This document shows, one piece after another, positions 1 to 32,000 of a stretch of DNA of 32,000 nt. The notes beneath the pieces were generated by a model. The model was given only the letters and a program-made list of their open reading frames with translations, did no database searches and was not told where the DNA came from. Numbering within the stretch: the first letter of the stretch is position 1; the number at the start of each line of letters is the position of its first letter. The DNA is taken from NCBI RefSeq assembly GCF_000025505.1, contig NC_013849.1, positions 360,001-392,000 of the forward strand. The letters run 5' to 3'. Origin of the DNA: Ferroglobus placidus DSM 10642 (GTDB lineage: Archaea; Halobacteriota; Archaeoglobi; Archaeoglobales; Archaeoglobaceae). The position numbers were made by a program, and so were the translations under genes.

Positions 1-251
1 CTTTCCTCTTTCAAAGTCGTCGCGGCGTTTTTTACATCCCTAACCGCCAAGTAGTACATCGAAGCGTATATGTGCTTACACTTGACCCCTTTCTTAAAAT
101 CGGGACATTCGCAAGTCCATCTGTCCCTATTCCACACGACCCTGTACTCTTTATCTCCCTTTTCGGATTTCACAACGAACTCTCCTTCCTTTACCTGAAG
201 AACTTTACCCTCAGCGAGGAGTTTAAGCCCCTTATCTCTCCTTTTCGACAT
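1..251 (-). CDS. SWIM zinc-finger protein, partial (3' end lies beyond the window start)
   Basis: Not in the ORF track because it runs off the edge. Reverse-strand ATG at 251-249. My translation is MSKRRDKGLKLLAEGKVLQVKEGEFVVKSEKGDKEYRVVWNRDRWTCECPDFKKGVKCKHIYASMYYLAVRDVKNAATTLKEE.. It carries the SWIM CxCx(n)CxH signature (CECPDFKKGVKCKH). The opposite-strand track ORF 72..329 looks like a shadow. Confidence 0.6.
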   Translation of the reverse strand, partial: MSKRRDKGLKLLAEGKVLQVKEGEFVVKSEKGDKEYRVVWNRDRWTCECPDFKKGVKCKHIYASMYYLAVRDVKNAATTLKEE

Positions 252-380
252 CTTCGATCACCTCGGAAGAACAAACGCGACTTCCGAGCTATGCTGAAGC
301 CTTTTCGACGTTCTCTAAAACCGCAGTAGCGATTTCCTCAACTGCAGCGTCGATGTTTTCTAACACGAGCTGCAGCGTTT

Positions 381-959
381 TCAGAGGGTTGCTCCCGCAC
401 TTTCTTTTTTCTTTCCAATCTCTTTTCCGGTATTTGCAGTCTGCCCGCAACGCCAACACTCTGGTCCGGGAACGCGTTTTCCTAGCTTTTTTAGCTCCTC
501 CTTGTCCTTTAGATGCTCGATGAGCTCTTGAAGTATCTTTTCTGCCGTTTGGACGTCAATTACGAGAATACCTCCACTTCTCAGATCCACGAGGATTGTT
601 TTTGTCCGGCTTAGAAGTGTGTAGATTGCAGGTTGGACTAGTTTCACACTACCGGTTTTAACCTCTATTAGGGCAGAGCAACCGTTTCCTCCGGTAATGT
701 AAACCCTACTTATCGCCCCGTTGACGTATCCGAGCTTGAGGGAGACCTCGTTGGCAACATCACTTTTGTTCAGTTTAAGCTGAAGTCTTGCAAGCAACCT
801 CGACTTGGCTATATCGTGTACGAGCCTATACGCGGAAGATAATTCCTTGTTTTCCGGTTTGTAGAATGGACAGACCGTAAGTAGTTGTTCGTCGAGCTGG
901 CTCGGTCTGAACGCGTCAAGTAGCTTCTTAATCTTCTCCTCGATCTTTCCGTCAACCAT
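381..959 (-). CDS. hypothetical protein, possible RecB/Cas4-like PD-(D/E)xK fold
   Basis: Track ORF, 192 aa. ALIEVKTG...VQPAIYTLL resembles the (D/E)xK and QxxxY motifs of RecB/Cas4-type nucleases. Cys residues sit near the N-terminus (CPFYK) and C-terminus (CWRCG). The usual upstream Asp is not obvious (GAISRV), so the fold and activity are tentative. It lies on the same strand, directly upstream of the SWIM gene. Confidence 0.5.
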   Translation of the reverse strand: MVDGKIEEKIKKLLDAFRPSQLDEQLLTVCPFYKPENKELSSAYRLVHDIAKSRLLARLQLKLNKSDVANEVSLKLGYVNGAISRVYITGGNGCSALIEVKTGSVKLVQPAIYTLLSRTKTILVDLRSGGILVIDVQTAEKILQELIEHLKDKEELKKLGKRVPGPECWRCGQTANTGKEIGKKKESAGATL

Positions 960-973
960 ACTTTCTTCACCTC

Positions 974-1050
974 ATTGTAGCCTTATTGTAGCTACATAGT
1001 GGTTATAATGTAGTTAACAAAGAAATTTATATTTTTCGCCACATTGTAGC
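974..1050. promoter_or_regulatory. divergent promoter/operator region with four ATTGTAGC-like repeats
   Basis: ATTGTAGC occurs at 974-981, 985-992 and 1043-1050, and AATGTAGT at 1007-1014. The second copy is part of a perfect 10-bp palindrome, TGTAGCTACA (987-996). The region lies between divergent starts at 959 (-) and 1055 (+). Confidence 0.5.
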
Positions 1051-1054
1051 TCTA

Positions 1055-1207
1055 ATGAAAAAAATCAAGATCACGGTAGAAGGGTACGAAGTAATCGAGA
1101 AAGTCGTCAAGAGTGCCGGAAACTCTGGAAGGATATATCTGCCAAAGTCATGGGTCAACAAGAGAGTCAAGGTAATTTTATTGGAGCCTATCGATGAATC
1201 AAGTTAA
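1055..1207 (+). CDS. small AbrB/SpoVT-type (DUF2080-like) DNA-binding protein
   Basis: 50-aa ORF, below the track cutoff: MKKIKITVEGYEVIEKVVKSAGNSGRIYLPKSWVNKRVKVILLEPIDESS. The GNSGRIYLPKSWVNKRVKV segment is the typical swapped-hairpin AbrB-like motif seen in small archaeal 'transposon-encoded' DUF2080 proteins. Confidence 0.6.
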   Translation: MKKIKITVEGYEVIEKVVKSAGNSGRIYLPKSWVNKRVKVILLEPIDESS

Positions 1208-1240
1208 TTTCAAAAAAGCTTAAACTAATAGTTCCGAAAT

Positions 1241-1762
1241 TCACTGGAGGAGTTTCACTACTTCAACTATCGTCAATAACAGTAAAACGAAAGTTAGCAC
1301 AACCATAATCAGTTGAAGATTTTTATTTACAGATGCCAATTTAACGTTAGTCGATGCTAAAAATAGGCTAGTGTTATCTCGCAAATGGCTGTACGAGGTA
1401 CCGTACTGATTTCTGAGGATATCATACTCATTCCTTACATTTTCGGCATATTTTGATAGATCCTCGCAAAGTGCTTGATAGATTCCTTTCGTGATTGAAG
1501 GAATCATATCTTTTATTGGGATTGGCAACTCGCCGTAAAAAGGATTTGACAAAGCTCTTTTTTCTCTTTCTATATACGAAACAATCACACGACATTCATC
1601 GATAACGCGAGTCATTTCTGCGACAAAGTCACTGTATGCCTTTAAGACTAGATTTAGGGTGTTTTTTAGGTGCTTGACAAGATCTTTTTCGTTATAATAC
1701 TGTAATTGCCGTATATTTTCAGATATCTCATCAACATTCTTTTTATGGTCTAAAATACCCAT
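1241..1762 (-). CDS. hypothetical helical protein with C-terminal membrane anchor
   Basis: Track ORF, 173 aa, AT-rich. The C-terminus LQLIMVVLTFVLLLLTIVEVVKLL is a single TM helix (tail-anchored topology). No recognisable family motif. Confidence 0.55.
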   Translation of the reverse strand: MGILDHKKNVDEISENIRQLQYYNEKDLVKHLKNTLNLVLKAYSDFVAEMTRVIDECRVIVSYIEREKRALSNPFYGELPIPIKDMIPSITKGIYQALCEDLSKYAENVRNEYDILRNQYGTSYSHLRDNTSLFLASTNVKLASVNKNLQLIMVVLTFVLLLLTIVEVVKLLQ

Positions 1763-1777
1763 AAACCTGAAGCGAAG

Positions 1778-1960
1778 TCAGTAAATTAATAATAACATAT
1801 GGATTAACCTATTAATAGTGACTTCTCCTAGAATTTCAAAATCTTTCTGTATTAGAGCATTTGATGTCACTATTGAAAAACCAGTATAGCAGAATCCAAA
1901 GTTGTCAAAAACTGCGTCACTTTGCCCGACTATGCTCAAAAGCACTGGTATTATTGACAT
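1778..1960 (-). CDS. small hypothetical protein (weak call)
   Basis: 60-aa track ORF, 15 nt upstream of and co-oriented with 1241..1762. It shares the same AT-rich composition. No motif recognised. Confidence 0.3.
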   Translation of the reverse strand: MSIIPVLLSIVGQSDAVFDNFGFCYTGFSIVTSNALIQKDFEILGEVTINRLIHMLLLIY

Positions 1961-2199
1961 TAGCCCAGATGTGTTAATATTGAATGAGTAAAGAACCTAT
2001 CACTCCTAAGTTTAACAAGCTAACAAGCTCATCATTGTTAAATGAGTCTTTATCAGACAAGTCATCAAGTATTTCTCTGAGATATCCACAATTAATTTAT
2101 TTTTTCCGAATAATTATTTCCTAGTCACCTCTTAATTTTAGAGAACAGTCGAAAAGTGTATTGAAATGAAAATCTAATGGACCGGTTTTGTACTAAGCG

Positions 2200-3915
2200 A
2201 TGGACTCGAACCGGACGAGATCGGAGAGCTGTCACCTGAAACGTCACGTGATTTCTGATCAGCACAAGAATAAAAATAAGGACATGCGCATAACCCAGAA
2301 ATCTGTACTGGAGAAGCTCCTGGAGTTATACGAAAGCGAGAAAAGGCCTGTGTGCATAGGCGATCTTAAACGTGCGTTCAACGTTCTGGAGAAGAGAGAT
2401 GCAGCAAGATCAAACAGCTGGAGGAAGACGGATAAAATAGAGTATGCCCTCAGAGAGCTGTTCAAAAAGGGAAAGCTCTCGAGATCCGAGAAACAGGTAA
2501 GGCTCGAGAACTACCCTGCATCGCCATATGCCAGCATCAGGAGCAGGACAGTCAACGTGTACTTCTATGCTCCAGCAGATTGCGCTGGACAGGTGCTGAG
2601 CTTCGAGGTTGGTGGAAACCATGTTTCCGCGAAGTTCATCCGGTACGAGGAAAGAGTAAAGGAAACACCGAAGAAGGAGATGGTTCTTGAAGTGCTTAAA
2701 AATGCGGAGAGAGCAATGACCGCCGGAGAAATTGTGGAGGAAATCTGCAAAAGATACGATGCGTACAAGATAGACAGCAGGCAGGACTACTACAACGCGA
2801 TAAGCTCGATAACGCATGCTGTTCTGAAACCTCTGAGGAAGCACGGATTGCGTGGCTTCAAGCTCGACGGGAAATGGGTGTGGTACTTCACAGAGGAACA
2901 GCTGGAAAATTTCAGGGAATGGTACATAAGGAACAGCGAGCTTCTCAGGACGGCGAGGGATCTTGTTAAGAGCGAGAAGGCTGTTCCGCTGAGCAGGATT
3001 TTATCCGAGACTGTAGCGACGCCTGATGAGGCGAAGTACCATCTGAAGAGAGTTGCGAAGTACATACCCGTCGAGATAAGGGTTGAGACAGTCGATGGAA
3101 AGACGGATGTTCACATTTCTGTGCCAGAATTCAAGAGAGATTCGTTCATTGACTGGCTGGGCTATGTGGTGCCAAAATCCCAGTCTGGTTTTGGATACGA
3201 GAGCTTCCTCGTTGATCTAGATTCGGACTGGGTCGAGGCCCTGAAAGCTGCTATCAGAAAATCGCTGGAAAGGGTGAACATCAAAACCGTCATAGGTGCT
3301 TTCTACGAGAAACTAGTTGCGAGGGTTTTCGAGGTTCTGTGCACGTCCGAAGAGCTCAGGAAAAATCCGGAGCTGAGCAAATTCGCAATACCCTTCGTTT
3401 TCAGGGACGAAAAGGTAACGAATGTGTGGATAGTCACCGAGCAGGGCAGAAAAATAGAGTTCGATGTCCTGATAAGGGGAACGTTTTACTCCTTCGACGT
3501 CATGGCTTCCAGAAGGGAAACACTTGACATAATAATCCCCGTGGAGTGCAAGTACCGAATGGTGAGACCAGAAGACGTGACAGCTTTTGATGATAGAGTT
3601 AGAGCTGCATTCGGTGAGAGGAGGAACGTGCTTCCACTGATGATAGGACTTGGCTGGAACAGCGAGGCACTGCATATTGCCAAGAGACTGGGAATAATGA
3701 CCCTTTACTTTTCAGCTGTGGACAAACTTCTCAGCGAGATGCTGGGCAGGAACCACAGGCACGAGTATGAGTGGAAAAAGGTTGAGGAGATGCTGAACAA
3801 AGGTGAGATAACGCTGAAGGAACTGAGGGAGAAGTTGAAGAAGGGAGAATGGAGGTTTGAGTTTGAGGAATGGTTACTTAATTCTACACGAGGTTCTGAG
3901 GAATGTAAACAGTAA
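2200..3915 (+). CDS. multi-winged-helix protein with C-terminal Mrr-like restriction endonuclease domain
   Basis: Track ORF, 571 aa. The first 28 codons look unprotein-like, so the ATG at 2284 (MRITQKSVLEKL..) may be the real start. Several wHTH-like segments are present. The C-terminal FYEKLVARVFE..EFDVLI..IIPVECKY..VTAFDDRV..LMIGLGWNSEAL..AKRLGIMTLYF matches the Mrr_cat D..ExK nuclease core. Confidence 0.7.
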   Translation: MDSNRTRSESCHLKRHVISDQHKNKNKDMRITQKSVLEKLLELYESEKRPVCIGDLKRAFNVLEKRDAARSNSWRKTDKIEYALRELFKKGKLSRSEKQVRLENYPASPYASIRSRTVNVYFYAPADCAGQVLSFEVGGNHVSAKFIRYEERVKETPKKEMVLEVLKNAERAMTAGEIVEEICKRYDAYKIDSRQDYYNAISSITHAVLKPLRKHGLRGFKLDGKWVWYFTEEQLENFREWYIRNSELLRTARDLVKSEKAVPLSRILSETVATPDEAKYHLKRVAKYIPVEIRVETVDGKTDVHISVPEFKRDSFIDWLGYVVPKSQSGFGYESFLVDLDSDWVEALKAAIRKSLERVNIKTVIGAFYEKLVARVFEVLCTSEELRKNPELSKFAIPFVFRDEKVTNVWIVTEQGRKIEFDVLIRGTFYSFDVMASRRETLDIIIPVECKYRMVRPEDVTAFDDRVRAAFGERRNVLPLMIGLGWNSEALHIAKRLGIMTLYFSAVDKLLSEMLGRNHRHEYEWKKVEEMLNKGEITLKELREKLKKGEWRFEFEEWLLNSTRGSEECKQ

Positions 3916-4231
3916 AAACTAGATTCAGTAACTCCCTATGTCTTTTTTCAAAGGCCTGTTTATCCCAGCTGCTGTAATTCCTGAGCATTGTCGTGATTGC
4001 GAAAGGATTGCGCTGGACATCAAAATACCTCTCAAGCTTTTTCCTGTATTCATAATTTGAAGCTCTGGAATTTCTTCTCTTGTTGAGGAGTGTTAAATTT
4101 CCAAGTTTGTTAACAATTTTCTTGATCTCCTCCTCAGAAAATATATTCAGCCATTCTCCTTTCGGATTGCGCGGTAGTATGTGTTCAACAGTTATTGTTT
4201 CCAGATTTGAGTATCCCCTAAAGTTTTCCTC
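3884..4231 (-). CDS. DUF1524 (HNH/His-Me finger) C-terminal fragment of the disrupted GmrSD-like gene
   Basis: 115 codons with no start codon, in the same frame as 4232..5299: EENFRGYSNLETITVEHILPRNPKGEWLNIFSEEEIKKIVNKLGNLTLLNKRRNSRASNYEYRKKLERYF... It overlaps the 3' end of the convergent gene 2200..3915 by 32 nt. Confidence 0.75.
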   Translation of the reverse strand, partial: EENFRGYSNLETITVEHILPRNPKGEWLNIFSEEEIKKIVNKLGNLTLLNKRRNSRASNYEYRKKLERYFDVQRNPFAITTMLRNYSSWDKQAFEKRHRELLNLVFTVYIPQNLV

Positions 4232-5299
4232 TTACATTTCCATGTCCAGTCTTAAAAGTACGTATCTAGCCATTTTTCCACCTTTGAGAGAATAAAACTG
4301 CTGGTCATCGAGTTTTGAAAGGAGAATTCTTTTAAGAAGATCCCTATCGCTGAAATTGATTGTTCTCCTTTTCTTTCCTCTTCTGATTTCTTCCGGTGTT
4401 TCAAACATTTTTTCGAGTACATTTTTCGGATCACTTGAGTTCTCTATCAGCCTTATGAGATTTATTGCACTCGTAAGTCTCTCTGTTGCTGTAAAATCAG
4501 CACACCACTCAACAAAGAACTTTCTTTCCAGGTTAAATGCGAATTCGTACAGCGATCTATCATCACCAAATTTCTTGTAAAAGAACAGTAATGGCGGTAT
4601 CCATTCAGAGAACGGCATATATTTGTACATGATCTGCATTAAAAATTTGTACCTTTCTTTTTCACTCGAAGTTAATGCAATTAGATCTGGGTCGAGTATT
4701 TTCTCTCTATAAATTCTTCCGTAATCTGTAACTATATCAAAGAATTCTGTACCTTTTTTAATTCTATTTTCTTTAAAAAGTTTCTCAAATTCGTCTACCA
4801 GTTCTCTTCTTGCTTTCTCCTTGGCGTATATTGTTCTTATGTAGCTTATAAGGCCTTCAAGCTCCTCCCTTCCGAGATCCTCCTCCAGATCTCTCCACTT
4901 GTTAAAATATTCCACTCTCTTTTCTTCCGGTATCGGCTCCAAGTTTATACTCTTGAGAACATCCGCTGCTGTCAGGGGGAGACCACGAGTATTAAGAACA
5001 TTAAAAAGTCTGAAGGCTGAACTTCTGTTGTCAGTTATAATATAGACAAAGTAAACATTCTGAAGAACATAGCTTAAGAATTCCTTAATTTGGTTTTGGT
5101 CAAGACCTTCTAAAAATTCTCTGAATACTTTAACAGCTTCATACAGATGATAAATAGGCGAATCCTTATCTGGATACGAAATCCTCCTAGATTCGAAGTC
5201 TTCTATTAATTTAACGGTTCCATTTTCTTTGTATACATTATTTAGAAAACAATTCTCTGAGATCTTTCCAAACTGAGATTCTCTCTCTGTCAGGAACAC
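4232..5299 (-). CDS. central fragment of the disrupted GmrSD-like gene
   Basis: Track ORF, 355 aa. It starts only at a GTG, and its frame is open upstream to 5323. No independent promoter or RBS is evident. It ends at the in-frame TAA. Confidence 0.6.
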   Translation of the reverse strand: MFLTERESQFGKISENCFLNNVYKENGTVKLIEDFESRRISYPDKDSPIYHLYEAVKVFREFLEGLDQNQIKEFLSYVLQNVYFVYIITDNRSSAFRLFNVLNTRGLPLTAADVLKSINLEPIPEEKRVEYFNKWRDLEEDLGREELEGLISYIRTIYAKEKARRELVDEFEKLFKENRIKKGTEFFDIVTDYGRIYREKILDPDLIALTSSEKERYKFLMQIMYKYMPFSEWIPPLLFFYKKFGDDRSLYEFAFNLERKFFVEWCADFTATERLTSAINLIRLIENSSDPKNVLEKMFETPEEIRRGKKRRTINFSDRDLLKRILLSKLDDQQFYSLKGGKMARYVLLRLDMEM

Positions 5300-5657
5300 C
5301 TCCGAGTACTGAGCCGCGCTGAATTAAGTAATTATATTGAATATCAGTCTTAAATTCCGAGTCCTTTAAAACATCTCGTGCAACAGCGAATAGAATTATA
5401 AGGGAAGTCAATCTTTGCTGACCATCCACTACCTCGTATGTAACACTATCTTGACTTTTGAGGAGAACTGTGCCTAAGAAGTAACTTTCTTGACCGCTTT
5501 CCATGGCATCCAAAATATCCTCTATCAATGCCTGAAAATTGTCTTCATTCCAGCTGAACGGTCTTTGATAAATAGGTATTTCAAAAAGGTGATTACTCAG
5601 GAGTTTTCTTACTATAATCTCCTTAGCCTCTATTTTGGAAGAAACTTCCTGAGGCAT
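5238..5657 (-). CDS. DUF262 (ParB-like) N-terminal fragment of the disrupted GmrSD-like gene
   Basis: Track ORF, 139 aa, with QRPFSW and DGQQRLTS motifs. Confidence 0.8.
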   Translation of the reverse strand: MPQEVSSKIEAKEIIVRKLLSNHLFEIPIYQRPFSWNEDNFQALIEDILDAMESGQESYFLGTVLLKSQDSVTYEVVDGQQRLTSLIILFAVARDVLKDSEFKTDIQYNYLIQRGSVLGGVPDRERISVWKDLRELFSK

Positions 5658-5701
5658 AAGATAAATTAAGAATCTTCCCGATATAAATATTACTTAATTC
5701 T

Positions 5702-6802
5702 TTACAGCTGCGTAAAAATCCTCCTCGGTACATTCAGCCTTATAAAATAGCTCCCTCCAATTCCTCTCCTTTCCATGGTTATCAGTCCATATTTCGCAAG
5801 CCTTTCAAGGTAATACCTGAGCATCCTGTCCCTAACTCCAGAAGGATACACCCTTCTGTAGAGCTCATAGAACTCCGGATAGAAAATCCCGTTCTCAGGT
5901 ATGAGCGAGATTATCTTCCTTTCCTTCGATGAGAGCTGCTCCACAATGCTCTTTGCCTTTGCGAACTGCGACTCCGAGAGAGCCTGCTTTATGTGCTCAA
6001 CAGTTACCCTGAACTTCCCATCCTGCCTTGCAAGCTCTCCTGCCCTGAGCAAAGTTTCTCTGGCTATCCTCACATCTCCTCCCATCTCGCAGGCGACCTC
6101 TGCCAGGTACTCCACTGCCTCTTCATCCACCACTCCCTTCTGAAATGCAAATTCGACGCGAATCCTGATTATCTCCTTCATCTCGTCAATAGTGTAAGCC
6201 CTGTAGGGAATTTCTTCAACAGGGCGAAGAGAGCTCTTTATTCTGGGATCAACGTTCATGAACACGAACTGATCGTTTGTTATCATGATAAGCTGCACAG
6301 GAATCGATTCCTCTCTGAGCCTTGAGAGGTCGTAGAGGACTTCGGAGCCGCGTGGCAAAAGATGATCGACCTCGTCAAGGCATATCACAGGAAATACCCT
6401 GCTCTTCTTCAGCTCGGAAACGAGCAGGTCGAAAAGCTCGTCATACGCAACACCTCTCCTAGAGGGAATTCTCCTTGTCGGTCTTACTTTTCTGAAAAAC
6501 TCGAAGATTACTGCATAAACAACTCCCATTCTCGTGTTGATGCGGAAGCAGTTTATGTAAACGGGAAATGCAGCAGTTTCCTCTTCAAGCTTTCTGAAGA
6601 TGAACTTCACAGAAGCAGTCTTTCCGGTACCGGGTGGACCAAATATGAAGATGTTTGAAATGCTCTCGGGATTTTTCAGAGCCGAGTTTATTATGGACGA
6701 GATTGCCTTTATCTCCTTCTCCCTATGGGGGAGATGATCGGGTATGTAATCAGGAAATAAAACCTCCTTCTGCCTGAAAACAGGATCCTCGTACGAGTAC
6801 AT
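5702..6802 (-). CDS. cdc6: Orc1/Cdc6 family AAA+ replication initiator paralogue
   Basis: Walker A GPPGTGKTASV, Walker B VICLDEVDHL, and a C-terminal winged helix (YLERLAKYGLITMERRGIGGSYFIRL). The track ORF extends to 6853. The ATG at 6802 (MYSYEDPVFRQKEVLFPDYIPDHLPHRE) fits the family N-terminus and leaves room for a TATA-like CTTTAAAAATTC upstream. Confidence 0.9.
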   Translation of the reverse strand: MYSYEDPVFRQKEVLFPDYIPDHLPHREKEIKAISSIINSALKNPESISNIFIFGPPGTGKTASVKFIFRKLEEETAAFPVYINCFRINTRMGVVYAVIFEFFRKVRPTRRIPSRRGVAYDELFDLLVSELKKSRVFPVICLDEVDHLLPRGSEVLYDLSRLREESIPVQLIMITNDQFVFMNVDPRIKSSLRPVEEIPYRAYTIDEMKEIIRIRVEFAFQKGVVDEEAVEYLAEVACEMGGDVRIARETLLRAGELARQDGKFRVTVEHIKQALSESQFAKAKSIVEQLSSKERKIISLIPENGIFYPEFYELYRRVYPSGVRDRMLRYYLERLAKYGLITMERRGIGGSYFIRLNVPRRIFTQL

Positions 6803-6876
6803 GATTAAAATTAGCTTAGAAGAATTTTTAAAGCTGAAAGGAGTAGATTGCAAAGTTTAAAATAATTTCTTTCTCT

Positions 6877-8112
6877 ATGAAGCCTTTCGAAAAATTAATG
6901 ATAGTTGATGGGTATGAAACTTCTAGAATGCAGACAATGGACGAAATGAATAAGGTATTTTTAAGAATGATAAGTGATATAAAAAAATTGGAGAGATCCA
7001 AAAAACTAACAATTAAACATGATGAAATGTTAAAACGTTCTGTTGAATGGCTTAAAAACCATCAACATCCAGACGGCTACTGGGGGTACGAATCCGTTGC
7101 TGATACAGGTTTAGTATTTCTTGCTCTCATAACATATGGGATAAGGGATGAAATATGGAGCATTAAAGGCAAATATGAAGGAGGGCTGCTTAAAGCTAGT
7201 AAATGGCTCAAGGATGTTCTGAATGTTGACAATTGGGAAAATAATCTCTGGGATACTTCAATATGCTTTCAAGCATTGTATAGATACGAAATTCGGGATG
7301 ATTGGATTTTTAGAGTTCTTGAGTGGATTAAAAGAACATGTGAAGAGAGAGCTGAAAAATTACCACTACACCACCTAGCTCAAGCAATACAGGCTCTACT
7401 TGACGCAGGACTGGAAGAAGATGCTAGAAAAGTTTGTGAAATTATCATTTATAGAATGATGTCACATATGCTAGATAAGGATAATTACATGGATCCCTAT
7501 ATAGTTGGACAGGTCTTAGACGCATTAGTTAGAGCAGGATATACGCCTGGGACAGAAGTTATCTCGGTCTGTGAATCGAACTTAAGAAATTTCCTAAAAG
7601 GAGCAAGAAATAAGGGAATTAGCGAAGCTACATTTCAAGATGTAATGATGGCTTTTACAGGTTTAGCGAGTTTACTAGGTGGAAATGATGATGAGCTTAT
7701 GAATTCTATACTTGCAGAGGTGTTTAAATCTCCTGAGAGATATAAGAAAGATGGCTTTTGGTATCATGACGCAAAGAAAACAGCTTTTGCTCTTATTGGA
7801 ATCAGCAAACTCAAAGAAGTTAGGAAAATAGACGAATTTCCATACAGAATTTACAAAGTTATTACAAATTATCAAAAAGAGCTGGAAGAGTTGCTTACAA
7901 ACCTAAAAGAGGAGTACGAAACACGGTTAAAAACACTCAAACAAGGTTATTTATGGATTTCCATTTCGTTTTTGTCTATTATTATTTCATTATTGTTGGT
8001 TCTAGTACTAACAATAAATAATCCGGTTTCTCAGCTCATAATTGGTGGGATTCTTTTTCCTGTATTTCTATCATCAGCAACAAAAACATATTTGTTATTT
8101 AAGGGTAAATGA
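6877..8112 (+). CDS. alpha/alpha-toroid (prenyltransferase/terpene-cyclase-like QW repeat) protein with C-terminal double TM anchor
   Basis: Track ORF, 411 aa, AT-rich. RSVEWLKNHQHPDGYWGY matches the QW-repeat pattern (a..WL...Q..DG.W). Further degenerate repeats are ASKWLKDVLNVDNWENNLWD and VLEWIKRT. The C-terminus has two hydrophobic helices (LWISISFLSIIISLLLVLVL, LIIGGILFPVFLSSA). No signal peptide. Confidence 0.6.
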   Translation: MKPFEKLMIVDGYETSRMQTMDEMNKVFLRMISDIKKLERSKKLTIKHDEMLKRSVEWLKNHQHPDGYWGYESVADTGLVFLALITYGIRDEIWSIKGKYEGGLLKASKWLKDVLNVDNWENNLWDTSICFQALYRYEIRDDWIFRVLEWIKRTCEERAEKLPLHHLAQAIQALLDAGLEEDARKVCEIIIYRMMSHMLDKDNYMDPYIVGQVLDALVRAGYTPGTEVISVCESNLRNFLKGARNKGISEATFQDVMMAFTGLASLLGGNDDELMNSILAEVFKSPERYKKDGFWYHDAKKTAFALIGISKLKEVRKIDEFPYRIYKVITNYQKELEELLTNLKEEYETRLKTLKQGYLWISISFLSIIISLLLVLVLTINNPVSQLIIGGILFPVFLSSATKTYLLFKGK

Positions 8113-8124
8113 GAAAGTACTATT

Positions 8125-8832
8125 ATGAGAAAAACTTGGAAGGCATTTGCGTTTGATTTCGATGGAACTCTCGTGGATAGTTATTCATGCTTACCAGCGA
8201 TTTATAGATCAATCGCAAAGCAGATCGGCTTACCTAGGGAAATGATTGGTAGATTCGTTAAAAAAGCAATAGAATACGAGGATATGCATGACTATCTCGG
8301 AAACTATGACAGAAAAACATGGTGGCCGGACCTTTTTGCTGAGTTTGATATAAAACATGAGGAGGAATTTCTTGATAAATTACTTAAAAAGTTCTGGGAA
8401 ATGCGGGCCGAAAAAAGTACCGTTATCGAAGGATGTACAGAAGTGCTGGAAGTTCTTAAAAATAAAGGTTTTGTCTTGGTGATTATTGCTGGAAACGATG
8501 GACAAAAAAGTATAAAGAGAATGAGAATTGAAAAAAGCGGATTAGCAAAATATTTTGATAATATCTTAATTGTCGGTGAGGATGTAAGGACTCGTGTTGA
8601 AGCAATTGAATTCGTGGCAAGGAATTATAAGCTGGATTTTAATGAGATTGTATTTGTTGACGACAAACCCTCGCCGATAAATGAGGTAAAAGCTGCAGTA
8701 AAGGAAATCGTAACAGTCAAAGTAGAATTTGAGGGTATTCTAAAACTTGCTTGGAAAGAGAAATGCAAAACGGATTTTGTAATAAACCATATAAAGAACC
8801 TTTTGGAAGTTTGTGAATTATCGTTACTTTAA
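8125..8832 (+). CDS. HAD-superfamily hydrolase/phosphatase
   Basis: Motif I is FDFDGTLVDS (DxDxT). The late motif is IVFVDDKP. It starts 13 nt after the toroid gene, with the same AT-rich composition. Confidence 0.8.
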   Translation: MRKTWKAFAFDFDGTLVDSYSCLPAIYRSIAKQIGLPREMIGRFVKKAIEYEDMHDYLGNYDRKTWWPDLFAEFDIKHEEEFLDKLLKKFWEMRAEKSTVIEGCTEVLEVLKNKGFVLVIIAGNDGQKSIKRMRIEKSGLAKYFDNILIVGEDVRTRVEAIEFVARNYKLDFNEIVFVDDKPSPINEVKAAVKEIVTVKVEFEGILKLAWKEKCKTDFVINHIKNLLEVCELSLL

Positions 8833-9042
8833 ACAGAAAAATTCGTTCATGACTCGAGTAATAGCTCTGTAGGGGGAAGGAGGAGGCTTTTGAGAGTGGC
8901 GCACCAGTTCGGCCCAACAAGCACCGAATACCTGAAAAAGCTGAGGGAAAGCTGCTTGAAAAAATTTTCATAGCTCTTCTGTGTATTGTTATTCATATAA
9001 CAACCATCAACTTTTTTAAAGGTTGTTACACAAATAACAACA

Positions 9043-9672
9043 ATGAAAAAGTTCACGAAATACGTGCTCGCGGAATTCGGAGGGAAGGTGATAACAAGAG
9101 AAGAATTTGAGAAAGCCTGTAGAAGGTTTGGAGAAAATACTGAAAGAGCGGTAAACTTCATGATATCATACGGTTATCTTGTAAGAATTCTGCGAGGGCT
9201 TTATTACGTGAAAACTCCCGAAGAGTTCAGCATGGGAAAAAGCGTCGATACATTGAAAATAATCTCTCTCGGAATGAACAGGTTGGGAGTAGAGTGGTAT
9301 TTCGGTCTGAATACTGCTCTCAGGCTCAACGGAGTTACGCACGAGTTTTCTCCGGTGATACACGTGATCAGCGATTCCATCTACAGGCCGAAGACAATAG
9401 AGATCAACAGAGAGGATGTAAAGTTCATAAAGCTGAAAAAGAATCTCTTCGGTTTTGGAGTTGTTGAGAAAAATTCGATGAAATACTCGGATCTTGAGAA
9501 AACACTCCTCGACATGGTTTATCTCTCGAGATACCGATCTACGCCCGAGGAAAGGATTGTGGCAACCCTGATAGAATACGGAAAGAAAGCCAGAAAGAAA
9601 AAGCTTGCTGAATATCTAAAGCGCTATCCGAAAAGTGTTGAGAGAGTGGTGAAAAATGCCGGACTTGTCTGA
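9043..9672 (+). CDS. abiEi: AbiEi-like antitoxin/transcriptional regulator (type IV TA)
   Basis: 209 aa with an N-terminal wHTH and an RGLYYV motif. It overlaps and precedes an AbiEii-type gene, which is the canonical arrangement. Confidence 0.7.
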   Translation: MKKFTKYVLAEFGGKVITREEFEKACRRFGENTERAVNFMISYGYLVRILRGLYYVKTPEEFSMGKSVDTLKIISLGMNRLGVEWYFGLNTALRLNGVTHEFSPVIHVISDSIYRPKTIEINREDVKFIKLKKNLFGFGVVEKNSMKYSDLEKTLLDMVYLSRYRSTPEERIVATLIEYGKKARKKKLAEYLKRYPKSVERVVKNAGLV

Positions 9673-10567
9673 GTTTGTTGCTTTCGTGGCCGAGAAATCG
9701 GGAATTCGGAAACCATCTCTAATAGAGAAAGACATTCTCATCCACAGAATTTTAAAGGGAATAAAAGAGAATTTCGGAGACAGCTACCTTTTCAAGGGTG
9801 GTAGCTGTATTGTGAAGTGCTACTTTGGCTATTACCGTTTCAGTGTGGATCTGGATTTCACATGGAGGGAGCAGGAAAAATGGAAAAGTCTCGGAAAGAG
9901 AAGGCTCAGAAAAGAGCTTGTCGCTCACGCCGGAAAATTCGCCTCGGTTCTTGAGAGTATTTCAGGTGAGACGGAGCTTGATTTCAGATGCGATCTGAAA
10001 AATACAAACTACGTTGAGTTCGGCAGCGGGAGCAGGATGGTGACATTCAAGCTCTGGAAGGACGGAGAGCTCATAAAGGTTCAGGTAAATTTTGTTGAGG
10101 AACTGCTTTTTCCTCATGAAAACAGAATCGCAGAAACGCTTCTTTCCGGGAAGAGGCTGAAAAGGGATGAAATGGCATACTTTCAGGACTTTCTTGATTT
10201 TTACACACCCTTTAAAGTCGCATGCTACAGTCTTAAGGAGATTCTCTGCGAGAAGATACGTGCGCTTCTAACGCGGCAGGCTTTCAAGCTCAGGGATGTT
10301 TACGATGTTTTCATGATCGAAAAAGCGGGAATGAAGGTTGAGAATTTCAGGGAGGAAATCATGAAAAAGATCGTGGCTGCCATGAAGTTTGAGAGATACA
10401 GAAAATCAGTGGAGAGGAGTGCTGAAAGCATCGAGCTTGAAAGTGTGATAAGCGATCCCTACGAACTCGAGATATTTATTTCAAAACCTGAAAGTGAGTT
10501 TTTCTCCTTTGCGAAGAAACTGGAAAATTTTCTTAGGGAAATTGCAACTAGTGCAGTAAAACTTTAA
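9656..10567 (+). CDS. abiEii: AbiEii/AbiGii (DUF1814) nucleotidyltransferase toxin
   Basis: LIEKDILIHRILKGI...YLFKGGSCIVKCYFGYYRFSVDLDFTW is the family-defining N-terminal signature (FKGG..RFS.DLDF). Confidence 0.85.
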   Translation: MPDLSEFVAFVAEKSGIRKPSLIEKDILIHRILKGIKENFGDSYLFKGGSCIVKCYFGYYRFSVDLDFTWREQEKWKSLGKRRLRKELVAHAGKFASVLESISGETELDFRCDLKNTNYVEFGSGSRMVTFKLWKDGELIKVQVNFVEELLFPHENRIAETLLSGKRLKRDEMAYFQDFLDFYTPFKVACYSLKEILCEKIRALLTRQAFKLRDVYDVFMIEKAGMKVENFREEIMKKIVAAMKFERYRKSVERSAESIELESVISDPYELEIFISKPESEFFSFAKKLENFLREIATSAVKL

Positions 10568-10622
10568 ATATCAGTTTTTCATAATTAGATTTTGTAATTT
10601 TGCATCTTGCTGTGTGGGGAAA

Positions 10623-10683
10623 GGGGCTCTGTTGAGCGTCATTTCAGTTCGGCCTGGGCGCCAATTGCATTTTACAGAGCCTC
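10623..10683. promoter_or_regulatory. 10-bp-stem inverted repeat enclosing a 41-nt loop immediately upstream of the integrase
   Basis: GGGGCTCTGT (10623-10632) pairs with ACAGAGCCTC (10674-10683): 9 Watson-Crick pairs plus 1 G-T. Confidence 0.4.
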
Positions 10684-10692
10684 CCCCAATTT

Positions 10693-11904
10693 ATGAGGGT
10701 GGAGAGAGTATCTGAAGATATGGATGATATACACGCATACAGAAAACGCTACGAGATCGCAATCAGACTTCTTAAGAACTCGAATATCTCGGAAAGAAAT
10801 AAAGAGATCATTGAAAAATTCTGCAATGACTGCTTTGCTCAGGGAATAACAGCTGGAAGGGTGCAGAAATACGCATTTATTCTGAGAAAGGTTGCAGAAT
10901 GGCTGGGAAAAGATTTTGACAATATTATAGAGGACGATCTCAAGAGAGTTATTGCGATAATAAACACGTCTCCATTCACAGAATGGACAAAACACGATTA
11001 CAGGCGTTCGATAAAGAAGTTCTTCAAATGGCTGGGAAAGGAGGAGTTAGTCTCCTGGATAAAGTGCAGAGGACCAAAAAACAGAAAGCTTCCTGAGGAA
11101 ATTCTTACTGAGGATGATATAAAGAAGATGATAGACGTTGCCCAGAATTCTAGGGACAGGGCAATTATTTCTGTTCTCTACGAATCAGGATGCAGGGCAG
11201 GAGAGTTTCTCTCGATGAGAATGAAAAACGTTTCCTTTGACAGATACGGAGCTGTAATCATAGTTCACGGAAAAACAGGATACAGGAGAATAAGGCTTGT
11301 TTCCTCTTCTCCATATCTTGCGGAGTGGATAAACATGCATCCTTTCAGAGAAAATCCAGAGGCATGGCTCTGGATCTCGACAAAAACCTTCAGGAGAATA
11401 CCCTACAATACCCTTCGCGCAATCCTGAGAAACATAGCAATAAAAGCCGGAATACGGAAAAAGGTTAATCCGCACGCTTTCAGGCACGCGAGGGCAACTC
11501 ATTTAGCGAAGTTCCTTACAGAAGCGCAGATGAAGGAGTTCTTTGGCTGGGTTCAGGACAGCGATATGGCTTCTGTATATGTGCATCTATCTGGGAGAGA
11601 TGTTGATAGAGCAATACTTCAGCTCTACGGAATGCAGGTTGAGGATGAAAGAGAGGAAAACGAAAAGCTCATGCCGAGGAAATGCATGCGCTGCGGCGAG
11701 ATAAATCCAGCAACGAATAAAGTTTGCAGAAGTTGTTATTTCCCTCTTGATGGAAATGCTGAAAGTTTTCTGGAAAAGGAAGTGAAAAGAGAAATAATCG
11801 ATGCTGTTATAGAAACGCTGTGGAACGACAGGGAGTTCAGGGAAACGTTCATGCGCAAAATCAAAGAGCTTGCTGAACAGTCAAGAATTGCTGTTTATAG
11901 CTAA
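10693..11904 (+). CDS. int: tyrosine recombinase/integrase (Xer/phage-integrase family) with C-terminal zinc ribbon
   Basis: Catalytic set: RAIISVLYESGCRAGE (R), HGKTGYRRIRL (K), NPHAFRHARATH (HxxR..H), ASVYVHLSG (Y). Extra C-terminal CMRCGEINPATNKVCRSC. The real start is possibly the internal Met at MDDIHAYRKRY. Confidence 0.9.
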   Translation: MRVERVSEDMDDIHAYRKRYEIAIRLLKNSNISERNKEIIEKFCNDCFAQGITAGRVQKYAFILRKVAEWLGKDFDNIIEDDLKRVIAIINTSPFTEWTKHDYRRSIKKFFKWLGKEELVSWIKCRGPKNRKLPEEILTEDDIKKMIDVAQNSRDRAIISVLYESGCRAGEFLSMRMKNVSFDRYGAVIIVHGKTGYRRIRLVSSSPYLAEWINMHPFRENPEAWLWISTKTFRRIPYNTLRAILRNIAIKAGIRKKVNPHAFRHARATHLAKFLTEAQMKEFFGWVQDSDMASVYVHLSGRDVDRAILQLYGMQVEDEREENEKLMPRKCMRCGEINPATNKVCRSCYFPLDGNAESFLEKEVKREIIDAVIETLWNDREFRETFMRKIKELAEQSRIAVYS

Positions 11905-11944
11905 AGACAGTTAAAAGAAACTAACAGGGATTGAAAAGTATAGT

Positions 11945-12160
11945 TCATTCTTTAGCTCTCTTTATAAATTCTTCTGCAAGCTCGCTGAAAACATCCTTTA
12001 CCCACTTTCTTTCCTCATCAAAGCTGCTCTTTTCTTCGAACTTATGTCCGTTCCTGCACCTGAAGATTCTTCTGAAAACTCCTTTGCTGAAATCGGGCTC
12101 GATGTTGCTAAGAATCGCATCCTCTCCGCAGAAAGGGCATTTCCTGAATATTCCGGGCAT
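11945..12160 (-). CDS. small zinc-ribbon protein
   Basis: MPGIFRKCPFCGEDAILSN..FRCRNGHKFEE (CxxC...CxxxH). The track ORF extends to 12214, but the ATG at 12160 gives a sensible N-terminus. Confidence 0.5.
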   Translation of the reverse strand: MPGIFRKCPFCGEDAILSNIEPDFSKGVFRRIFRCRNGHKFEEKSSFDEERKWVKDVFSELAEEFIKRAKE

Positions 12161-12258
12161 GATCCTATTTCTTGTAATGCATGAAGAAAAATAGAAAGAG
12201 AGAAATTCTTGCAAACTCGGGAATAATGGTTATAAATTTACAGTTTTTTAGTGTTTTT

Positions 12259-13179
12259 ATGATTCCAGAAACCGAGATAAACAGCTTTATAAATACAATA
12301 CTTTCTGAAAGACCCTTTTTGAACACCTTTAAAATACCAACTTTACAGATTTATCATAAAGGTGGGTTAATAAAGCTAGGTACTCGCTCAGTGTATGTTG
12401 ATTTTCCACGAGGAGTTTATGAATTGCAAAGATTTTTACTAGAACTCTGTAATCGTGTAATAGAGTCAGCAGGTCATGATTATCAAAATGGAACAGAGAT
12501 GATAAAATCGCAAAAAGCCGATCCAAAGAGCGATATAAATTTTCTAACATCCATTCTTGAAAAATTTAGGATCAAGTGGAGTATAACTTTTCTTCCATAT
12601 TATAAGAAGCCAGTCATCAAATTCTATGTAAATGGATATTTCAAGTCACTCTGGCCATTCAAACTAAAATCGTTCGTTGAAGAACTCAACCAAGGAAGAG
12701 ATAGTCCCAAGGAAATTTACGAAAAAGCTAGGACACTCACACCCGAATTTTTGAGGGTATCTGAAGCTGCAAAAAGAGAGACACTTTCAAAAATACCATC
12801 TTGCTTTGAGCTGCTGTTTAATTCCAGTCTCAGCCCATACTCTGAAATTCAGGGATTGGTAAAGCTCATGGAGAGATTGTACAGGATAGCTGAAAAAGTA
12901 GAAGACATGTTATTCCAATACCTTATTCTAGAATCTATTGCGGATTTAAAAACATCCCTGCATAACCTCATGAGAGTACTTGAAAGTGGCTATGCATTTG
13001 GATGCTATCCTCTACTAAGAAAATTTTTGACAAGCTTTTCATATGCTATTTTTCTGCATTCTTTTTACATGTATATGCAGGAGCACAAAACTCCAGAAGA
13101 ATTATACGAAAGTGATAAGGAAGATTTAAGAGAAGCTCTCTTGAACTATGCCGCAAATTTTCTTCAGAATGGAAACTGA
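12259..13179 (+). CDS. hypothetical protein (N-terminal part of a probably split gene)
   Basis: AT-rich. A TATA-like TTATAAAT at 12230-12237 lies about 22 nt upstream of the ATG at 12259, consistent with a leaderless-type start. The track ORF begins at 12181, inside the divergent promoter. The C-terminal third is helical. No confident family. Confidence 0.55.
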   Translation: MIPETEINSFINTILSERPFLNTFKIPTLQIYHKGGLIKLGTRSVYVDFPRGVYELQRFLLELCNRVIESAGHDYQNGTEMIKSQKADPKSDINFLTSILEKFRIKWSITFLPYYKKPVIKFYVNGYFKSLWPFKLKSFVEELNQGRDSPKEIYEKARTLTPEFLRVSEAAKRETLSKIPSCFELLFNSSLSPYSEIQGLVKLMERLYRIAEKVEDMLFQYLILESIADLKTSLHNLMRVLESGYAFGCYPLLRKFLTSFSYAIFLHSFYMYMQEHKTPEELYESDKEDLREALLNYAANFLQNGN

Positions 13180-13199
13180 TTCAGTCTTATACTTATTTT

Positions 13200-13604
13200 G
13201 TGCTGGTGAAAAGCATAGAACCTATTTCCAAAGAGAAAATTCTACCAATCCAGGATTTAAGGACGTTTTTCAATGTTAGAGAAAAGATTCTGAAAGAAGA
13301 CCGTGTAATTCAGCCTAGGGATAAGTTCCTAATAGAACTTTTAGATCTTCTAGCTGTGAAACCTGCAAATGTTTTCGAAATTAACGATATAAACACTATA
13401 AACATTAGAAGTAAGGAAATTTGGGAGGAATACAAGAAACTAAGCGAAGTTGTTCATACGCCAATATTCATTGATTTTCCTCCGTTTTCATCAATTCTCG
13501 AGTACATAGGAATTGTTCATCATTTGAGGAAAGTAAGATACAATCTTGAGAAAGTGATAACCAACTATAGTAAGCTAATAAAAAGAAAGAAAAGAAAACA
13601 ATAA
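13200..13604 (+). CDS. hypothetical protein (probable C-terminal part of the split gene)
   Basis: Starts only at a GTG with no RBS. Its frame is open upstream to 13119, overlapping the end of 12259..13179. Contains YKKLSEVVHTP. Lys-rich tail. Confidence 0.45.
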   Translation: MLVKSIEPISKEKILPIQDLRTFFNVREKILKEDRVIQPRDKFLIELLDLLAVKPANVFEINDINTINIRSKEIWEEYKKLSEVVHTPIFIDFPPFSSILEYIGIVHHLRKVRYNLEKVITNYSKLIKRKKRKQ

Positions 13605-13609
13605 TTTAT

Positions 13610-13909
13610 TTACCTTCTCTCAATTTTAAACCTCAGAAGTCCTTCAAATCCCAGAGCTAGCACCTCCGCTCTGAACTTCTCGTTCTCATACGTTTCCGAG
13701 TTGAAGGTGTGTGGTATCGTTCTGTATTCTCCGAAAAGGTCTTTCAGCACGTCTTTGACGGAGTTCCCTACCTCACTGAAAGACAGCTCACCAATTCTGT
13801 ATCTCTCTCCGTTCAGCTCGATTTCACCCCGGTCTATGTCATAGACTATCCGTACCTCCCTGTTTTTTCCGATATAATCTCTGAGCAAATTTTTCAGCTC
13901 CATGATCAT
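13610..13909 (-). CDS. hypothetical protein
   Basis: 99-aa track ORF with host-like codon usage, divergent from the protease gene. No motif recognised. Confidence 0.5.
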   Translation of the reverse strand: MIMELKNLLRDYIGKNREVRIVYDIDRGEIELNGERYRIGELSFSEVGNSVKDVLKDLFGEYRTIPHTFNSETYENEKFRAEVLALGFEGLLRFKIERR

Positions 13910-14025
13910 TTTCCTGTTCGAATTCGCTTATAACGGAAAGGAGAGTGGATTGCAAAATTGCAAAGCAAATTTTGTCAGCAATAAAAATTTTAAATTTTCC
14001 TTCATAATCTCATGAGGTGACCGGT

Positions 14026-14724
14026 ATGAAGAGAATTTTGCTGGCCCTGCTGCTGGTAGTCTTTGCCATTTCTATCGCGCATGCAGCGAGCAAGCCACAG
14101 CTGGAGAAAATAACGTTTGTTCACTACATTAAGGGCTCTCAGGGAAAACCAACATGGGATGAGAACGTAACGGATTACAAGCTAATTGCAGGAGGGATAA
14201 AGTGGAAGAGTCTGCCAATAAGGTACAGCATTTCACTGCATGGAAAACCGAGCAATCTCGATAACAACTTTGTTATCAGCGCGATAAATAACGCCTCGGA
14301 AACCTGGGATGAATATGTAGATGCGAACCTCTACGAGATGCAGAGCATAACAAACGAGCCTGTCATCTCCGGAGACGGCAATAACACGGTCGGCTGGGGT
14401 GTGCTTCCTGAAAATGTTATTGCCGTGACACATCTCTGGTACAATCCGGCAACAAAGGAAATAGTCGAGTTTGACATAGTTTTCAACACGCTCTATAAAT
14501 GGGGTAACGCGGATCCAGATAATGATGGAATAGCTGACAACCCTGACGTTATGGATCTGCAAAATATCGCAACTCATGAATTCGGCCACAACGGTCTTGA
14601 CGATCTAAGACCTCCGAAGGATTCGGAGCTGACGATGTACTACAAAAGCGATTACGGAGAGATAAAGAAGAGAACGCTTGGCATTGGAGACATTCTCGGA
14701 ATTCAGAAACTTTACGGTAGTTAG
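14026..14724 (+). CDS. secreted zinc metalloprotease (metzincin, matrixin/snapalysin-like)
   Basis: SD GAGGTGA at 14014-14020 and ATG at 14026. Signal peptide MKRILLALLLVVFAISIAHA. Zinc site HEFGHNGLDD (HExxHxxGxxD), followed by a Met-turn candidate SELTMYY. Confidence 0.8.
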   Translation: MKRILLALLLVVFAISIAHAASKPQLEKITFVHYIKGSQGKPTWDENVTDYKLIAGGIKWKSLPIRYSISLHGKPSNLDNNFVISAINNASETWDEYVDANLYEMQSITNEPVISGDGNNTVGWGVLPENVIAVTHLWYNPATKEIVEFDIVFNTLYKWGNADPDNDGIADNPDVMDLQNIATHEFGHNGLDDLRPPKDSELTMYYKSDYGEIKKRTLGIGDILGIQKLYGS

Positions 14725-14727
14725 TAA

Positions 14728-14754
14728 TTTTTTAACCCGATTTTTTATTTCTTT
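14728..14754 (+). terminator. oligo-T archaeal terminator candidate
   Basis: Two T6 runs (14728-14733, 14741-14746) lie directly after the protease stop codon. Confidence 0.4.
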
Positions 14755-14806
14755 GCAGCTCACTGCCTCTTCACAGTATTATTCTGTTTTCAAAAACAAG
14801 AAAAAC

Positions 14807-15364
14807 ATGGATATCATGAAACTCGCCCGCTTTCTCGAGGAAATGCAGTATTTTCCAGAGAACATATCCTTCAGGGATGACTGGCTGGGATGGAAGCTGG
14901 TGTACTGCGATGCGCTTCTCTACATGCACGAGAGCCAGAAAGATGTTGTGAAAAATCTTGCAAAACATGCAGCTGAGCACGAGAACCACAAGCTCGTTTT
15001 CAGAACATCGGGAAACGTATTCTGTGATTACGTCTATCTCTTCGTGAACGACAGCGAAAATCCAGAGCTACCGTATTTCATGCTGAACAGAAATGAGATT
15101 TTCGAGTATTACGATGACTTTCTCGAAAGACTTTCTATTAAGGGAAACAGCATCGTGTTCAGAACGGATAGCGGGATTTACAGGTTTGACGATTATGAAT
15201 GGCTAATCGAGGAATATGGAGATGATGCCCGTGACGTCTTTCTGGAAGAGGAGTTCTGGCGCTACATCTATTCAGGACACTTTGATCCGCTTCCGCTCAC
15301 GGAGGAAGTGGATGTGTGGAGAAGGAAGGTAATTAGAGTTCACAGGGATGTGCCAAGAGTTTGA
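14807..15364 (+). CDS. hypothetical acidic protein
   Basis: The ATG at 14807 (MDIMKLARFLEEM..) is in frame with track ORF 14678..15364. The upstream part of that ORF overlaps the terminator region. No motif recognised. Confidence 0.55.
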   Translation: MDIMKLARFLEEMQYFPENISFRDDWLGWKLVYCDALLYMHESQKDVVKNLAKHAAEHENHKLVFRTSGNVFCDYVYLFVNDSENPELPYFMLNRNEIFEYYDDFLERLSIKGNSIVFRTDSGIYRFDDYEWLIEEYGDDARDVFLEEEFWRYIYSGHFDPLPLTEEVDVWRRKVIRVHRDVPRV

Positions 15365-15483
15365 TCGTTTCTTCCCTTCTTAGCATTTTTCAGCAAGTTT
15401 ATCTCTTTTCAGGATGAGCTGACGGTTTTCTGCAATTTTCTCTCCCTTCCTGTTTTTCTTTCAGCTCACACAGGATAAAAAAC

Positions 15484-15699
15484 ATGAAAGCAAATCCGTT
15501 TTCCGCACTTAGAAGAATGAGCACGGAAGCAGCTGTTTTTGCAGCAATAACACTGCTTCTCTCCACTCTTGCTGTGATGCAGGCACTTGCTGGAAATCTC
15601 ATAAATGCCATGCAACTCGAGATATTTGCTCTTCTCTCCCTTCAGCTATACCATTTCGAGATAACGAAGAGCATGATTAGAAGGGTGAGAAAGGAATGA
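15484..15699 (+). CDS. small membrane protein (1 TM)
   Basis: 71 aa with TM segment AAVFAAITLLLSTLAVMQALAG. Its stop overlaps the next start (ATGA at 15696). Confidence 0.55.
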   Translation: MKANPFSALRRMSTEAAVFAAITLLLSTLAVMQALAGNLINAMQLEIFALLSLQLYHFEITKSMIRRVRKE

Positions 15700-15884
15700 A
15701 GGCACTTCTTGCATTTGCCACGGGCCTTTTCCTCGGATTCATTGCAAGAACACTCGCAAGAAGTTTTAAAGGCACGGTGCTTTTGCTTGCCGCCATTATA
15801 GCTGTTACAGGGATACTCACAGAGAGAACAGAGCTGAGCCTGATAAGCATCCCCCTGATGCTCCTCGCGAGAAAGGGTGGTTGA
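15696..15884 (+). CDS. small membrane protein (2 TM)
   Basis: 62 aa with ALLAFATGLFLGFIARTLA and VLLLAAIIAVTGILT. Translationally coupled on both sides. Confidence 0.55.
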   Translation: MKALLAFATGLFLGFIARTLARSFKGTVLLLAAIIAVTGILTERTELSLISIPLMLLARKGG

Positions 15885-16671
15885 TATGATCGATTCGCTC
15901 AGAAGATTTCTCAGCGGTGTATGCAGACTCTCTCCGGAATTCATGCGGGAAATCAAGGTAGGTGAGCGCGTCAGGCTTAAGCCTGGAGAGATTTCGAATG
16001 ATTATCTTTTAAGCACAGCCTACAGGCTGCTCTGGAAGAGGAAGGAAATGTACTCGATTGAAATACGGAAAGGTGATGAAATAAACTGCTTTGCATCTGC
16101 AGGGAATACGGAAGCTCTTGAATATCTGCTGAGAAGACTCATGGCCGTGTATACCTTTCCAGAACTTGAGCCTGCATGCATTCAGCTTCCTGAAAAAGAA
16201 TGCTATGTCTCTGCTGGCTATGTTAAGCTATCAGGAACTCCCTACATGCTTCACGATCCCGAGCAGAATATCCTGACTCATGCCCTTGCTGCAGCGGATA
16301 ATGTGTTTGTGCAGTTTCTTTTCAAACCCGAGAAGATCGTTCTTGAAAGACTTGGTTATGAAAGCCCTGTTTTCAAGCTTCGTGTTTCTGTTGCAAGCTT
16401 TTCAGAGAGCTGGAAGGAGGCTGTGAATTCCTGTAAGCGTGTACTCGAGAGCTTCACAGTTCTGAGTTCTGCATATTCATCCCTCGTGCCAGTAATTCCA
16501 AGAGTGCCGAATTCGTGCGTTCTGCTCAGAAGCATGCTGGAGAGAAGGTTTCTTCCCGGTGATAACTTTAGAGTTACAGCTGAGGAGCTCGCCATGATCA
16601 CGAAAATTCCCGGTGATATTGTTGATAATCGGCACAGCAGGGAAAAGAAAACTGAAGATACCGATAAGTGA
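15877..16671 (+). CDS. hypothetical protein, possibly the N-terminal domain of the downstream ATPase
   Basis: 264 aa (GTG at 15877 or ATG at 15886). It ends ..VTAEELAMITKIPGD.. and overlaps the next ORF by 59 nt in a different frame. Confidence 0.6.
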   Translation: MVDMIDSLRRFLSGVCRLSPEFMREIKVGERVRLKPGEISNDYLLSTAYRLLWKRKEMYSIEIRKGDEINCFASAGNTEALEYLLRRLMAVYTFPELEPACIQLPEKECYVSAGYVKLSGTPYMLHDPEQNILTHALAAADNVFVQFLFKPEKIVLERLGYESPVFKLRVSVASFSESWKEAVNSCKRVLESFTVLSSAYSSLVPVIPRVPNSCVLLRSMLERRFLPGDNFRVTAEELAMITKIPGDIVDNRHSREKKTEDTDK

Positions 16672-18376
16672 TATCTTGCAGCACCAGCACGTGATAGGCG
16701 CGACAGGTACGGGAAAGAGCACTTTTCTGGCAAATCAGGCTGTGCAGGCGTTTGAAGAGGGAGCATGCTGCGTTGTGATAGATCCGCACGGGGATCTCGC
16801 TCTTGATATCCTGAGAGCTGTTAATCCGGGGGATCTTGGTAAGGTGTACTTTCTCGATCCCGTCAGAGTGCGCTTTTCTCTAAACCCGTTAGAGCTTCCC
16901 GCGGAGTGCCACAGCAGAGAAATAGCCGTTGAGAGAATGATAGGCGAGATCACCGAATTTTTCAGAAAATTCTATGGCAGGCAGTACTGGGGGCCGTCGC
17001 TGAACAGGATATTTCAGGAAGGGCTGAGAGCTCTCTACGAGAAAGATGACGCCCCCACGCTTGGTGATCTCTACGATCTCGTGAGCGGAAGAATAAGGCA
17101 TGAGGAATTTGAAAAAGAGCTGAAAAAGCTGCCGAGGGGAAGGACAGATGCCGTGCTCAACAAGCTCGCACCGTTTGTCAGGAACAGGTTTCTCTCCAGA
17201 ATTCTATGCTCAAAACCGGCAAGCGTCAGGATTGAAGAGCTCATGAAGCCGGGGAGCCTGGTGATTTTCAGGCTTTCCAGAGGAGAGATTTCTGAAGCTG
17301 TTTCATCCCTTCTCGGCTCCGCGATAATAACGCAGACGTGGCTCCATGCAATCTCCCGAGAGAGCAGGTTTCTGGTAATTCTTTTCATTGACGAGCTCCA
17401 GATATTCTCGCATCTTGAAACTCTCTGCAGCATTCTCTCGGAAGGAAGAAAGTACGCTATCTCGCTTGTTGCAGCCCATCAGCACCTGAAACAGCTTCCG
17501 GAAAAACTTCTCAACGATCTTCTTGGAAACGCAGGAATGAGGGTTGTTTTCAGGGTTTCCGGAGAGGATGCGAGAACTCTCGCAAGGGCTCTGGGAAATG
17601 AAGACATTTCTGAAAGACTTATCTCTCTTTCGGATGGAAGAGCAGTTGTGTGGATAAGGGGAAGCTTCAGGGAAGTGGAGAGGATTGTGGAGATTTCAAC
17701 ACTCCCGCTGATTTACAGAAATCCGTTTTCCGAACATGCCACAGATAGAATGCGGAAGCTTTTTGAAATTCCCGAAAGAGAGGAGGAATTTGCTGATCCT
17801 GAGATTTACGAGCTTCTCCACATTTTGCTAGAGAAAAGCATGAGCATGAGCGAGATATTTGAGAAATACAGGAAAATCCTTCCGGGAGTGAAAGCGAGCT
17901 ATGTCTCTGCTCTTGTTGAAAGAGTTGAAAGGCTCGGATTTGTTAAGAGGAATGTCGTGAAGCAGAGAAGGGGAAGGCCAAAGATTGTGGTTGAGCTGAG
18001 CGAGAAAGCTGTTGAACTTCTTGATCTAAGGCACACCTCGAGAAGAGCCGGAGGTGAGCTTCATTCGAAACTCGCAAAGATCTGCGCTGAAAGGTTAAGA
18101 AAAGATGGATGTGCCGTGATATTTCCTCCTCAGGCTGGAAGAGAAGAACAGCCGGACATGATAGCTTATAAAAGATCTCCTGATGGATGGGAAGAGATTG
18201 CGGTTGAAATTGAAACTAGAGCGGATCACCCTGAGCAGGTGATGAGAAACTACAAGAAGAATATCCGAAAGGGAAGGAAAGTAATTTTCGTTGTTCCGGA
18301 CGAGAGAATTGCTGAAAGAGTGAGAAAAATTCTTGGGGATAGGGATTACACTGTTGAAGTGACTGAATATTTTTAA
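16613..18376 (+). CDS. HerA/FtsK/T4CP-superfamily (DUF87-like) ATPase fused to wHTH and PD-(D/E)xK-like nuclease domains
   Basis: Walker A GATGTGKST, then VVIDPHGD, Walker B LVILFIDELQIF and VAAHQHLKQL. A MarR-like wHTH (SEIFEKYRKILPGVKASYVSALVERVERLGFVKR) follows. The C-terminal PDMIAY..EIAVEIET is a restriction-endonuclease-like motif. It has a GTG start only, and its frame opens at 16598. Confidence 0.8.
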   Translation: MILLIIGTAGKRKLKIPISDILQHQHVIGATGTGKSTFLANQAVQAFEEGACCVVIDPHGDLALDILRAVNPGDLGKVYFLDPVRVRFSLNPLELPAECHSREIAVERMIGEITEFFRKFYGRQYWGPSLNRIFQEGLRALYEKDDAPTLGDLYDLVSGRIRHEEFEKELKKLPRGRTDAVLNKLAPFVRNRFLSRILCSKPASVRIEELMKPGSLVIFRLSRGEISEAVSSLLGSAIITQTWLHAISRESRFLVILFIDELQIFSHLETLCSILSEGRKYAISLVAAHQHLKQLPEKLLNDLLGNAGMRVVFRVSGEDARTLARALGNEDISERLISLSDGRAVVWIRGSFREVERIVEISTLPLIYRNPFSEHATDRMRKLFEIPEREEEFADPEIYELLHILLEKSMSMSEIFEKYRKILPGVKASYVSALVERVERLGFVKRNVVKQRRGRPKIVVELSEKAVELLDLRHTSRRAGGELHSKLAKICAERLRKDGCAVIFPPQAGREEQPDMIAYKRSPDGWEEIAVEIETRADHPEQVMRNYKKNIRKGRKVIFVVPDERIAERVRKILGDRDYTVEVTEYF

Positions 18377-18410
18377 GTTCAAAAAATAAAGTAATAGTAA
18401 GGTGCTGAAC

Positions 18411-18695
18411 ATGGAGGGTATAGAGAAGATTAAGAACGAAATAATCCCTGTGCTGAAAAAGTATGATGTGAAGAGAGCAAGTCTATTTGGCTCTATTGTC
18501 AGAAAAGAGATGACAGAAAAAAGCGATATAGATCTGCTTGTCGAATTCGAAGGAAAGAAAAGCCTTCTAGATCTCGCAGAACTGAAAATTGAATTAGAGG
18601 AGAAACTTAAGAGAAAGGTCGATGTCCTCACGTATAAATCAATACATCCCTTACTGAGAGAAAGAATTCTGAGTGAAAAGGTGGATATCCTGTGA
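18411..18695 (+). CDS. mntA: MNT-type nucleotidyltransferase (antitoxin of HEPN/MNT pair)
   Basis: [22 protein letters not shown] (GS..R....SDxDLLV). SD AAGGTG lies 8 nt upstream of the ATG at 18411. The track ORF starts at the GTG at 18402. Confidence 0.85.
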
Positions 18696-19045
18696 AGAAG
18701 GATATTAGAACTTTTCTGCTACACATTCTCGAAAGCATAGAGATTATAGAAAAGCATACGCACGGTGTAAATAGGGAAGAGTTTATGGAAGATGTGAAAA
18801 CACAGGATGCCGTGTTAAGAAGGCTTGAAATTATAGGTGAAGCTGTAAAAAATATTCCGCAAGATTTCAGGGAAAAGTATCCTGAAATACCTTGGAAAGC
18901 GATTGCCGGAACAAGAGATATTCTGATTCACGAATACTTTGGAGTTGATCTCGATCTCGTATGGGAGATAATTGAAAGGGATCTGCCAGAGCTTAAAGAA
19001 AAAATAGAAAGAATTCTGAAGGATTTAGAGTTTTCTGAGAAGTAA
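18692..19045 (+). CDS. hepT: DUF86 HEPN-domain RNase (toxin of HEPN/MNT pair)
   Basis: The Rx4-6H motif is in [14 protein letters not shown]. It has a 4-nt GTGA overlap with the MNT gene. Confidence 0.85.
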
Positions 19046-19178
19046 AGCACAACTATCGGAAAAAAGAGAATAAAAGAGAGCTGTTCTGGAAAAAAGAAAG
19101 TTGCTGAGAGAAATGGTTATACTATTAGTTGGGTTTTAGCATGCAAGTCTTTTTAAATGTCTCCAGCTAAATTTTATT

Positions 19179-19562
19179 GTGGCTGAAATGCTCGAAATGG
19201 AAAGGGAAACACTCGAAAGGTTCAAAAAGAAAGTTCTGAACAAGCTCGAGGATAGGGTTCATGCTATAGTAATTTACGGTTCTCTTGCAAGAGGAACATA
19301 CACGAAGGATAGCGACATAGATATTCTCGTGATAGGTGAAAACAAAGCGGACTGGGAAAGGGTTTCGAGAATAGCCTACGAGATCGATTATGAAAACGGC
19401 TTCAGGACGTTTATAACTACGATGTTCCTCACGAAGAACGAATTCGAGCAGAGGTTGAAAGCAGGAGATCCCTTTATTCACAACGTGCTGAGGGAGGGTG
19501 TGGTTCTTTATGACACGGGTGTCTATGAAGGATTTCGCAAGAGCATGCTTGAAGCTCGCTGA
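19179..19562 (+). CDS. MNT-type nucleotidyltransferase (second pair)
   Basis: VIYGSLARGTYTKDSDIDILVIG. Confidence 0.85.
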   Translation: MAEMLEMERETLERFKKKVLNKLEDRVHAIVIYGSLARGTYTKDSDIDILVIGENKADWERVSRIAYEIDYENGFRTFITTMFLTKNEFEQRLKAGDPFIHNVLREGVVLYDTGVYEGFRKSMLEAR

Positions 19563-19902
19563 AGATTTTGAAGATACAAAACCTGTGCTTGAACATTCAA
19601 GACTGATAACTGCCGTGAACTGCGCCTATTATGCTATGTTTCACGCGGCTCAGGCAATTCTCGCGTTTAACGGCATAGGGCCATCGAGAACTCACAGGGA
19701 TCTGAGAGAGGTTTTCGGAAAGGAGATCATTCTTAAAGGTCTTGCTGACAGAGAGCTTGGAAGGGTGTTGAGCAGAGCTTTTGAGCTGAGGCAGGCAAGC
19801 AGTTATGAAGTTTATGCCCACTTTGGCGAGGATGTTGTGAGGGAGATTGGGAAGAAAAGTGGGGGATTCGTTAAAAGGATAAAGGAATTCATGTCAGAGT
19901 AG
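19525..19902 (+). CDS. HEPN-domain protein (second pair)
   Basis: All-helical. AYYAMFHAAQAIL and LRQASSYE are typical of PF05168-type HEPN proteins. The ATG at 19525 is preferred over the track GTG at 19498. It overlaps the MNT gene. Confidence 0.75.
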   Translation: MKDFARACLKLAEDFEDTKPVLEHSRLITAVNCAYYAMFHAAQAILAFNGIGPSRTHRDLREVFGKEIILKGLADRELGRVLSRAFELRQASSYEVYAHFGEDVVREIGKKSGGFVKRIKEFMSE

Positions 19903-20075
19903 AAAAGGGGATGAAATGTAAACTTCTGTTATCGCATATAAACACGAAAAATCCCAGAAATCCCAGAAAATGATTATGATTTATGAGAACTTGTGAGATA
20001 AAAACAGTTGGCGCCCCTCGATAAATCTTTTATAATTCTATAACTCAAAGCTAAATTAAGGCATGTGTTAAAGAA

Positions 20076-22001
20076 ATGTTTAAACTGGTGGTACCAAGTA
20101 TGATTCCAGAGATTTCACGAATATTAATGAGTTACAAAAAATCTTTGGATAAATCGAGAAGTAGGTACGAATCAATGTATAAAGAAAGATCTAAAAATGT
20201 AGAACGTTTTTATAATTCTTTTCTTAAGAACTTAATTATTACTCTTCATAAAGAAATTAATGATCCTGAAAAAAGAAGAGATGTTATTAGATTAATAAAA
20301 AATTTTTTCAGAAATGATAAAATAAAATTTATAGCTGTTGATGGAACTTGCTACAAAAACCAATTAGTAGATTATATGATCTTTTTTGGCGCATCTTATG
20401 CTATTAGAGGAACTATAGATCTAAACACATACCCGCCAAAAATTAAATATGAAAAATTTGCAGCAGAAGAAGATGTTAGCATGGTTGCATATGTTCCAAT
20501 TCCCTTTGCTGAGTTGGGGGAGGTTCTAGAGGAGAATTATCAATTTGTGAGTTCTGATGAGACAAGAATCGACCTCTCATCTATACATGTTCTTTTAATG
20601 CAATTAGCGGAGATCTATTTGCTTTACTCATTAGCAAAAAGGAGTGCATTGGAAGCACCTAAACTTCTATTGTGGGATCACTCTATTAGTAGTATTCTAG
20701 CAAGTACTGATGTGGGAATTATAACCCAAGAAGGAACTCCAAAAATAAAGCTCATTGGCTTTCATGAAACAGGTAGAGCTCTTTTAATTCAGGATGTAAT
20801 TATCGCGTATTCCCGTCCATGGAATAGTGAGTTAGATATACCAACGCCAAAGGAGTTTAGAATGTATAACTACGTTATTAGGAAAGCTTTTGAAAAAGGT
20901 AAAGAAGGTATAACGTTAGAAGAATTATCTCAACAATCTGGTGTCTCCAAGGACAGAATTTTGGAGAAATTAAAAGAGAGTAAAAAACTTGGGAAATATA
21001 TAATAAAAGATAAAAATGATATATCTTCAACCATCGAAGAGCAACCAATCCTTATTTTTGATAATGATAAAATCTTCTTTAACGAATTTTTCAGAGGATC
21101 ATGGAGGTTTGTAGTGGGAATCTTTGAGTATATCTGTGAGAAATTATTCAAAGAAAAGGATCCAGAGGCATTGATATATCGAAAATATACACCTGAGGGT
21201 GAAAAAGAATGCTGGCTTACACCAGATGATCTACGTTTTCTAATCGCAGTAGGCTTAAGAGCACTGATAGAAGAATGTTGGAAACAGGGAATATTATTCG
21301 TGGGTGTTGTAAAAGATTCGTCCACAAAGTATTTCAGTAAAAATTACATTGGGATATGCAAACATCTTGGAATATATAACTTCGATGATTCTTTAGCAAC
21401 ATTACCTTTACCATGGACTGACAGAACTCTTTTGGAGTTATTGCCTTATATTGACGAAAAAATTGAAGCACCGTGGAGTACAATAGAATTCGATTCCGTA
21501 TTCATGCAGCTTCACTTAGTGCAAACCCCAGACGGTAAGATTGAAATTCATGGTGTAAGAGGTGAAGCTACGAATCCTGAAAGAGTAGTTTTAAGGTCTT
21601 TAGCTCAATTTTACATAAATAGAAATCTCTACACTCCCTTAACAGGACATGTAATATTTATTGATAGAATAGCATTTCCTAGCGAAGATAAAAAATATTA
21701 CGGAGATAATAGACTCATTATTGAAACTAGAAGGCTTGGAAAAATAAAACCAGTCTTCTTCAAAGATAAAAATGAGAACAATATAATTCAGAAAATAATG
21801 CTTATTTTATTATCAGAGTTAACAAAAAACCTTTATCCAGAAGTTATTGGCTATCCAGATCCTTTACACAAAGCCGATTGGGGTGCAAAAAGTATATTGA
21901 AAAAAGTCAAACCTATTATTGACTCTGGAGAAATATCATTCAGAGCGCGCCCATTGAGAAAAACTCTCAGGGAACTAAGAGAAGAAGTAAGAAGATCGTA
22001 G
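20076..22001 (+). CDS. NurA-like nuclease with an embedded wHTH domain (641 aa)
   Basis: Motifs in NurA order: KFIAVDGTCY (DGS/T), MQLAEIYLL (E), LLLWDHSISS (hhhhD), LFVGVVKDSSTKYF (K-S) and GYPDPLHKADWGAK (YP..L..AD..A). The central segment KEGITLEELSQQSGVSKDRILEKLKESKKLGKYII is a clear HTH/wHTH. Strongly AT-rich codon usage. Confidence 0.7.
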   Translation: MFKLVVPSMIPEISRILMSYKKSLDKSRSRYESMYKERSKNVERFYNSFLKNLIITLHKEINDPEKRRDVIRLIKNFFRNDKIKFIAVDGTCYKNQLVDYMIFFGASYAIRGTIDLNTYPPKIKYEKFAAEEDVSMVAYVPIPFAELGEVLEENYQFVSSDETRIDLSSIHVLLMQLAEIYLLYSLAKRSALEAPKLLLWDHSISSILASTDVGIITQEGTPKIKLIGFHETGRALLIQDVIIAYSRPWNSELDIPTPKEFRMYNYVIRKAFEKGKEGITLEELSQQSGVSKDRILEKLKESKKLGKYIIKDKNDISSTIEEQPILIFDNDKIFFNEFFRGSWRFVVGIFEYICEKLFKEKDPEALIYRKYTPEGEKECWLTPDDLRFLIAVGLRALIEECWKQGILFVGVVKDSSTKYFSKNYIGICKHLGIYNFDDSLATLPLPWTDRTLLELLPYIDEKIEAPWSTIEFDSVFMQLHLVQTPDGKIEIHGVRGEATNPERVVLRSLAQFYINRNLYTPLTGHVIFIDRIAFPSEDKKYYGDNRLIIETRRLGKIKPVFFKDKNENNIIQKIMLILLSELTKNLYPEVIGYPDPLHKADWGAKSILKKVKPIIDSGEISFRARPLRKTLRELREEVRRS

Positions 22002-22016
22002 CAGAGGTGTAGAGTA

Positions 22017-23288
22017 ATGGAGATATTTAGGTTAGAAGGTTTTAATGGAAGGCTCTTAGCGGCGGAACCTGATGAACGAAGTAGATATAACTTTACTATA
22101 TGGTTTCCATATACTCGTGAACTTGTAAATGATATTCAAGATGGAGATCTTCTTGCAGTACCAAATTTCCAAAGTGACAGGGAACGGCCAGTATATAGTA
22201 TCTTAAAAGTTACAAATGTTCTTCCAAAGCATTTTGCATTACGAGGAAAGGAAGATACGAAGTCTTATCCTGGATATGTGTTAGAAGCAGCAAAAAATAT
22301 TGCAGCTTCGTGGGTTATTCAAGAAAGTGAACCATTAGAGGATACTACAATAATAGAGGTAGAAGCAATACCCACAAACTTGCAATTTAGGTTAAATGAA
22401 CAGAACAATCCAATTATAGAGGAAGAGAAGAGTATGCCAATGGTTGGAGAAGAAGTAAAATTACTATCCCCAGAATTTGTAATGAAAATCTTAAACAGTG
22501 GTATAAAATTTGGTTATGAGGAAATTATAGAGATAGGTCATTTAATTAGAGATAAAGAGATAAAGATTTACGTGAGAGTTGAAGATCTTGTAAGGACACA
22601 TTTCGGGATATTTGGTTATACTGGTGTAGGAAAAAGTAATCTTCTAAGCACAATTATCAGAAAACTTCTAACTGAAACAATTAAAATAGATGAAAAGCAG
22701 TTGCCTAAAAAAGAAATAAGAGAGCGAGAAAATATTAAAATCCTACTTTTTGATCTTATGGATGAATATATAAGTTTATTGATAGATCTGTTAGTGAATA
22801 ACAATCTTGATTCAAAAATAGTTTACATTGACCGAAGATCACTACCTAAAGCGGTAATCGATTATTTAAAAGGAAATGAGACTTTGATTAAAGCGATACA
22901 TGCTTTTTTGAGACAAATGTATATCCCAAAGGGATTATTAGACTGCAAGGATAAATATTATGAAAGAATAAGAGAAATTCTCGAGAAGGATAGAATAAAG
23001 ATTTGGGAGGAAGAATTTGAAATTAAGACTATCGATGAACTTATAGAAAAGATTTGGCCTGAAGTAATAGGAGATCTAAGATCCACTACAAAAATATCAA
23101 CTCTAGAAAGAGTAAAAGAGGATATACTCTCAGATGTAACTGGAAATGAGTTAACTCCAGAAAATTTGGATAAGATACTATCTAAACTTGGGGAAAGTAG
23201 TGTTTTTGGCTATCCACAACCTCAAAGTGTGATAAACTTACGAAAACAAAAAGATGGTAATGCCTCAGTAATGTTTATATTCAATTAG
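22017..23288 (+). CDS. HerA-like (DUF87) ATPase, 3'-truncated by IS insertion
   Basis: SD GAGGTG at 22004-22009. N-terminal barrel-like domain, then THFGIFGYTGVGKSNLL (Walker A) and ILLFDLMDEY (the hhhDphgEY motif that follows Walker A in HerA). No Walker B (hhhhDEAH) appears before the ORF runs into the IS inverted repeat at 23256. The last 10 codons (GNASVMFIFN) and the stop are IS sequence. Confidence 0.75.
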   Translation: MEIFRLEGFNGRLLAAEPDERSRYNFTIWFPYTRELVNDIQDGDLLAVPNFQSDRERPVYSILKVTNVLPKHFALRGKEDTKSYPGYVLEAAKNIAASWVIQESEPLEDTTIIEVEAIPTNLQFRLNEQNNPIIEEEKSMPMVGEEVKLLSPEFVMKILNSGIKFGYEEIIEIGHLIRDKEIKIYVRVEDLVRTHFGIFGYTGVGKSNLLSTIIRKLLTETIKIDEKQLPKKEIRERENIKILLFDLMDEYISLLIDLLVNNNLDSKIVYIDRRSLPKAVIDYLKGNETLIKAIHAFLRQMYIPKGLLDCKDKYYERIREILEKDRIKIWEEEFEIKTIDELIEKIWPEVIGDLRSTTKISTLERVKEDILSDVTGNELTPENLDKILSKLGESSVFGYPQPQSVINLRKQKDGNASVMFIFN

Positions 23289-23303
23289 TTGGATAAATCG
23301 GTG

Positions 23304-23588
23304 ATGATGTGTCCGCATTGCAAATCGATAAAAACTGTGAAAATGGGCTGTTATTACACGAAATCTGGTGAGAGGAGGCAGAGATACAAATGCAAGAGCT
23401 GCGGGAGAACTTTCGTTTTGAATCCGATAAAGCCGAGGAATTATCCCGAGGAATTTAAGGAGATGGTAGTTAGAGCTGTTGTGAAGGAGGGTGTAGGGAT
23501 AAGACAAGCGAGCAGAATTTTCAAGCTTTCTCCTAACACTGTGACAGCTTGGGTAAGAGAATTTTCTAAAAAAAGACCTGAGAAATGA
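23304..23588 (+). CDS. insA: IS1 InsA-like protein (zinc finger + HTH)
   Basis: MMCPHCKS..YKCKSCGRTF (CxxC..CxxC), then an HTH (GIRQASRIFKLSPNTVTAWV). The track ORF starts at the TTG at 23289. Confidence 0.8.
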   Translation: MMCPHCKSIKTVKMGCYYTKSGERRQRYKCKSCGRTFVLNPIKPRNYPEEFKEMVVRAVVKEGVGIRQASRIFKLSPNTVTAWVREFSKKRPEK

Positions 23589-24003
23589 GATTAGATCGGA
23601 AAAGCCTGTTATCGAGTTAGATGAAGCTTGGAGTTTTGTTAAGAAAAAGGAAAACGAAATCTGGATTTGGATTGCTTTAGAGAGAAATTCCCGAAAAATA
23701 ATAAGTTATGCAATAGGAGATCGTTCTGTGGATACTTTCAAGAAATTGTGGGACGGAATTGGCGATGAAATAAAGCGGAAAGCAATTTTCTACACGGATC
23801 GCTGGGACGCTTATAATTTGATTCCTTACAGGCAGAGAATCGTAAGAAGAGGAGGAACGAACCACGTTGAAAGGTTATTCTTAACTCTGAGAAATGATAA
23901 TCCGAGATTCGCAAGAAAATCAATCAGATTCTCAAAATCCTCGGAAATGCTCGAAAATTCTTTTAAATTGTGGATTCATTACTATAATTTATCAACATTA
24001 TAG
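23557..24003 (+). CDS. insB: IS1 InsB-like DDE transposase domain (no own start; needs recoding from insA)
   Basis: The frame is open from 23557. It reads ELDEAWSFVKKKENEIWIWIALERNSRKIISYAIGDRS..FYTDRWDAY..TNHVERLFLTLR (D, D, E). The stop lies inside the right inverted repeat. The track lists only 23728..24003. Confidence 0.8.
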   Translation, partial: ENFLKKDLRNEIRSEKPVIELDEAWSFVKKKENEIWIWIALERNSRKIISYAIGDRSVDTFKKLWDGIGDEIKRKAIFYTDRWDAYNLIPYRQRIVRRGGTNHVERLFLTLRNDNPRFARKSIRFSKSSEMLENSFKLWIHYYNLSTL

Positions 24004-24083
24004 TGACACTACCGAAAATAATTTCGGGAAAAGACATGGTGTTTGTGTTAAAGTTTAGGATGACCGAAAAATTTAAATTCATT

Positions 24084-24110
24084 TAGGTAACCCTAATTTT
24101 GGGTTACCTA
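24084..24110. promoter_or_regulatory. perfect 10-7-10 palindrome (candidate metal-regulator operator) over the feoA promoter
   Basis: TAGGTAACCC-TAATTTT-GGGTTACCTA. A TATA-like TTTAAAT at 24072-24078 lies just upstream. SD AGAGGTG is at 24111-24117 and the feoA ATG is at 24123. Confidence 0.55.
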
Positions 24111-24122
24111 AGAGGTGCAAAA

Positions 24123-24347
24123 ATGATACCTTTATCCTTTCTGATGCCGGGAGAGAAAGGAGTTGTAGTCGAAATTAAAGGAGGAAGGGGATTGGTGAGA
24201 AGGCTCTACGGTATGGGGTTGTATCCATCAGCAGTTGTTGAGGTTGTTTCTCATGGATTCGGTCCCCTGCTGGTTAGGGTAAACGGAACTACGACGATTG
24301 CAATTGGGAGGGGTATCGGAATGAAAATAATGGTGAGGAGGGTTTAA
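24123..24347 (+). CDS. feoA: FeoA family ferrous iron transport protein
   Basis: MIPLSFLMPGEKGVVVEIKGGRGLVRRLYGMGLYPSAVVEV.. is a typical FeoA SH3-like domain. The track start at 24099 (TTG) lies inside the operator palindrome. Confidence 0.85.
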   Translation: MIPLSFLMPGEKGVVVEIKGGRGLVRRLYGMGLYPSAVVEVVSHGFGPLLVRVNGTTTIAIGRGIGMKIMVRRV

Positions 24348-24348
24348 A

Positions 24349-24576
24349 ATGAGGCTCTCGGATTTGAAACTGGGAGAGAAGGCAAGAATAGTTTGTGTGG
24401 AAATAGGAGGGAAAGAAGGAAGGAGATACAGGGAGATGGGGCTTGTAAGTGGGGAGATAGTCAGAGTTGTAAGGGTTGCACCTCTCGGAGATCCGGTGGA
24501 GATAGAGGTCAAGGGTTACAACCTCTCTCTAAGAAAGGACGAGGCAAGGAGGATTAGGGTGGAGGTGGTAAGATGA
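24349..24576 (+). CDS. feoA: FeoA family protein (second copy)
   Basis: [39 protein letters not shown]. Confidence 0.85.
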
Positions 24577-26591
24577 AGATAAGAGTTGCACTTGCAGGAA
24601 ATCCAAATGTGGGGAAGACGGTGATATTCAACGCGTTAACTGGTTCAAGGCAATATGTGGGAAATTGGCCGGGAGTCACGGTTGAGAAGAAGGTTGGGAA
24701 ATTTACTTACAAGGATGCTGAGGTAGAAGTTGTCGATCTTCCAGGATCTTACAGCTTGAGCCCGTATTCAATAGATGAGAAAATCGCAAGAGATTACATT
24801 CTGGAGGAGAGACCTGATGTTGTAGTTAATATTGTGGATGCATCAAACCTCGAAAGGAACCTGTACCTCACAGTCCAGCTCCTTGAAATTGGAGCGAACG
24901 TCGTTGTAGCTTTAAACATGATGGATGAGGCTGAGGCAAGAGGAATGAAAGTGGATGCAGAGAAGCTCTCTGAAATTCTTAACATTCCCGTTGTCCCGAT
25001 GGTTGCAGTTAAGGGTATAGGATTTGATGAGCTTAAAGAGGTTATTTACGAGAGAGCAGGAATGCGTGAGGAAAGGCATAAAATTGTAGGATATGGAAAA
25101 GCAGAGAAATACATCGAATCTCTCGAAAGGGAGATTGAGAAGTATCCCGAGCTTAAAAAGCACAGCAGATGGCTTGCAATAAAGCTTCTCGAAGGAGAGG
25201 TGGACATTCTGAGGATATTATCAATTAATGAGGTGAATGGAATGTTGGAGGTTGCATATGCAGATTTAATCAGGAAGGCTGAGGTTTTAAGGAAAGAATT
25301 TGGCGAGAAGCTTGGAGAGCCAGAAACGTACTTTGCAGACAAACGTTATGAATTCATTAAATCCGTTGTCGAACAGGTTTTGACAAGAAAAGGGGTTACT
25401 TGGACATTCTCAGACATGCTTGACAGGGTTTTGATTCACAGAGGGTTTGGGATTCCAATATTCCTCTCATTGATGTGGGCAGCATTTCAGTTCACATTTG
25501 CAGTCTCAGCACCCTTTTCCGATGCAATCGATACATTCTTTGGATGGCTTGGAGAGGTTGCAGGCAGCAGCATAGAAAATCCAGCTCTCAGCTCCCTCTT
25601 AGCTGATGGTGTGATAGCTGGTGTTGGATCGGTTCTCGTGTTCCTTCCGCCAATATTCCTTCTATTCCTTATCCTCTCAATACTGGAAGATTCTGGATAC
25701 TTGGCAAGAGCGGCATTTGTCATGGATAGGGTTATGCACAAGGCAGGGCTGTCAGGGAAGTCCACAATTCCGATGCTTTTGGGATTTGGATGCAATGTTC
25801 CGGCAGTAATGGCAACAAGGACAATTGAGGACTGGAAGGATAGGCTGTTGACAATACTTGTAAATCCACTGATGTCTTGCTCTGCAAGGCTTCCGATATA
25901 CGTTCTCTTTGCAGGAGCATTCTTTGCTGGAATGGAGGGAGCAGTAATTTTCTCGATGTATCTCATGGGAATTGTACTGGCCGGTATCATGGCTTTTATA
26001 TTCAGAAAGACAATCTTCAAGGGACAACCTTCCCCACTAATACTCGAGATGCCTCCATACAGAATACCAACTCTGAGGAGTGTATTGACGAAGACTTGGA
26101 TAAGGGGAAAGATGTTCCTGAGGAAGGCTGGAACGATAATATTCGCTGCAGTTGTCGTAGTCTGGTTCCTTGGAACGTATCCGGGAGGCCCAGGCTCTGA
26201 CATAGAGACTTCCTACGCTTCAATGCTTGGGCATGCTTTACAGCCATTATTCGCTCCAATGGGATGGGACTGGAAGGCTGCAGTTGCTTTATTCTTCGGA
26301 TTTATAGCGAAGGAGGTTGTTGTCGGGACTTACGGCACGCTTTATGGTTTAGGAGAGGTTGGAGAGGAGAGTGAGAGCTTGAGAGCAGCACTTCACGGGA
26401 CATTCACTCCCCTGAATGCATATGCATTCATGGCGTTCGCTCTGATCTACATTCCATGTGTTGCAACCATAGGTGTAATAAGGCAGGAGGCCGGATGGAA
26501 ATGGATGGCCTTTGCTGTTGCTTACGAACTACTGCTTGCCTATGCAGTTGCATTAGCAATTGTCGGAATTGGGCACGCGCTATGGGGGTGA
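24573..26591 (+). CDS. feoB: ferrous iron transporter FeoB
   Basis: N-terminal G domain ([20 protein letters not shown]) followed by a polytopic membrane domain. 672 aa. 4-nt overlap with feoA. Confidence 0.95.
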
Positions 26592-26595
26592 TAGA

Positions 26596-27015
26596 ATGAA
26601 GGGTTACGCCTTATGGTCTGCCTTGATTGGAATCGCCTATGTTATACTTGGACTGGCTGAAGTTGCTTCATGGATTGCAGGAGTTTTTGGCAAAGAATTG
26701 CAGATGCCAGTAACTCGGGACATAATTGCCGGCTTTGTTCTGATCACGATTGGCTCGATACTGCTGTATCGCACTGGTGATTTGATGAAAATGAAATACG
26801 AGGGACTCTCATTCCTATTCGTCGGACTAATGCTTTCAGCAATAATCGGTGGAATGTATTTATTGATTGCTTTGGCGGATGCTCTGGATGCCGTAATAGT
26901 CGGAGAAGAATGGGCATTTGACCCTTCAGCATACAACTTACCGGCAATAATCCTCTTCATCCTGCTGTTACCCTGCTGGCTTGCATTGAGGCGAAAGAAT
27001 GAATTTAGCGAGTAA
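26596..27015 (+). CDS. small polytopic membrane protein coupled to feoB
   Basis: The ATG at 26596 lies 5 nt after the feoB stop, preceded by GGGGGTGA. About 4 TM helices. The track ORF starts at 26560 inside feoB. Confidence 0.65.
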   Translation: MKGYALWSALIGIAYVILGLAEVASWIAGVFGKELQMPVTRDIIAGFVLITIGSILLYRTGDLMKMKYEGLSFLFVGLMLSAIIGGMYLLIALADALDAVIVGEEWAFDPSAYNLPAIILFILLLPCWLALRRKNEFSE

Positions 27016-27027
27016 CATGGAACTTAC

Positions 27028-27049
27028 TTAACACTTCTTTAACACTTCT
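27028..27049. repeat. perfect 11-bp tandem duplication TTAACACTTCT x2, followed by ATTTGT ATTTGT ATTTTT
   Basis: Read directly: 27028-27038 equals 27039-27049. The T-rich tail at 27051-27068 is a likely terminator for the feo operon. Confidence 0.6.
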
Positions 27050-27091
27050 CATTTGTATTTGTATTTTTAGAATTGTATTCGCTCAAACCAG

Positions 27092-27165
27092 TAGCCCCGG
27101 CCGGATTCGAACCGGCGTCGCCGGATCCAGAGTCCGGCAGGATTGTCCTACTACCACACGGGGCT
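27092..27165 (-). tRNA. tRNA-Gln (anticodon CUG), weak D-stem
   Basis: Acceptor stem AGCCCCG/CGGGGCT. Anticodon arm CCGGA-CTCTGGA-TCCGG (U33, CTG, G37). T arm GCCGG-TTCGAAT-CCGGC. Discriminator A, with no encoded CCA. The D arm TGGT-AGTAGGACAA-TCCT has only two G-C pairs, flanked by T-T mismatches. Confidence 0.75.
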
Positions 27166-27220
27166 ATAGGTGGACAAACTGTTCCCCCTTTCTCCAGCTC
27201 CAGAACAGCCACAGATCATC

Positions 27221-30049
27221 CTAATCCTCGCTCACATCCTCAATCCAGCGGATGCTCTCATTAAACTCAGCATCAATCTCCTCCTCTTCCCCTCCTTTTC
27301 CTCCAGCTCTCCCACCTCCTCTCCTGCCCTCTCCAAACATCTCCTTGAGCTCCTGCGTGACCTCCTTTTTCCCGTCCACGGTTATGAGGTAATATCCAGC
27401 CCCTCCCTTTGCAAACCTGACAACGGGGAAGTCGAAGTCCTCCGGAGGGAATATCAGAACCAGGCAGTCCTCCCCATACCTCGGTATGCTGTCCTTGAAC
27501 TCCTTTGCGGGGTCGAACTCGACCCTCTTCACAACCCACCCCCTGCTGCTTGCCTCACTGACAGTGCAGATGTAACCGTCTTTGCCGTAAAGCACCCCTC
27601 CCTTCTCATACGCCTCCTCATTCGTATGCTTGTTGACCCACAGCTTCCTGCCCATGCGGTCCCTCGCAACCTCATTCGTCTTGTAAAGCCCGTCCCTCCC
27701 CCTCATGTTCTCAACAACCTCTACAATGTGCTTTGCAATTGAGATGTATTCCCCAGCACTCTCTCCATGCCCGAGAACAGCGTAGATCAGGTAGTATCCT
27801 GCCTTGTAGGCTCTTGCAAGCTTCTTCAGCAGCATCCCCGGCCTTCTCTGCGTTGCCACCTCCACCTCAACCAGGATCCTGTCCTTTTTAAAGAGATTGT
27901 AGCATCTATCCCTCTCCTCTCCCTCTGGCGGGAGTTTCAGTACAAGATCTGGAACGTAGTTGTCCAACCCGGGCAGAGAAACACCACGCTTCGGAACCTC
28001 TACAATGTAGCCGAGAGACGTGAAGTACTCGTAGGCTCTGATGATCAGCCTTCTGTGGTCAACAAATCCATCCGTCACCTCCCCCAACTTATCCACCCAG
28101 AAGGCCTGCCTGATCCTGTCAAGATTTGGCACAACCACGCTTCTCCCGGAAGCCATATCCGTTTTCAGCTCAATGTATTCTCTGTCCGCATCCGCAGCTA
28201 TCTCTATGAAGCTGTCGTACTTCCTGTCATCAATCTTAACCCCCCTCTTCCTGCACTCCTCCATGAACGTCTGCCTGCTGACATCAACCCCCTTTATCGC
28301 CAGCACATACAGAACCTCAAGCAGCTCCCCAATTAACCCGGCCTTGCGCTGGATTGAGCAGATCTCCTTTATCTTAAGCAGAGCATCTGAAAGCTGCATC
28401 TCGCTCATCCTCTCAAGCCCGTATCTTTCAAGCGAGGCCCTTGCAACCTCCACTATCCCCTCTCTGCTCCTCAAAGGCTCTGATGGAGGATAGGTTTGAA
28501 TTACAAACGGGTCTGACAGCTGATTTCTCACCATAATGCGCACCATTGCTTTATACAGACCAAGAGACAGCATGTCCTCCACCCTCACACCCGGAAATCT
28601 TTTGATGAGTACGGATGCATCTGCGGGGTTCTGCGCGTTGAAGGCTATTATTGTTCCGCAGTTTGAATACACAGCCTCTCTCACCTTTGGAGAGAGCTGC
28701 GACGGGTACTGGGTTGCAACAATCAAACCAAGCCTGAATGCCCTTGCCTCAGAGAGAATCTCGTCAAAGGTGGAGCCCTCGAAAGCAAAGTTTGAGAACT
28801 CGTCAATGTAGAGGAAGAAGGGCTTTCTGTCTTCAGGTCTAAGCTTCACCCTCGACTTCGCAGCAGCCCATATCTTTGACAGGACAGTGGTTCCCACAAG
28901 CTGCATTATCGTTTCTCCAACCTCTCCCTTCGGAACCCTTACGAGGATTATCTTGTTCGTGTCTATCGCCTCCCTGAAGTCGAAGGAGGATTTTCTGTGG
29001 GTCACAATCTGCCTTGCCACCTTGTTCATCACCCAGTCGTTCAAACGCCTTATAACGGGCTCCATCACATCATCCTTCATCTCATTGACCTTGAGCAGGT
29101 ACTCCCTTATTATGGGGTCATCAACGCTCTCAGCAAACTTGTTCCTCACATCATCATCTGTGAGAAGAACGTAGAGGTCGAGGAAGGTTAGCTGATCCCT
29201 CTCACCAACCCTCTCGTTGAAGTCCAGCACTGCCCTTACAAGAGTCTCAAAAATTCTTCCGAATCGCTCACCCCATATCTGCGTTTGCTGCCTCATCAAC
29301 GCAACAAGATCTGCAACAACAACCTCCTTCATCGCATTGATCTGTCCCTCATCCATGTTCTTTCTGGGGAGCTCCAGAAAGTTCAACCCGACAACCTTGT
29401 CGTAGTTTGCCGGATCGATGAGTATAACGTCCTTAATCCTGTGGTCGGGAATCCTCATCAAAACCTCCTCAATGGCATCACCCTTGGGATCGATGAAGCA
29501 CAAGCCGTAGCCGTTCTGGATGTCCTGCACGATCATGTTCACAAGGGTCGTTGTTTTTCCCGTCCCGGTTGCACCGCACACAAACATGTGCCGGAAGCGA
29601 TCCTCAAGGGCGACCGAGATGTGTCTAATACCCCTTATGTTGTCCCTGTAAACGCCAATATACTGCACACCGGGGTTTGGAGGGGGAAGGTTGATTTTCT
29701 CCCTGCCGAACTCCTGCACCACCCTCATCTCTGACCCTGCACCCGATCCGGTTACGGTTACAGCCCCGCAACCTGCACCTGCCCCATTTACTCCACCCAC
29801 AACTTCTGCAGACACGTCTCTGTCCCCAACATCTCTGCCCCCTCCAGCCTCAGAACCTGCGCGCCCTACACTGCCCACGCTGTTCCTCAGGTCCGGGAAA
29901 AGATCGTACTTGCTCTCCACAGCCTTTACCACATCGCTAAACCTGATTCCTTTTCCCACTCCCTTCTTTTTATTCTCCTCCCTCCCTCCTCCTTCTTTTC
30001 CCTTTTCCTTTATCTTTTTAAACACGTTCAGCATGATCCTCACCTTCAC
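27221..30049 (-). CDS. large HerA/FtsK/T4CP-superfamily ATPase with wHTH-like and PD-(D/E)xK-like domains plus a C-terminal extension (942 aa)
   Basis: Gly/Ala-rich low-complexity N-terminus. Walker A CGATGTGKTTTL, then LCFIDPKGD, Walker B FFLYIDEFSNF and IVATQYPSQL. Later VPDLVLKL..ILVEVEVA (nuclease-like). It shares its architecture with 16613..18376. Confidence 0.8.
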   Translation of the reverse strand: MKVRIMLNVFKKIKEKGKEGGGREENKKKGVGKGIRFSDVVKAVESKYDLFPDLRNSVGSVGRAGSEAGGGRDVGDRDVSAEVVGGVNGAGAGCGAVTVTGSGAGSEMRVVQEFGREKINLPPPNPGVQYIGVYRDNIRGIRHISVALEDRFRHMFVCGATGTGKTTTLVNMIVQDIQNGYGLCFIDPKGDAIEEVLMRIPDHRIKDVILIDPANYDKVVGLNFLELPRKNMDEGQINAMKEVVVADLVALMRQQTQIWGERFGRIFETLVRAVLDFNERVGERDQLTFLDLYVLLTDDDVRNKFAESVDDPIIREYLLKVNEMKDDVMEPVIRRLNDWVMNKVARQIVTHRKSSFDFREAIDTNKIILVRVPKGEVGETIMQLVGTTVLSKIWAAAKSRVKLRPEDRKPFFLYIDEFSNFAFEGSTFDEILSEARAFRLGLIVATQYPSQLSPKVREAVYSNCGTIIAFNAQNPADASVLIKRFPGVRVEDMLSLGLYKAMVRIMVRNQLSDPFVIQTYPPSEPLRSREGIVEVARASLERYGLERMSEMQLSDALLKIKEICSIQRKAGLIGELLEVLYVLAIKGVDVSRQTFMEECRKRGVKIDDRKYDSFIEIAADADREYIELKTDMASGRSVVVPNLDRIRQAFWVDKLGEVTDGFVDHRRLIIRAYEYFTSLGYIVEVPKRGVSLPGLDNYVPDLVLKLPPEGEERDRCYNLFKKDRILVEVEVATQRRPGMLLKKLARAYKAGYYLIYAVLGHGESAGEYISIAKHIVEVVENMRGRDGLYKTNEVARDRMGRKLWVNKHTNEEAYEKGGVLYGKDGYICTVSEASSRGWVVKRVEFDPAKEFKDSIPRYGEDCLVLIFPPEDFDFPVVRFAKGGAGYYLITVDGKKEVTQELKEMFGEGRRGGGRAGGKGGEEEEIDAEFNESIRWIEDVSED

Positions 30050-30100
30050 CTTCCCCCTATCCCAGCAGGCCCAGCTCTTGGGTGCGAGGGCTTTGAGCGC

Positions 30101-30337
30101 TCAGCCATACAGCATCCCCACATTCTTTATCCTCCGTTTTGGTTTCTTACCCTCCCACCTCTCGCACGAGTGGTTTGCTGGAGTGATCATTCCTCTGAGG
30201 CCGCAGTAGCCATCACTCTCATCAACCGAATGCCAGCACCTGCAGCCAATACATCTCCCCCTGGGCAAGTTTCTCCACTTACTCCTGCCTTTTTTCTTAA
30301 CCTTCTTACCTGTTCTTTTCTTTCTCTCTCCGGCCAT
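30101..30337 (-). CDS. small basic Cys-rich (zinc-binding?) protein
   Basis: 78 aa with a Lys/Arg-rich N-terminus, then CIGCRCWHSVDESDGYCGLRGMITPANHSCERWE. Co-oriented between the two ATPase genes. Confidence 0.55.
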   Translation of the reverse strand: MAGERKKRTGKKVKKKGRSKWRNLPRGRCIGCRCWHSVDESDGYCGLRGMITPANHSCERWEGKKPKRRIKNVGMLYG

Positions 30338-30340
30338 GCC

Positions 30341-30370
30341 CTTCTCTACCCTTCTCTACCCTTCTATCCC
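30341..30370. repeat. 10-bp tandem repeat CTTCTCTACC x2 plus the degenerate copy CTTCTATCCC
   Basis: Read directly. It lies immediately upstream (on the - strand, as GGTAGAGAAG repeats) of the ATG at 30337. Confidence 0.6.
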
Positions 30371-30377
30371 TTTGCCC

Positions 30378-30461
30378 CTACCTCAACCCATCTGTAGCGA
30401 TGGTTGCAACAGCAACAGTAACGTTAAAGACCCAGGACGCGACCACACCCACACCTCTCAT
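30378..30461 (-). CDS. 27-aa hydrophobic peptide (speculative small membrane/pilin-like ORF)
   Basis: MRGVGVVASWVFNVTVAVATIATDGLR, preceded by GGAGAGG directly upstream of the ATG. It sits between the VirB4-like gene and the Zn-protein gene. Too short for the track. Confidence 0.3.
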   Translation of the reverse strand: MRGVGVVASWVFNVTVAVATIATDGLR

Positions 30462-30502
30462 CCTCTCCTATTTACTTTCCAATCTACACTCTTTCCCATA
30501 CT

Positions 30503-32000
30503 CTACACACCTCTCCCTGAAGCCTCAAGATAGGCCTTCTCCACAGGATTAGCTATAACGTTCATGTGGTAAATGCCGGCTGGAGTGATGAGCAGAGCAG
30601 AGGAGTAGCCCGCAGTTTTTCCCTGTGCAGCTTCCTTCACAAACCCCTCCCCAGATGCCGGGATGTCCAGTATCCTCTTAACCTCTTCCGGTATCGCCTC
30701 CAGCCTGAAGATGACGTGTATGTCTGCATTGGAGATTATCGTCCTCCCCTCCTCAAATCTGATGAACTCGTCATATCCCTGTGTGACGAGAGTGTAGCCT
30801 GTTTTGTGGTGCCTTGAGTGCCTCACCTCTCTCTCAAGAAACTTTCTGATCTGCCTGTAGGCCATGAAGTAGTGGGCCTCATCCACCACCACCATCTTCT
30901 TACCCTTCTCAGCCCTCTCTCTCGATCCAATCCACGTCAAAACTGCATGCAGAGGTAGAGGGCTCTTCTCAACACCCTCCACTGCTGAGAAGTCGAAGTA
31001 AACAACCCTGTTTCTGATATTGACATCCGTTCGCCCGTTGAACATGCTTAATTCAGCTGTAAAGGCGCTCATTGCGGACTTTATTCTCTCAGCAGCCCTC
31101 CTTTCTTCCTCACCCACGGGAACCTGGTCGATCTTCTCGATGACGTCGTCTATAATCACATCCCTGAACTTCTTATCCACGTAGGCCTTGATTATTGCCT
31201 TCCTCAGCACTCCAGATTCGGCCTTGTCCAGCGGGCTACCAACTTCTTCCTCAAAGAATGTTGAGAAGAACTCAAGGAGAGACATCAGCTTGTCCTTCAG
31301 CACCGACTGAGGTGTCTCGCCTTCCGGGACGAAGATGTCGAGGGGGTTCATGACGTTCTTGCCAACCACAACCCTCTGGGCCCCGAGCACGGCAGCGAGA
31401 TCCTTGAAGCCTGCAAGCGGATCGACAAGGAAGATCCTTACCTCAGGATCATTCAGCACCCACCTCGCAACCTCAAGCTTTGCGAAGAAGGATTTTCCAC
31501 TCCCTATTTTTCCGACAACGATCTCGTTGTGTCCTGCAAATTTGAACCTGTCAACTATGATCGGTGACTTTGTTGCAACATCATAGCCGTACAGCACTCC
31601 ACTCTCGTGCATGAGGGTGGGGAAGACGAAGGGGAAGCAGGACGCAGCGGCCTCGCTGTCCACCAGCACCTTCCTGCTGAGATAATCCTTTCCCTCAGGT
31701 AAAAGTGTTTTGAAGGCTTCGAGCATCCTGTACCTTATTCTCTTCAGCTGACACCCCTTTGCCTTCATCCTCTTGTTGAAGTCTGCAAAGTAATCCTCAG
31801 CAGCATTCTTGTCATCAGCAAGGATGTAGAAGTAAGTGCTTAAGGTGTAAAGCTTTGTCTGCCTTGACACAAGCCTTTCCCTGTAGCTGTATAGGTATTC
31901 AAGCTCGTGCTCCAGAGATGTCGTGTCAGTTCTACCCTTCTCCCTCATCTCCTGCAGCTTTGCCTCCAGCTGGGTTATGCGCCTGTTAAGCTCGTTCACA
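30503..32000 (-). CDS. VirB4/TrbE-like (AAA_10/DUF87) conjugation-type ATPase, 5'-partial (open at window edge)
   Basis: Walker A VVGKIGSGKSFFAKL, then IFLVDPLAGF, Walker B MVVVDEAHYFM and YTLVTQGYDEF. The frame is still open at 32000, so the GTG 'start' in the track is an edge artefact. Confidence 0.8.
   Translation of the reverse strand, partial: VNELNRRITQLEAKLQEMREKGRTDTTSLEHELEYLYSYRERLVSRQTKLYTLSTYFYILADDKNAAEDYFADFNKRMKAKGCQLKRIRYRMLEAFKTLLPEGKDYLSRKVLVDSEAAASCFPFVFPTLMHESGVLYGYDVATKSPIIVDRFKFAGHNEIVVGKIGSGKSFFAKLEVARWVLNDPEVRIFLVDPLAGFKDLAAVLGAQRVVVGKNVMNPLDIFVPEGETPQSVLKDKLMSLLEFFSTFFEEEVGSPLDKAESGVLRKAIIKAYVDKKFRDVIIDDVIEKIDQVPVGEEERRAAERIKSAMSAFTAELSMFNGRTDVNIRNRVVYFDFSAVEGVEKSPLPLHAVLTWIGSRERAEKGKKMVVVDEAHYFMAYRQIRKFLEREVRHSRHHKTGYTLVTQGYDEFIRFEEGRTIISNADIHVIFRLEAIPEEVKRILDIPASGEGFVKEAAQGKTAGYSSALLITPAGIYHMNVIANPVEKAYLEASGRGV

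Follow-up and report, generated by a model that had tools for sequence, protein, structure and literature searches.

What is the function of a compact operon in Ferroglobus placidus DSM 10642 that encodes two tiny membrane proteins next to a putative DNA motor? The operon occupies positions 15484-18376 of the window, by which we mean the whole analysed stretch of 32,000 nucleotides. Four open reading frames of 71, 62, 264 and 587 amino acids had been predicted to overlap or abut here on one strand, and they are present as stated: orf71 (TM-A; 15484-15699, plus strand), orf62 (TM-B; 15696-15884, plus strand), whose ATG shares the sequence ATGA with the stop of orf71, a gene for a DUF8128 protein (15877-16671, plus strand; annotated start 15886), and the ATPase gene (16613-18376, plus strand; annotated start 16622, NCBI product of 584 aa). 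The 264-aa product is 100% identical to the 261-aa NCBI protein Ferp_0435, which starts at 15886, 2 nt past the orf62 stop, and its frame is overlapped by about 50-59 nt by the ATPase gene, whose name, going by locus-tag numbering, should be Ferp_0436. Homology, domain architecture, the relation between split and fused gene forms, synteny, purifying selection and a mobile-element context together favour the reading, which we hold with moderate confidence, that the operon encodes the coupling/translocase motor for DNA transfer of an integrated plasmid-like element, and that it belongs to an archaeal TraG/VirD4-like clade.

The motor and its relatives

A P-loop ATPase domain of the T4CP/TraG type spans residues ~1-365 of the 587-aa protein (16613-17707, plus strand). 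It exceeds the gathering thresholds of four Pfam models (TrwB_AAD_bind with 60.3 bits, TraG-D_C, DUF87 and T4SS-DNA_transf), its two Walker motifs, GATGTGKS (A) and DE (B), are invariant, and NCBI names the product a type IV secretory system conjugative DNA transfer family protein. In all-versus-all BLAST comparisons it groups with the pT33-3 protein, pAH1 TraG and CPR T4CP sequences, apart from VirB4/TrbE-like ATPases. As judged from its sequence, the ATPase is a coupling protein of the VirD4/TrwB/TraG type.

Other identities were considered and set aside. As the profile searches made plain, the protein is neither a housekeeping HerA (32.9 bits with NCBIfam HerA, whose cutoff is 800) nor a VirB4, in that no AAA_10/CagE profile matched, TIGR00929 reached an E-value of 0.078 and BLAST grouped it apart. 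A viral packaging ATPase was likewise rejected, with no relative found among the 2.9 million IMG/VR contigs. That result also bears on whether the operon could be the genome-packaging module of a provirus, or else what is left of a larger conjugative element in decay. Membrane-containing viruses do use FtsK/HerA-superfamily ATPases for DNA packaging, the P-loop is matched by a terminase model from PHROG (E 1e-6), and two PHROGs without an assigned function match as well; however, the phage matches are only weak P-loop ones to Bacillus phages, and capsid genes are lacking. Conceivably, a truncated gene without partners in Archaeoglobus sp. UBA230 speaks for decay, but all four open reading frames have stayed intact, with purifying selection acting on them across many lineages, so that either version strikes us as exceedingly improbable.

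The closest characterised relatives are conjugation proteins. A tblastn search of plasmids returned matches covering 85-97% of the query at 22-30% identity, namely ~1020-aa TraG proteins encoded by Sulfolobales plasmids, among them pAH1, pMGB1 and pTC, together with a 1370-aa protein from Thermococcus nautili 33-3, which is the best plasmid match (E 3e-60 and 30% identity, with 92% of the query covered; pairwise BLAST gives 224 bits). From its size and the name of the strain we infer that the 103,230-bp plasmid encoding the latter is pT33-3, the first conjugative plasmid demonstrated in Euryarchaea. Conjugation in S. islandicus requires traG of pM164 (PMC9899855), and that of pT33-3 requires its VirB4- and VirD4-like genes (reviewed in PMC12857230). 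The function proposed here for the module is carried over from these homologues across that low range of identity, which speaks against it. Given the NCBI name and the full-length homologues, the system is not undescribed, as had been supposed, whereas its suspected likeness to minimal conjugation modules of archaeal plasmids was correct.

The resemblance to the Sulfolobales TraG proteins (pNOB8, pAH1, pMGB1, pTC, pM164) extends to their architecture. They too place a nuclease-like motif region C-terminally of a T4CP-type ATPase, carry a ~260-aa N-terminal domain at the place of DUF8128, and have small transmembrane proteins encoded just 5' of TraG; relaxases are absent from those plasmids as from the F. 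placidus element. They differ in being single ~1020-aa chains with an extra C-terminal tail, 22-27% identical to the query, whereas the N-domain of F. placidus is a separate gene, and their plasmids further hold genes for a TrbE/VirB4-like ATPase and numerous membrane proteins, which the F. placidus module lacks. The pT33-3 protein shares a euryarchaeal host with the module, but it is more than twice as long as the query, its N-terminal 300 aa are not matched by the DUF8128 profile, and its 103-kb plasmid also has a VirB4-like gene. Bacterial coupling proteins (TrwB of R388, VirD4, TraD) have the P-loop nucleotide-binding domain in common with the query and presumably, at the membrane, the same task of receiving the substrate and pumping DNA. 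In contrast to the query, they possess their own N-terminal anchor of two transmembrane helices, while a VirB4-like N-domain, a wHTH and a nuclease domain are all missing. The relaxase they work with is a separate protein, and their genes usually accompany a full mating-pair-formation system.

The original prediction had likened the operon to the Ced system (CedA1/CedA2/CedB). Like the operon, the crenarchaeal Ced/Ted systems (CedA, CedA1, CedA2, CedB, CedD; TedA-C), which are derived from conjugation machinery, combine small two-helix membrane proteins with an ATPase of the FtsK/HerA superfamily, and the N-terminal domain of this ATPase is similar to its VirB4 counterpart, as DUF8128 is. The analogy fails at the motor, since CedB, CedD and TedB are VirB4-type ATPases and ours is of the VirD4/TraG type, with the CedB model giving 16 bits against a cutoff of 700 and BLAST grouping the protein elsewhere. 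The module also lacks a polytopic, CedA/VirB6-like channel protein, and TM-A and TM-B are likened to CedA1 and CedA2 by size and helices, not by homology. Finally, Ced imports DNA, is encoded on the chromosome and is induced by DNA damage; the module sits on an integrase/Orc1 element. What stands of the comparison is the more general claim of membrane proteins and an FtsK/HerA-superfamily ATPase forming a module on such an element.

Might the motor instead assist replication, segregation or resolution, as a helicase or FtsK-like pump that acts with Orc1/Cdc6 or the integrase and transfers nothing between cells? Among the PDB profile matches, HerA-type helicases score as well as TrwB, Orc1/Cdc6 genes co-occur regularly with the module, and an origin or dif-like site could be the target of the wHTH. 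However, a dedicated, conserved membrane partner and a docking domain resembling the VirB4 N-terminus indicate a membrane function, and the protein resembles, over its full length, TraG of conjugative plasmids, on which the replication modules are separate; we give this alternative little credence.

The N-terminal domain and the small membrane proteins

On sequence grounds, Ferp_0435 is DUF8128 (PF26449), the split-off N-terminal domain of the motor. Its counterparts in related loci carry the PF26449 annotation, and in other archaea and in CPR bacteria DUF8128 is joined N-terminally to the same ATPase in one polypeptide: a local profile of the upstream proteins matches fused archaeal proteins of ~900 aa across their first ~290 residues (E 1e-71 to 1e-27) and ~730-aa Patescibacteria proteins in their N-terminal region. 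The earlier description of a soluble 264-aa protein holds insofar as Kyte-Doolittle analysis finds no transmembrane helix in it or in the 587-aa protein, but not insofar as it implied a separate entity. A collinear alignment (hhalign, 49%) is suggestive of homology between DUF8128 and the N-terminus of Sulfolobus TraG. In the ~900-aa archaeal fusions the wHTH-nuclease tail persists, and a TM-B gene still lies upstream; the CPR forms match the ATPase part only (51-65% of the query) and appear to lack that tail, and some contain a hydrophobic stretch internally, close to the N-terminus. At one CPR locus the DUF8128-T4CP gene abuts a PrgI/TraC-like/VirB4 cluster, although most T4CP homologues of Patescibacteria are not near virB4, one is non-essential, and exaptation has been considered possible (PMC12102498).

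An AF2 model of the DUF8128 protein (pLDDT 89.9) finds TrwK/VirB4 of R388 at Foldseek ranks 1-7 and 12, the sole strong PDB matches; because no other P-loop ATPase appears in the list, the likeness is to the N-terminal domain of VirB4. The model thus suggests a VirB4-N-terminal-domain-like fold, with a moderate similarity (TMq about 0.5, E 3e-4) to one solved protein, and profile comparison with the N-domains of TraC-like VirB4 proteins revealed no similarity. The gene order, small transmembrane protein, N-domain and ATPase, is also that of the VirB3-VirB4 inner-membrane unit (TrwM-TrwK in R388), in which VirB3 holds VirB4 at the membrane in the type IV secretion systems that bacteria have, but there the ATPase domain is of the VirB4 type.

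Which proteins could provide the corresponding anchor here? Kyte-Doolittle analysis agrees with the topologies first assigned: TM-A has one strong transmembrane segment at about residues 17-35, followed by a conserved second helix that is amphipathic or hydrophobic, and TM-B has two segments and a short hydrophobic C-terminal stretch. Neither matches a Pfam family. A TM-B-like protein lies immediately 5' of DUF8128 in 13 of the 16 related loci, apparently from several archaeal lineages and including one fused form (L001, L002, L003, L005, L007, L011-L017 and L027); these proteins have 2-3 transmembrane segments and a common loop motif, G..hG...(R/K)..A(R/K)..hG. An orf71-like protein is found in 5 of the 16, as homologues with 49-58% identity at the same position in L001, L005 and L016 and as analogues of 67-69 aa with two transmembrane segments in L002 and L015. 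Overall, homologues of the small proteins are 35-58% identical, the closest relatives being those of L001 and L016 (50-58%). In the least saturated pair, dN/dS is about 0.15 for orf71 and 0.23 for orf62, and both are therefore real genes. The order of the operon recurs in many independent loci, so that neither a synteny confined to the F. placidus genome nor small genes that fail to accompany the ATPase elsewhere were encountered. We propose that TM-B is a membrane anchor and the positional analogue of VirB3, although comparison with VirB3/PrgI models detected no sequence similarity.

The C-terminal wHTH and nuclease-like domains

Downstream of the motor domain, a predicted wHTH DNA-binding domain (residues ~396-470; 17798-18022, plus strand) is followed by a PD..ExE restriction-endonuclease-like domain (residues ~481-583; 18053-18361, plus strand). 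The MarR-like wHTH that had been proposed gains support from an AF2 model (pLDDT 87) with Foldseek matches to HypR, PadR, MarR and LmrR (prob 1.0), and from Pfam, in that up to 12 of 17 family members match HTH_34, Fe_dep_repress, PadR or MarR_2; its RGRPK wing is invariant. The PD..ExE region is equally real and conserved, with D515, E532 and E534 invariant in 24 sequences. It is modelled as an alpha-beta-beta-beta-alpha-beta fold, in which D515 opens strand 2 and E532 and E534 lie in strand 3, the canonical PD-(D/E)xK positions. Foldseek matches to FokI and EndoMS/NucS are weak, a Pfam match to Hjc is seen in one family member, and a glutamate replaces the catalytic lysine of PD-(D/E)xK, so that any nuclease activity of this predicted domain is putative. 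The fusion, first thought unusual, proved to be the family norm: the long matches to plasmid TraG and to the pT33-3 protein take in both the wHTH and the nuclease-like domain, the motif (R/Q)PD..A...IAVEIE(S/T)...HPEQV is common to the ATPase and TraG of pAH1, pMGB1, pTC and pNOB8, and the 1370-aa pT33-3 protein carries the form PD...IAIEIE...H.EQ.

A membrane-associated T4CP/HerA-like ATPase with DNA-binding and nuclease domains might also degrade invading DNA as part of an anti-virus or anti-plasmid defence. The conserved nuclease-like domain would suit this role, the ATPase matches the PADLOC mad8 model of MADS (E 4e-20) and, weakly, HerA defence models, and the flanks are rich in defence genes: the island has GmrSD, AbiEi/Eii, two MNT/HEPN pairs and a HerA-like pair, and CTD8/MC2 conflict-system genes adjoin the module in L003. 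Yet no other MADS gene is present, the same nuclease-like domain occurs in the closest characterised relatives, which are conjugation proteins, and the module goes with the integrase and Orc1/Cdc6 backbone rather than with variable cargo. Defence genes are often located on mobile elements, and the context is therefore non-discriminating. Altogether, a defence function appears rather improbable.

The element and a possible route of DNA transfer

The integrated element that had been postulated around the operon is borne out by a backbone with integrase, Orc1/Cdc6 and toxin-antitoxin genes. A XerA-like tyrosine integrase (10693-11904, plus strand; Phage_integrase 79.7 bits, NCBIfam XerA 126 bits and below cutoff) ends 3.58 kb before the operon, matching the 3.6 kb given originally, and its orthologues adjoin the same module in L001, L005 and L016. 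An Orc1/Cdc6-like AAA+ protein (5702-6853, minus strand; Cdc6_lid, AAA_22, AAA_16) is probably the replication initiator of the element or island, and such genes accompany the module in seven further loci (L003, L005, L006, L011, L014, L017 and L027). Between integrase and operon lie genes for a small Zn-ribbon-like protein (11945-12214, minus strand; CxxC...C..H in the translation, no Pfam match) whose BLAST cluster covers seven loci (the window, L001, L003, L005, L011, L016 and L017), a 99-aa protein (13610-13909, minus strand) with orthologues in L001, L005 and L016 and no Pfam or PHROG match, and, directly upstream of the operon, a soluble protein of ~185 aa (14807-15364, plus strand) without a Pfam match. 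The frame of the last is listed from 14678, and its start at 14807 was chosen from the lengths of homologues (185-186 aa in L005 and L016; fragments in L015). As predicted, two toxin-antitoxin pairs of the MNT/HepT-HEPN kind follow the operon (18402-19045, plus strand, with Polbeta/NTP_transf_2 and HepT-like matches, and 19179-19902); in the Archaeoglobi-type loci L001 and L005 the first of these pairs also lies 3' of the ATPase. The other related loci, whose host genomes are MAG contigs, carry integrase and/or Orc1/Cdc6 genes. Att sites, oriT-like repeats and enriched motifs were sought and none was found.

Where would the DNA pass? Across 14 loci, no VirB4, pilin, VirB6 or conserved polytopic membrane protein is encoded within 8 kb of the module. 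One answer is self-sufficient transfer of double-stranded DNA, whereby the small membrane proteins and a ring ATPase constitute the whole translocon, without VirB4, pilus or relaxase, and the wHTH loads the motor at a specific site. Streptomyces TraB and FtsK-gamma/KOPS provide a precedent for site-directed loading, and sequence-directed DNA pumps are built in this way, as a motor with a wHTH at the C-terminus. The module keeps its compact form in diverse lineages, integrase and Orc1/Cdc6 would supply the rest of an autonomous life cycle, and double-stranded DNA transfer has been proposed for archaeal plasmids (PMC6563490). However, two proteins of 1-3 transmembrane helices make a thin channel through membrane and S-layer, Pfam FtsK_SpoIIIE does not match the ATPase, a repeated recognition motif was not found, and every experimentally conjugative archaeal plasmid needs or carries a VirB4-like ATPase. 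We consider self-sufficient transfer unlikely.

We favour instead the reading of the operon as a transfer motor that works with a channel from elsewhere. We envision that a polypeptide found whole in other lineages is divided here between Ferp_0435 and the 587-aa ATPase, and that DUF8128 docks the soluble ATPase to the membrane via TM-B, a VirB3-like anchor taking the place of the N-terminal transmembrane domain of bacterial coupling proteins, with TM-A as an accessory membrane subunit. The ATPase might form a ring, like its relatives, and pump DNA. Conceivably, the wHTH recognises a site on the element, which the PD..ExE domain, having an acidic triad as in BamHI, would nick or cut, thereby supplying the DNA-processing step that a relaxase performs in bacteria. 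As VirB4, pilin and VirB6 are all absent from the element itself, the mating channel is most likely supplied in trans. A candidate is a complete T4SS-like cluster that starts 9 kb downstream in the same window and that the earlier reading had overlooked, although its own T4CP-like ATPase of 937 aa counts against its use by the operon. It also counts against the motor reading that, on plasmids proven to be conjugative, TraG is accompanied by a VirB4/TrbE ATPase and several membrane proteins encoded by the same element, an arrangement never seen in modules of the F. placidus type.

The element is possibly mobilizable, and if its channel is indeed provided in trans, it would be the archaeal counterpart of integrative mobilizable elements. 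The built-in nuclease-like domain may stand in for the relaxase, which archaea lack, and the operon represents a compact, recurring variant of a machine already known from archaeal conjugative plasmids.

A coupling-protein-type ATPase with a composite C-terminus

All four co-directional plus-strand ORFs of the original prediction (15484-18376) appear in an ORF listing of the window. The first two, orf71 (15484..15699) and orf62 (15696..15884), encode the small membrane proteins TM-A and TM-B and overlap as ATGA; the 264-aa ORF (15877..16671) corresponds to Ferp_0435, whose annotated start lies 2 nt past the orf62 stop. The gene for the 587-aa ATPase (16613-18376; Ferp_0436 by numbering) overlaps Ferp_0435 by about 50-59 nt, and a comparable overlap is found in an Archaeoglobus sp. 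locus (L001). According to a hydropathy scan, the 264-aa protein is free of TM helices, as expected of a protein described as soluble, and so is the ATPase; TM-A possesses the single strong TM helix ascribed to it and additionally a conserved second helix, and TM-B the two ascribed helices and additionally a short hydrophobic tail. The flanks, too, are as predicted: an integrase (10693-11904), placed 3.6 kb upstream, ends 3.58 kb 5' of the operon, and the two downstream TA pairs are MNT/HepT-HEPN pairs.

The 587-aa protein, which bears the NCBI product name 'type IV secretory system conjugative DNA transfer family protein', passes the Pfam thresholds of TrwB_AAD_bind, TraG-D_C, T4SS-DNA_transf and DUF87 (PF10412, TrwB_AAD_bind, 60.3 bits, GA 20.5; PF12696, 34.2 bits; PF02534, 25.6 bits). 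Its Walker A sequence GATGTGKS and the DE of Walker B, about 220 residues apart, are invariant across 24 homologues. A translated search of PLSDB plasmids with the ATPase matched 163 records, the best of them at 85-97% query coverage and 22-30% identity (E 1e-19 to 3e-60). Among these best matches are ~1020-aa TraG proteins of Sulfolobales conjugative plasmids, including pAH1, pMGB1 and pTC, and a 1370-aa protein (E 3e-60) encoded on a plasmid of 103,230 bp from Thermococcus nautili 33-3, which its strain name and size lead us to take for pT33-3. All-against-all BLAST resolved two groups: a TraG/T4CP group, in which the query joins the pT33-3 protein (224 bits), pAH1 TraG (166 bits), a DUF8128-T4CP protein of Patescibacteria (167 bits) and a 937-aa protein of F. 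placidus (102-121 bits), and a VirB4/TrbE group made up of VirB4/TrbE-like ATPases from F. placidus, pAH1 and the same Patescibacteria genome. By the Pfam matches, the homology to plasmid TraG proteins and the BLAST grouping, the motor is of the coupling-protein (TraG/VirD4) type, and on grounds of homology the ATPase is assigned to an archaeal TraG/VirD4-like clade. Two contextual features of that type are missing: a VirB4 partner on the same element and a TM anchor in cis, the N-terminal anchor of coupling proteins being absent from both the 587-aa and the 264-aa protein. An anchor may be provided in trans by TM-B.

Several other identities were considered for the ATPase. It falls far below the housekeeping HerA cutoffs (NF040937, 32.9 bits, cutoff 800; NF040819, 17.9 bits, cutoff 970) and has membrane proteins and toxin-antitoxin genes as neighbours instead of a HerA-NurA-Mre11-Rad50 neighbourhood. 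The NCBIfam models for CedB (16.1 bits, cutoff 700) and CedD (25.9 bits, cutoff 600) match the P-loop only. A VirB4-type ATPase domain was likewise rejected, with no AAA_10/CagE match, 11 bits (E 0.078) against TIGR00929 and a position outside the VirB4 BLAST group. The module might also be of viral or remnant origin, which fits less well and which we hold to be extremely unlikely: scanning IMG/VR with the ATPase alignment returned no confirmed relative of the kind expected for a packaging ATPase, phage GenBank entries gave weak P-loop matches only, in Bacillus phages, and a PHROG terminase match is confined to residues 23-73. Given the IMG/VR result and the weak phage matches, the idea of a virus was dropped. 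In a profile search of PDB, the top match to the ATPase family was the recently deposited entry 9x1l ('DNA helicase', 592 aa; E 9.8e-13), which outscores HerA and TrwB.

The MarR-like wHTH and PD..ExE C-terminus that had been read from the sequence fit an AF2 model of ATPase residues 372-587 (pLDDT 87), in which a winged helix precedes a unit of alpha-beta-beta-beta-alpha-beta topology. In Foldseek, the winged-helix part resembles PadR, HypR and MarR regulators, and weak matches to FokI and EndoMS/NucS reach into the second unit; as many as 12 of the 17 family members are matched by HTH_34, PadR or MarR_2 models, and one by Hjc. In the model, strand 2 opens with D515 and strand 3 contains E532 and E534, which places all three at the canonical PD-(D/E)xK positions, with Lys replaced by Glu. 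The same D..ExE arrangement occurs in BamHI, and putative nuclease activity is thus possible, if unproven. The fusion is not as unusual as originally supposed: the motif (R/Q)PD..A...IAVEIE(S/T)...HPEQV.RN is kept in TraG of pAH1, pMGB1, pTC and pNOB8 and in the pT33-3 protein. Given its presence in these plasmid proteins, fusion of the motor to a wHTH and a nuclease-like domain characterises the archaeal TraG clade. Counts of k-mers over 10.6-20 kb revealed no repeated recognition motif above shuffled controls.

The DUF8128 protein and the small membrane proteins

Ferp_0435 is collinear with the N-terminus of ~900-aa ATPase homologues (pairwise BLAST, E 6e-9). A DUF8128 profile built from the proteins encoded 5' of the ATPase in 13 loci matches 13 fused archaeal proteins over their first ~290 residues (E 1e-71 to 1e-27), and it also matches about 30 Patescibacteria proteins of ~730 aa. 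Syntenic neighbours carry the PF26449 (DUF8128) annotation, and we place the 264-aa protein in this family by profile homology, on the basis of the local profile matching PF26449-annotated proteins, the annotation of neighbours and the clusters found with the profile. An exhaustive profile search recovered 2752 DUF8128 clusters at 50% identity; in the best 150 of these, the domain is almost always N-terminal, either standing alone (~250-300 aa) or fused (700-1100 aa). In view of the fused homologues, Ferp_0435 and the ATPase are the split version of a single protein.

The AF2 model of Ferp_0435 (pLDDT 89.9) has as its only strong PDB matches in Foldseek the TrwK/VirB4 chains of the R388 type IV secretion system, which take ranks 1-7 and 12 (E 3e-4, prob 1.0, TMq about 0.5). 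All other matches are weak ferredoxin-like folds and include no other P-loop ATPase, from which we infer that it is the N-terminal domain of VirB4 that is matched; Ferp_0435 is thus predicted, at the level of fold only, to have a VirB4-type N-terminal domain. Among the profile comparisons, hhalign shows no relation of DUF8128 to TraC-like (PF26593) VirB4 N-domains, a PDB profile search with the DUF8128 alignment returned nothing meaningful, and the DUF8128 profile does not match the N-termini of pAH1 TraG and the pT33-3 protein. Against the Sulfolobales TraG N-domain, hhalign gives a probability of only 49% (E 1.8e-4), collinear over 207 columns.

Synteny was assessed in 16 related loci in which the ATPase gene is intact or at least its 5' part is present; protein look-up and a genome scan supplied 14 of them, and the other two (L018 and L019) are from Acidilobaceae. 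A 62-114-aa protein with two to three TM helices and a shared loop motif is encoded directly 5' of DUF8128 in 13 of the 16, one of these having the fused 939-aa DUF8128-ATPase form, so that the small ORFs and the gene order are conserved with the ATPase. A second, orf71-like protein precedes TM-B in five loci (L001, L002, L005, L015 and L016). In the least saturated pair, dN/dS is 0.15 for TM-A, 0.23 for TM-B and 0.16 for DUF8128. TM-A, TM-B and DUF8128 are real genes that evolve together.

The small proteins have no credible family in Pfam, NCBIfam, PHROGs or PADLOC and match no pilin, VirB2 or VirB3 model; one homologue has an under-threshold FUN14 match (22.2 bits). The order of small TM protein, N-domain and ATPase parallels virB3-virB4, and VirB4 is anchored to the membrane by VirB3 (PMC12102498). 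Position, topology and the DUF8128 fold are consistent with TM-B docking the motor via DUF8128. The likeness to the Ced system that had been suggested did not hold up: CedB and CedD scores are far under the NCBIfam cutoffs, and neither operon nor element encodes a polytopic, CedA/VirB6-like membrane protein. There is no counterpart of the CedA1 pilin either, the small TM proteins matching no pilin model.

The surrounding element and a nearby T4SS-like cluster

Clustering of all ORFs in 14 loci and the window indicates that the operon is surrounded by the gene set of an integrated plasmid-like element. The Archaeoglobi-type loci (the window, L001, L005 and L016) share a backbone of integrase, Zn-ribbon-like small protein, 99-aa protein, ~185-aa protein, module and MNT/HepT pair. 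The backbone of the Thermoplasmatota-type loci and of L027 consists of the module and an Orc1/Cdc6-like gene; the window has such a gene at 5702-6853 (minus strand). Direct repeats of at least 12-15 nt involving tRNA-Gln were not found, nor, accordingly, were att repeats; the only pair elsewhere in the window is one of 21 nt (16195-16215 and 17891-17911; 14 nt exact, 86% identical), located inside the DUF8128 and ATPase genes, which is at chance level by our own estimate of about two expected per 32 kb and is probably meaningless.

Might the operon serve in defence? The ATPase has a PADLOC mad8 match (E 4e-20), and the flanks are rich in defence genes. Upstream of the integrase, the segment 4232-10567 holds further defence or mobile-element cargo, including a GmrSD-like endonuclease (4232-5299, minus strand), a HAD hydrolase and an AbiEii toxin (9656-10567); the latter is overlapped by a preceding 209-aa ORF (9043-9672) that has no Pfam match and could be its antitoxin partner. 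However, the module is linked to the element backbone and the relatives of its ATPase are conjugative, so a defence role appears decidedly unlikely. Membership in a MADS system was rejected, as eight other proteins scanned (three of the operon and five neighbours) gave no convincing mad match.

Other features of the region deserve mention in their own right. Just 5' of the operon, and still within the element, 14017-14724 (plus strand) encodes a secreted zinc metalloprotease of matrixin-like type (Peptidase_M10, 28.4 bits) that bears a signal peptide and is not conserved in the related loci; that it opens the S-layer in a VirB1-like manner is pure speculation. Downstream, 20076-23288 (plus strand; GC only 32-35%) encodes a 641-aa protein without family match and a 423-aa HerA-like ATPase with DUF87 (PADLOC HerA 'type III coevolved', E 1.9e-37; weak mad8/mad3 matches only), which may form a NurA/HerA-like defence pair. 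At the edge of this low-GC island, immediately before feoAB, lie IS1-family remnants (23289-24003, plus strand), namely an InsA-like Zn-ribbon/HTH ORF and a short DDE_Tnp_IS1 fragment. Elsewhere, a Thermoplasmatota contig (L003/L004, 3275-6717) carries CTD8 and MC2 proteins, which are conflict-system domains, and a 639-aa protein 5' of the module. Full archaeal-type modules occur in MAG bins labelled Thermotogaceae (L005, JAMOOR010000086.1, a contig that also bears Orc1/Cdc6 and integrase) and Planctomycetaceae (L013, CAZOVB010000113.1), probably through mis-binning. In Archaeoglobus sp. UBA230 (L008, 8001-9074; P0021), a 359-aa truncated ATPase, 70% identical, whose cluster is found on 14 contigs, has no DUF8128 or TM genes upstream and looks like a decayed copy.

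A complete T4SS-like cluster begins on the minus strand just past tRNA-Gln (27091-27165), occupying 27221-32000 and continuing beyond the window (L028, 1-12814). Within it are encoded the 937-aa T4CP-like ATPase, a paralogue 27% identical to the 587-aa ATPase over 369 residues in which a PD..EVE motif is also visible by eye, a 78-aa ORF and a VirB4-like ATPase (full length 604 aa) matching AAA_10 and P-loop_TraG. Past the window, the cluster can be followed on a contig with an identical 937-aa protein, where it includes a TraC-like protein whose N-terminal part has TM helices (a split VirB3/VirB4 N-domain), thioredoxins of TraF-like type, a prepilin peptidase, and both an archaeal pilin and a T4SS_pilin (PF18895) protein. 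An apparatus of conjugation- or Ted/Ced-like type is thus present in F. placidus at 9 kb from the operon; the Ced/Ted paper mentions neither Archaeoglobi nor Ferroglobus (PMC9905601). In the 14 related loci, no VirB4-like ATPase or conserved polytopic membrane protein lies within 8 kb of the module. In a Patescibacteria locus (L026), the DUF8128-T4CP gene directly abuts a PrgI/TraC-like/VirB4 cluster, as expected for a coupling protein.

Possible mechanism and implications

How might the module act? Homology, architecture, synteny and selection are what is directly observed, and the reading they support best is that of a membrane-docked coupling or translocase motor of a mobile element. We envision that TM-B, with TM-A, would anchor DUF8128, which in turn would keep the ring ATPase at the membrane; the wHTH would pick a site on the element DNA, the PD..ExE domain would process this site, and the DNA might leave through a channel provided in trans. 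Bacterial integrative mobilizable elements are described as hijacking the pore that a conjugative element uses for mating (PMC5357655). As its main rival, the module might be self-sufficient in the manner of Streptomyces TraB or FtsK, in which a motor is combined with a C-terminal wHTH; we consider this unlikely. A role in replication or segregation fits less well and seems very improbable.

For the coupling-motor reading, plasmid genetics offers a frame. Conjugation in S. islandicus requires traG of pM164 (PMC9899855), and pT33-3 no longer conjugates once its VirB4- and VirD4-like genes are mutated, according to a review (PMC12857230); the need of TraG for cell-to-cell transfer is known for these two plasmids only. 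TraG of the pNOB8/pT33-3 type resembles the 587-aa protein over the ATPase and the C-terminal PD..ExE region, whereas plasmids of this type also encode a TrbE/VirB4-like ATPase and a membrane-protein block, both of which the module's element lacks. Conceivably, the module is instead a self-contained, relaxase-free DNA-transfer device, in which the wHTH and the BamHI-like PD..ExE domain select and cut element DNA while TM-B/DUF8128, of the VirB3/VirB4-N-domain type, docks the motor; we regard this as rather doubtful. A corollary, if it were true, is that the nuclease-like domain in pNOB8-type and pT33-3 TraG would be the missing 'relaxase' of archaeal conjugation, and that these proteins, by their VirB4-like N-domain, would stand as an intermediate that has survived between VirB4 and coupling proteins.

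In the open-access literature, we found no papers on DUF8128 or Ferp_0436, and no description of a nuclease-like domain in archaeal TraG, of a VirB4-like DUF8128 fold or of the compact module. Should the latter be only a passenger or defence gene set, the outcome would be a routine refinement of annotation. The module combines a motor with a VirB4-N-domain-like DUF8128 protein and with small membrane proteins, one or two in number, and resides on elements with integrase and/or Orc1/Cdc6 genes, on contigs labelled Archaeoglobus, Geoglobus, Thermoplasmatota and unclassified archaea, and proteins from Methanophagales are further close homologues by name; Euryarchaea may accordingly possess a class of elements that are mobilizable or minimally self-transferring. 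DUF8128, with about 2750 clusters at 50% identity, gains a structural hypothesis, which may also help to explain part of the orphan T4CP genes that Patescibacteria have by the thousands. Reviews still state that archaeal conjugative plasmids have yielded no relaxase and that the mechanism of archaeal conjugation is unknown (PMC9905601, PMC12857230). The wHTH and PD..ExE region conserved in the archaeal TraG/VirD4-like clade is a concrete candidate for DNA processing, and one that can be tested by point mutation in pT33-3 and pM164, where genetics exist. The module is unsurprising as a class; with it, the old question of how DNA is processed in archaeal conjugation when there is no relaxase becomes a specific experiment.

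Follow-up and report, generated by a model that had tools for sequence, protein, structure and literature searches.

An IS1-truncated herA gene beside a NurA-fold nuclease gene in Ferroglobus placidus: a probable remnant of a cassette that pairs with DpdA-like transglycosylases

Two adjacent genes, here called A and B, lie in a 32-kb window of Ferroglobus placidus DNA (the window being the whole stretch that was analysed) and probably represent one half, nuclease plus motor, of a mobile cassette that normally comprises three genes with four domains, a reading to which, on the basis of comparison with related loci, we assign a probability of roughly 0.6 and which includes the F. placidus copy being dead. 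Our best reading of the family as a whole is that of a compact, horizontally spread, restriction-modification-like system, the marking half of which would resemble Dpd and the restriction half TdpAB. The copy in the window is itself best read as a dead, pseudogenised remnant with an intact nuclease gene, since the HerA gene has been cut by an insertion sequence before its Walker B motif and the modification gene is gone from the window. The initial annotation had proposed a candidate uncharacterised archaeal defence cassette; the combination of components is indeed undescribed in the literature found, and defence appears to be the most plausible role for A and B, whereas the window copy is defunct and the family mostly bacterial. 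The features of the locus are listed in Table 1.

Table 1. Features of the A-B locus and of the adjoining insertion sequence (window coordinates).
Feature	Position	Strand	Details
Possible archaeal TATA box, TTTTATAA	20028..20035	+	41-48 nt 5' of the gene A ATG; inferred from reading the sequence
Gene A	20076..22001	+	641 aa; predicted NurA-fold nuclease of a distinct ~610-aa family; apparently intact
wHTH insert within the NurA domain of A	20862..21080	+	~residues 263-335; from DSSP of the model and Pfam matches of homologues
Shine-Dalgarno-like site, GAGGTG	22003..22008	+	in the 15-nt A-B spacer; from reading the sequence
ORF B	22017-23288	+	423-aa HerA-like ORF; 'DUF87' protein ADC64617.1
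Gene B, native part	22017..23255	+	first 413 codons; HerA-family ATPase
ORF B, tail derived from the IS	23256-23288		last 10 codons and stop
IS1-family insertion sequence	23256..24013	+	758 bp; copies 99.9-100% identical over exactly these limits in other genomic context
IS inverted repeats	23256-23279 and 23990-24013		
InsA-like ORF in the IS	23304-23588		Pfam
DDE_Tnp_IS1 segment in the IS	23728-24003		Pfam

The data support close linkage of the two genes, a foreign base composition and a position flanked by mobile and defence-type genes. Both open reading frames, the 15-nt gap and the Shine-Dalgarno-like site before the second of them, which is placed 9-14 nt before its ATG, were confirmed as first annotated. 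The pair had also been described as far richer in AT than the neighbouring feo and ATPase genes, and this holds, with a GC content of 33.0% for A (GC3 25.9%) and 32.3% for B (GC3 22.5%) as against 45.4% for feoB (GC3 44.1%) and 47.3% for the VirD4-like ATPase gene (GC3 49.3%). The placement between toxin-antitoxin pairs and an IS is likewise correct, two MNT/HEPN pairs being found upstream and the IS1-family element downstream, as is the separation from mre11/rad50, for which no similar gene was found among the scanned window ORFs. Neither an att site nor long direct repeats bounding an island were found in the window.

Protein A is supported as a NurA-fold nuclease with an inserted winged helix-turn-helix (wHTH) domain, as judged from its predicted structure. 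It has no significant match of its own in Pfam, NCBIfam or PADLOC, it returns no NurA match and so falls short of the Pfam gathering threshold for NurA (PF09376), and searches with the single sequence and with a family profile in Pfam, NCBIfam, PADLOC and PDB yielded nothing significant for NurA, so that a fold search was required. The AF2 model of the 641-aa protein (pLDDT 85.8, pTM 0.88) has the RNase H-like NurA fold, and the top 10 PDB matches found with Foldseek are all NurA, with E-values of 4e-9 to 2e-6 and a probability of 1.00; the low TM-scores against NurA structures (0.25-0.5) are explained by the extra domains of A. Pfam NurA matches 24 of 34 homologues of A at E <= 1 (best 1.9e-4), all of them called sub-threshold, and when ten homologues were rescanned one fell exactly at the 21-bit cut-off. 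The NurA assignment of the window protein rests on the predicted fold together with the sub-threshold matches of its homologues.

A family alignment of 34 sequences contains 79 invariant columns, and all of the ordered NurA motifs claimed in the initial annotation are present on such columns: AVDGT (D89), E179, LLLWD (D201), VVKDSS (K413-D414-S415) and YPDPLHKAD (593-601, with Y593-D601 among the invariant columns). The candidate catalytic residues, namely the acidic D89, E179, D201, D414 and D601 and the histidine H598, are all invariant and map to those stretches of A for which the NurA profile gives an alignment. The HTH domain reported in the middle of the nuclease is borne out by the model, in which DSSP places in succession a helix (H263-277), a short strand (E278-279), two helices (H281-288, H292-301) and two strands (E326-329, E332-335), and by the homologues, the Pfam NurA matches of which are colinear and are split into two halves by the insert; weak matches to the RuvB_C wHTH and other HTH families of Pfam fall at the equivalent position. 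The length of 641 aa and the insert, which had been regarded as unusual, are real, though shared by the members of an entire protein family of 600-630 aa and hence no local oddity. Given that window protein A differs from the family at just 2 of 103 highly conserved columns, the gene bears no sign of decay in its sequence and its product might retain some function alone.

That B is a HerA-family ATPase is also supported. Profile searching, which left A without a significant NurA match, gave B a match to Pfam DUF87 (PF01935) at 7.7e-18 over profile positions 1-155 of 220, and the PADLOC model 'HerA Type III coevolved' matches the fragment at 1.9e-37 over profile positions 5-277 of 532 and an intact relative at 8.8e-75 over its full length. 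Its model (pLDDT 83) has an N-terminal all-beta domain, and the top 20 Foldseek matches are all HerA. The native sequence keeps the N-terminal beta-barrel, the P-loop with Walker A and a helical insert, and the two motifs originally noted, Walker A (GYTGVGKSN, with GVGKSN invariant) and hhhDxxxEY (LLFDLMDEY), are present and invariant in the B family; what had been missed is that the gene is incomplete. Native sequence ends at codon 413, the remainder of the ORF being contributed by the left end of the IS, and Walker B, the arginine-rich segment, the RRGRKFG and GIATQR segments and ~200 further residues have been lost, and with them the C-terminal domain and the entire C-terminal third. Intact partners are 600-635 aa long, or 591-663 aa on the wider of two figures, and retain both Walker B and the arginine finger, FIFDEAD lying just past the window break point. 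The C-terminal VMFIFN of ORF B, which was aligned to FIFDEAD by MAFFT, was considered as a Walker B strand and rejected, its codons being inside the IS, the limits of which are fixed by identical copies. The 423-aa 'DUF87' protein should accordingly carry a truncated flag in annotation.

At another copy of the IS the target site is duplicated over 8 bp (ACTTTTTC), whereas no such duplication accompanies the copy in the window. Neither the remainder of herA nor a DpdA-like gene or other TGT/DpdA-like sequence was found by tblastn in the 32-kb window, and neither remainder was found beside the other IS copy. A probable course of events is that the IS1-family element, combined with a deletion next to it, cost the locus all of HerA from codon 414 onwards, and with it Walker B, the arginine-rich segment and the domain at the C-terminus, as well as the whole modification gene, and left the nuclease gene alone intact. 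If motor and modification gene went together in this way, the loss would be of a kind tolerable under the logic of restriction-modification.

The A family is rare, with no more than 380 clusters in a set of 1.84 billion representatives, and its 69 species loci, of which 18 are archaeal and 51 bacterial, are patchily distributed at 35-50% identity; the family is thus not specific to archaea. B follows A in 59 of the 69 loci, and in 8 of the other 10 the contig ends within 1.4 kb of A. A and a HerA ATPase gene are thus strictly paired, and the two products would be expected to work together. The flanks are unrelated between loci, with 181 Pfam families in 135 neighbours, among which are integrases, DarT, GajB-like helicases and SIR2 with ORC; this heterogeneous census led us to reject the existence of a further conserved partner gene. 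A conserved 276-aa gene at position +1 of Armatimonadota-type loci was identified as an HpaI-type aldolase and set aside as probably mere synteny. That the family is carried by plasmids or viruses was also rejected, since searches of plasmid and phage sequences and of IMG/VR contigs gave no homologue.

The component lost from the window becomes apparent from those related loci which have enough flank to be assessed, 46 in number. A DpdA-like DNA-guanine transglycosylase is directly adjacent to A-B in 36 of them, its gene often overlapping or lying within a few bases of the pair, and almost every one of these loci also has a DUF6884 domain, either as a fusion with the transglycosylase or as the product of a separate gene of ~150 aa beside the pair. 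Such adjacency, which persists through different gene orders and with or without fusion, argues for functional coupling. The closest intact relative (L079) has the order A632-B628-C405, where C is the transglycosylase, and the same A-B-C arrangement occurs in Methanolobus tindarius (DSM 2278) and Methanococcus maripaludis (the strain of GCA_013761055.1). The C profile matches Salmonella DpdA (7ui4) at 3.2e-27, ArcTGT at 1.7e-12 and bacterial TGT at ~0.03 in PDB. A fusion protein from Latescibacteria scores 351 bits against an NCBIfam DpdA equivalog cut-off of 200 and matches PADLOC DpdA at 2e-98, whereas most partners reach 33-36 bits, far below that cut-off, so that their substrate could differ. 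The DUF6884 part matches Pfam YaaA/PF03883 down to 3.7e-10 and PADLOC DpdC at 7.5e-7 and is, on sequence grounds, a distant relative of DpdC/YaaA, DpdC being DUF328/PF03883 (PMC5699537, PMC12839542). Genes for DpdB or DpdD-K are not conserved around the related cassettes, DndB-like proteins being found in only 2 of 135 neighbours; Salmonella DpdA requires DpdB (PMC10164549).

The pair had initially been taken to stand alone, and an alternative to our reading is a two-gene defence module in which nuclease and motor by themselves recognise foreign DNA and destroy it, the transglycosylase being an optional accessory. Two-gene HerA systems of this type do exist (Sir2-HerA and DUF4297-HerA, both structural neighbours of B), and five loci, all or mostly from Armatimonadota, carry A-B without an adjacent marking gene and beside housekeeping genes such as those for MutS and IleRS; for these it is possible that the pair has a role in repair or that the partner is encoded elsewhere. 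The prevalence of the transglycosylase among the assessable loci renders this alternative unlikely, as does one further locus, from Asgard, in which a C5 DNA methylase replaces it, and a stand-alone mode would be unworkable for the window copy with a HerA that has no Walker B. The methylase locus instead fits A-B as a restriction module that pairs with different marking enzymes.

The cassette would accordingly consist of a NurA-fold nuclease with a wHTH (~610 aa), a HerA-family hexameric ATPase (~610 aa), a DpdA-like transglycosylase and a YaaA/DpdC-like DUF6884, and we tentatively suggest, at somewhat less than even odds and by analogy with Dpd and TdpABC, that these ~5 kb mark self DNA with 7-deazaguanine by means of the transglycosylase and DUF6884 and destroy unmarked DNA by means of wHTH-NurA and HerA. 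In a first step the transglycosylase, with DUF6884, would swap guanines in the host DNA for a 7-deazaguanine base, for which the precursor preQ0 would be on hand, being made for archaeosine or queuosine. In a second step a HerA ring with a NurA dimer on its barrel face would load onto unmarked DNA, translocate and degrade it, and the wHTH may help in reading or holding the DNA. The literature searches brought up no paper in which NurA is linked to DUF6884 or to an enzyme of the TGT/DpdA kind. The same four domains might alternatively form a repair or base-surveillance pathway in which damaged guanines are excised or exchanged and NurA-HerA processes the intermediates, given that the DUF6884 member YfjM is among reported DNA-lesion binders and has been modelled flipping a base, and that the related YaaA is tied to oxidative stress (PMC11701544). 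We regard this as improbable, since, among characterised proteins, the transglycosylase comes closest to a restriction-modification enzyme and the methylase substitution fits marking and not repair, while the patchy spread, the rarity, the unrelated flanks, the deviant GC content and that same methylase locus all argue for defence and mobility.

A further alternative is that A and B are paralogues of the archaeal HerA-NurA end-resection machinery and act in double-strand-break repair. Although the T. kodakarensis HerA-NurA resection complex supplies the nearest solved structures for A and for B alike, and some bacterial loci lie beside MutS or RecQ, this is also improbable, and slightly more so: mre11/rad50 linkage is found neither in the window nor in the related contexts examined, the family is rare, patchy and of foreign composition, linkage is instead to an enzyme that modifies DNA, the A profile fails to reach canonical NurA by sequence, and the organism is viable although an IS has disrupted the gene. 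An accessory pair of the 'type III coevolved' kind, as known from Thermoproteales and elsewhere (PMC3396285, PMC6546367), is suggested by the best PADLOC model of B, yet no CRISPR link was seen (no array in the window and none of its scanned ORFs a cas gene, a CRISPR-like array in only 1 of 78 related loci, no Cas family among the commonest neighbour families) and the CRISPR-linked NurA of Pyrobaculum match Pfam NurA at 1e-7 to 1e-16 (PMC3396285) where the A family barely reaches 1e-4, so that CRISPR association is rejected as very improbable.

If the cassette is as we propose, the F. placidus locus illustrates how an IS may disarm such a system in a single step. HerA-NurA is best known from archaeal break repair, and marking systems would then have taken it up as their restriction arm on more than one occasion, for phosphorothioate in Tdp and for a deazaguanine-type base here, which would be the first 7-deazaguanine system with a HerA-NurA restriction arm. 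To our knowledge, DNA modification of the Dpd type would also be predicted here for the first time in archaea, among them two methanogens that can be cultivated, Methanolobus tindarius and Methanococcus maripaludis. It would imply that neither DpdB nor the large DpdD-K apparatus is indispensable for modifying DNA with 7-deazaguanine, and, as modified DNA is predicted in archaea that are growable and genetically tractable, the idea is directly testable.

Among known systems, the canonical archaeal HerA-NurA of S. solfataricus, P. furiosus and T. kodakarensis (PDB 2ygk, 3tal, 9x1l-9x1p) provides the best structural matches for both proteins. As in that system, the two genes lie side by side and are probably translated together, B has the N-terminal barrel and Walker A of a HerA, and its intact relatives carry Walker B and arginine motifs besides; unlike canonical NurA, A is ~200 aa longer, contains the wHTH and is unreachable by sequence profile, and the A-B family is island-borne, rare, patchy, linked to a DNA-modifying enzyme and without linkage to mre11/rad50. 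The HerA/NurA pairs associated with CRISPR type III (PMC6546367; nurA-csm6-herA, PMC3396285) share the HerA clade, which matches the PADLOC model over its full length, and differ in that cas genes and arrays are lacking in the window and arrays in 77 of 78 related loci, and in that the nuclease here is a longer and different type of NurA. Sir2-HerA (Nezha) and DUF4297-HerA (PDB 8j4u, 8sub, 8ziq), which are neighbours of B in sequence also, likewise join a HerA-family ATPase to an effector in a mobile defence context; the effector here is, in contrast, a NurA-fold nuclease and the cassette includes a DNA-modifying enzyme.

With Dpd (PMC10164549, PMC5699537) the cassette shares a DpdA-like partner gene, one subgroup of which scores above the equivalog cut-off, and a DUF6884 distantly related to DpdC (PF03883). 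In contrast with Dpd, which comprises DpdA/B/C and DpdD-K in ~20 kb, the cassette has neither DpdB nor DpdD-K, occupies ~5 kb and has NurA and HerA as its restriction half; of the Dpd-like part nothing is left in the window. TdpABC (An et al. 2025, Nat Chem Biol, as cited in PMC12914056; PDB 8wet, 8wfd) is alike in outline in combining one modification gene with a HerA-like/NurA-like restriction pair. The partner here is, however, a TGT/DpdA-family transglycosylase with DUF6884 and not the phosphorothioation enzyme TdpC, and the similarity to TdpA and TdpB is too marginal for the same family. It consists of a match of the B profile to TdpA at 1.9e-4 and of a weak fold match of A to a chain of the TdpAB complex (E 0.17), TdpB being presumably NurA-like.

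The NurA-type nuclease and the HerA-type motor encoded by the two linked genes A and B (see table) travel, in related genomes, together with a DNA transglycosylase/DpdC-like pair as a small unit. Clustering the neighbours of 69 loci carrying homologues of A yielded one further conserved family, TGT-like TIM-barrel proteins bearing a DUF6884 domain, which occurs in three arrangements. The first is a TGT-DUF6884 fusion of 400–480 aa directly after B; the window's closest archaeal relatives have this form, L079 (72% identity in A) among them. In the second the parts are split, DUF6884 being encoded ahead of A (about 150 aa) and the TGT-like protein behind B (about 400 aa). The third is a reverse-order fusion of about 575 aa before A. 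The profile of the TGT-like family matches the structure of the Salmonella DNA-guanine transglycosylase DpdA (7ui4) at 3.2e-27; its matches to archaeosine TGT (1.7e-12) and to bacterial TGT (about 0.03) are weaker. The fusion from Latescibacteria, at 351 bits, clears the 200-bit NCBIfam cut-off for the DpdA equivalog, with other members reaching only 33–36 bits. The DUF6884 part matches Pfam YaaA/PF03883 and the PADLOC models DpdC and PDC-M57A; DpdC is a PF03883/DUF328 protein that turns preQ0-DNA into ADG-DNA (PMC5699537, PMC12839542, PMC10164549). Published reports on DUF6884/YfjM (PMC11701544) make a base-repair pathway a possible alternative to the marking of self DNA proposed below.

Genes that might serve such marking were tallied where both flanks measured 1.3 kb or more, which was so for 46 loci: a TGT-like gene is directly adjacent in 36, lies 3–7 kb off in four, some of which may be ordinary tgt genes, and is missing from five, with a C5 DNA methylase taking its place in the remaining, Asgard, locus. 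The direct adjacency in 36 loci weakens the reading of a purely two-gene NurA-HerA system, and with it the initial annotation's description of the pair as a stand-alone cassette. The Asgard methylase gene (L068 13971–15146, 'Harpocratesius repetitus'; C5 cytosine DNA methylase, Pfam 9.7e-61) follows the NurA-HerA pair where the DpdA-like gene would stand, which suggests that more than one kind of marking enzyme can partner the restriction pair. At a locus from Desulfotomaculum sp. (L036 2507–5566) the A homologue directly precedes the TGT-like and DUF6884 genes, and the intervening HerA gene is missing; this is a natural variant or else a further copy in decay. In Latescibacteria (L045–L055) the HerA gene is followed, for example at L055 13703–15871, by a gene for a UvrD-type helicase that PADLOC matches strongly as GajB-like (6.8e-43) and that may be an extra component of this subgroup.

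Profile searches agree with the proposed assignment of B to DUF87/HerA and are silent for window protein A, which has no significant match in Pfam, NCBIfam, PADLOC or PDB sequences; no PADLOC model matches A, and its family profile reaches no solved structure by sequence. The family is well defined, with proteins of about 600–630 aa, more than 300 matches at 40% identity or above, and 380 clusters at 50% identity among 1.84 billion representatives. An alignment of 34 members contains 79 invariant columns, including D89, E179, D201, K413-D414-S415 and Y593...D601, and every one of the ordered NurA motifs initially read in A falls among them. The AlphaFold model of the 641-aa protein built on this alignment is confident (pLDDT 85.8, pTM 0.88) and has a NurA fold, its ten best PDB matches all being NurA (T. 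kodakarensis, P. furiosus, S. solfataricus; E 4e-9 to 2e-6). Pfam NurA is matched below threshold in 24 of the 34 members, in two colinear pieces (residues about 75–193 to profile positions 2–100, and about 361–422 to 120–166), with weak RuvB_C winged-helix matches between the two halves and a winged-helix topology at residues about 263–335 of the model. The fold matches, the split Pfam matches and the modelled topology support a predicted NurA with an inserted wHTH, as had been suggested, though as a trait of the whole family and not of this locus. Of the 103 highly conserved columns A departs from only two, a number normal for the family, and the gene looks intact as judged from its sequence. 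One public assembly (protein P0001, Logan collection) has a later start giving 555 aa, window positions 20076–20333 being concerned; homologue matches begin at residues 1–13, and the alignments therefore favour the 641-aa start at 20076.

Coordinates of features in the window
Feature	Position	Strand	Length	Remarks
ORF without Pfam match	2200–3915
GmrSD_N-like gene	4232–5299	minus
Orc1/Cdc6	5702–6853	minus
ORF without Pfam match	6877–8112
AbiEii	9656–10567
Tyrosine integrase	10693–11904
ORF without Pfam match	12181–13179
Matrixin-like peptidase	14017–14724
VirD4/TraG-like ATPase	16613–18376			C-terminal wHTH
Two adjacent MNT/HEPN-type toxin-antitoxin pairs	18402–19902			Polbeta NTase + HepT; NTase + HEPN; directly upstream of A
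Gene A	20076–22001		641 aa	NurA-fold nuclease
ORF B	22017–23288		423 aa	ADC64617.1, annotated 'DUF87'
IS1-family element	23256–24013		758 bp	
Palindrome	24083–24111			immediately ahead of first feoA-like ORF
tRNA-Gln	27091–27165	minus
TrwB/VirD4-like ATPase	27221–30049	minus	942 aa	next after tRNA-Gln
VirB4/AAA_10-like ATPase	30503–31999	minus

B was correctly recognised as a HerA-family ATPase (Pfam DUF87, 7.7e-18; PADLOC 'HerA, Type III coevolved', 1.9e-37; several NCBIfam HerA models), and the model, at pLDDT 83, shows a beta-barrel at the N terminus and has HerA for all of its top 20 fold matches, but the protein is incomplete, being cut by an IS before Walker B. Its profile matches all end about half-way along the models. 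A B homologue stands directly after the A homologue in 59 of the 69 loci (GTDB species genomes), nearly all of these proteins measuring 591–663 aa, and in alignment with them B of the window ends just ahead of the invariant Walker B segment FIFDEAD and is without RRGRKFG, GIATQR and the C-terminal domain. The ends of the IS are set by copies elsewhere and by 24-nt inverted repeats, so ORF B takes its final ten codons and its stop from the IS. Copies 99.9–100% identical lie in a different genomic context (contigs L071–L076; metagenome and Logan assemblies), where an 8-bp target duplication (ACTTTTTC) flanks the other copy. The window copy has no target duplication, and no remainder of herA was found after the IS or elsewhere in the window, which points to an IS-associated deletion rather than a simple insertion. 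With near-identical copies elsewhere, one with the duplication and the window copy without it, activity of the IS in the F. placidus lineage looks recent.

The setting of the pair is largely as initially described: both ORFs occupy the positions assigned to them, their 15-nt spacer holds an SD-like GAGGTG, they lie between the toxin-antitoxin pairs and the IS, and no mre11/rad50-like gene is present among the window ORFs scanned. The F. placidus copy is foreign in composition, both A (GC 33.0%, GC3 25.9%) and B (32.3%, 22.5%) being strongly AT-rich compared with feoB (45.4%, 44.1%) and the VirD4-like ATPase upstream of A (47.3%, 49.3%). The cassette is patchily distributed over species loci of which 18 are archaeal and 51 bacterial, in changing contexts. 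Apart from the four domains, the loci have unrelated surroundings: 135 neighbours bring together 181 Pfam families, and scattered among them are integrases, DarT, GajB-like helicases, a resolvase and a SIR2+ORC gene. This rarity and mobility, together with the foreign composition and the tolerated disruption, weaken the reading of the pair as a break-repair paralogue. For a role as CRISPR type III accessory, the name of the best PADLOC HerA model is the sole hint; an array occurs at one locus in 78, and cas genes were not seen.

At L078 (Methanococcus maripaludis, GCA_013761055.1) an intact cassette of DUF6884, A and B, followed by a 341-aa gene, adjoins a resolvase, an N6/N4 DNA methylase and virus-/plasmid-like genes (T26-6p-type domains), neighbours which indicate that it probably lies inside an integrated element of this genetically tractable methanogen. 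Methanolobus tindarius DSM 2278 likewise carries the cassette intact. The window itself carries, more widely, an integrase, AbiEii, Orc1/Cdc6 and GmrSD_N-like genes, several conjugation-type ATPases and several long ORFs without a Pfam match. Its left part (4232–18376) looks like an integrated mobile/defence island, for which no att repeats were found. The ATPases at 27221–31999 form a second conjugation-type gene set, and 27091–31999 may be another integrated element at the tRNA. The near-perfect 14-nt palindrome (TTAGGTAACCCTAA / TTTGGGTTACCTAA) may be an operator for an iron-responsive regulator.

By analogy with the 7-deazaguanine restriction-modification system Dpd (PMC10164549) and with TdpABC, the transglycosylase would place a 7-deazaguanine-type base in self DNA as its mark, leaving unmarked DNA to be degraded by NurA-HerA. 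This self-marking logic fits the C5 methylase substitution in one locus and the fact that F. placidus has lost the motor and the marking gene together. Counting against over-confidence are the absence of DpdB from the cassettes, the divergence of most of the transglycosylases from DpdA, and the five loci without an adjacent marking gene, which are set among housekeeping genes. Full-text searches of the literature open without subscription returned no paper linking NurA with a TGT/DpdA enzyme or DUF6884. TdpB of the TdpABC restriction pair is NurA-like; TdpA is matched by the B profile (1.9e-4), and A weakly resembles the TdpAB complex in fold. TdpABC is a phosphorothioate system, the HerA-like TdpA belonging to its restriction pair (PMC12914056). 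We rate the family as one that would combine Dpd-type marking with a Tdp-type HerA/NurA restriction arm, and the locus in the window as a degraded member of it.

Follow-up and report, generated by a model that had tools for sequence, protein, structure and literature searches.

How is DNA cut for transfer by the conjugative elements of archaea, for which no relaxase is known (PMC9905601, PMC6563490, PMC3158045)? The question is raised by a G+C-rich block beside a tRNA-Gln gene of Ferroglobus placidus DSM 10642, at the right-hand end of the 32,000-nt stretch of DNA analysed here (the window), where a coupling protein (T4CP) appears to carry a nuclease-like tail. An earlier note made from this sequence had taken the block for one end of an integrated element resembling a conjugative plasmid. 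The features that it listed were all found again where it had placed them (Table 1), and its reading is borne out by the transfer genes, the integrase and the step in G+C content described below.

The element and its tRNA-proximal end

The block is part of an archaeal integrative conjugative element (ICE), of a kind already known; at least 17 kb of it was read in the chromosome, roughly from Ferp_0448 to Ferp_0468. The proteins directly beyond the window edge are Ferp_0451 to Ferp_0468, and locus L010 continues the sequence as far as what would be window position 44092. From 27000 rightward the G+C content is 0.49-0.53, as against 0.40 over positions 1-23985 of the window and 0.446 in the feoAB block; the step coincides with tRNA-Gln. 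The 5' end of the tRNA gene is separated from the T4CP stop codon by exactly the 55 nt that had been claimed. The G+C-rich spacer, presumably the element's left junction, shows no evident AT-rich, TATA-like box ahead of the tRNA gene. Extending the analysis to the right, as had been proposed, yielded a tyrosine integrase and no att repeat: neither a direct repeat nor a second copy of the tRNA-T4CP junction was found in the ~16-17 kb of element read, nor a right end within 17 kb. All of the public read assemblies (4/4) break at one shared point.

Table 1. Features of the window discussed in the text
Feature	Coordinates	Strand	Basis
AbiEi/AbiEii	9043..10567		AbiEi 4.8e-99, AbiEii 9e-24; ahead of left integrase
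Tyrosine integrase, 403 aa, left element	10693..11904	+	Pfam Phage_integrase 2.9e-22; NCBIfam XerA_Arch 1.8e-36
587-aa paralogue: ATPase, wHTH and PD..ExE domains only	16613..18376	+	Pfam, alignments
tRNA-Gln (anticodon CTG)	27091..27165	-	ARAGORN; 5' end towards element
55-nt spacer, tRNA 5' end to T4CP stop codon	27166..27220		Sequence inspection
TraG/VirD4-type T4CP homologue, 937 aa	27221..30034	-	Pfam and homology
T4CP, beta-rich C-terminal domain, residues ~781-890	27365..27694	-	Model, pLDDT ~90
T4CP, PD-(D/E)xK-like nuclease domain (putative), residues ~645-780	27695..28102	-	Model, pLDDT 80.6
T4CP, winged-helix (MarR/PadR-like) domain, residues ~560-640	28115..28357	-	AF2 model, pLDDT 80
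T4CP, FtsK/HerA-class P-loop ATPase domain, residues ~120-500	28535..29677	-	Pfam over residues 144-481
78-aa basic Cys-rich (zinc-ribbon-like) protein	30101..30337	-	Gene called on 5 independent contigs
27-aa hydrophobic ORF	30378..30461	-	Mechanical ORF finder only
VirB4/TrbE-like ATPase, C-terminal 498 aa	30503..32000	-	NCBIfam profile; open at window edge

The transfer genes and their state of repair

The VirB4-like ATPase, whose open reading frame (ORF) occupies 30503..31999 of the window, has a full length of 604 aa; its best profiles are NCBIfam VirB4-like CD1110 (3.6e-55, and 2.2e-51 for the part in the window) and Mbov_0397 ICE VirB4 (1.2e-46). VirB4 is in fact divided between two genes: a TraC-like protein of 282 aa is its membrane-anchored N-part (VirB4 model positions 20-283), and the separate 604-aa protein is its ATPase (296-833). 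The T4CP scores above the Pfam cut-offs for TrwB_AAD_bind (26.7 bits; cut-off 20.5) and T4SS-DNA_transf (22.1 bits; cut-off 20.1), and its ATPase part matches entries named [quoted passage not shown] at E ~1e-65. Profile searches thus uphold both the VirB4-like and the T4CP-like assignments, and place both ATPases in conjugative families.

Beyond the window lie genes for a VirB2-like pilin (T4SS_pilin, 4e-10; a relative also matches TrbC/VirB2), type IV pilins and a prepilin peptidase (Pilin_N and Peptidase_A24 profiles), thioredoxins, an OB-fold protein, helicases, and the tyrosine integrase, Ferp_0467 (Pfam 3.7e-5, XerA-type 4.8e-11; named site-specific integrase by NCBI), which is intact and non-split. 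The part of the element read yielded no recognisable VirB6-like polytopic channel protein. The transfer module is of the archaeal/monoderm (MPF-FATA-like) type. Rather than lying in a region syntenic in all related genomes, its TraC-like, VirB4 and T4CP genes are kept in this order, with differing flanks, in no fewer than four further Archaeoglobales contigs, and copies of the element's genes, ~96-97% identical, occur in environmental assemblies. Only the F. placidus element has the 78-aa Cys-rich gene, which is missing between VirB4 and T4CP in related elements and whose product found no family match in profile searches. The 27-aa ORF, which the earlier note had counted as a peptide, exists; it is called by no gene caller in any assembly and is probably not a gene.

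Might these genes be relics, or have been taken over in part by the host, within the remnant of an ICE that no longer transfers? This is possible, though rather unlikely. The prepilin peptidase gene is frameshifted in independent assemblies by the loss of one nucleotide from a G7 run, at the catalytic GAWGGADAK motif, and because of this the element may be crippled in this strain; in a related contig it is VirB4 itself that is split (359 + 177 aa), and decay is therefore common. The missing att repeat and VirB6-like protein (in the part read), and a 294-aa Glu/Lys-rich ORF inserted between the two VirB4 parts in this strain only, fit the same picture. Against it, the frames of T4CP, VirB4, pilin and integrase are all intact, the key T4CP residues are conserved, and a frameshift in a homopolymer could be phase-variable or offset by a host peptidase. 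In a near-identical environmental variant, moreover, the peptidase is intact.

It is very unlikely that the block is instead a host apparatus for DNA exchange or import of the Ced/Ted kind, that is, a VirB4-like ATPase with a VirB2-like pilus serving no selfish element. Homology links such archaeal systems to the machinery of conjugation (PMC9905601), the element has a VirB2-like pilin, and the T4CP weakly matches the NCBIfam models CedD (4.3e-9) and CedB (2.3e-3); these matches, however, fall far under the family cut-offs (35.6 vs 600 bits), and the block is foreign in composition, carries an integrase and is patchily distributed, with relatives in differing contexts and on plasmids.

The coupling protein and its nuclease-like tail

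The T4CP ORF runs for 942 aa from a GTG (27221..30049); gene callers take the ATG at 30034, giving 937 aa. No hydrophobic N-terminal segment was found, and from its sequence the protein is predicted to be soluble, without a transmembrane anchor. Walker A (GATGTGKT), Walker B (IDEF) and ATQ motifs are conserved in the T4CP alignment (A1). Both peculiarities described in the earlier note are present: the Gly/Ala-rich N-terminus, which the alignment reveals as an insertion peculiar to the protein of this strain, and a C-terminal extension of ~150-200 aa overall. The latter comprises the beta-rich domain, for which neither a fold match nor a Pfam match was found, and a Gly/Glu-rich tail after it; the beta-rich domain is conserved in close relatives (P0002-P0007, P0010 and P0121) and partly in Natrinema.

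Between ATPase and extension lie two modelled domains. In the PDB, Foldseek matches the first to MarR/PadR regulators (probability 0.75-0.89, TM ~0.5 on the target, E 0.2-0.5). The second, hereafter the tail, found no sequence match in Pfam or the PDB. It is modelled with alpha-beta-beta-beta-alpha-beta order; helix 1 bears H..E, strand 2 opens with PD, and strand 3 contains VExE. This topology and motif placement fit PD-(D/E)xK, with Glu in place of the classical ExK lysine. Its best PDB matches by Foldseek are Hjc, the FAN1 VRR-nuc domain and PspGI (all E >= 0.2), and the top 50 in BFVD are mostly VRR-NUC, PD-(D/E)XK and resolvase proteins (probability <=0.99, E 2e-3 to 9e-2): the fold matches of the model are almost all nucleases, yet only marginally significant.

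When the tail is compared over four archaeal groups (Archaeoglobales, Halobacteria, Thermococcales and the pNOB8-like TraG of Sulfolobales), the sole invariant residues are G, the D of PD, and the E and E of ExE. The tail is homologous in the T4CP of a Natrinema plasmid (hhalign 97.9%, E 3e-13). Likeness to the TraG of Sulfolobus shibatae pBEU9E1, which is pNOB8-like, extends from the ATPase through wHTH and PD..ExE (hhalign 99.2%, E 2.8e-19) for the 587-aa paralogue, the only one of the two proteins aligned to it; the domain profile of the 937-aa family gave 21%. The comparison with pNOB8-type plasmids made in the earlier note is thus apt. Judged from these alignments, the ATPase-wHTH-nuclease layout is genuine, and conjugative plasmids of distant archaea have it too. 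In the literature, no paper was found that reports this nuclease-like domain.

A different element to the left

Are there, as was suggested, two related elements in one hotspot? The layout common to the 942-aa protein and its 587-aa paralogue holds up in alignment (26% identity, with shared Walker A, Walker B and Q motifs), models and fold matches; the tail residues E/G/D/V/E are invariant between the two, and the paralogue matches TrwB_AAD_bind (2e-16) and TraG-D_C (3e-8) in Pfam. The suggestion is only partly right, because the paralogue sits in a different, VirB4-less element. Searching the window with the ICE proteins gave no match besides this T4CP-like gene; no VirB4 and no pilin were found in the left island, and its tyrosine integrase is unrelated to that of the ICE. 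The left island is a distinct type of integrated element (AbiEi-AbiEii-integrase-...-T4CP-like) that recurs in another MAG; the AbiEi-AbiEii-integrase trio is found in L099.

The surroundings suggest one more reading: the ATPase-wHTH-nuclease proteins as defence effectors (a HerA-type ATPase with a nuclease) that merely lie within a defence island. Defence genes abound in the window (GmrSD, AbiE, HEPN/MNT, a HerA-like ATPase), HerA_antiphage models match weakly (1e-5), and the 587-aa paralogue has no VirB4 partner. Nevertheless this reading deserves hardly any credence: the 937-aa protein always adjoins TraC-like and VirB4 genes and exceeds the cut-offs of T4CP Pfam models, its homologues lie among the clustered transfer genes of haloarchaeal and Sulfolobales plasmids, and conjugation genetically needs the Sulfolobus homologue (PMC9899855).

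Kindred systems

The pNOB8-type plasmids of Sulfolobales (S. shibatae pBEU9E1, S. islandicus pM164) share with the F. placidus element a TrbE/VirB4 and TraG/VirD4 pair, the absence of a relaxase, an intact integrase and integration as an ICE; the order ATPase-wHTH-PD..ExE is common to TraG and the 587-aa and 937-aa proteins. They differ in that F. placidus is a euryarchaeon, identity is very low (~25%), and Sulfolobus TraG, at ~1035 aa, has a long N-terminal region. In the F. placidus element a VirB2-like pilin can be recognised alongside type IV pilins and a prepilin peptidase, and no repA, parAB or plrA was seen in the part read. ICEs of Nitrososphaeria (Thaumarchaeota), a different phylum, are likewise tRNA-associated and relaxase-less, with VirB4, VirD4, a VirB2-like pilin, pilins, prepilin peptidase and tyrosine integrase (PMC6563490, PMC5797428), but have demonstrated att repeats, VirB6, TFIIB and ParB, none of which was found in the part of the F. 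placidus element read. T4SS loci of haloarchaeal megaplasmids, such as Natrinema pellirubrum pNATPE02, have the order pilin ... VirB4-like ... T4CP, and the T4CP aligns over residues 121-789 (including wHTH, nuclease-like domain and part of the beta domain); they differ in being plasmid-borne, in ~30% identity and in their larger proteins (1019 and 1085 aa).

A bacterial counterpart is the T4SS of monoderms and Patescibacteria (MPF-FATA; Tn916/CD1110-type VirB4 and VirD4): the best profiles of the F. placidus VirB4 are Firmicutes/Mollicutes ICE families, and the ATPase domain of the T4CP shares 35% identity with Patescibacteria T4CPs (E ~1e-65). These systems, however, use a separate relaxase, HUH or other; as a rule their T4CPs have a membrane anchor and no wHTH-nuclease tail. 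Streptomyces TraB (FtsK-like) offers another parallel, one motor protein that is both pump and, through a C-terminal winged helix, sequence reader, and tblastn matches include Streptomyces plasmids; TraB, in contrast, translocates uncut double-stranded DNA, lacks a nuclease domain and needs neither VirB4 nor pilus.

A T4CP that cuts what it pumps?

The gene content, the family assignments, and the T4CP domain order with its conservation in other archaea are established. Beyond this, the tail is a candidate stand-in for the relaxase that archaeal elements lack, and transfer might proceed as follows: 1) the integrase would excise the element, and the winged helix of the T4CP would then recognise a site on it; 2) the neighbouring PD..ExE nuclease-like domain would nick or cut there, in place of the absent relaxase; 3) the hexameric T4CP ATPase would pump the DNA into a channel and pilus energised by VirB4. 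In S. islandicus, neither transfer nor unidirectional, Hfr-like mobilisation takes place without traG (PMC9899855). All in all, it appears probable that an ICE has its tRNA-Gln-proximal end in this region, and its nuclease-tailed T4CP may work in the way outlined. If so, the T4CP tail would do the DNA cutting for which no archaeal enzyme is known.

An integrated conjugative element beside tRNA-Gln(CTG)

G+C content is 0.49-0.53 from position 27000 to the end of the window, compared with a mean of 0.40 over window 1-23985 and 0.446 in the feoAB block, and the step coincides with a tRNA-Gln gene; between its 5' end and the stop codon of a coupling-protein homologue (T4CP) there are exactly 55 nt. 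An earlier note, made from the sequence alone, had listed a large ATPase-wHTH-nuclease protein, two small ORFs and a VirB4-like ORF in this G+C-rich stretch (27221-32000): every one of its features lies where the note had placed it, and the contrast in composition is borne out. (A technical qualification: the 27-aa ORF is rejected as a gene, since the mechanical ORF list alone reports it.) The 55 nt upstream of tRNA-Gln (27166-27220) are themselves G+C-rich and have no obvious TATA-like box; insertion may have displaced the native promoter of this tRNA gene.

What lies beyond the window was read from L005/L010, a 20.1-kb read-assembly contig that extends it to the equivalent of 44092 (window coordinate = L010 + 27946). 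The proteins encoded just beyond the edge are, by exact sequence match, Ferp_0451 to Ferp_0468 of Ferroglobus placidus DSM 10642. The features of this element and of a second one to its left are collected in the accompanying table.

Features of the two elements. Coordinates are those of the window or, past its edge, window-equivalent; genes without coordinates follow in order rightwards from the T4CP, the 78-aa gene coming first.
Feature	Coordinates	Strand	Remarks
AbiEi/AbiEii	9043..10567		left element
403-aa XerA-type integrase	10693..11904		left element
AbiEi, AbiEii, tyrosine integrase trio	9043-11904; L099 34-2867		upstream of T4CP-like gene in both
unknown genes, 587-aa T4CP-like gene, HEPN/MNT pairs	16613..18376 (587-aa gene)	+	left element, after integrase
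tRNA-Gln(CTG)	27091..27165	-	ARAGORN; sole tRNA in window
T4CP ORF, 942 aa	27221..30049	-	ORF list; gene callers take ATG at 30034, giving 937 aa
78-aa ORF, basic, Cys-rich	30101..30337	-	called on five independent contigs
27-aa ORF	30378..30461	-	mechanical ORF list only
VirB4-like ORF	30503..31999, past window edge	-	604 aa in full
split VirB4 genes (282-aa membrane-anchored N-part, 604-aa ATPase)	30503-34239 (L010 2557-6293)
VirB4 604 aa, 294-aa Glu/Lys-rich ORF, 282-aa TraC-like, 162-aa divergent gene			right of 78-aa gene
140-aa pilin-like protein, membrane-anchored thioredoxin, prepilin peptidase			after 162-aa gene; peptidase in two overlapping frames
prepilin peptidase (Peptidase_A24 + Arc_PepC_II), 92 + 165 aa	36159-36892 (L010 8213-8946)
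archaeal type IV pilin, 100-aa T4SS pilin			after prepilin peptidase
36-, 344-, 69- and 117-aa proteins, second thioredoxin			after T4SS pilin
231-aa protein, 107-aa protein			after second thioredoxin; 231-aa: OB-fold nucleic-acid binding in UniProt
400-aa tyrosine integrase Ferp_0467, XPB/ResIII-like helicase, C-terminus of SF1-type helicase			after 107-aa protein

VirB4, VirD4, pilins, a prepilin peptidase and an integrase, with no relaxase, make up the gene set described for archaeal integrative conjugative elements (ICEs) (PMC6563490, PMC5797428), and it is this set that the F. placidus element carries. The 100-aa T4SS pilin matches PF18895 (4e-10), and one of its relatives also matches TrbC/VirB2. 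Within the part of the element that was read, the VirB4, TraC-like, pilin and other proteins scanned (excluding ORFs of 36, 46 and 69 aa and the fragments of the peptidase) matched no relaxase family in Pfam or NCBIfam; the archaeal ICEs described so far all lack a relaxase (PMC6563490).

The prepilin peptidase of the F. placidus element is split because a G7 run at precisely the GAWGGADAK motif has lost 1 nt, while the gene is intact elsewhere: 255 aa in the L009 variant (about 96% DNA identity for the gene) and 248 aa in L008, a related element. Because the peptidase is frameshifted and no VirB6-like polytopic protein was seen in the part of the element that was read, the F. placidus copy may be defective or dependent on host functions.

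Evidence for mobility and a presumed integration site

The module of TraC-like, VirB4 and T4CP genes (with the small divergent gene) is also found on other Archaeoglobales contigs, in entirely different company: next to acyl-CoA metabolism genes in L016/L017, next to an Argonaute and helicases in L008, with a pilin cluster 20 kb off in L006, and next to an amine oxidase with IS fragments in L100. The block is therefore not syntenic in all relatives, and this favors mobility, as do the composition step at the tRNA, the integrase gene and a variant of the element, about 96-97% identical, in vent metagenome assemblies. The related element of L006/L008 (MAG GCA_054002995.1, JBPLVB010000052.1) spans 35 kb or more. 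Its T4CP module and its pilin cluster are separated by genes for an Argonaute with a Piwi domain, for helicases and for a protein with a histone fold, and beyond the pilin cluster come genes for the assembly of an archaeal type IV pilus (T2SSE, T2SSF).

The limits of the F. placidus element were sought in several ways. BLAST of the tRNA-Gln/junction sequence against the 16 kb to its right, read to window-equivalent 44092, returned chance 9-16-mers only, and there are no att-like direct repeats in the window or in L005. No empty site was found among 80 metagenome FeoB loci, the closest of them at most 68% identical and without a neighboring tRNA; two scans of the genome collection, querying the T4CP in one and the 344-aa element protein in the other, returned no relative. 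Read assemblies from four runs all break at window 23986 and at window-equivalent 44092, bounding the 20.1-kb contig; no repeat as long as 12 nt is common to these two ends, and the breaks may be due to repeats elsewhere in the genome or to a fall in coverage in A+T-rich DNA.

On the 5' side of tRNA-Gln the element ends with the T4CP gene, and its integrase is intact and at least 14 kb away, an arrangement that fits an integrase of the non-split, pNOB8 type (PMC2926602, PMC4158269). The presumed integration site is tRNA-Gln(CTG). That the block is the end of an archaeal ICE is well supported.

A VirB4 in two pieces

The ORF open at the window edge had been read as VirB4/TrbE-like. Its 604-aa product is, by profile search, a clear VirB4 homologue, though under the trusted cut-offs: NF045971 (CD1110 family) is matched at 3.6e-55 with 187.6 bits (equivalog cut-off 325), NF045975 at 1.2e-46, and TIGR00929 with 43.5 bits (cut-off 643). 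The best of these families are VirB4-like conjugal transfer ATPases of Firmicutes and Mollicutes ICEs, and since the scores fall below the equivalog cut-offs, the protein is placed outside those bacterial subfamilies. Its partner is encoded nearby: the "TraC-like" protein of 282 aa, whose N-terminus has two membrane helices, matches positions 20-283 of the VirB4 model and the 604-aa protein positions 296-833, so that successive parts of a single VirB4 are divided between two genes. The 294-aa Glu/Lys-rich ORF sits between them in F. placidus alone. The ATPase part is broken further in L100, into 359 + 177 aa.

The coupling protein: motor and assignment

The 937-aa protein passes two curated Pfam gathering scores, with 26.7 bits for PF10412 (TrwB_AAD_bind; cut-off 20.5) and 22.1 bits for PF02534 (T4SS-DNA_transf; cut-off 20.1), which upholds its assignment as TraG/VirD4-like. 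The 587-aa paralogue to the left reaches 60.3 bits, plus 34.2 bits for TraG-D_C. Walker A (GATGTGKT) and Walker B (IDEF) of an FtsK/HerA-class P-loop motor are kept in all relatives. At about 35% identity (E about 1e-65), the ATPase part matches hundreds of proteins named for a type IV secretion system DNA-binding domain, mostly from Patescibacteria. Archaeoglobales MAGs and vent metagenomes supply relatives over the full length, 56-75% identical; linkage of the gene to a VirB4 ATPase and a pilin is seen in F. placidus and in four related loci. There is no N-terminal transmembrane anchor: the first 500 residues contain no hydrophobic segment, and neither does the 587-aa paralogue.

Two further observations concern the relatives of this motor. 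For the ATPase domain, the closest ones outside the archaea are T4CPs of Patescibacteria/CPR, not those of Proteobacteria. The homologue P0007 (1100 aa) carries an intein (PF14890), apparently directly after the Walker A lysine (GTGYGK, followed by C).

The tail of the coupling protein

Modeled with AlphaFold (pLDDT 80), residues 500-937 form three domains beyond the ATPase. The first, at residues about 560-640, is a winged helix resembling MarR/PadR regulators (Foldseek probability 0.75-0.89, E 0.2-0.5). Since wHTH matches dominate the Foldseek output for the three domains together, the second, at about 645-780, was modeled alone (AF2, pLDDT 80.6): it has an alpha-beta-beta-beta-alpha-beta core (H20-35, E39-41, E59-62, E82-87, H94-106, E110-115). 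The third, at about 781-890, is a confidently modeled beta-rich domain with no match in fold (Foldseek) or Pfam searches.

Is the second domain a nuclease? In the model, its family-invariant residues occupy the catalytic places of the PD-(D/E)xK fold: H..E in helix 1, PD where strand 2 begins and VExE within strand 3. The ExE motif puts a Glu at the classical Lys position, with a conserved Lys or Arg in the next helix; BamHI also has a Glu at that position. Against the PDB, the best Foldseek matches are Archaeoglobus Hjc, FAN1 VRR-nuc, PspGI and PvuRts1I, all at E of 0.2 or above (Hjc 2wcw: E 0.2, probability 0.63, TM 0.35-0.40). Among predicted viral structures (BFVD), the top 50 are mostly VRR-NUC, PD-(D/E)XK nucleases and Holliday-junction resolvases, the nuclease matches having probability 0.9-0.99 and E of 2e-3 to 9e-2. 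By sequence, the C-terminal region alone finds nothing in Pfam even at E 10, and neither alone nor as a profile does it match the PDB. A PD-(D/E)xK-like fold is likely, and the domain is a putative nuclease.

The ATPase-wHTH-nuclease-like layout in other archaea

When the tail alone is the query, a set of 1.8 billion representative proteins contains just four genuine relatives, and tblastn against plasmids yields nothing. This apparent rarity is an artefact of sensitivity, because full-length alignments and hhalign find the tail widely spread: 1) In tblastn with the full-length T4CP, coupling proteins of haloarchaeal megaplasmids align over residues 121-789. Natrinema pNATPE02 has its homologue within a pilin ... 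VirB4-like ... T4CP cluster, with a tail homologous to that of F. placidus (hhalign 97.9%, E 3e-13). 2) A plasmid protein of Thermococcus nautili can be aligned with residues 12-549 of the 587-aa paralogue, and residues 17-549 align with a TraG-like protein of 1035 aa encoded on pBEU9E1, a pNOB8-like plasmid from Saccharolobus shibatae. 3) A profile of the paralogue type matches the pBEU9E1 TraG (hhalign 99.2%, E 2.8e-19) across ATPase, wHTH and 'RPDFLAL ... IAVEIES ... HIEQVVRN'. 4) The domain profile of the 937-aa type gives weak hhalign scores against single Sulfolobales and Thermococcus sequences (21% and 5%), and the motifs still line up. In an alignment of nine sequences from four archaeal orders, the only invariant residues are a Gly, the Asp in PD and both Glu residues in ExE.

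With tails matching in the relatives from Halobacteria, Thermococcus and S. shibatae, the layout that had been noticed in the two window proteins is the architecture that archaeal conjugative TraG proteins have in common. No report of a nuclease domain in these proteins was found in the literature searched, and the word "nuclease" is absent from the text of the S. islandicus traG study (PMC9899855). The predicted wHTH and nuclease-like tail is widely conserved in archaeal T4CPs and, it appears, undescribed.

The left island: a second element of another kind

The two paralogous motor proteins, 9 kb apart, had suggested "two related elements in one hotspot". This is only partly right. A T4CP-like gene is common to both, but they are different elements: the left one has neither VirB4 nor pilin linked to its 587-aa gene, none of the other ICE proteins finds a match in the window, and the two integrases are unrelated at the BLAST level. 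The left island is accordingly rejected as a second copy of the ICE, as is kinship of the integrases. Its order of AbiEi, AbiEii, integrase and (further on) T4CP-like gene recurs in MAG GCA_054017175.1 (locus L099), where the T4CP-like gene is fragmented. One may speculate that the left element is mobilizable, using the mating apparatus of another; what stands 9 kb from the ICE is a VirB4-less second element with a T4CP-like gene of its own.

Other genes of the left part of the window can be noted in passing. Directly after the 587-aa gene (18692-19902) are HepT-like, nucleotidyltransferase and HEPN toxin-antitoxin genes. They are followed at 20076-23288 by a very A+T-rich pair (G+C 0.32-0.35) encoding a 641-aa protein without a family match and a 423-aa HerA-like ATPase (PADLOC HerA "Type III coevolved", 1.9e-37), the third FtsK/HerA-class ATPase in the window; the pair may be a defense module. 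At 4232-5657 (-) a GmrSD-type restriction endonuclease N-domain extends over two overlapping ORFs (139 aa + 355 aa), probably a frameshifted pseudogene, and at 5702-6853 (-) a Cdc6/Orc1-like AAA+ protein (Cdc6_lid 3.9e-15) is encoded among defense and mobile genes; it may be either the initiator of the chromosome or a copy belonging to an element.

What might the tail be for?

Surveys of archaeal conjugative elements report VirB4 and T4CP, never a relaxase (PMC3158045, PMC6563490, PMC9905601). How, then, is the DNA made ready? A possible answer, on balance a doubtful one, is that the wHTH and PD..ExE domains of the T4CP are pan-archaeal (pNOB8-type TraG of Sulfolobales, Thermococcales, Halobacteria, Archaeoglobales) and take over the function of the relaxase, the motor itself recognizing and cutting the transfer origin. 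The wHTH would recognize a site on the excised element, the nuclease-like domain would then nick or cut there, and the ATPase would pass the DNA to the VirB4/pilus apparatus. Such a mechanism would explain why relaxases are absent from archaeal conjugative elements. It is compatible with what is known of transfer in S. islandicus, which depends on traG, the only gene proven essential there, and runs in one direction from an origin on the plasmid (PMC9899855).

The locus itself is an Archaeoglobales ICE with a recognizable VirB2-like pilin. For the question of how archaeal plasmids and ICEs ready their DNA for transfer, the tail on its T4CP is a concrete candidate for the missing step, and one that is also present in a genetically tractable relative. 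If the proposal is true, archaeal conjugation would begin with a restriction-endonuclease-fold nuclease borne on the T4CP instead of with an HUH relaxase.
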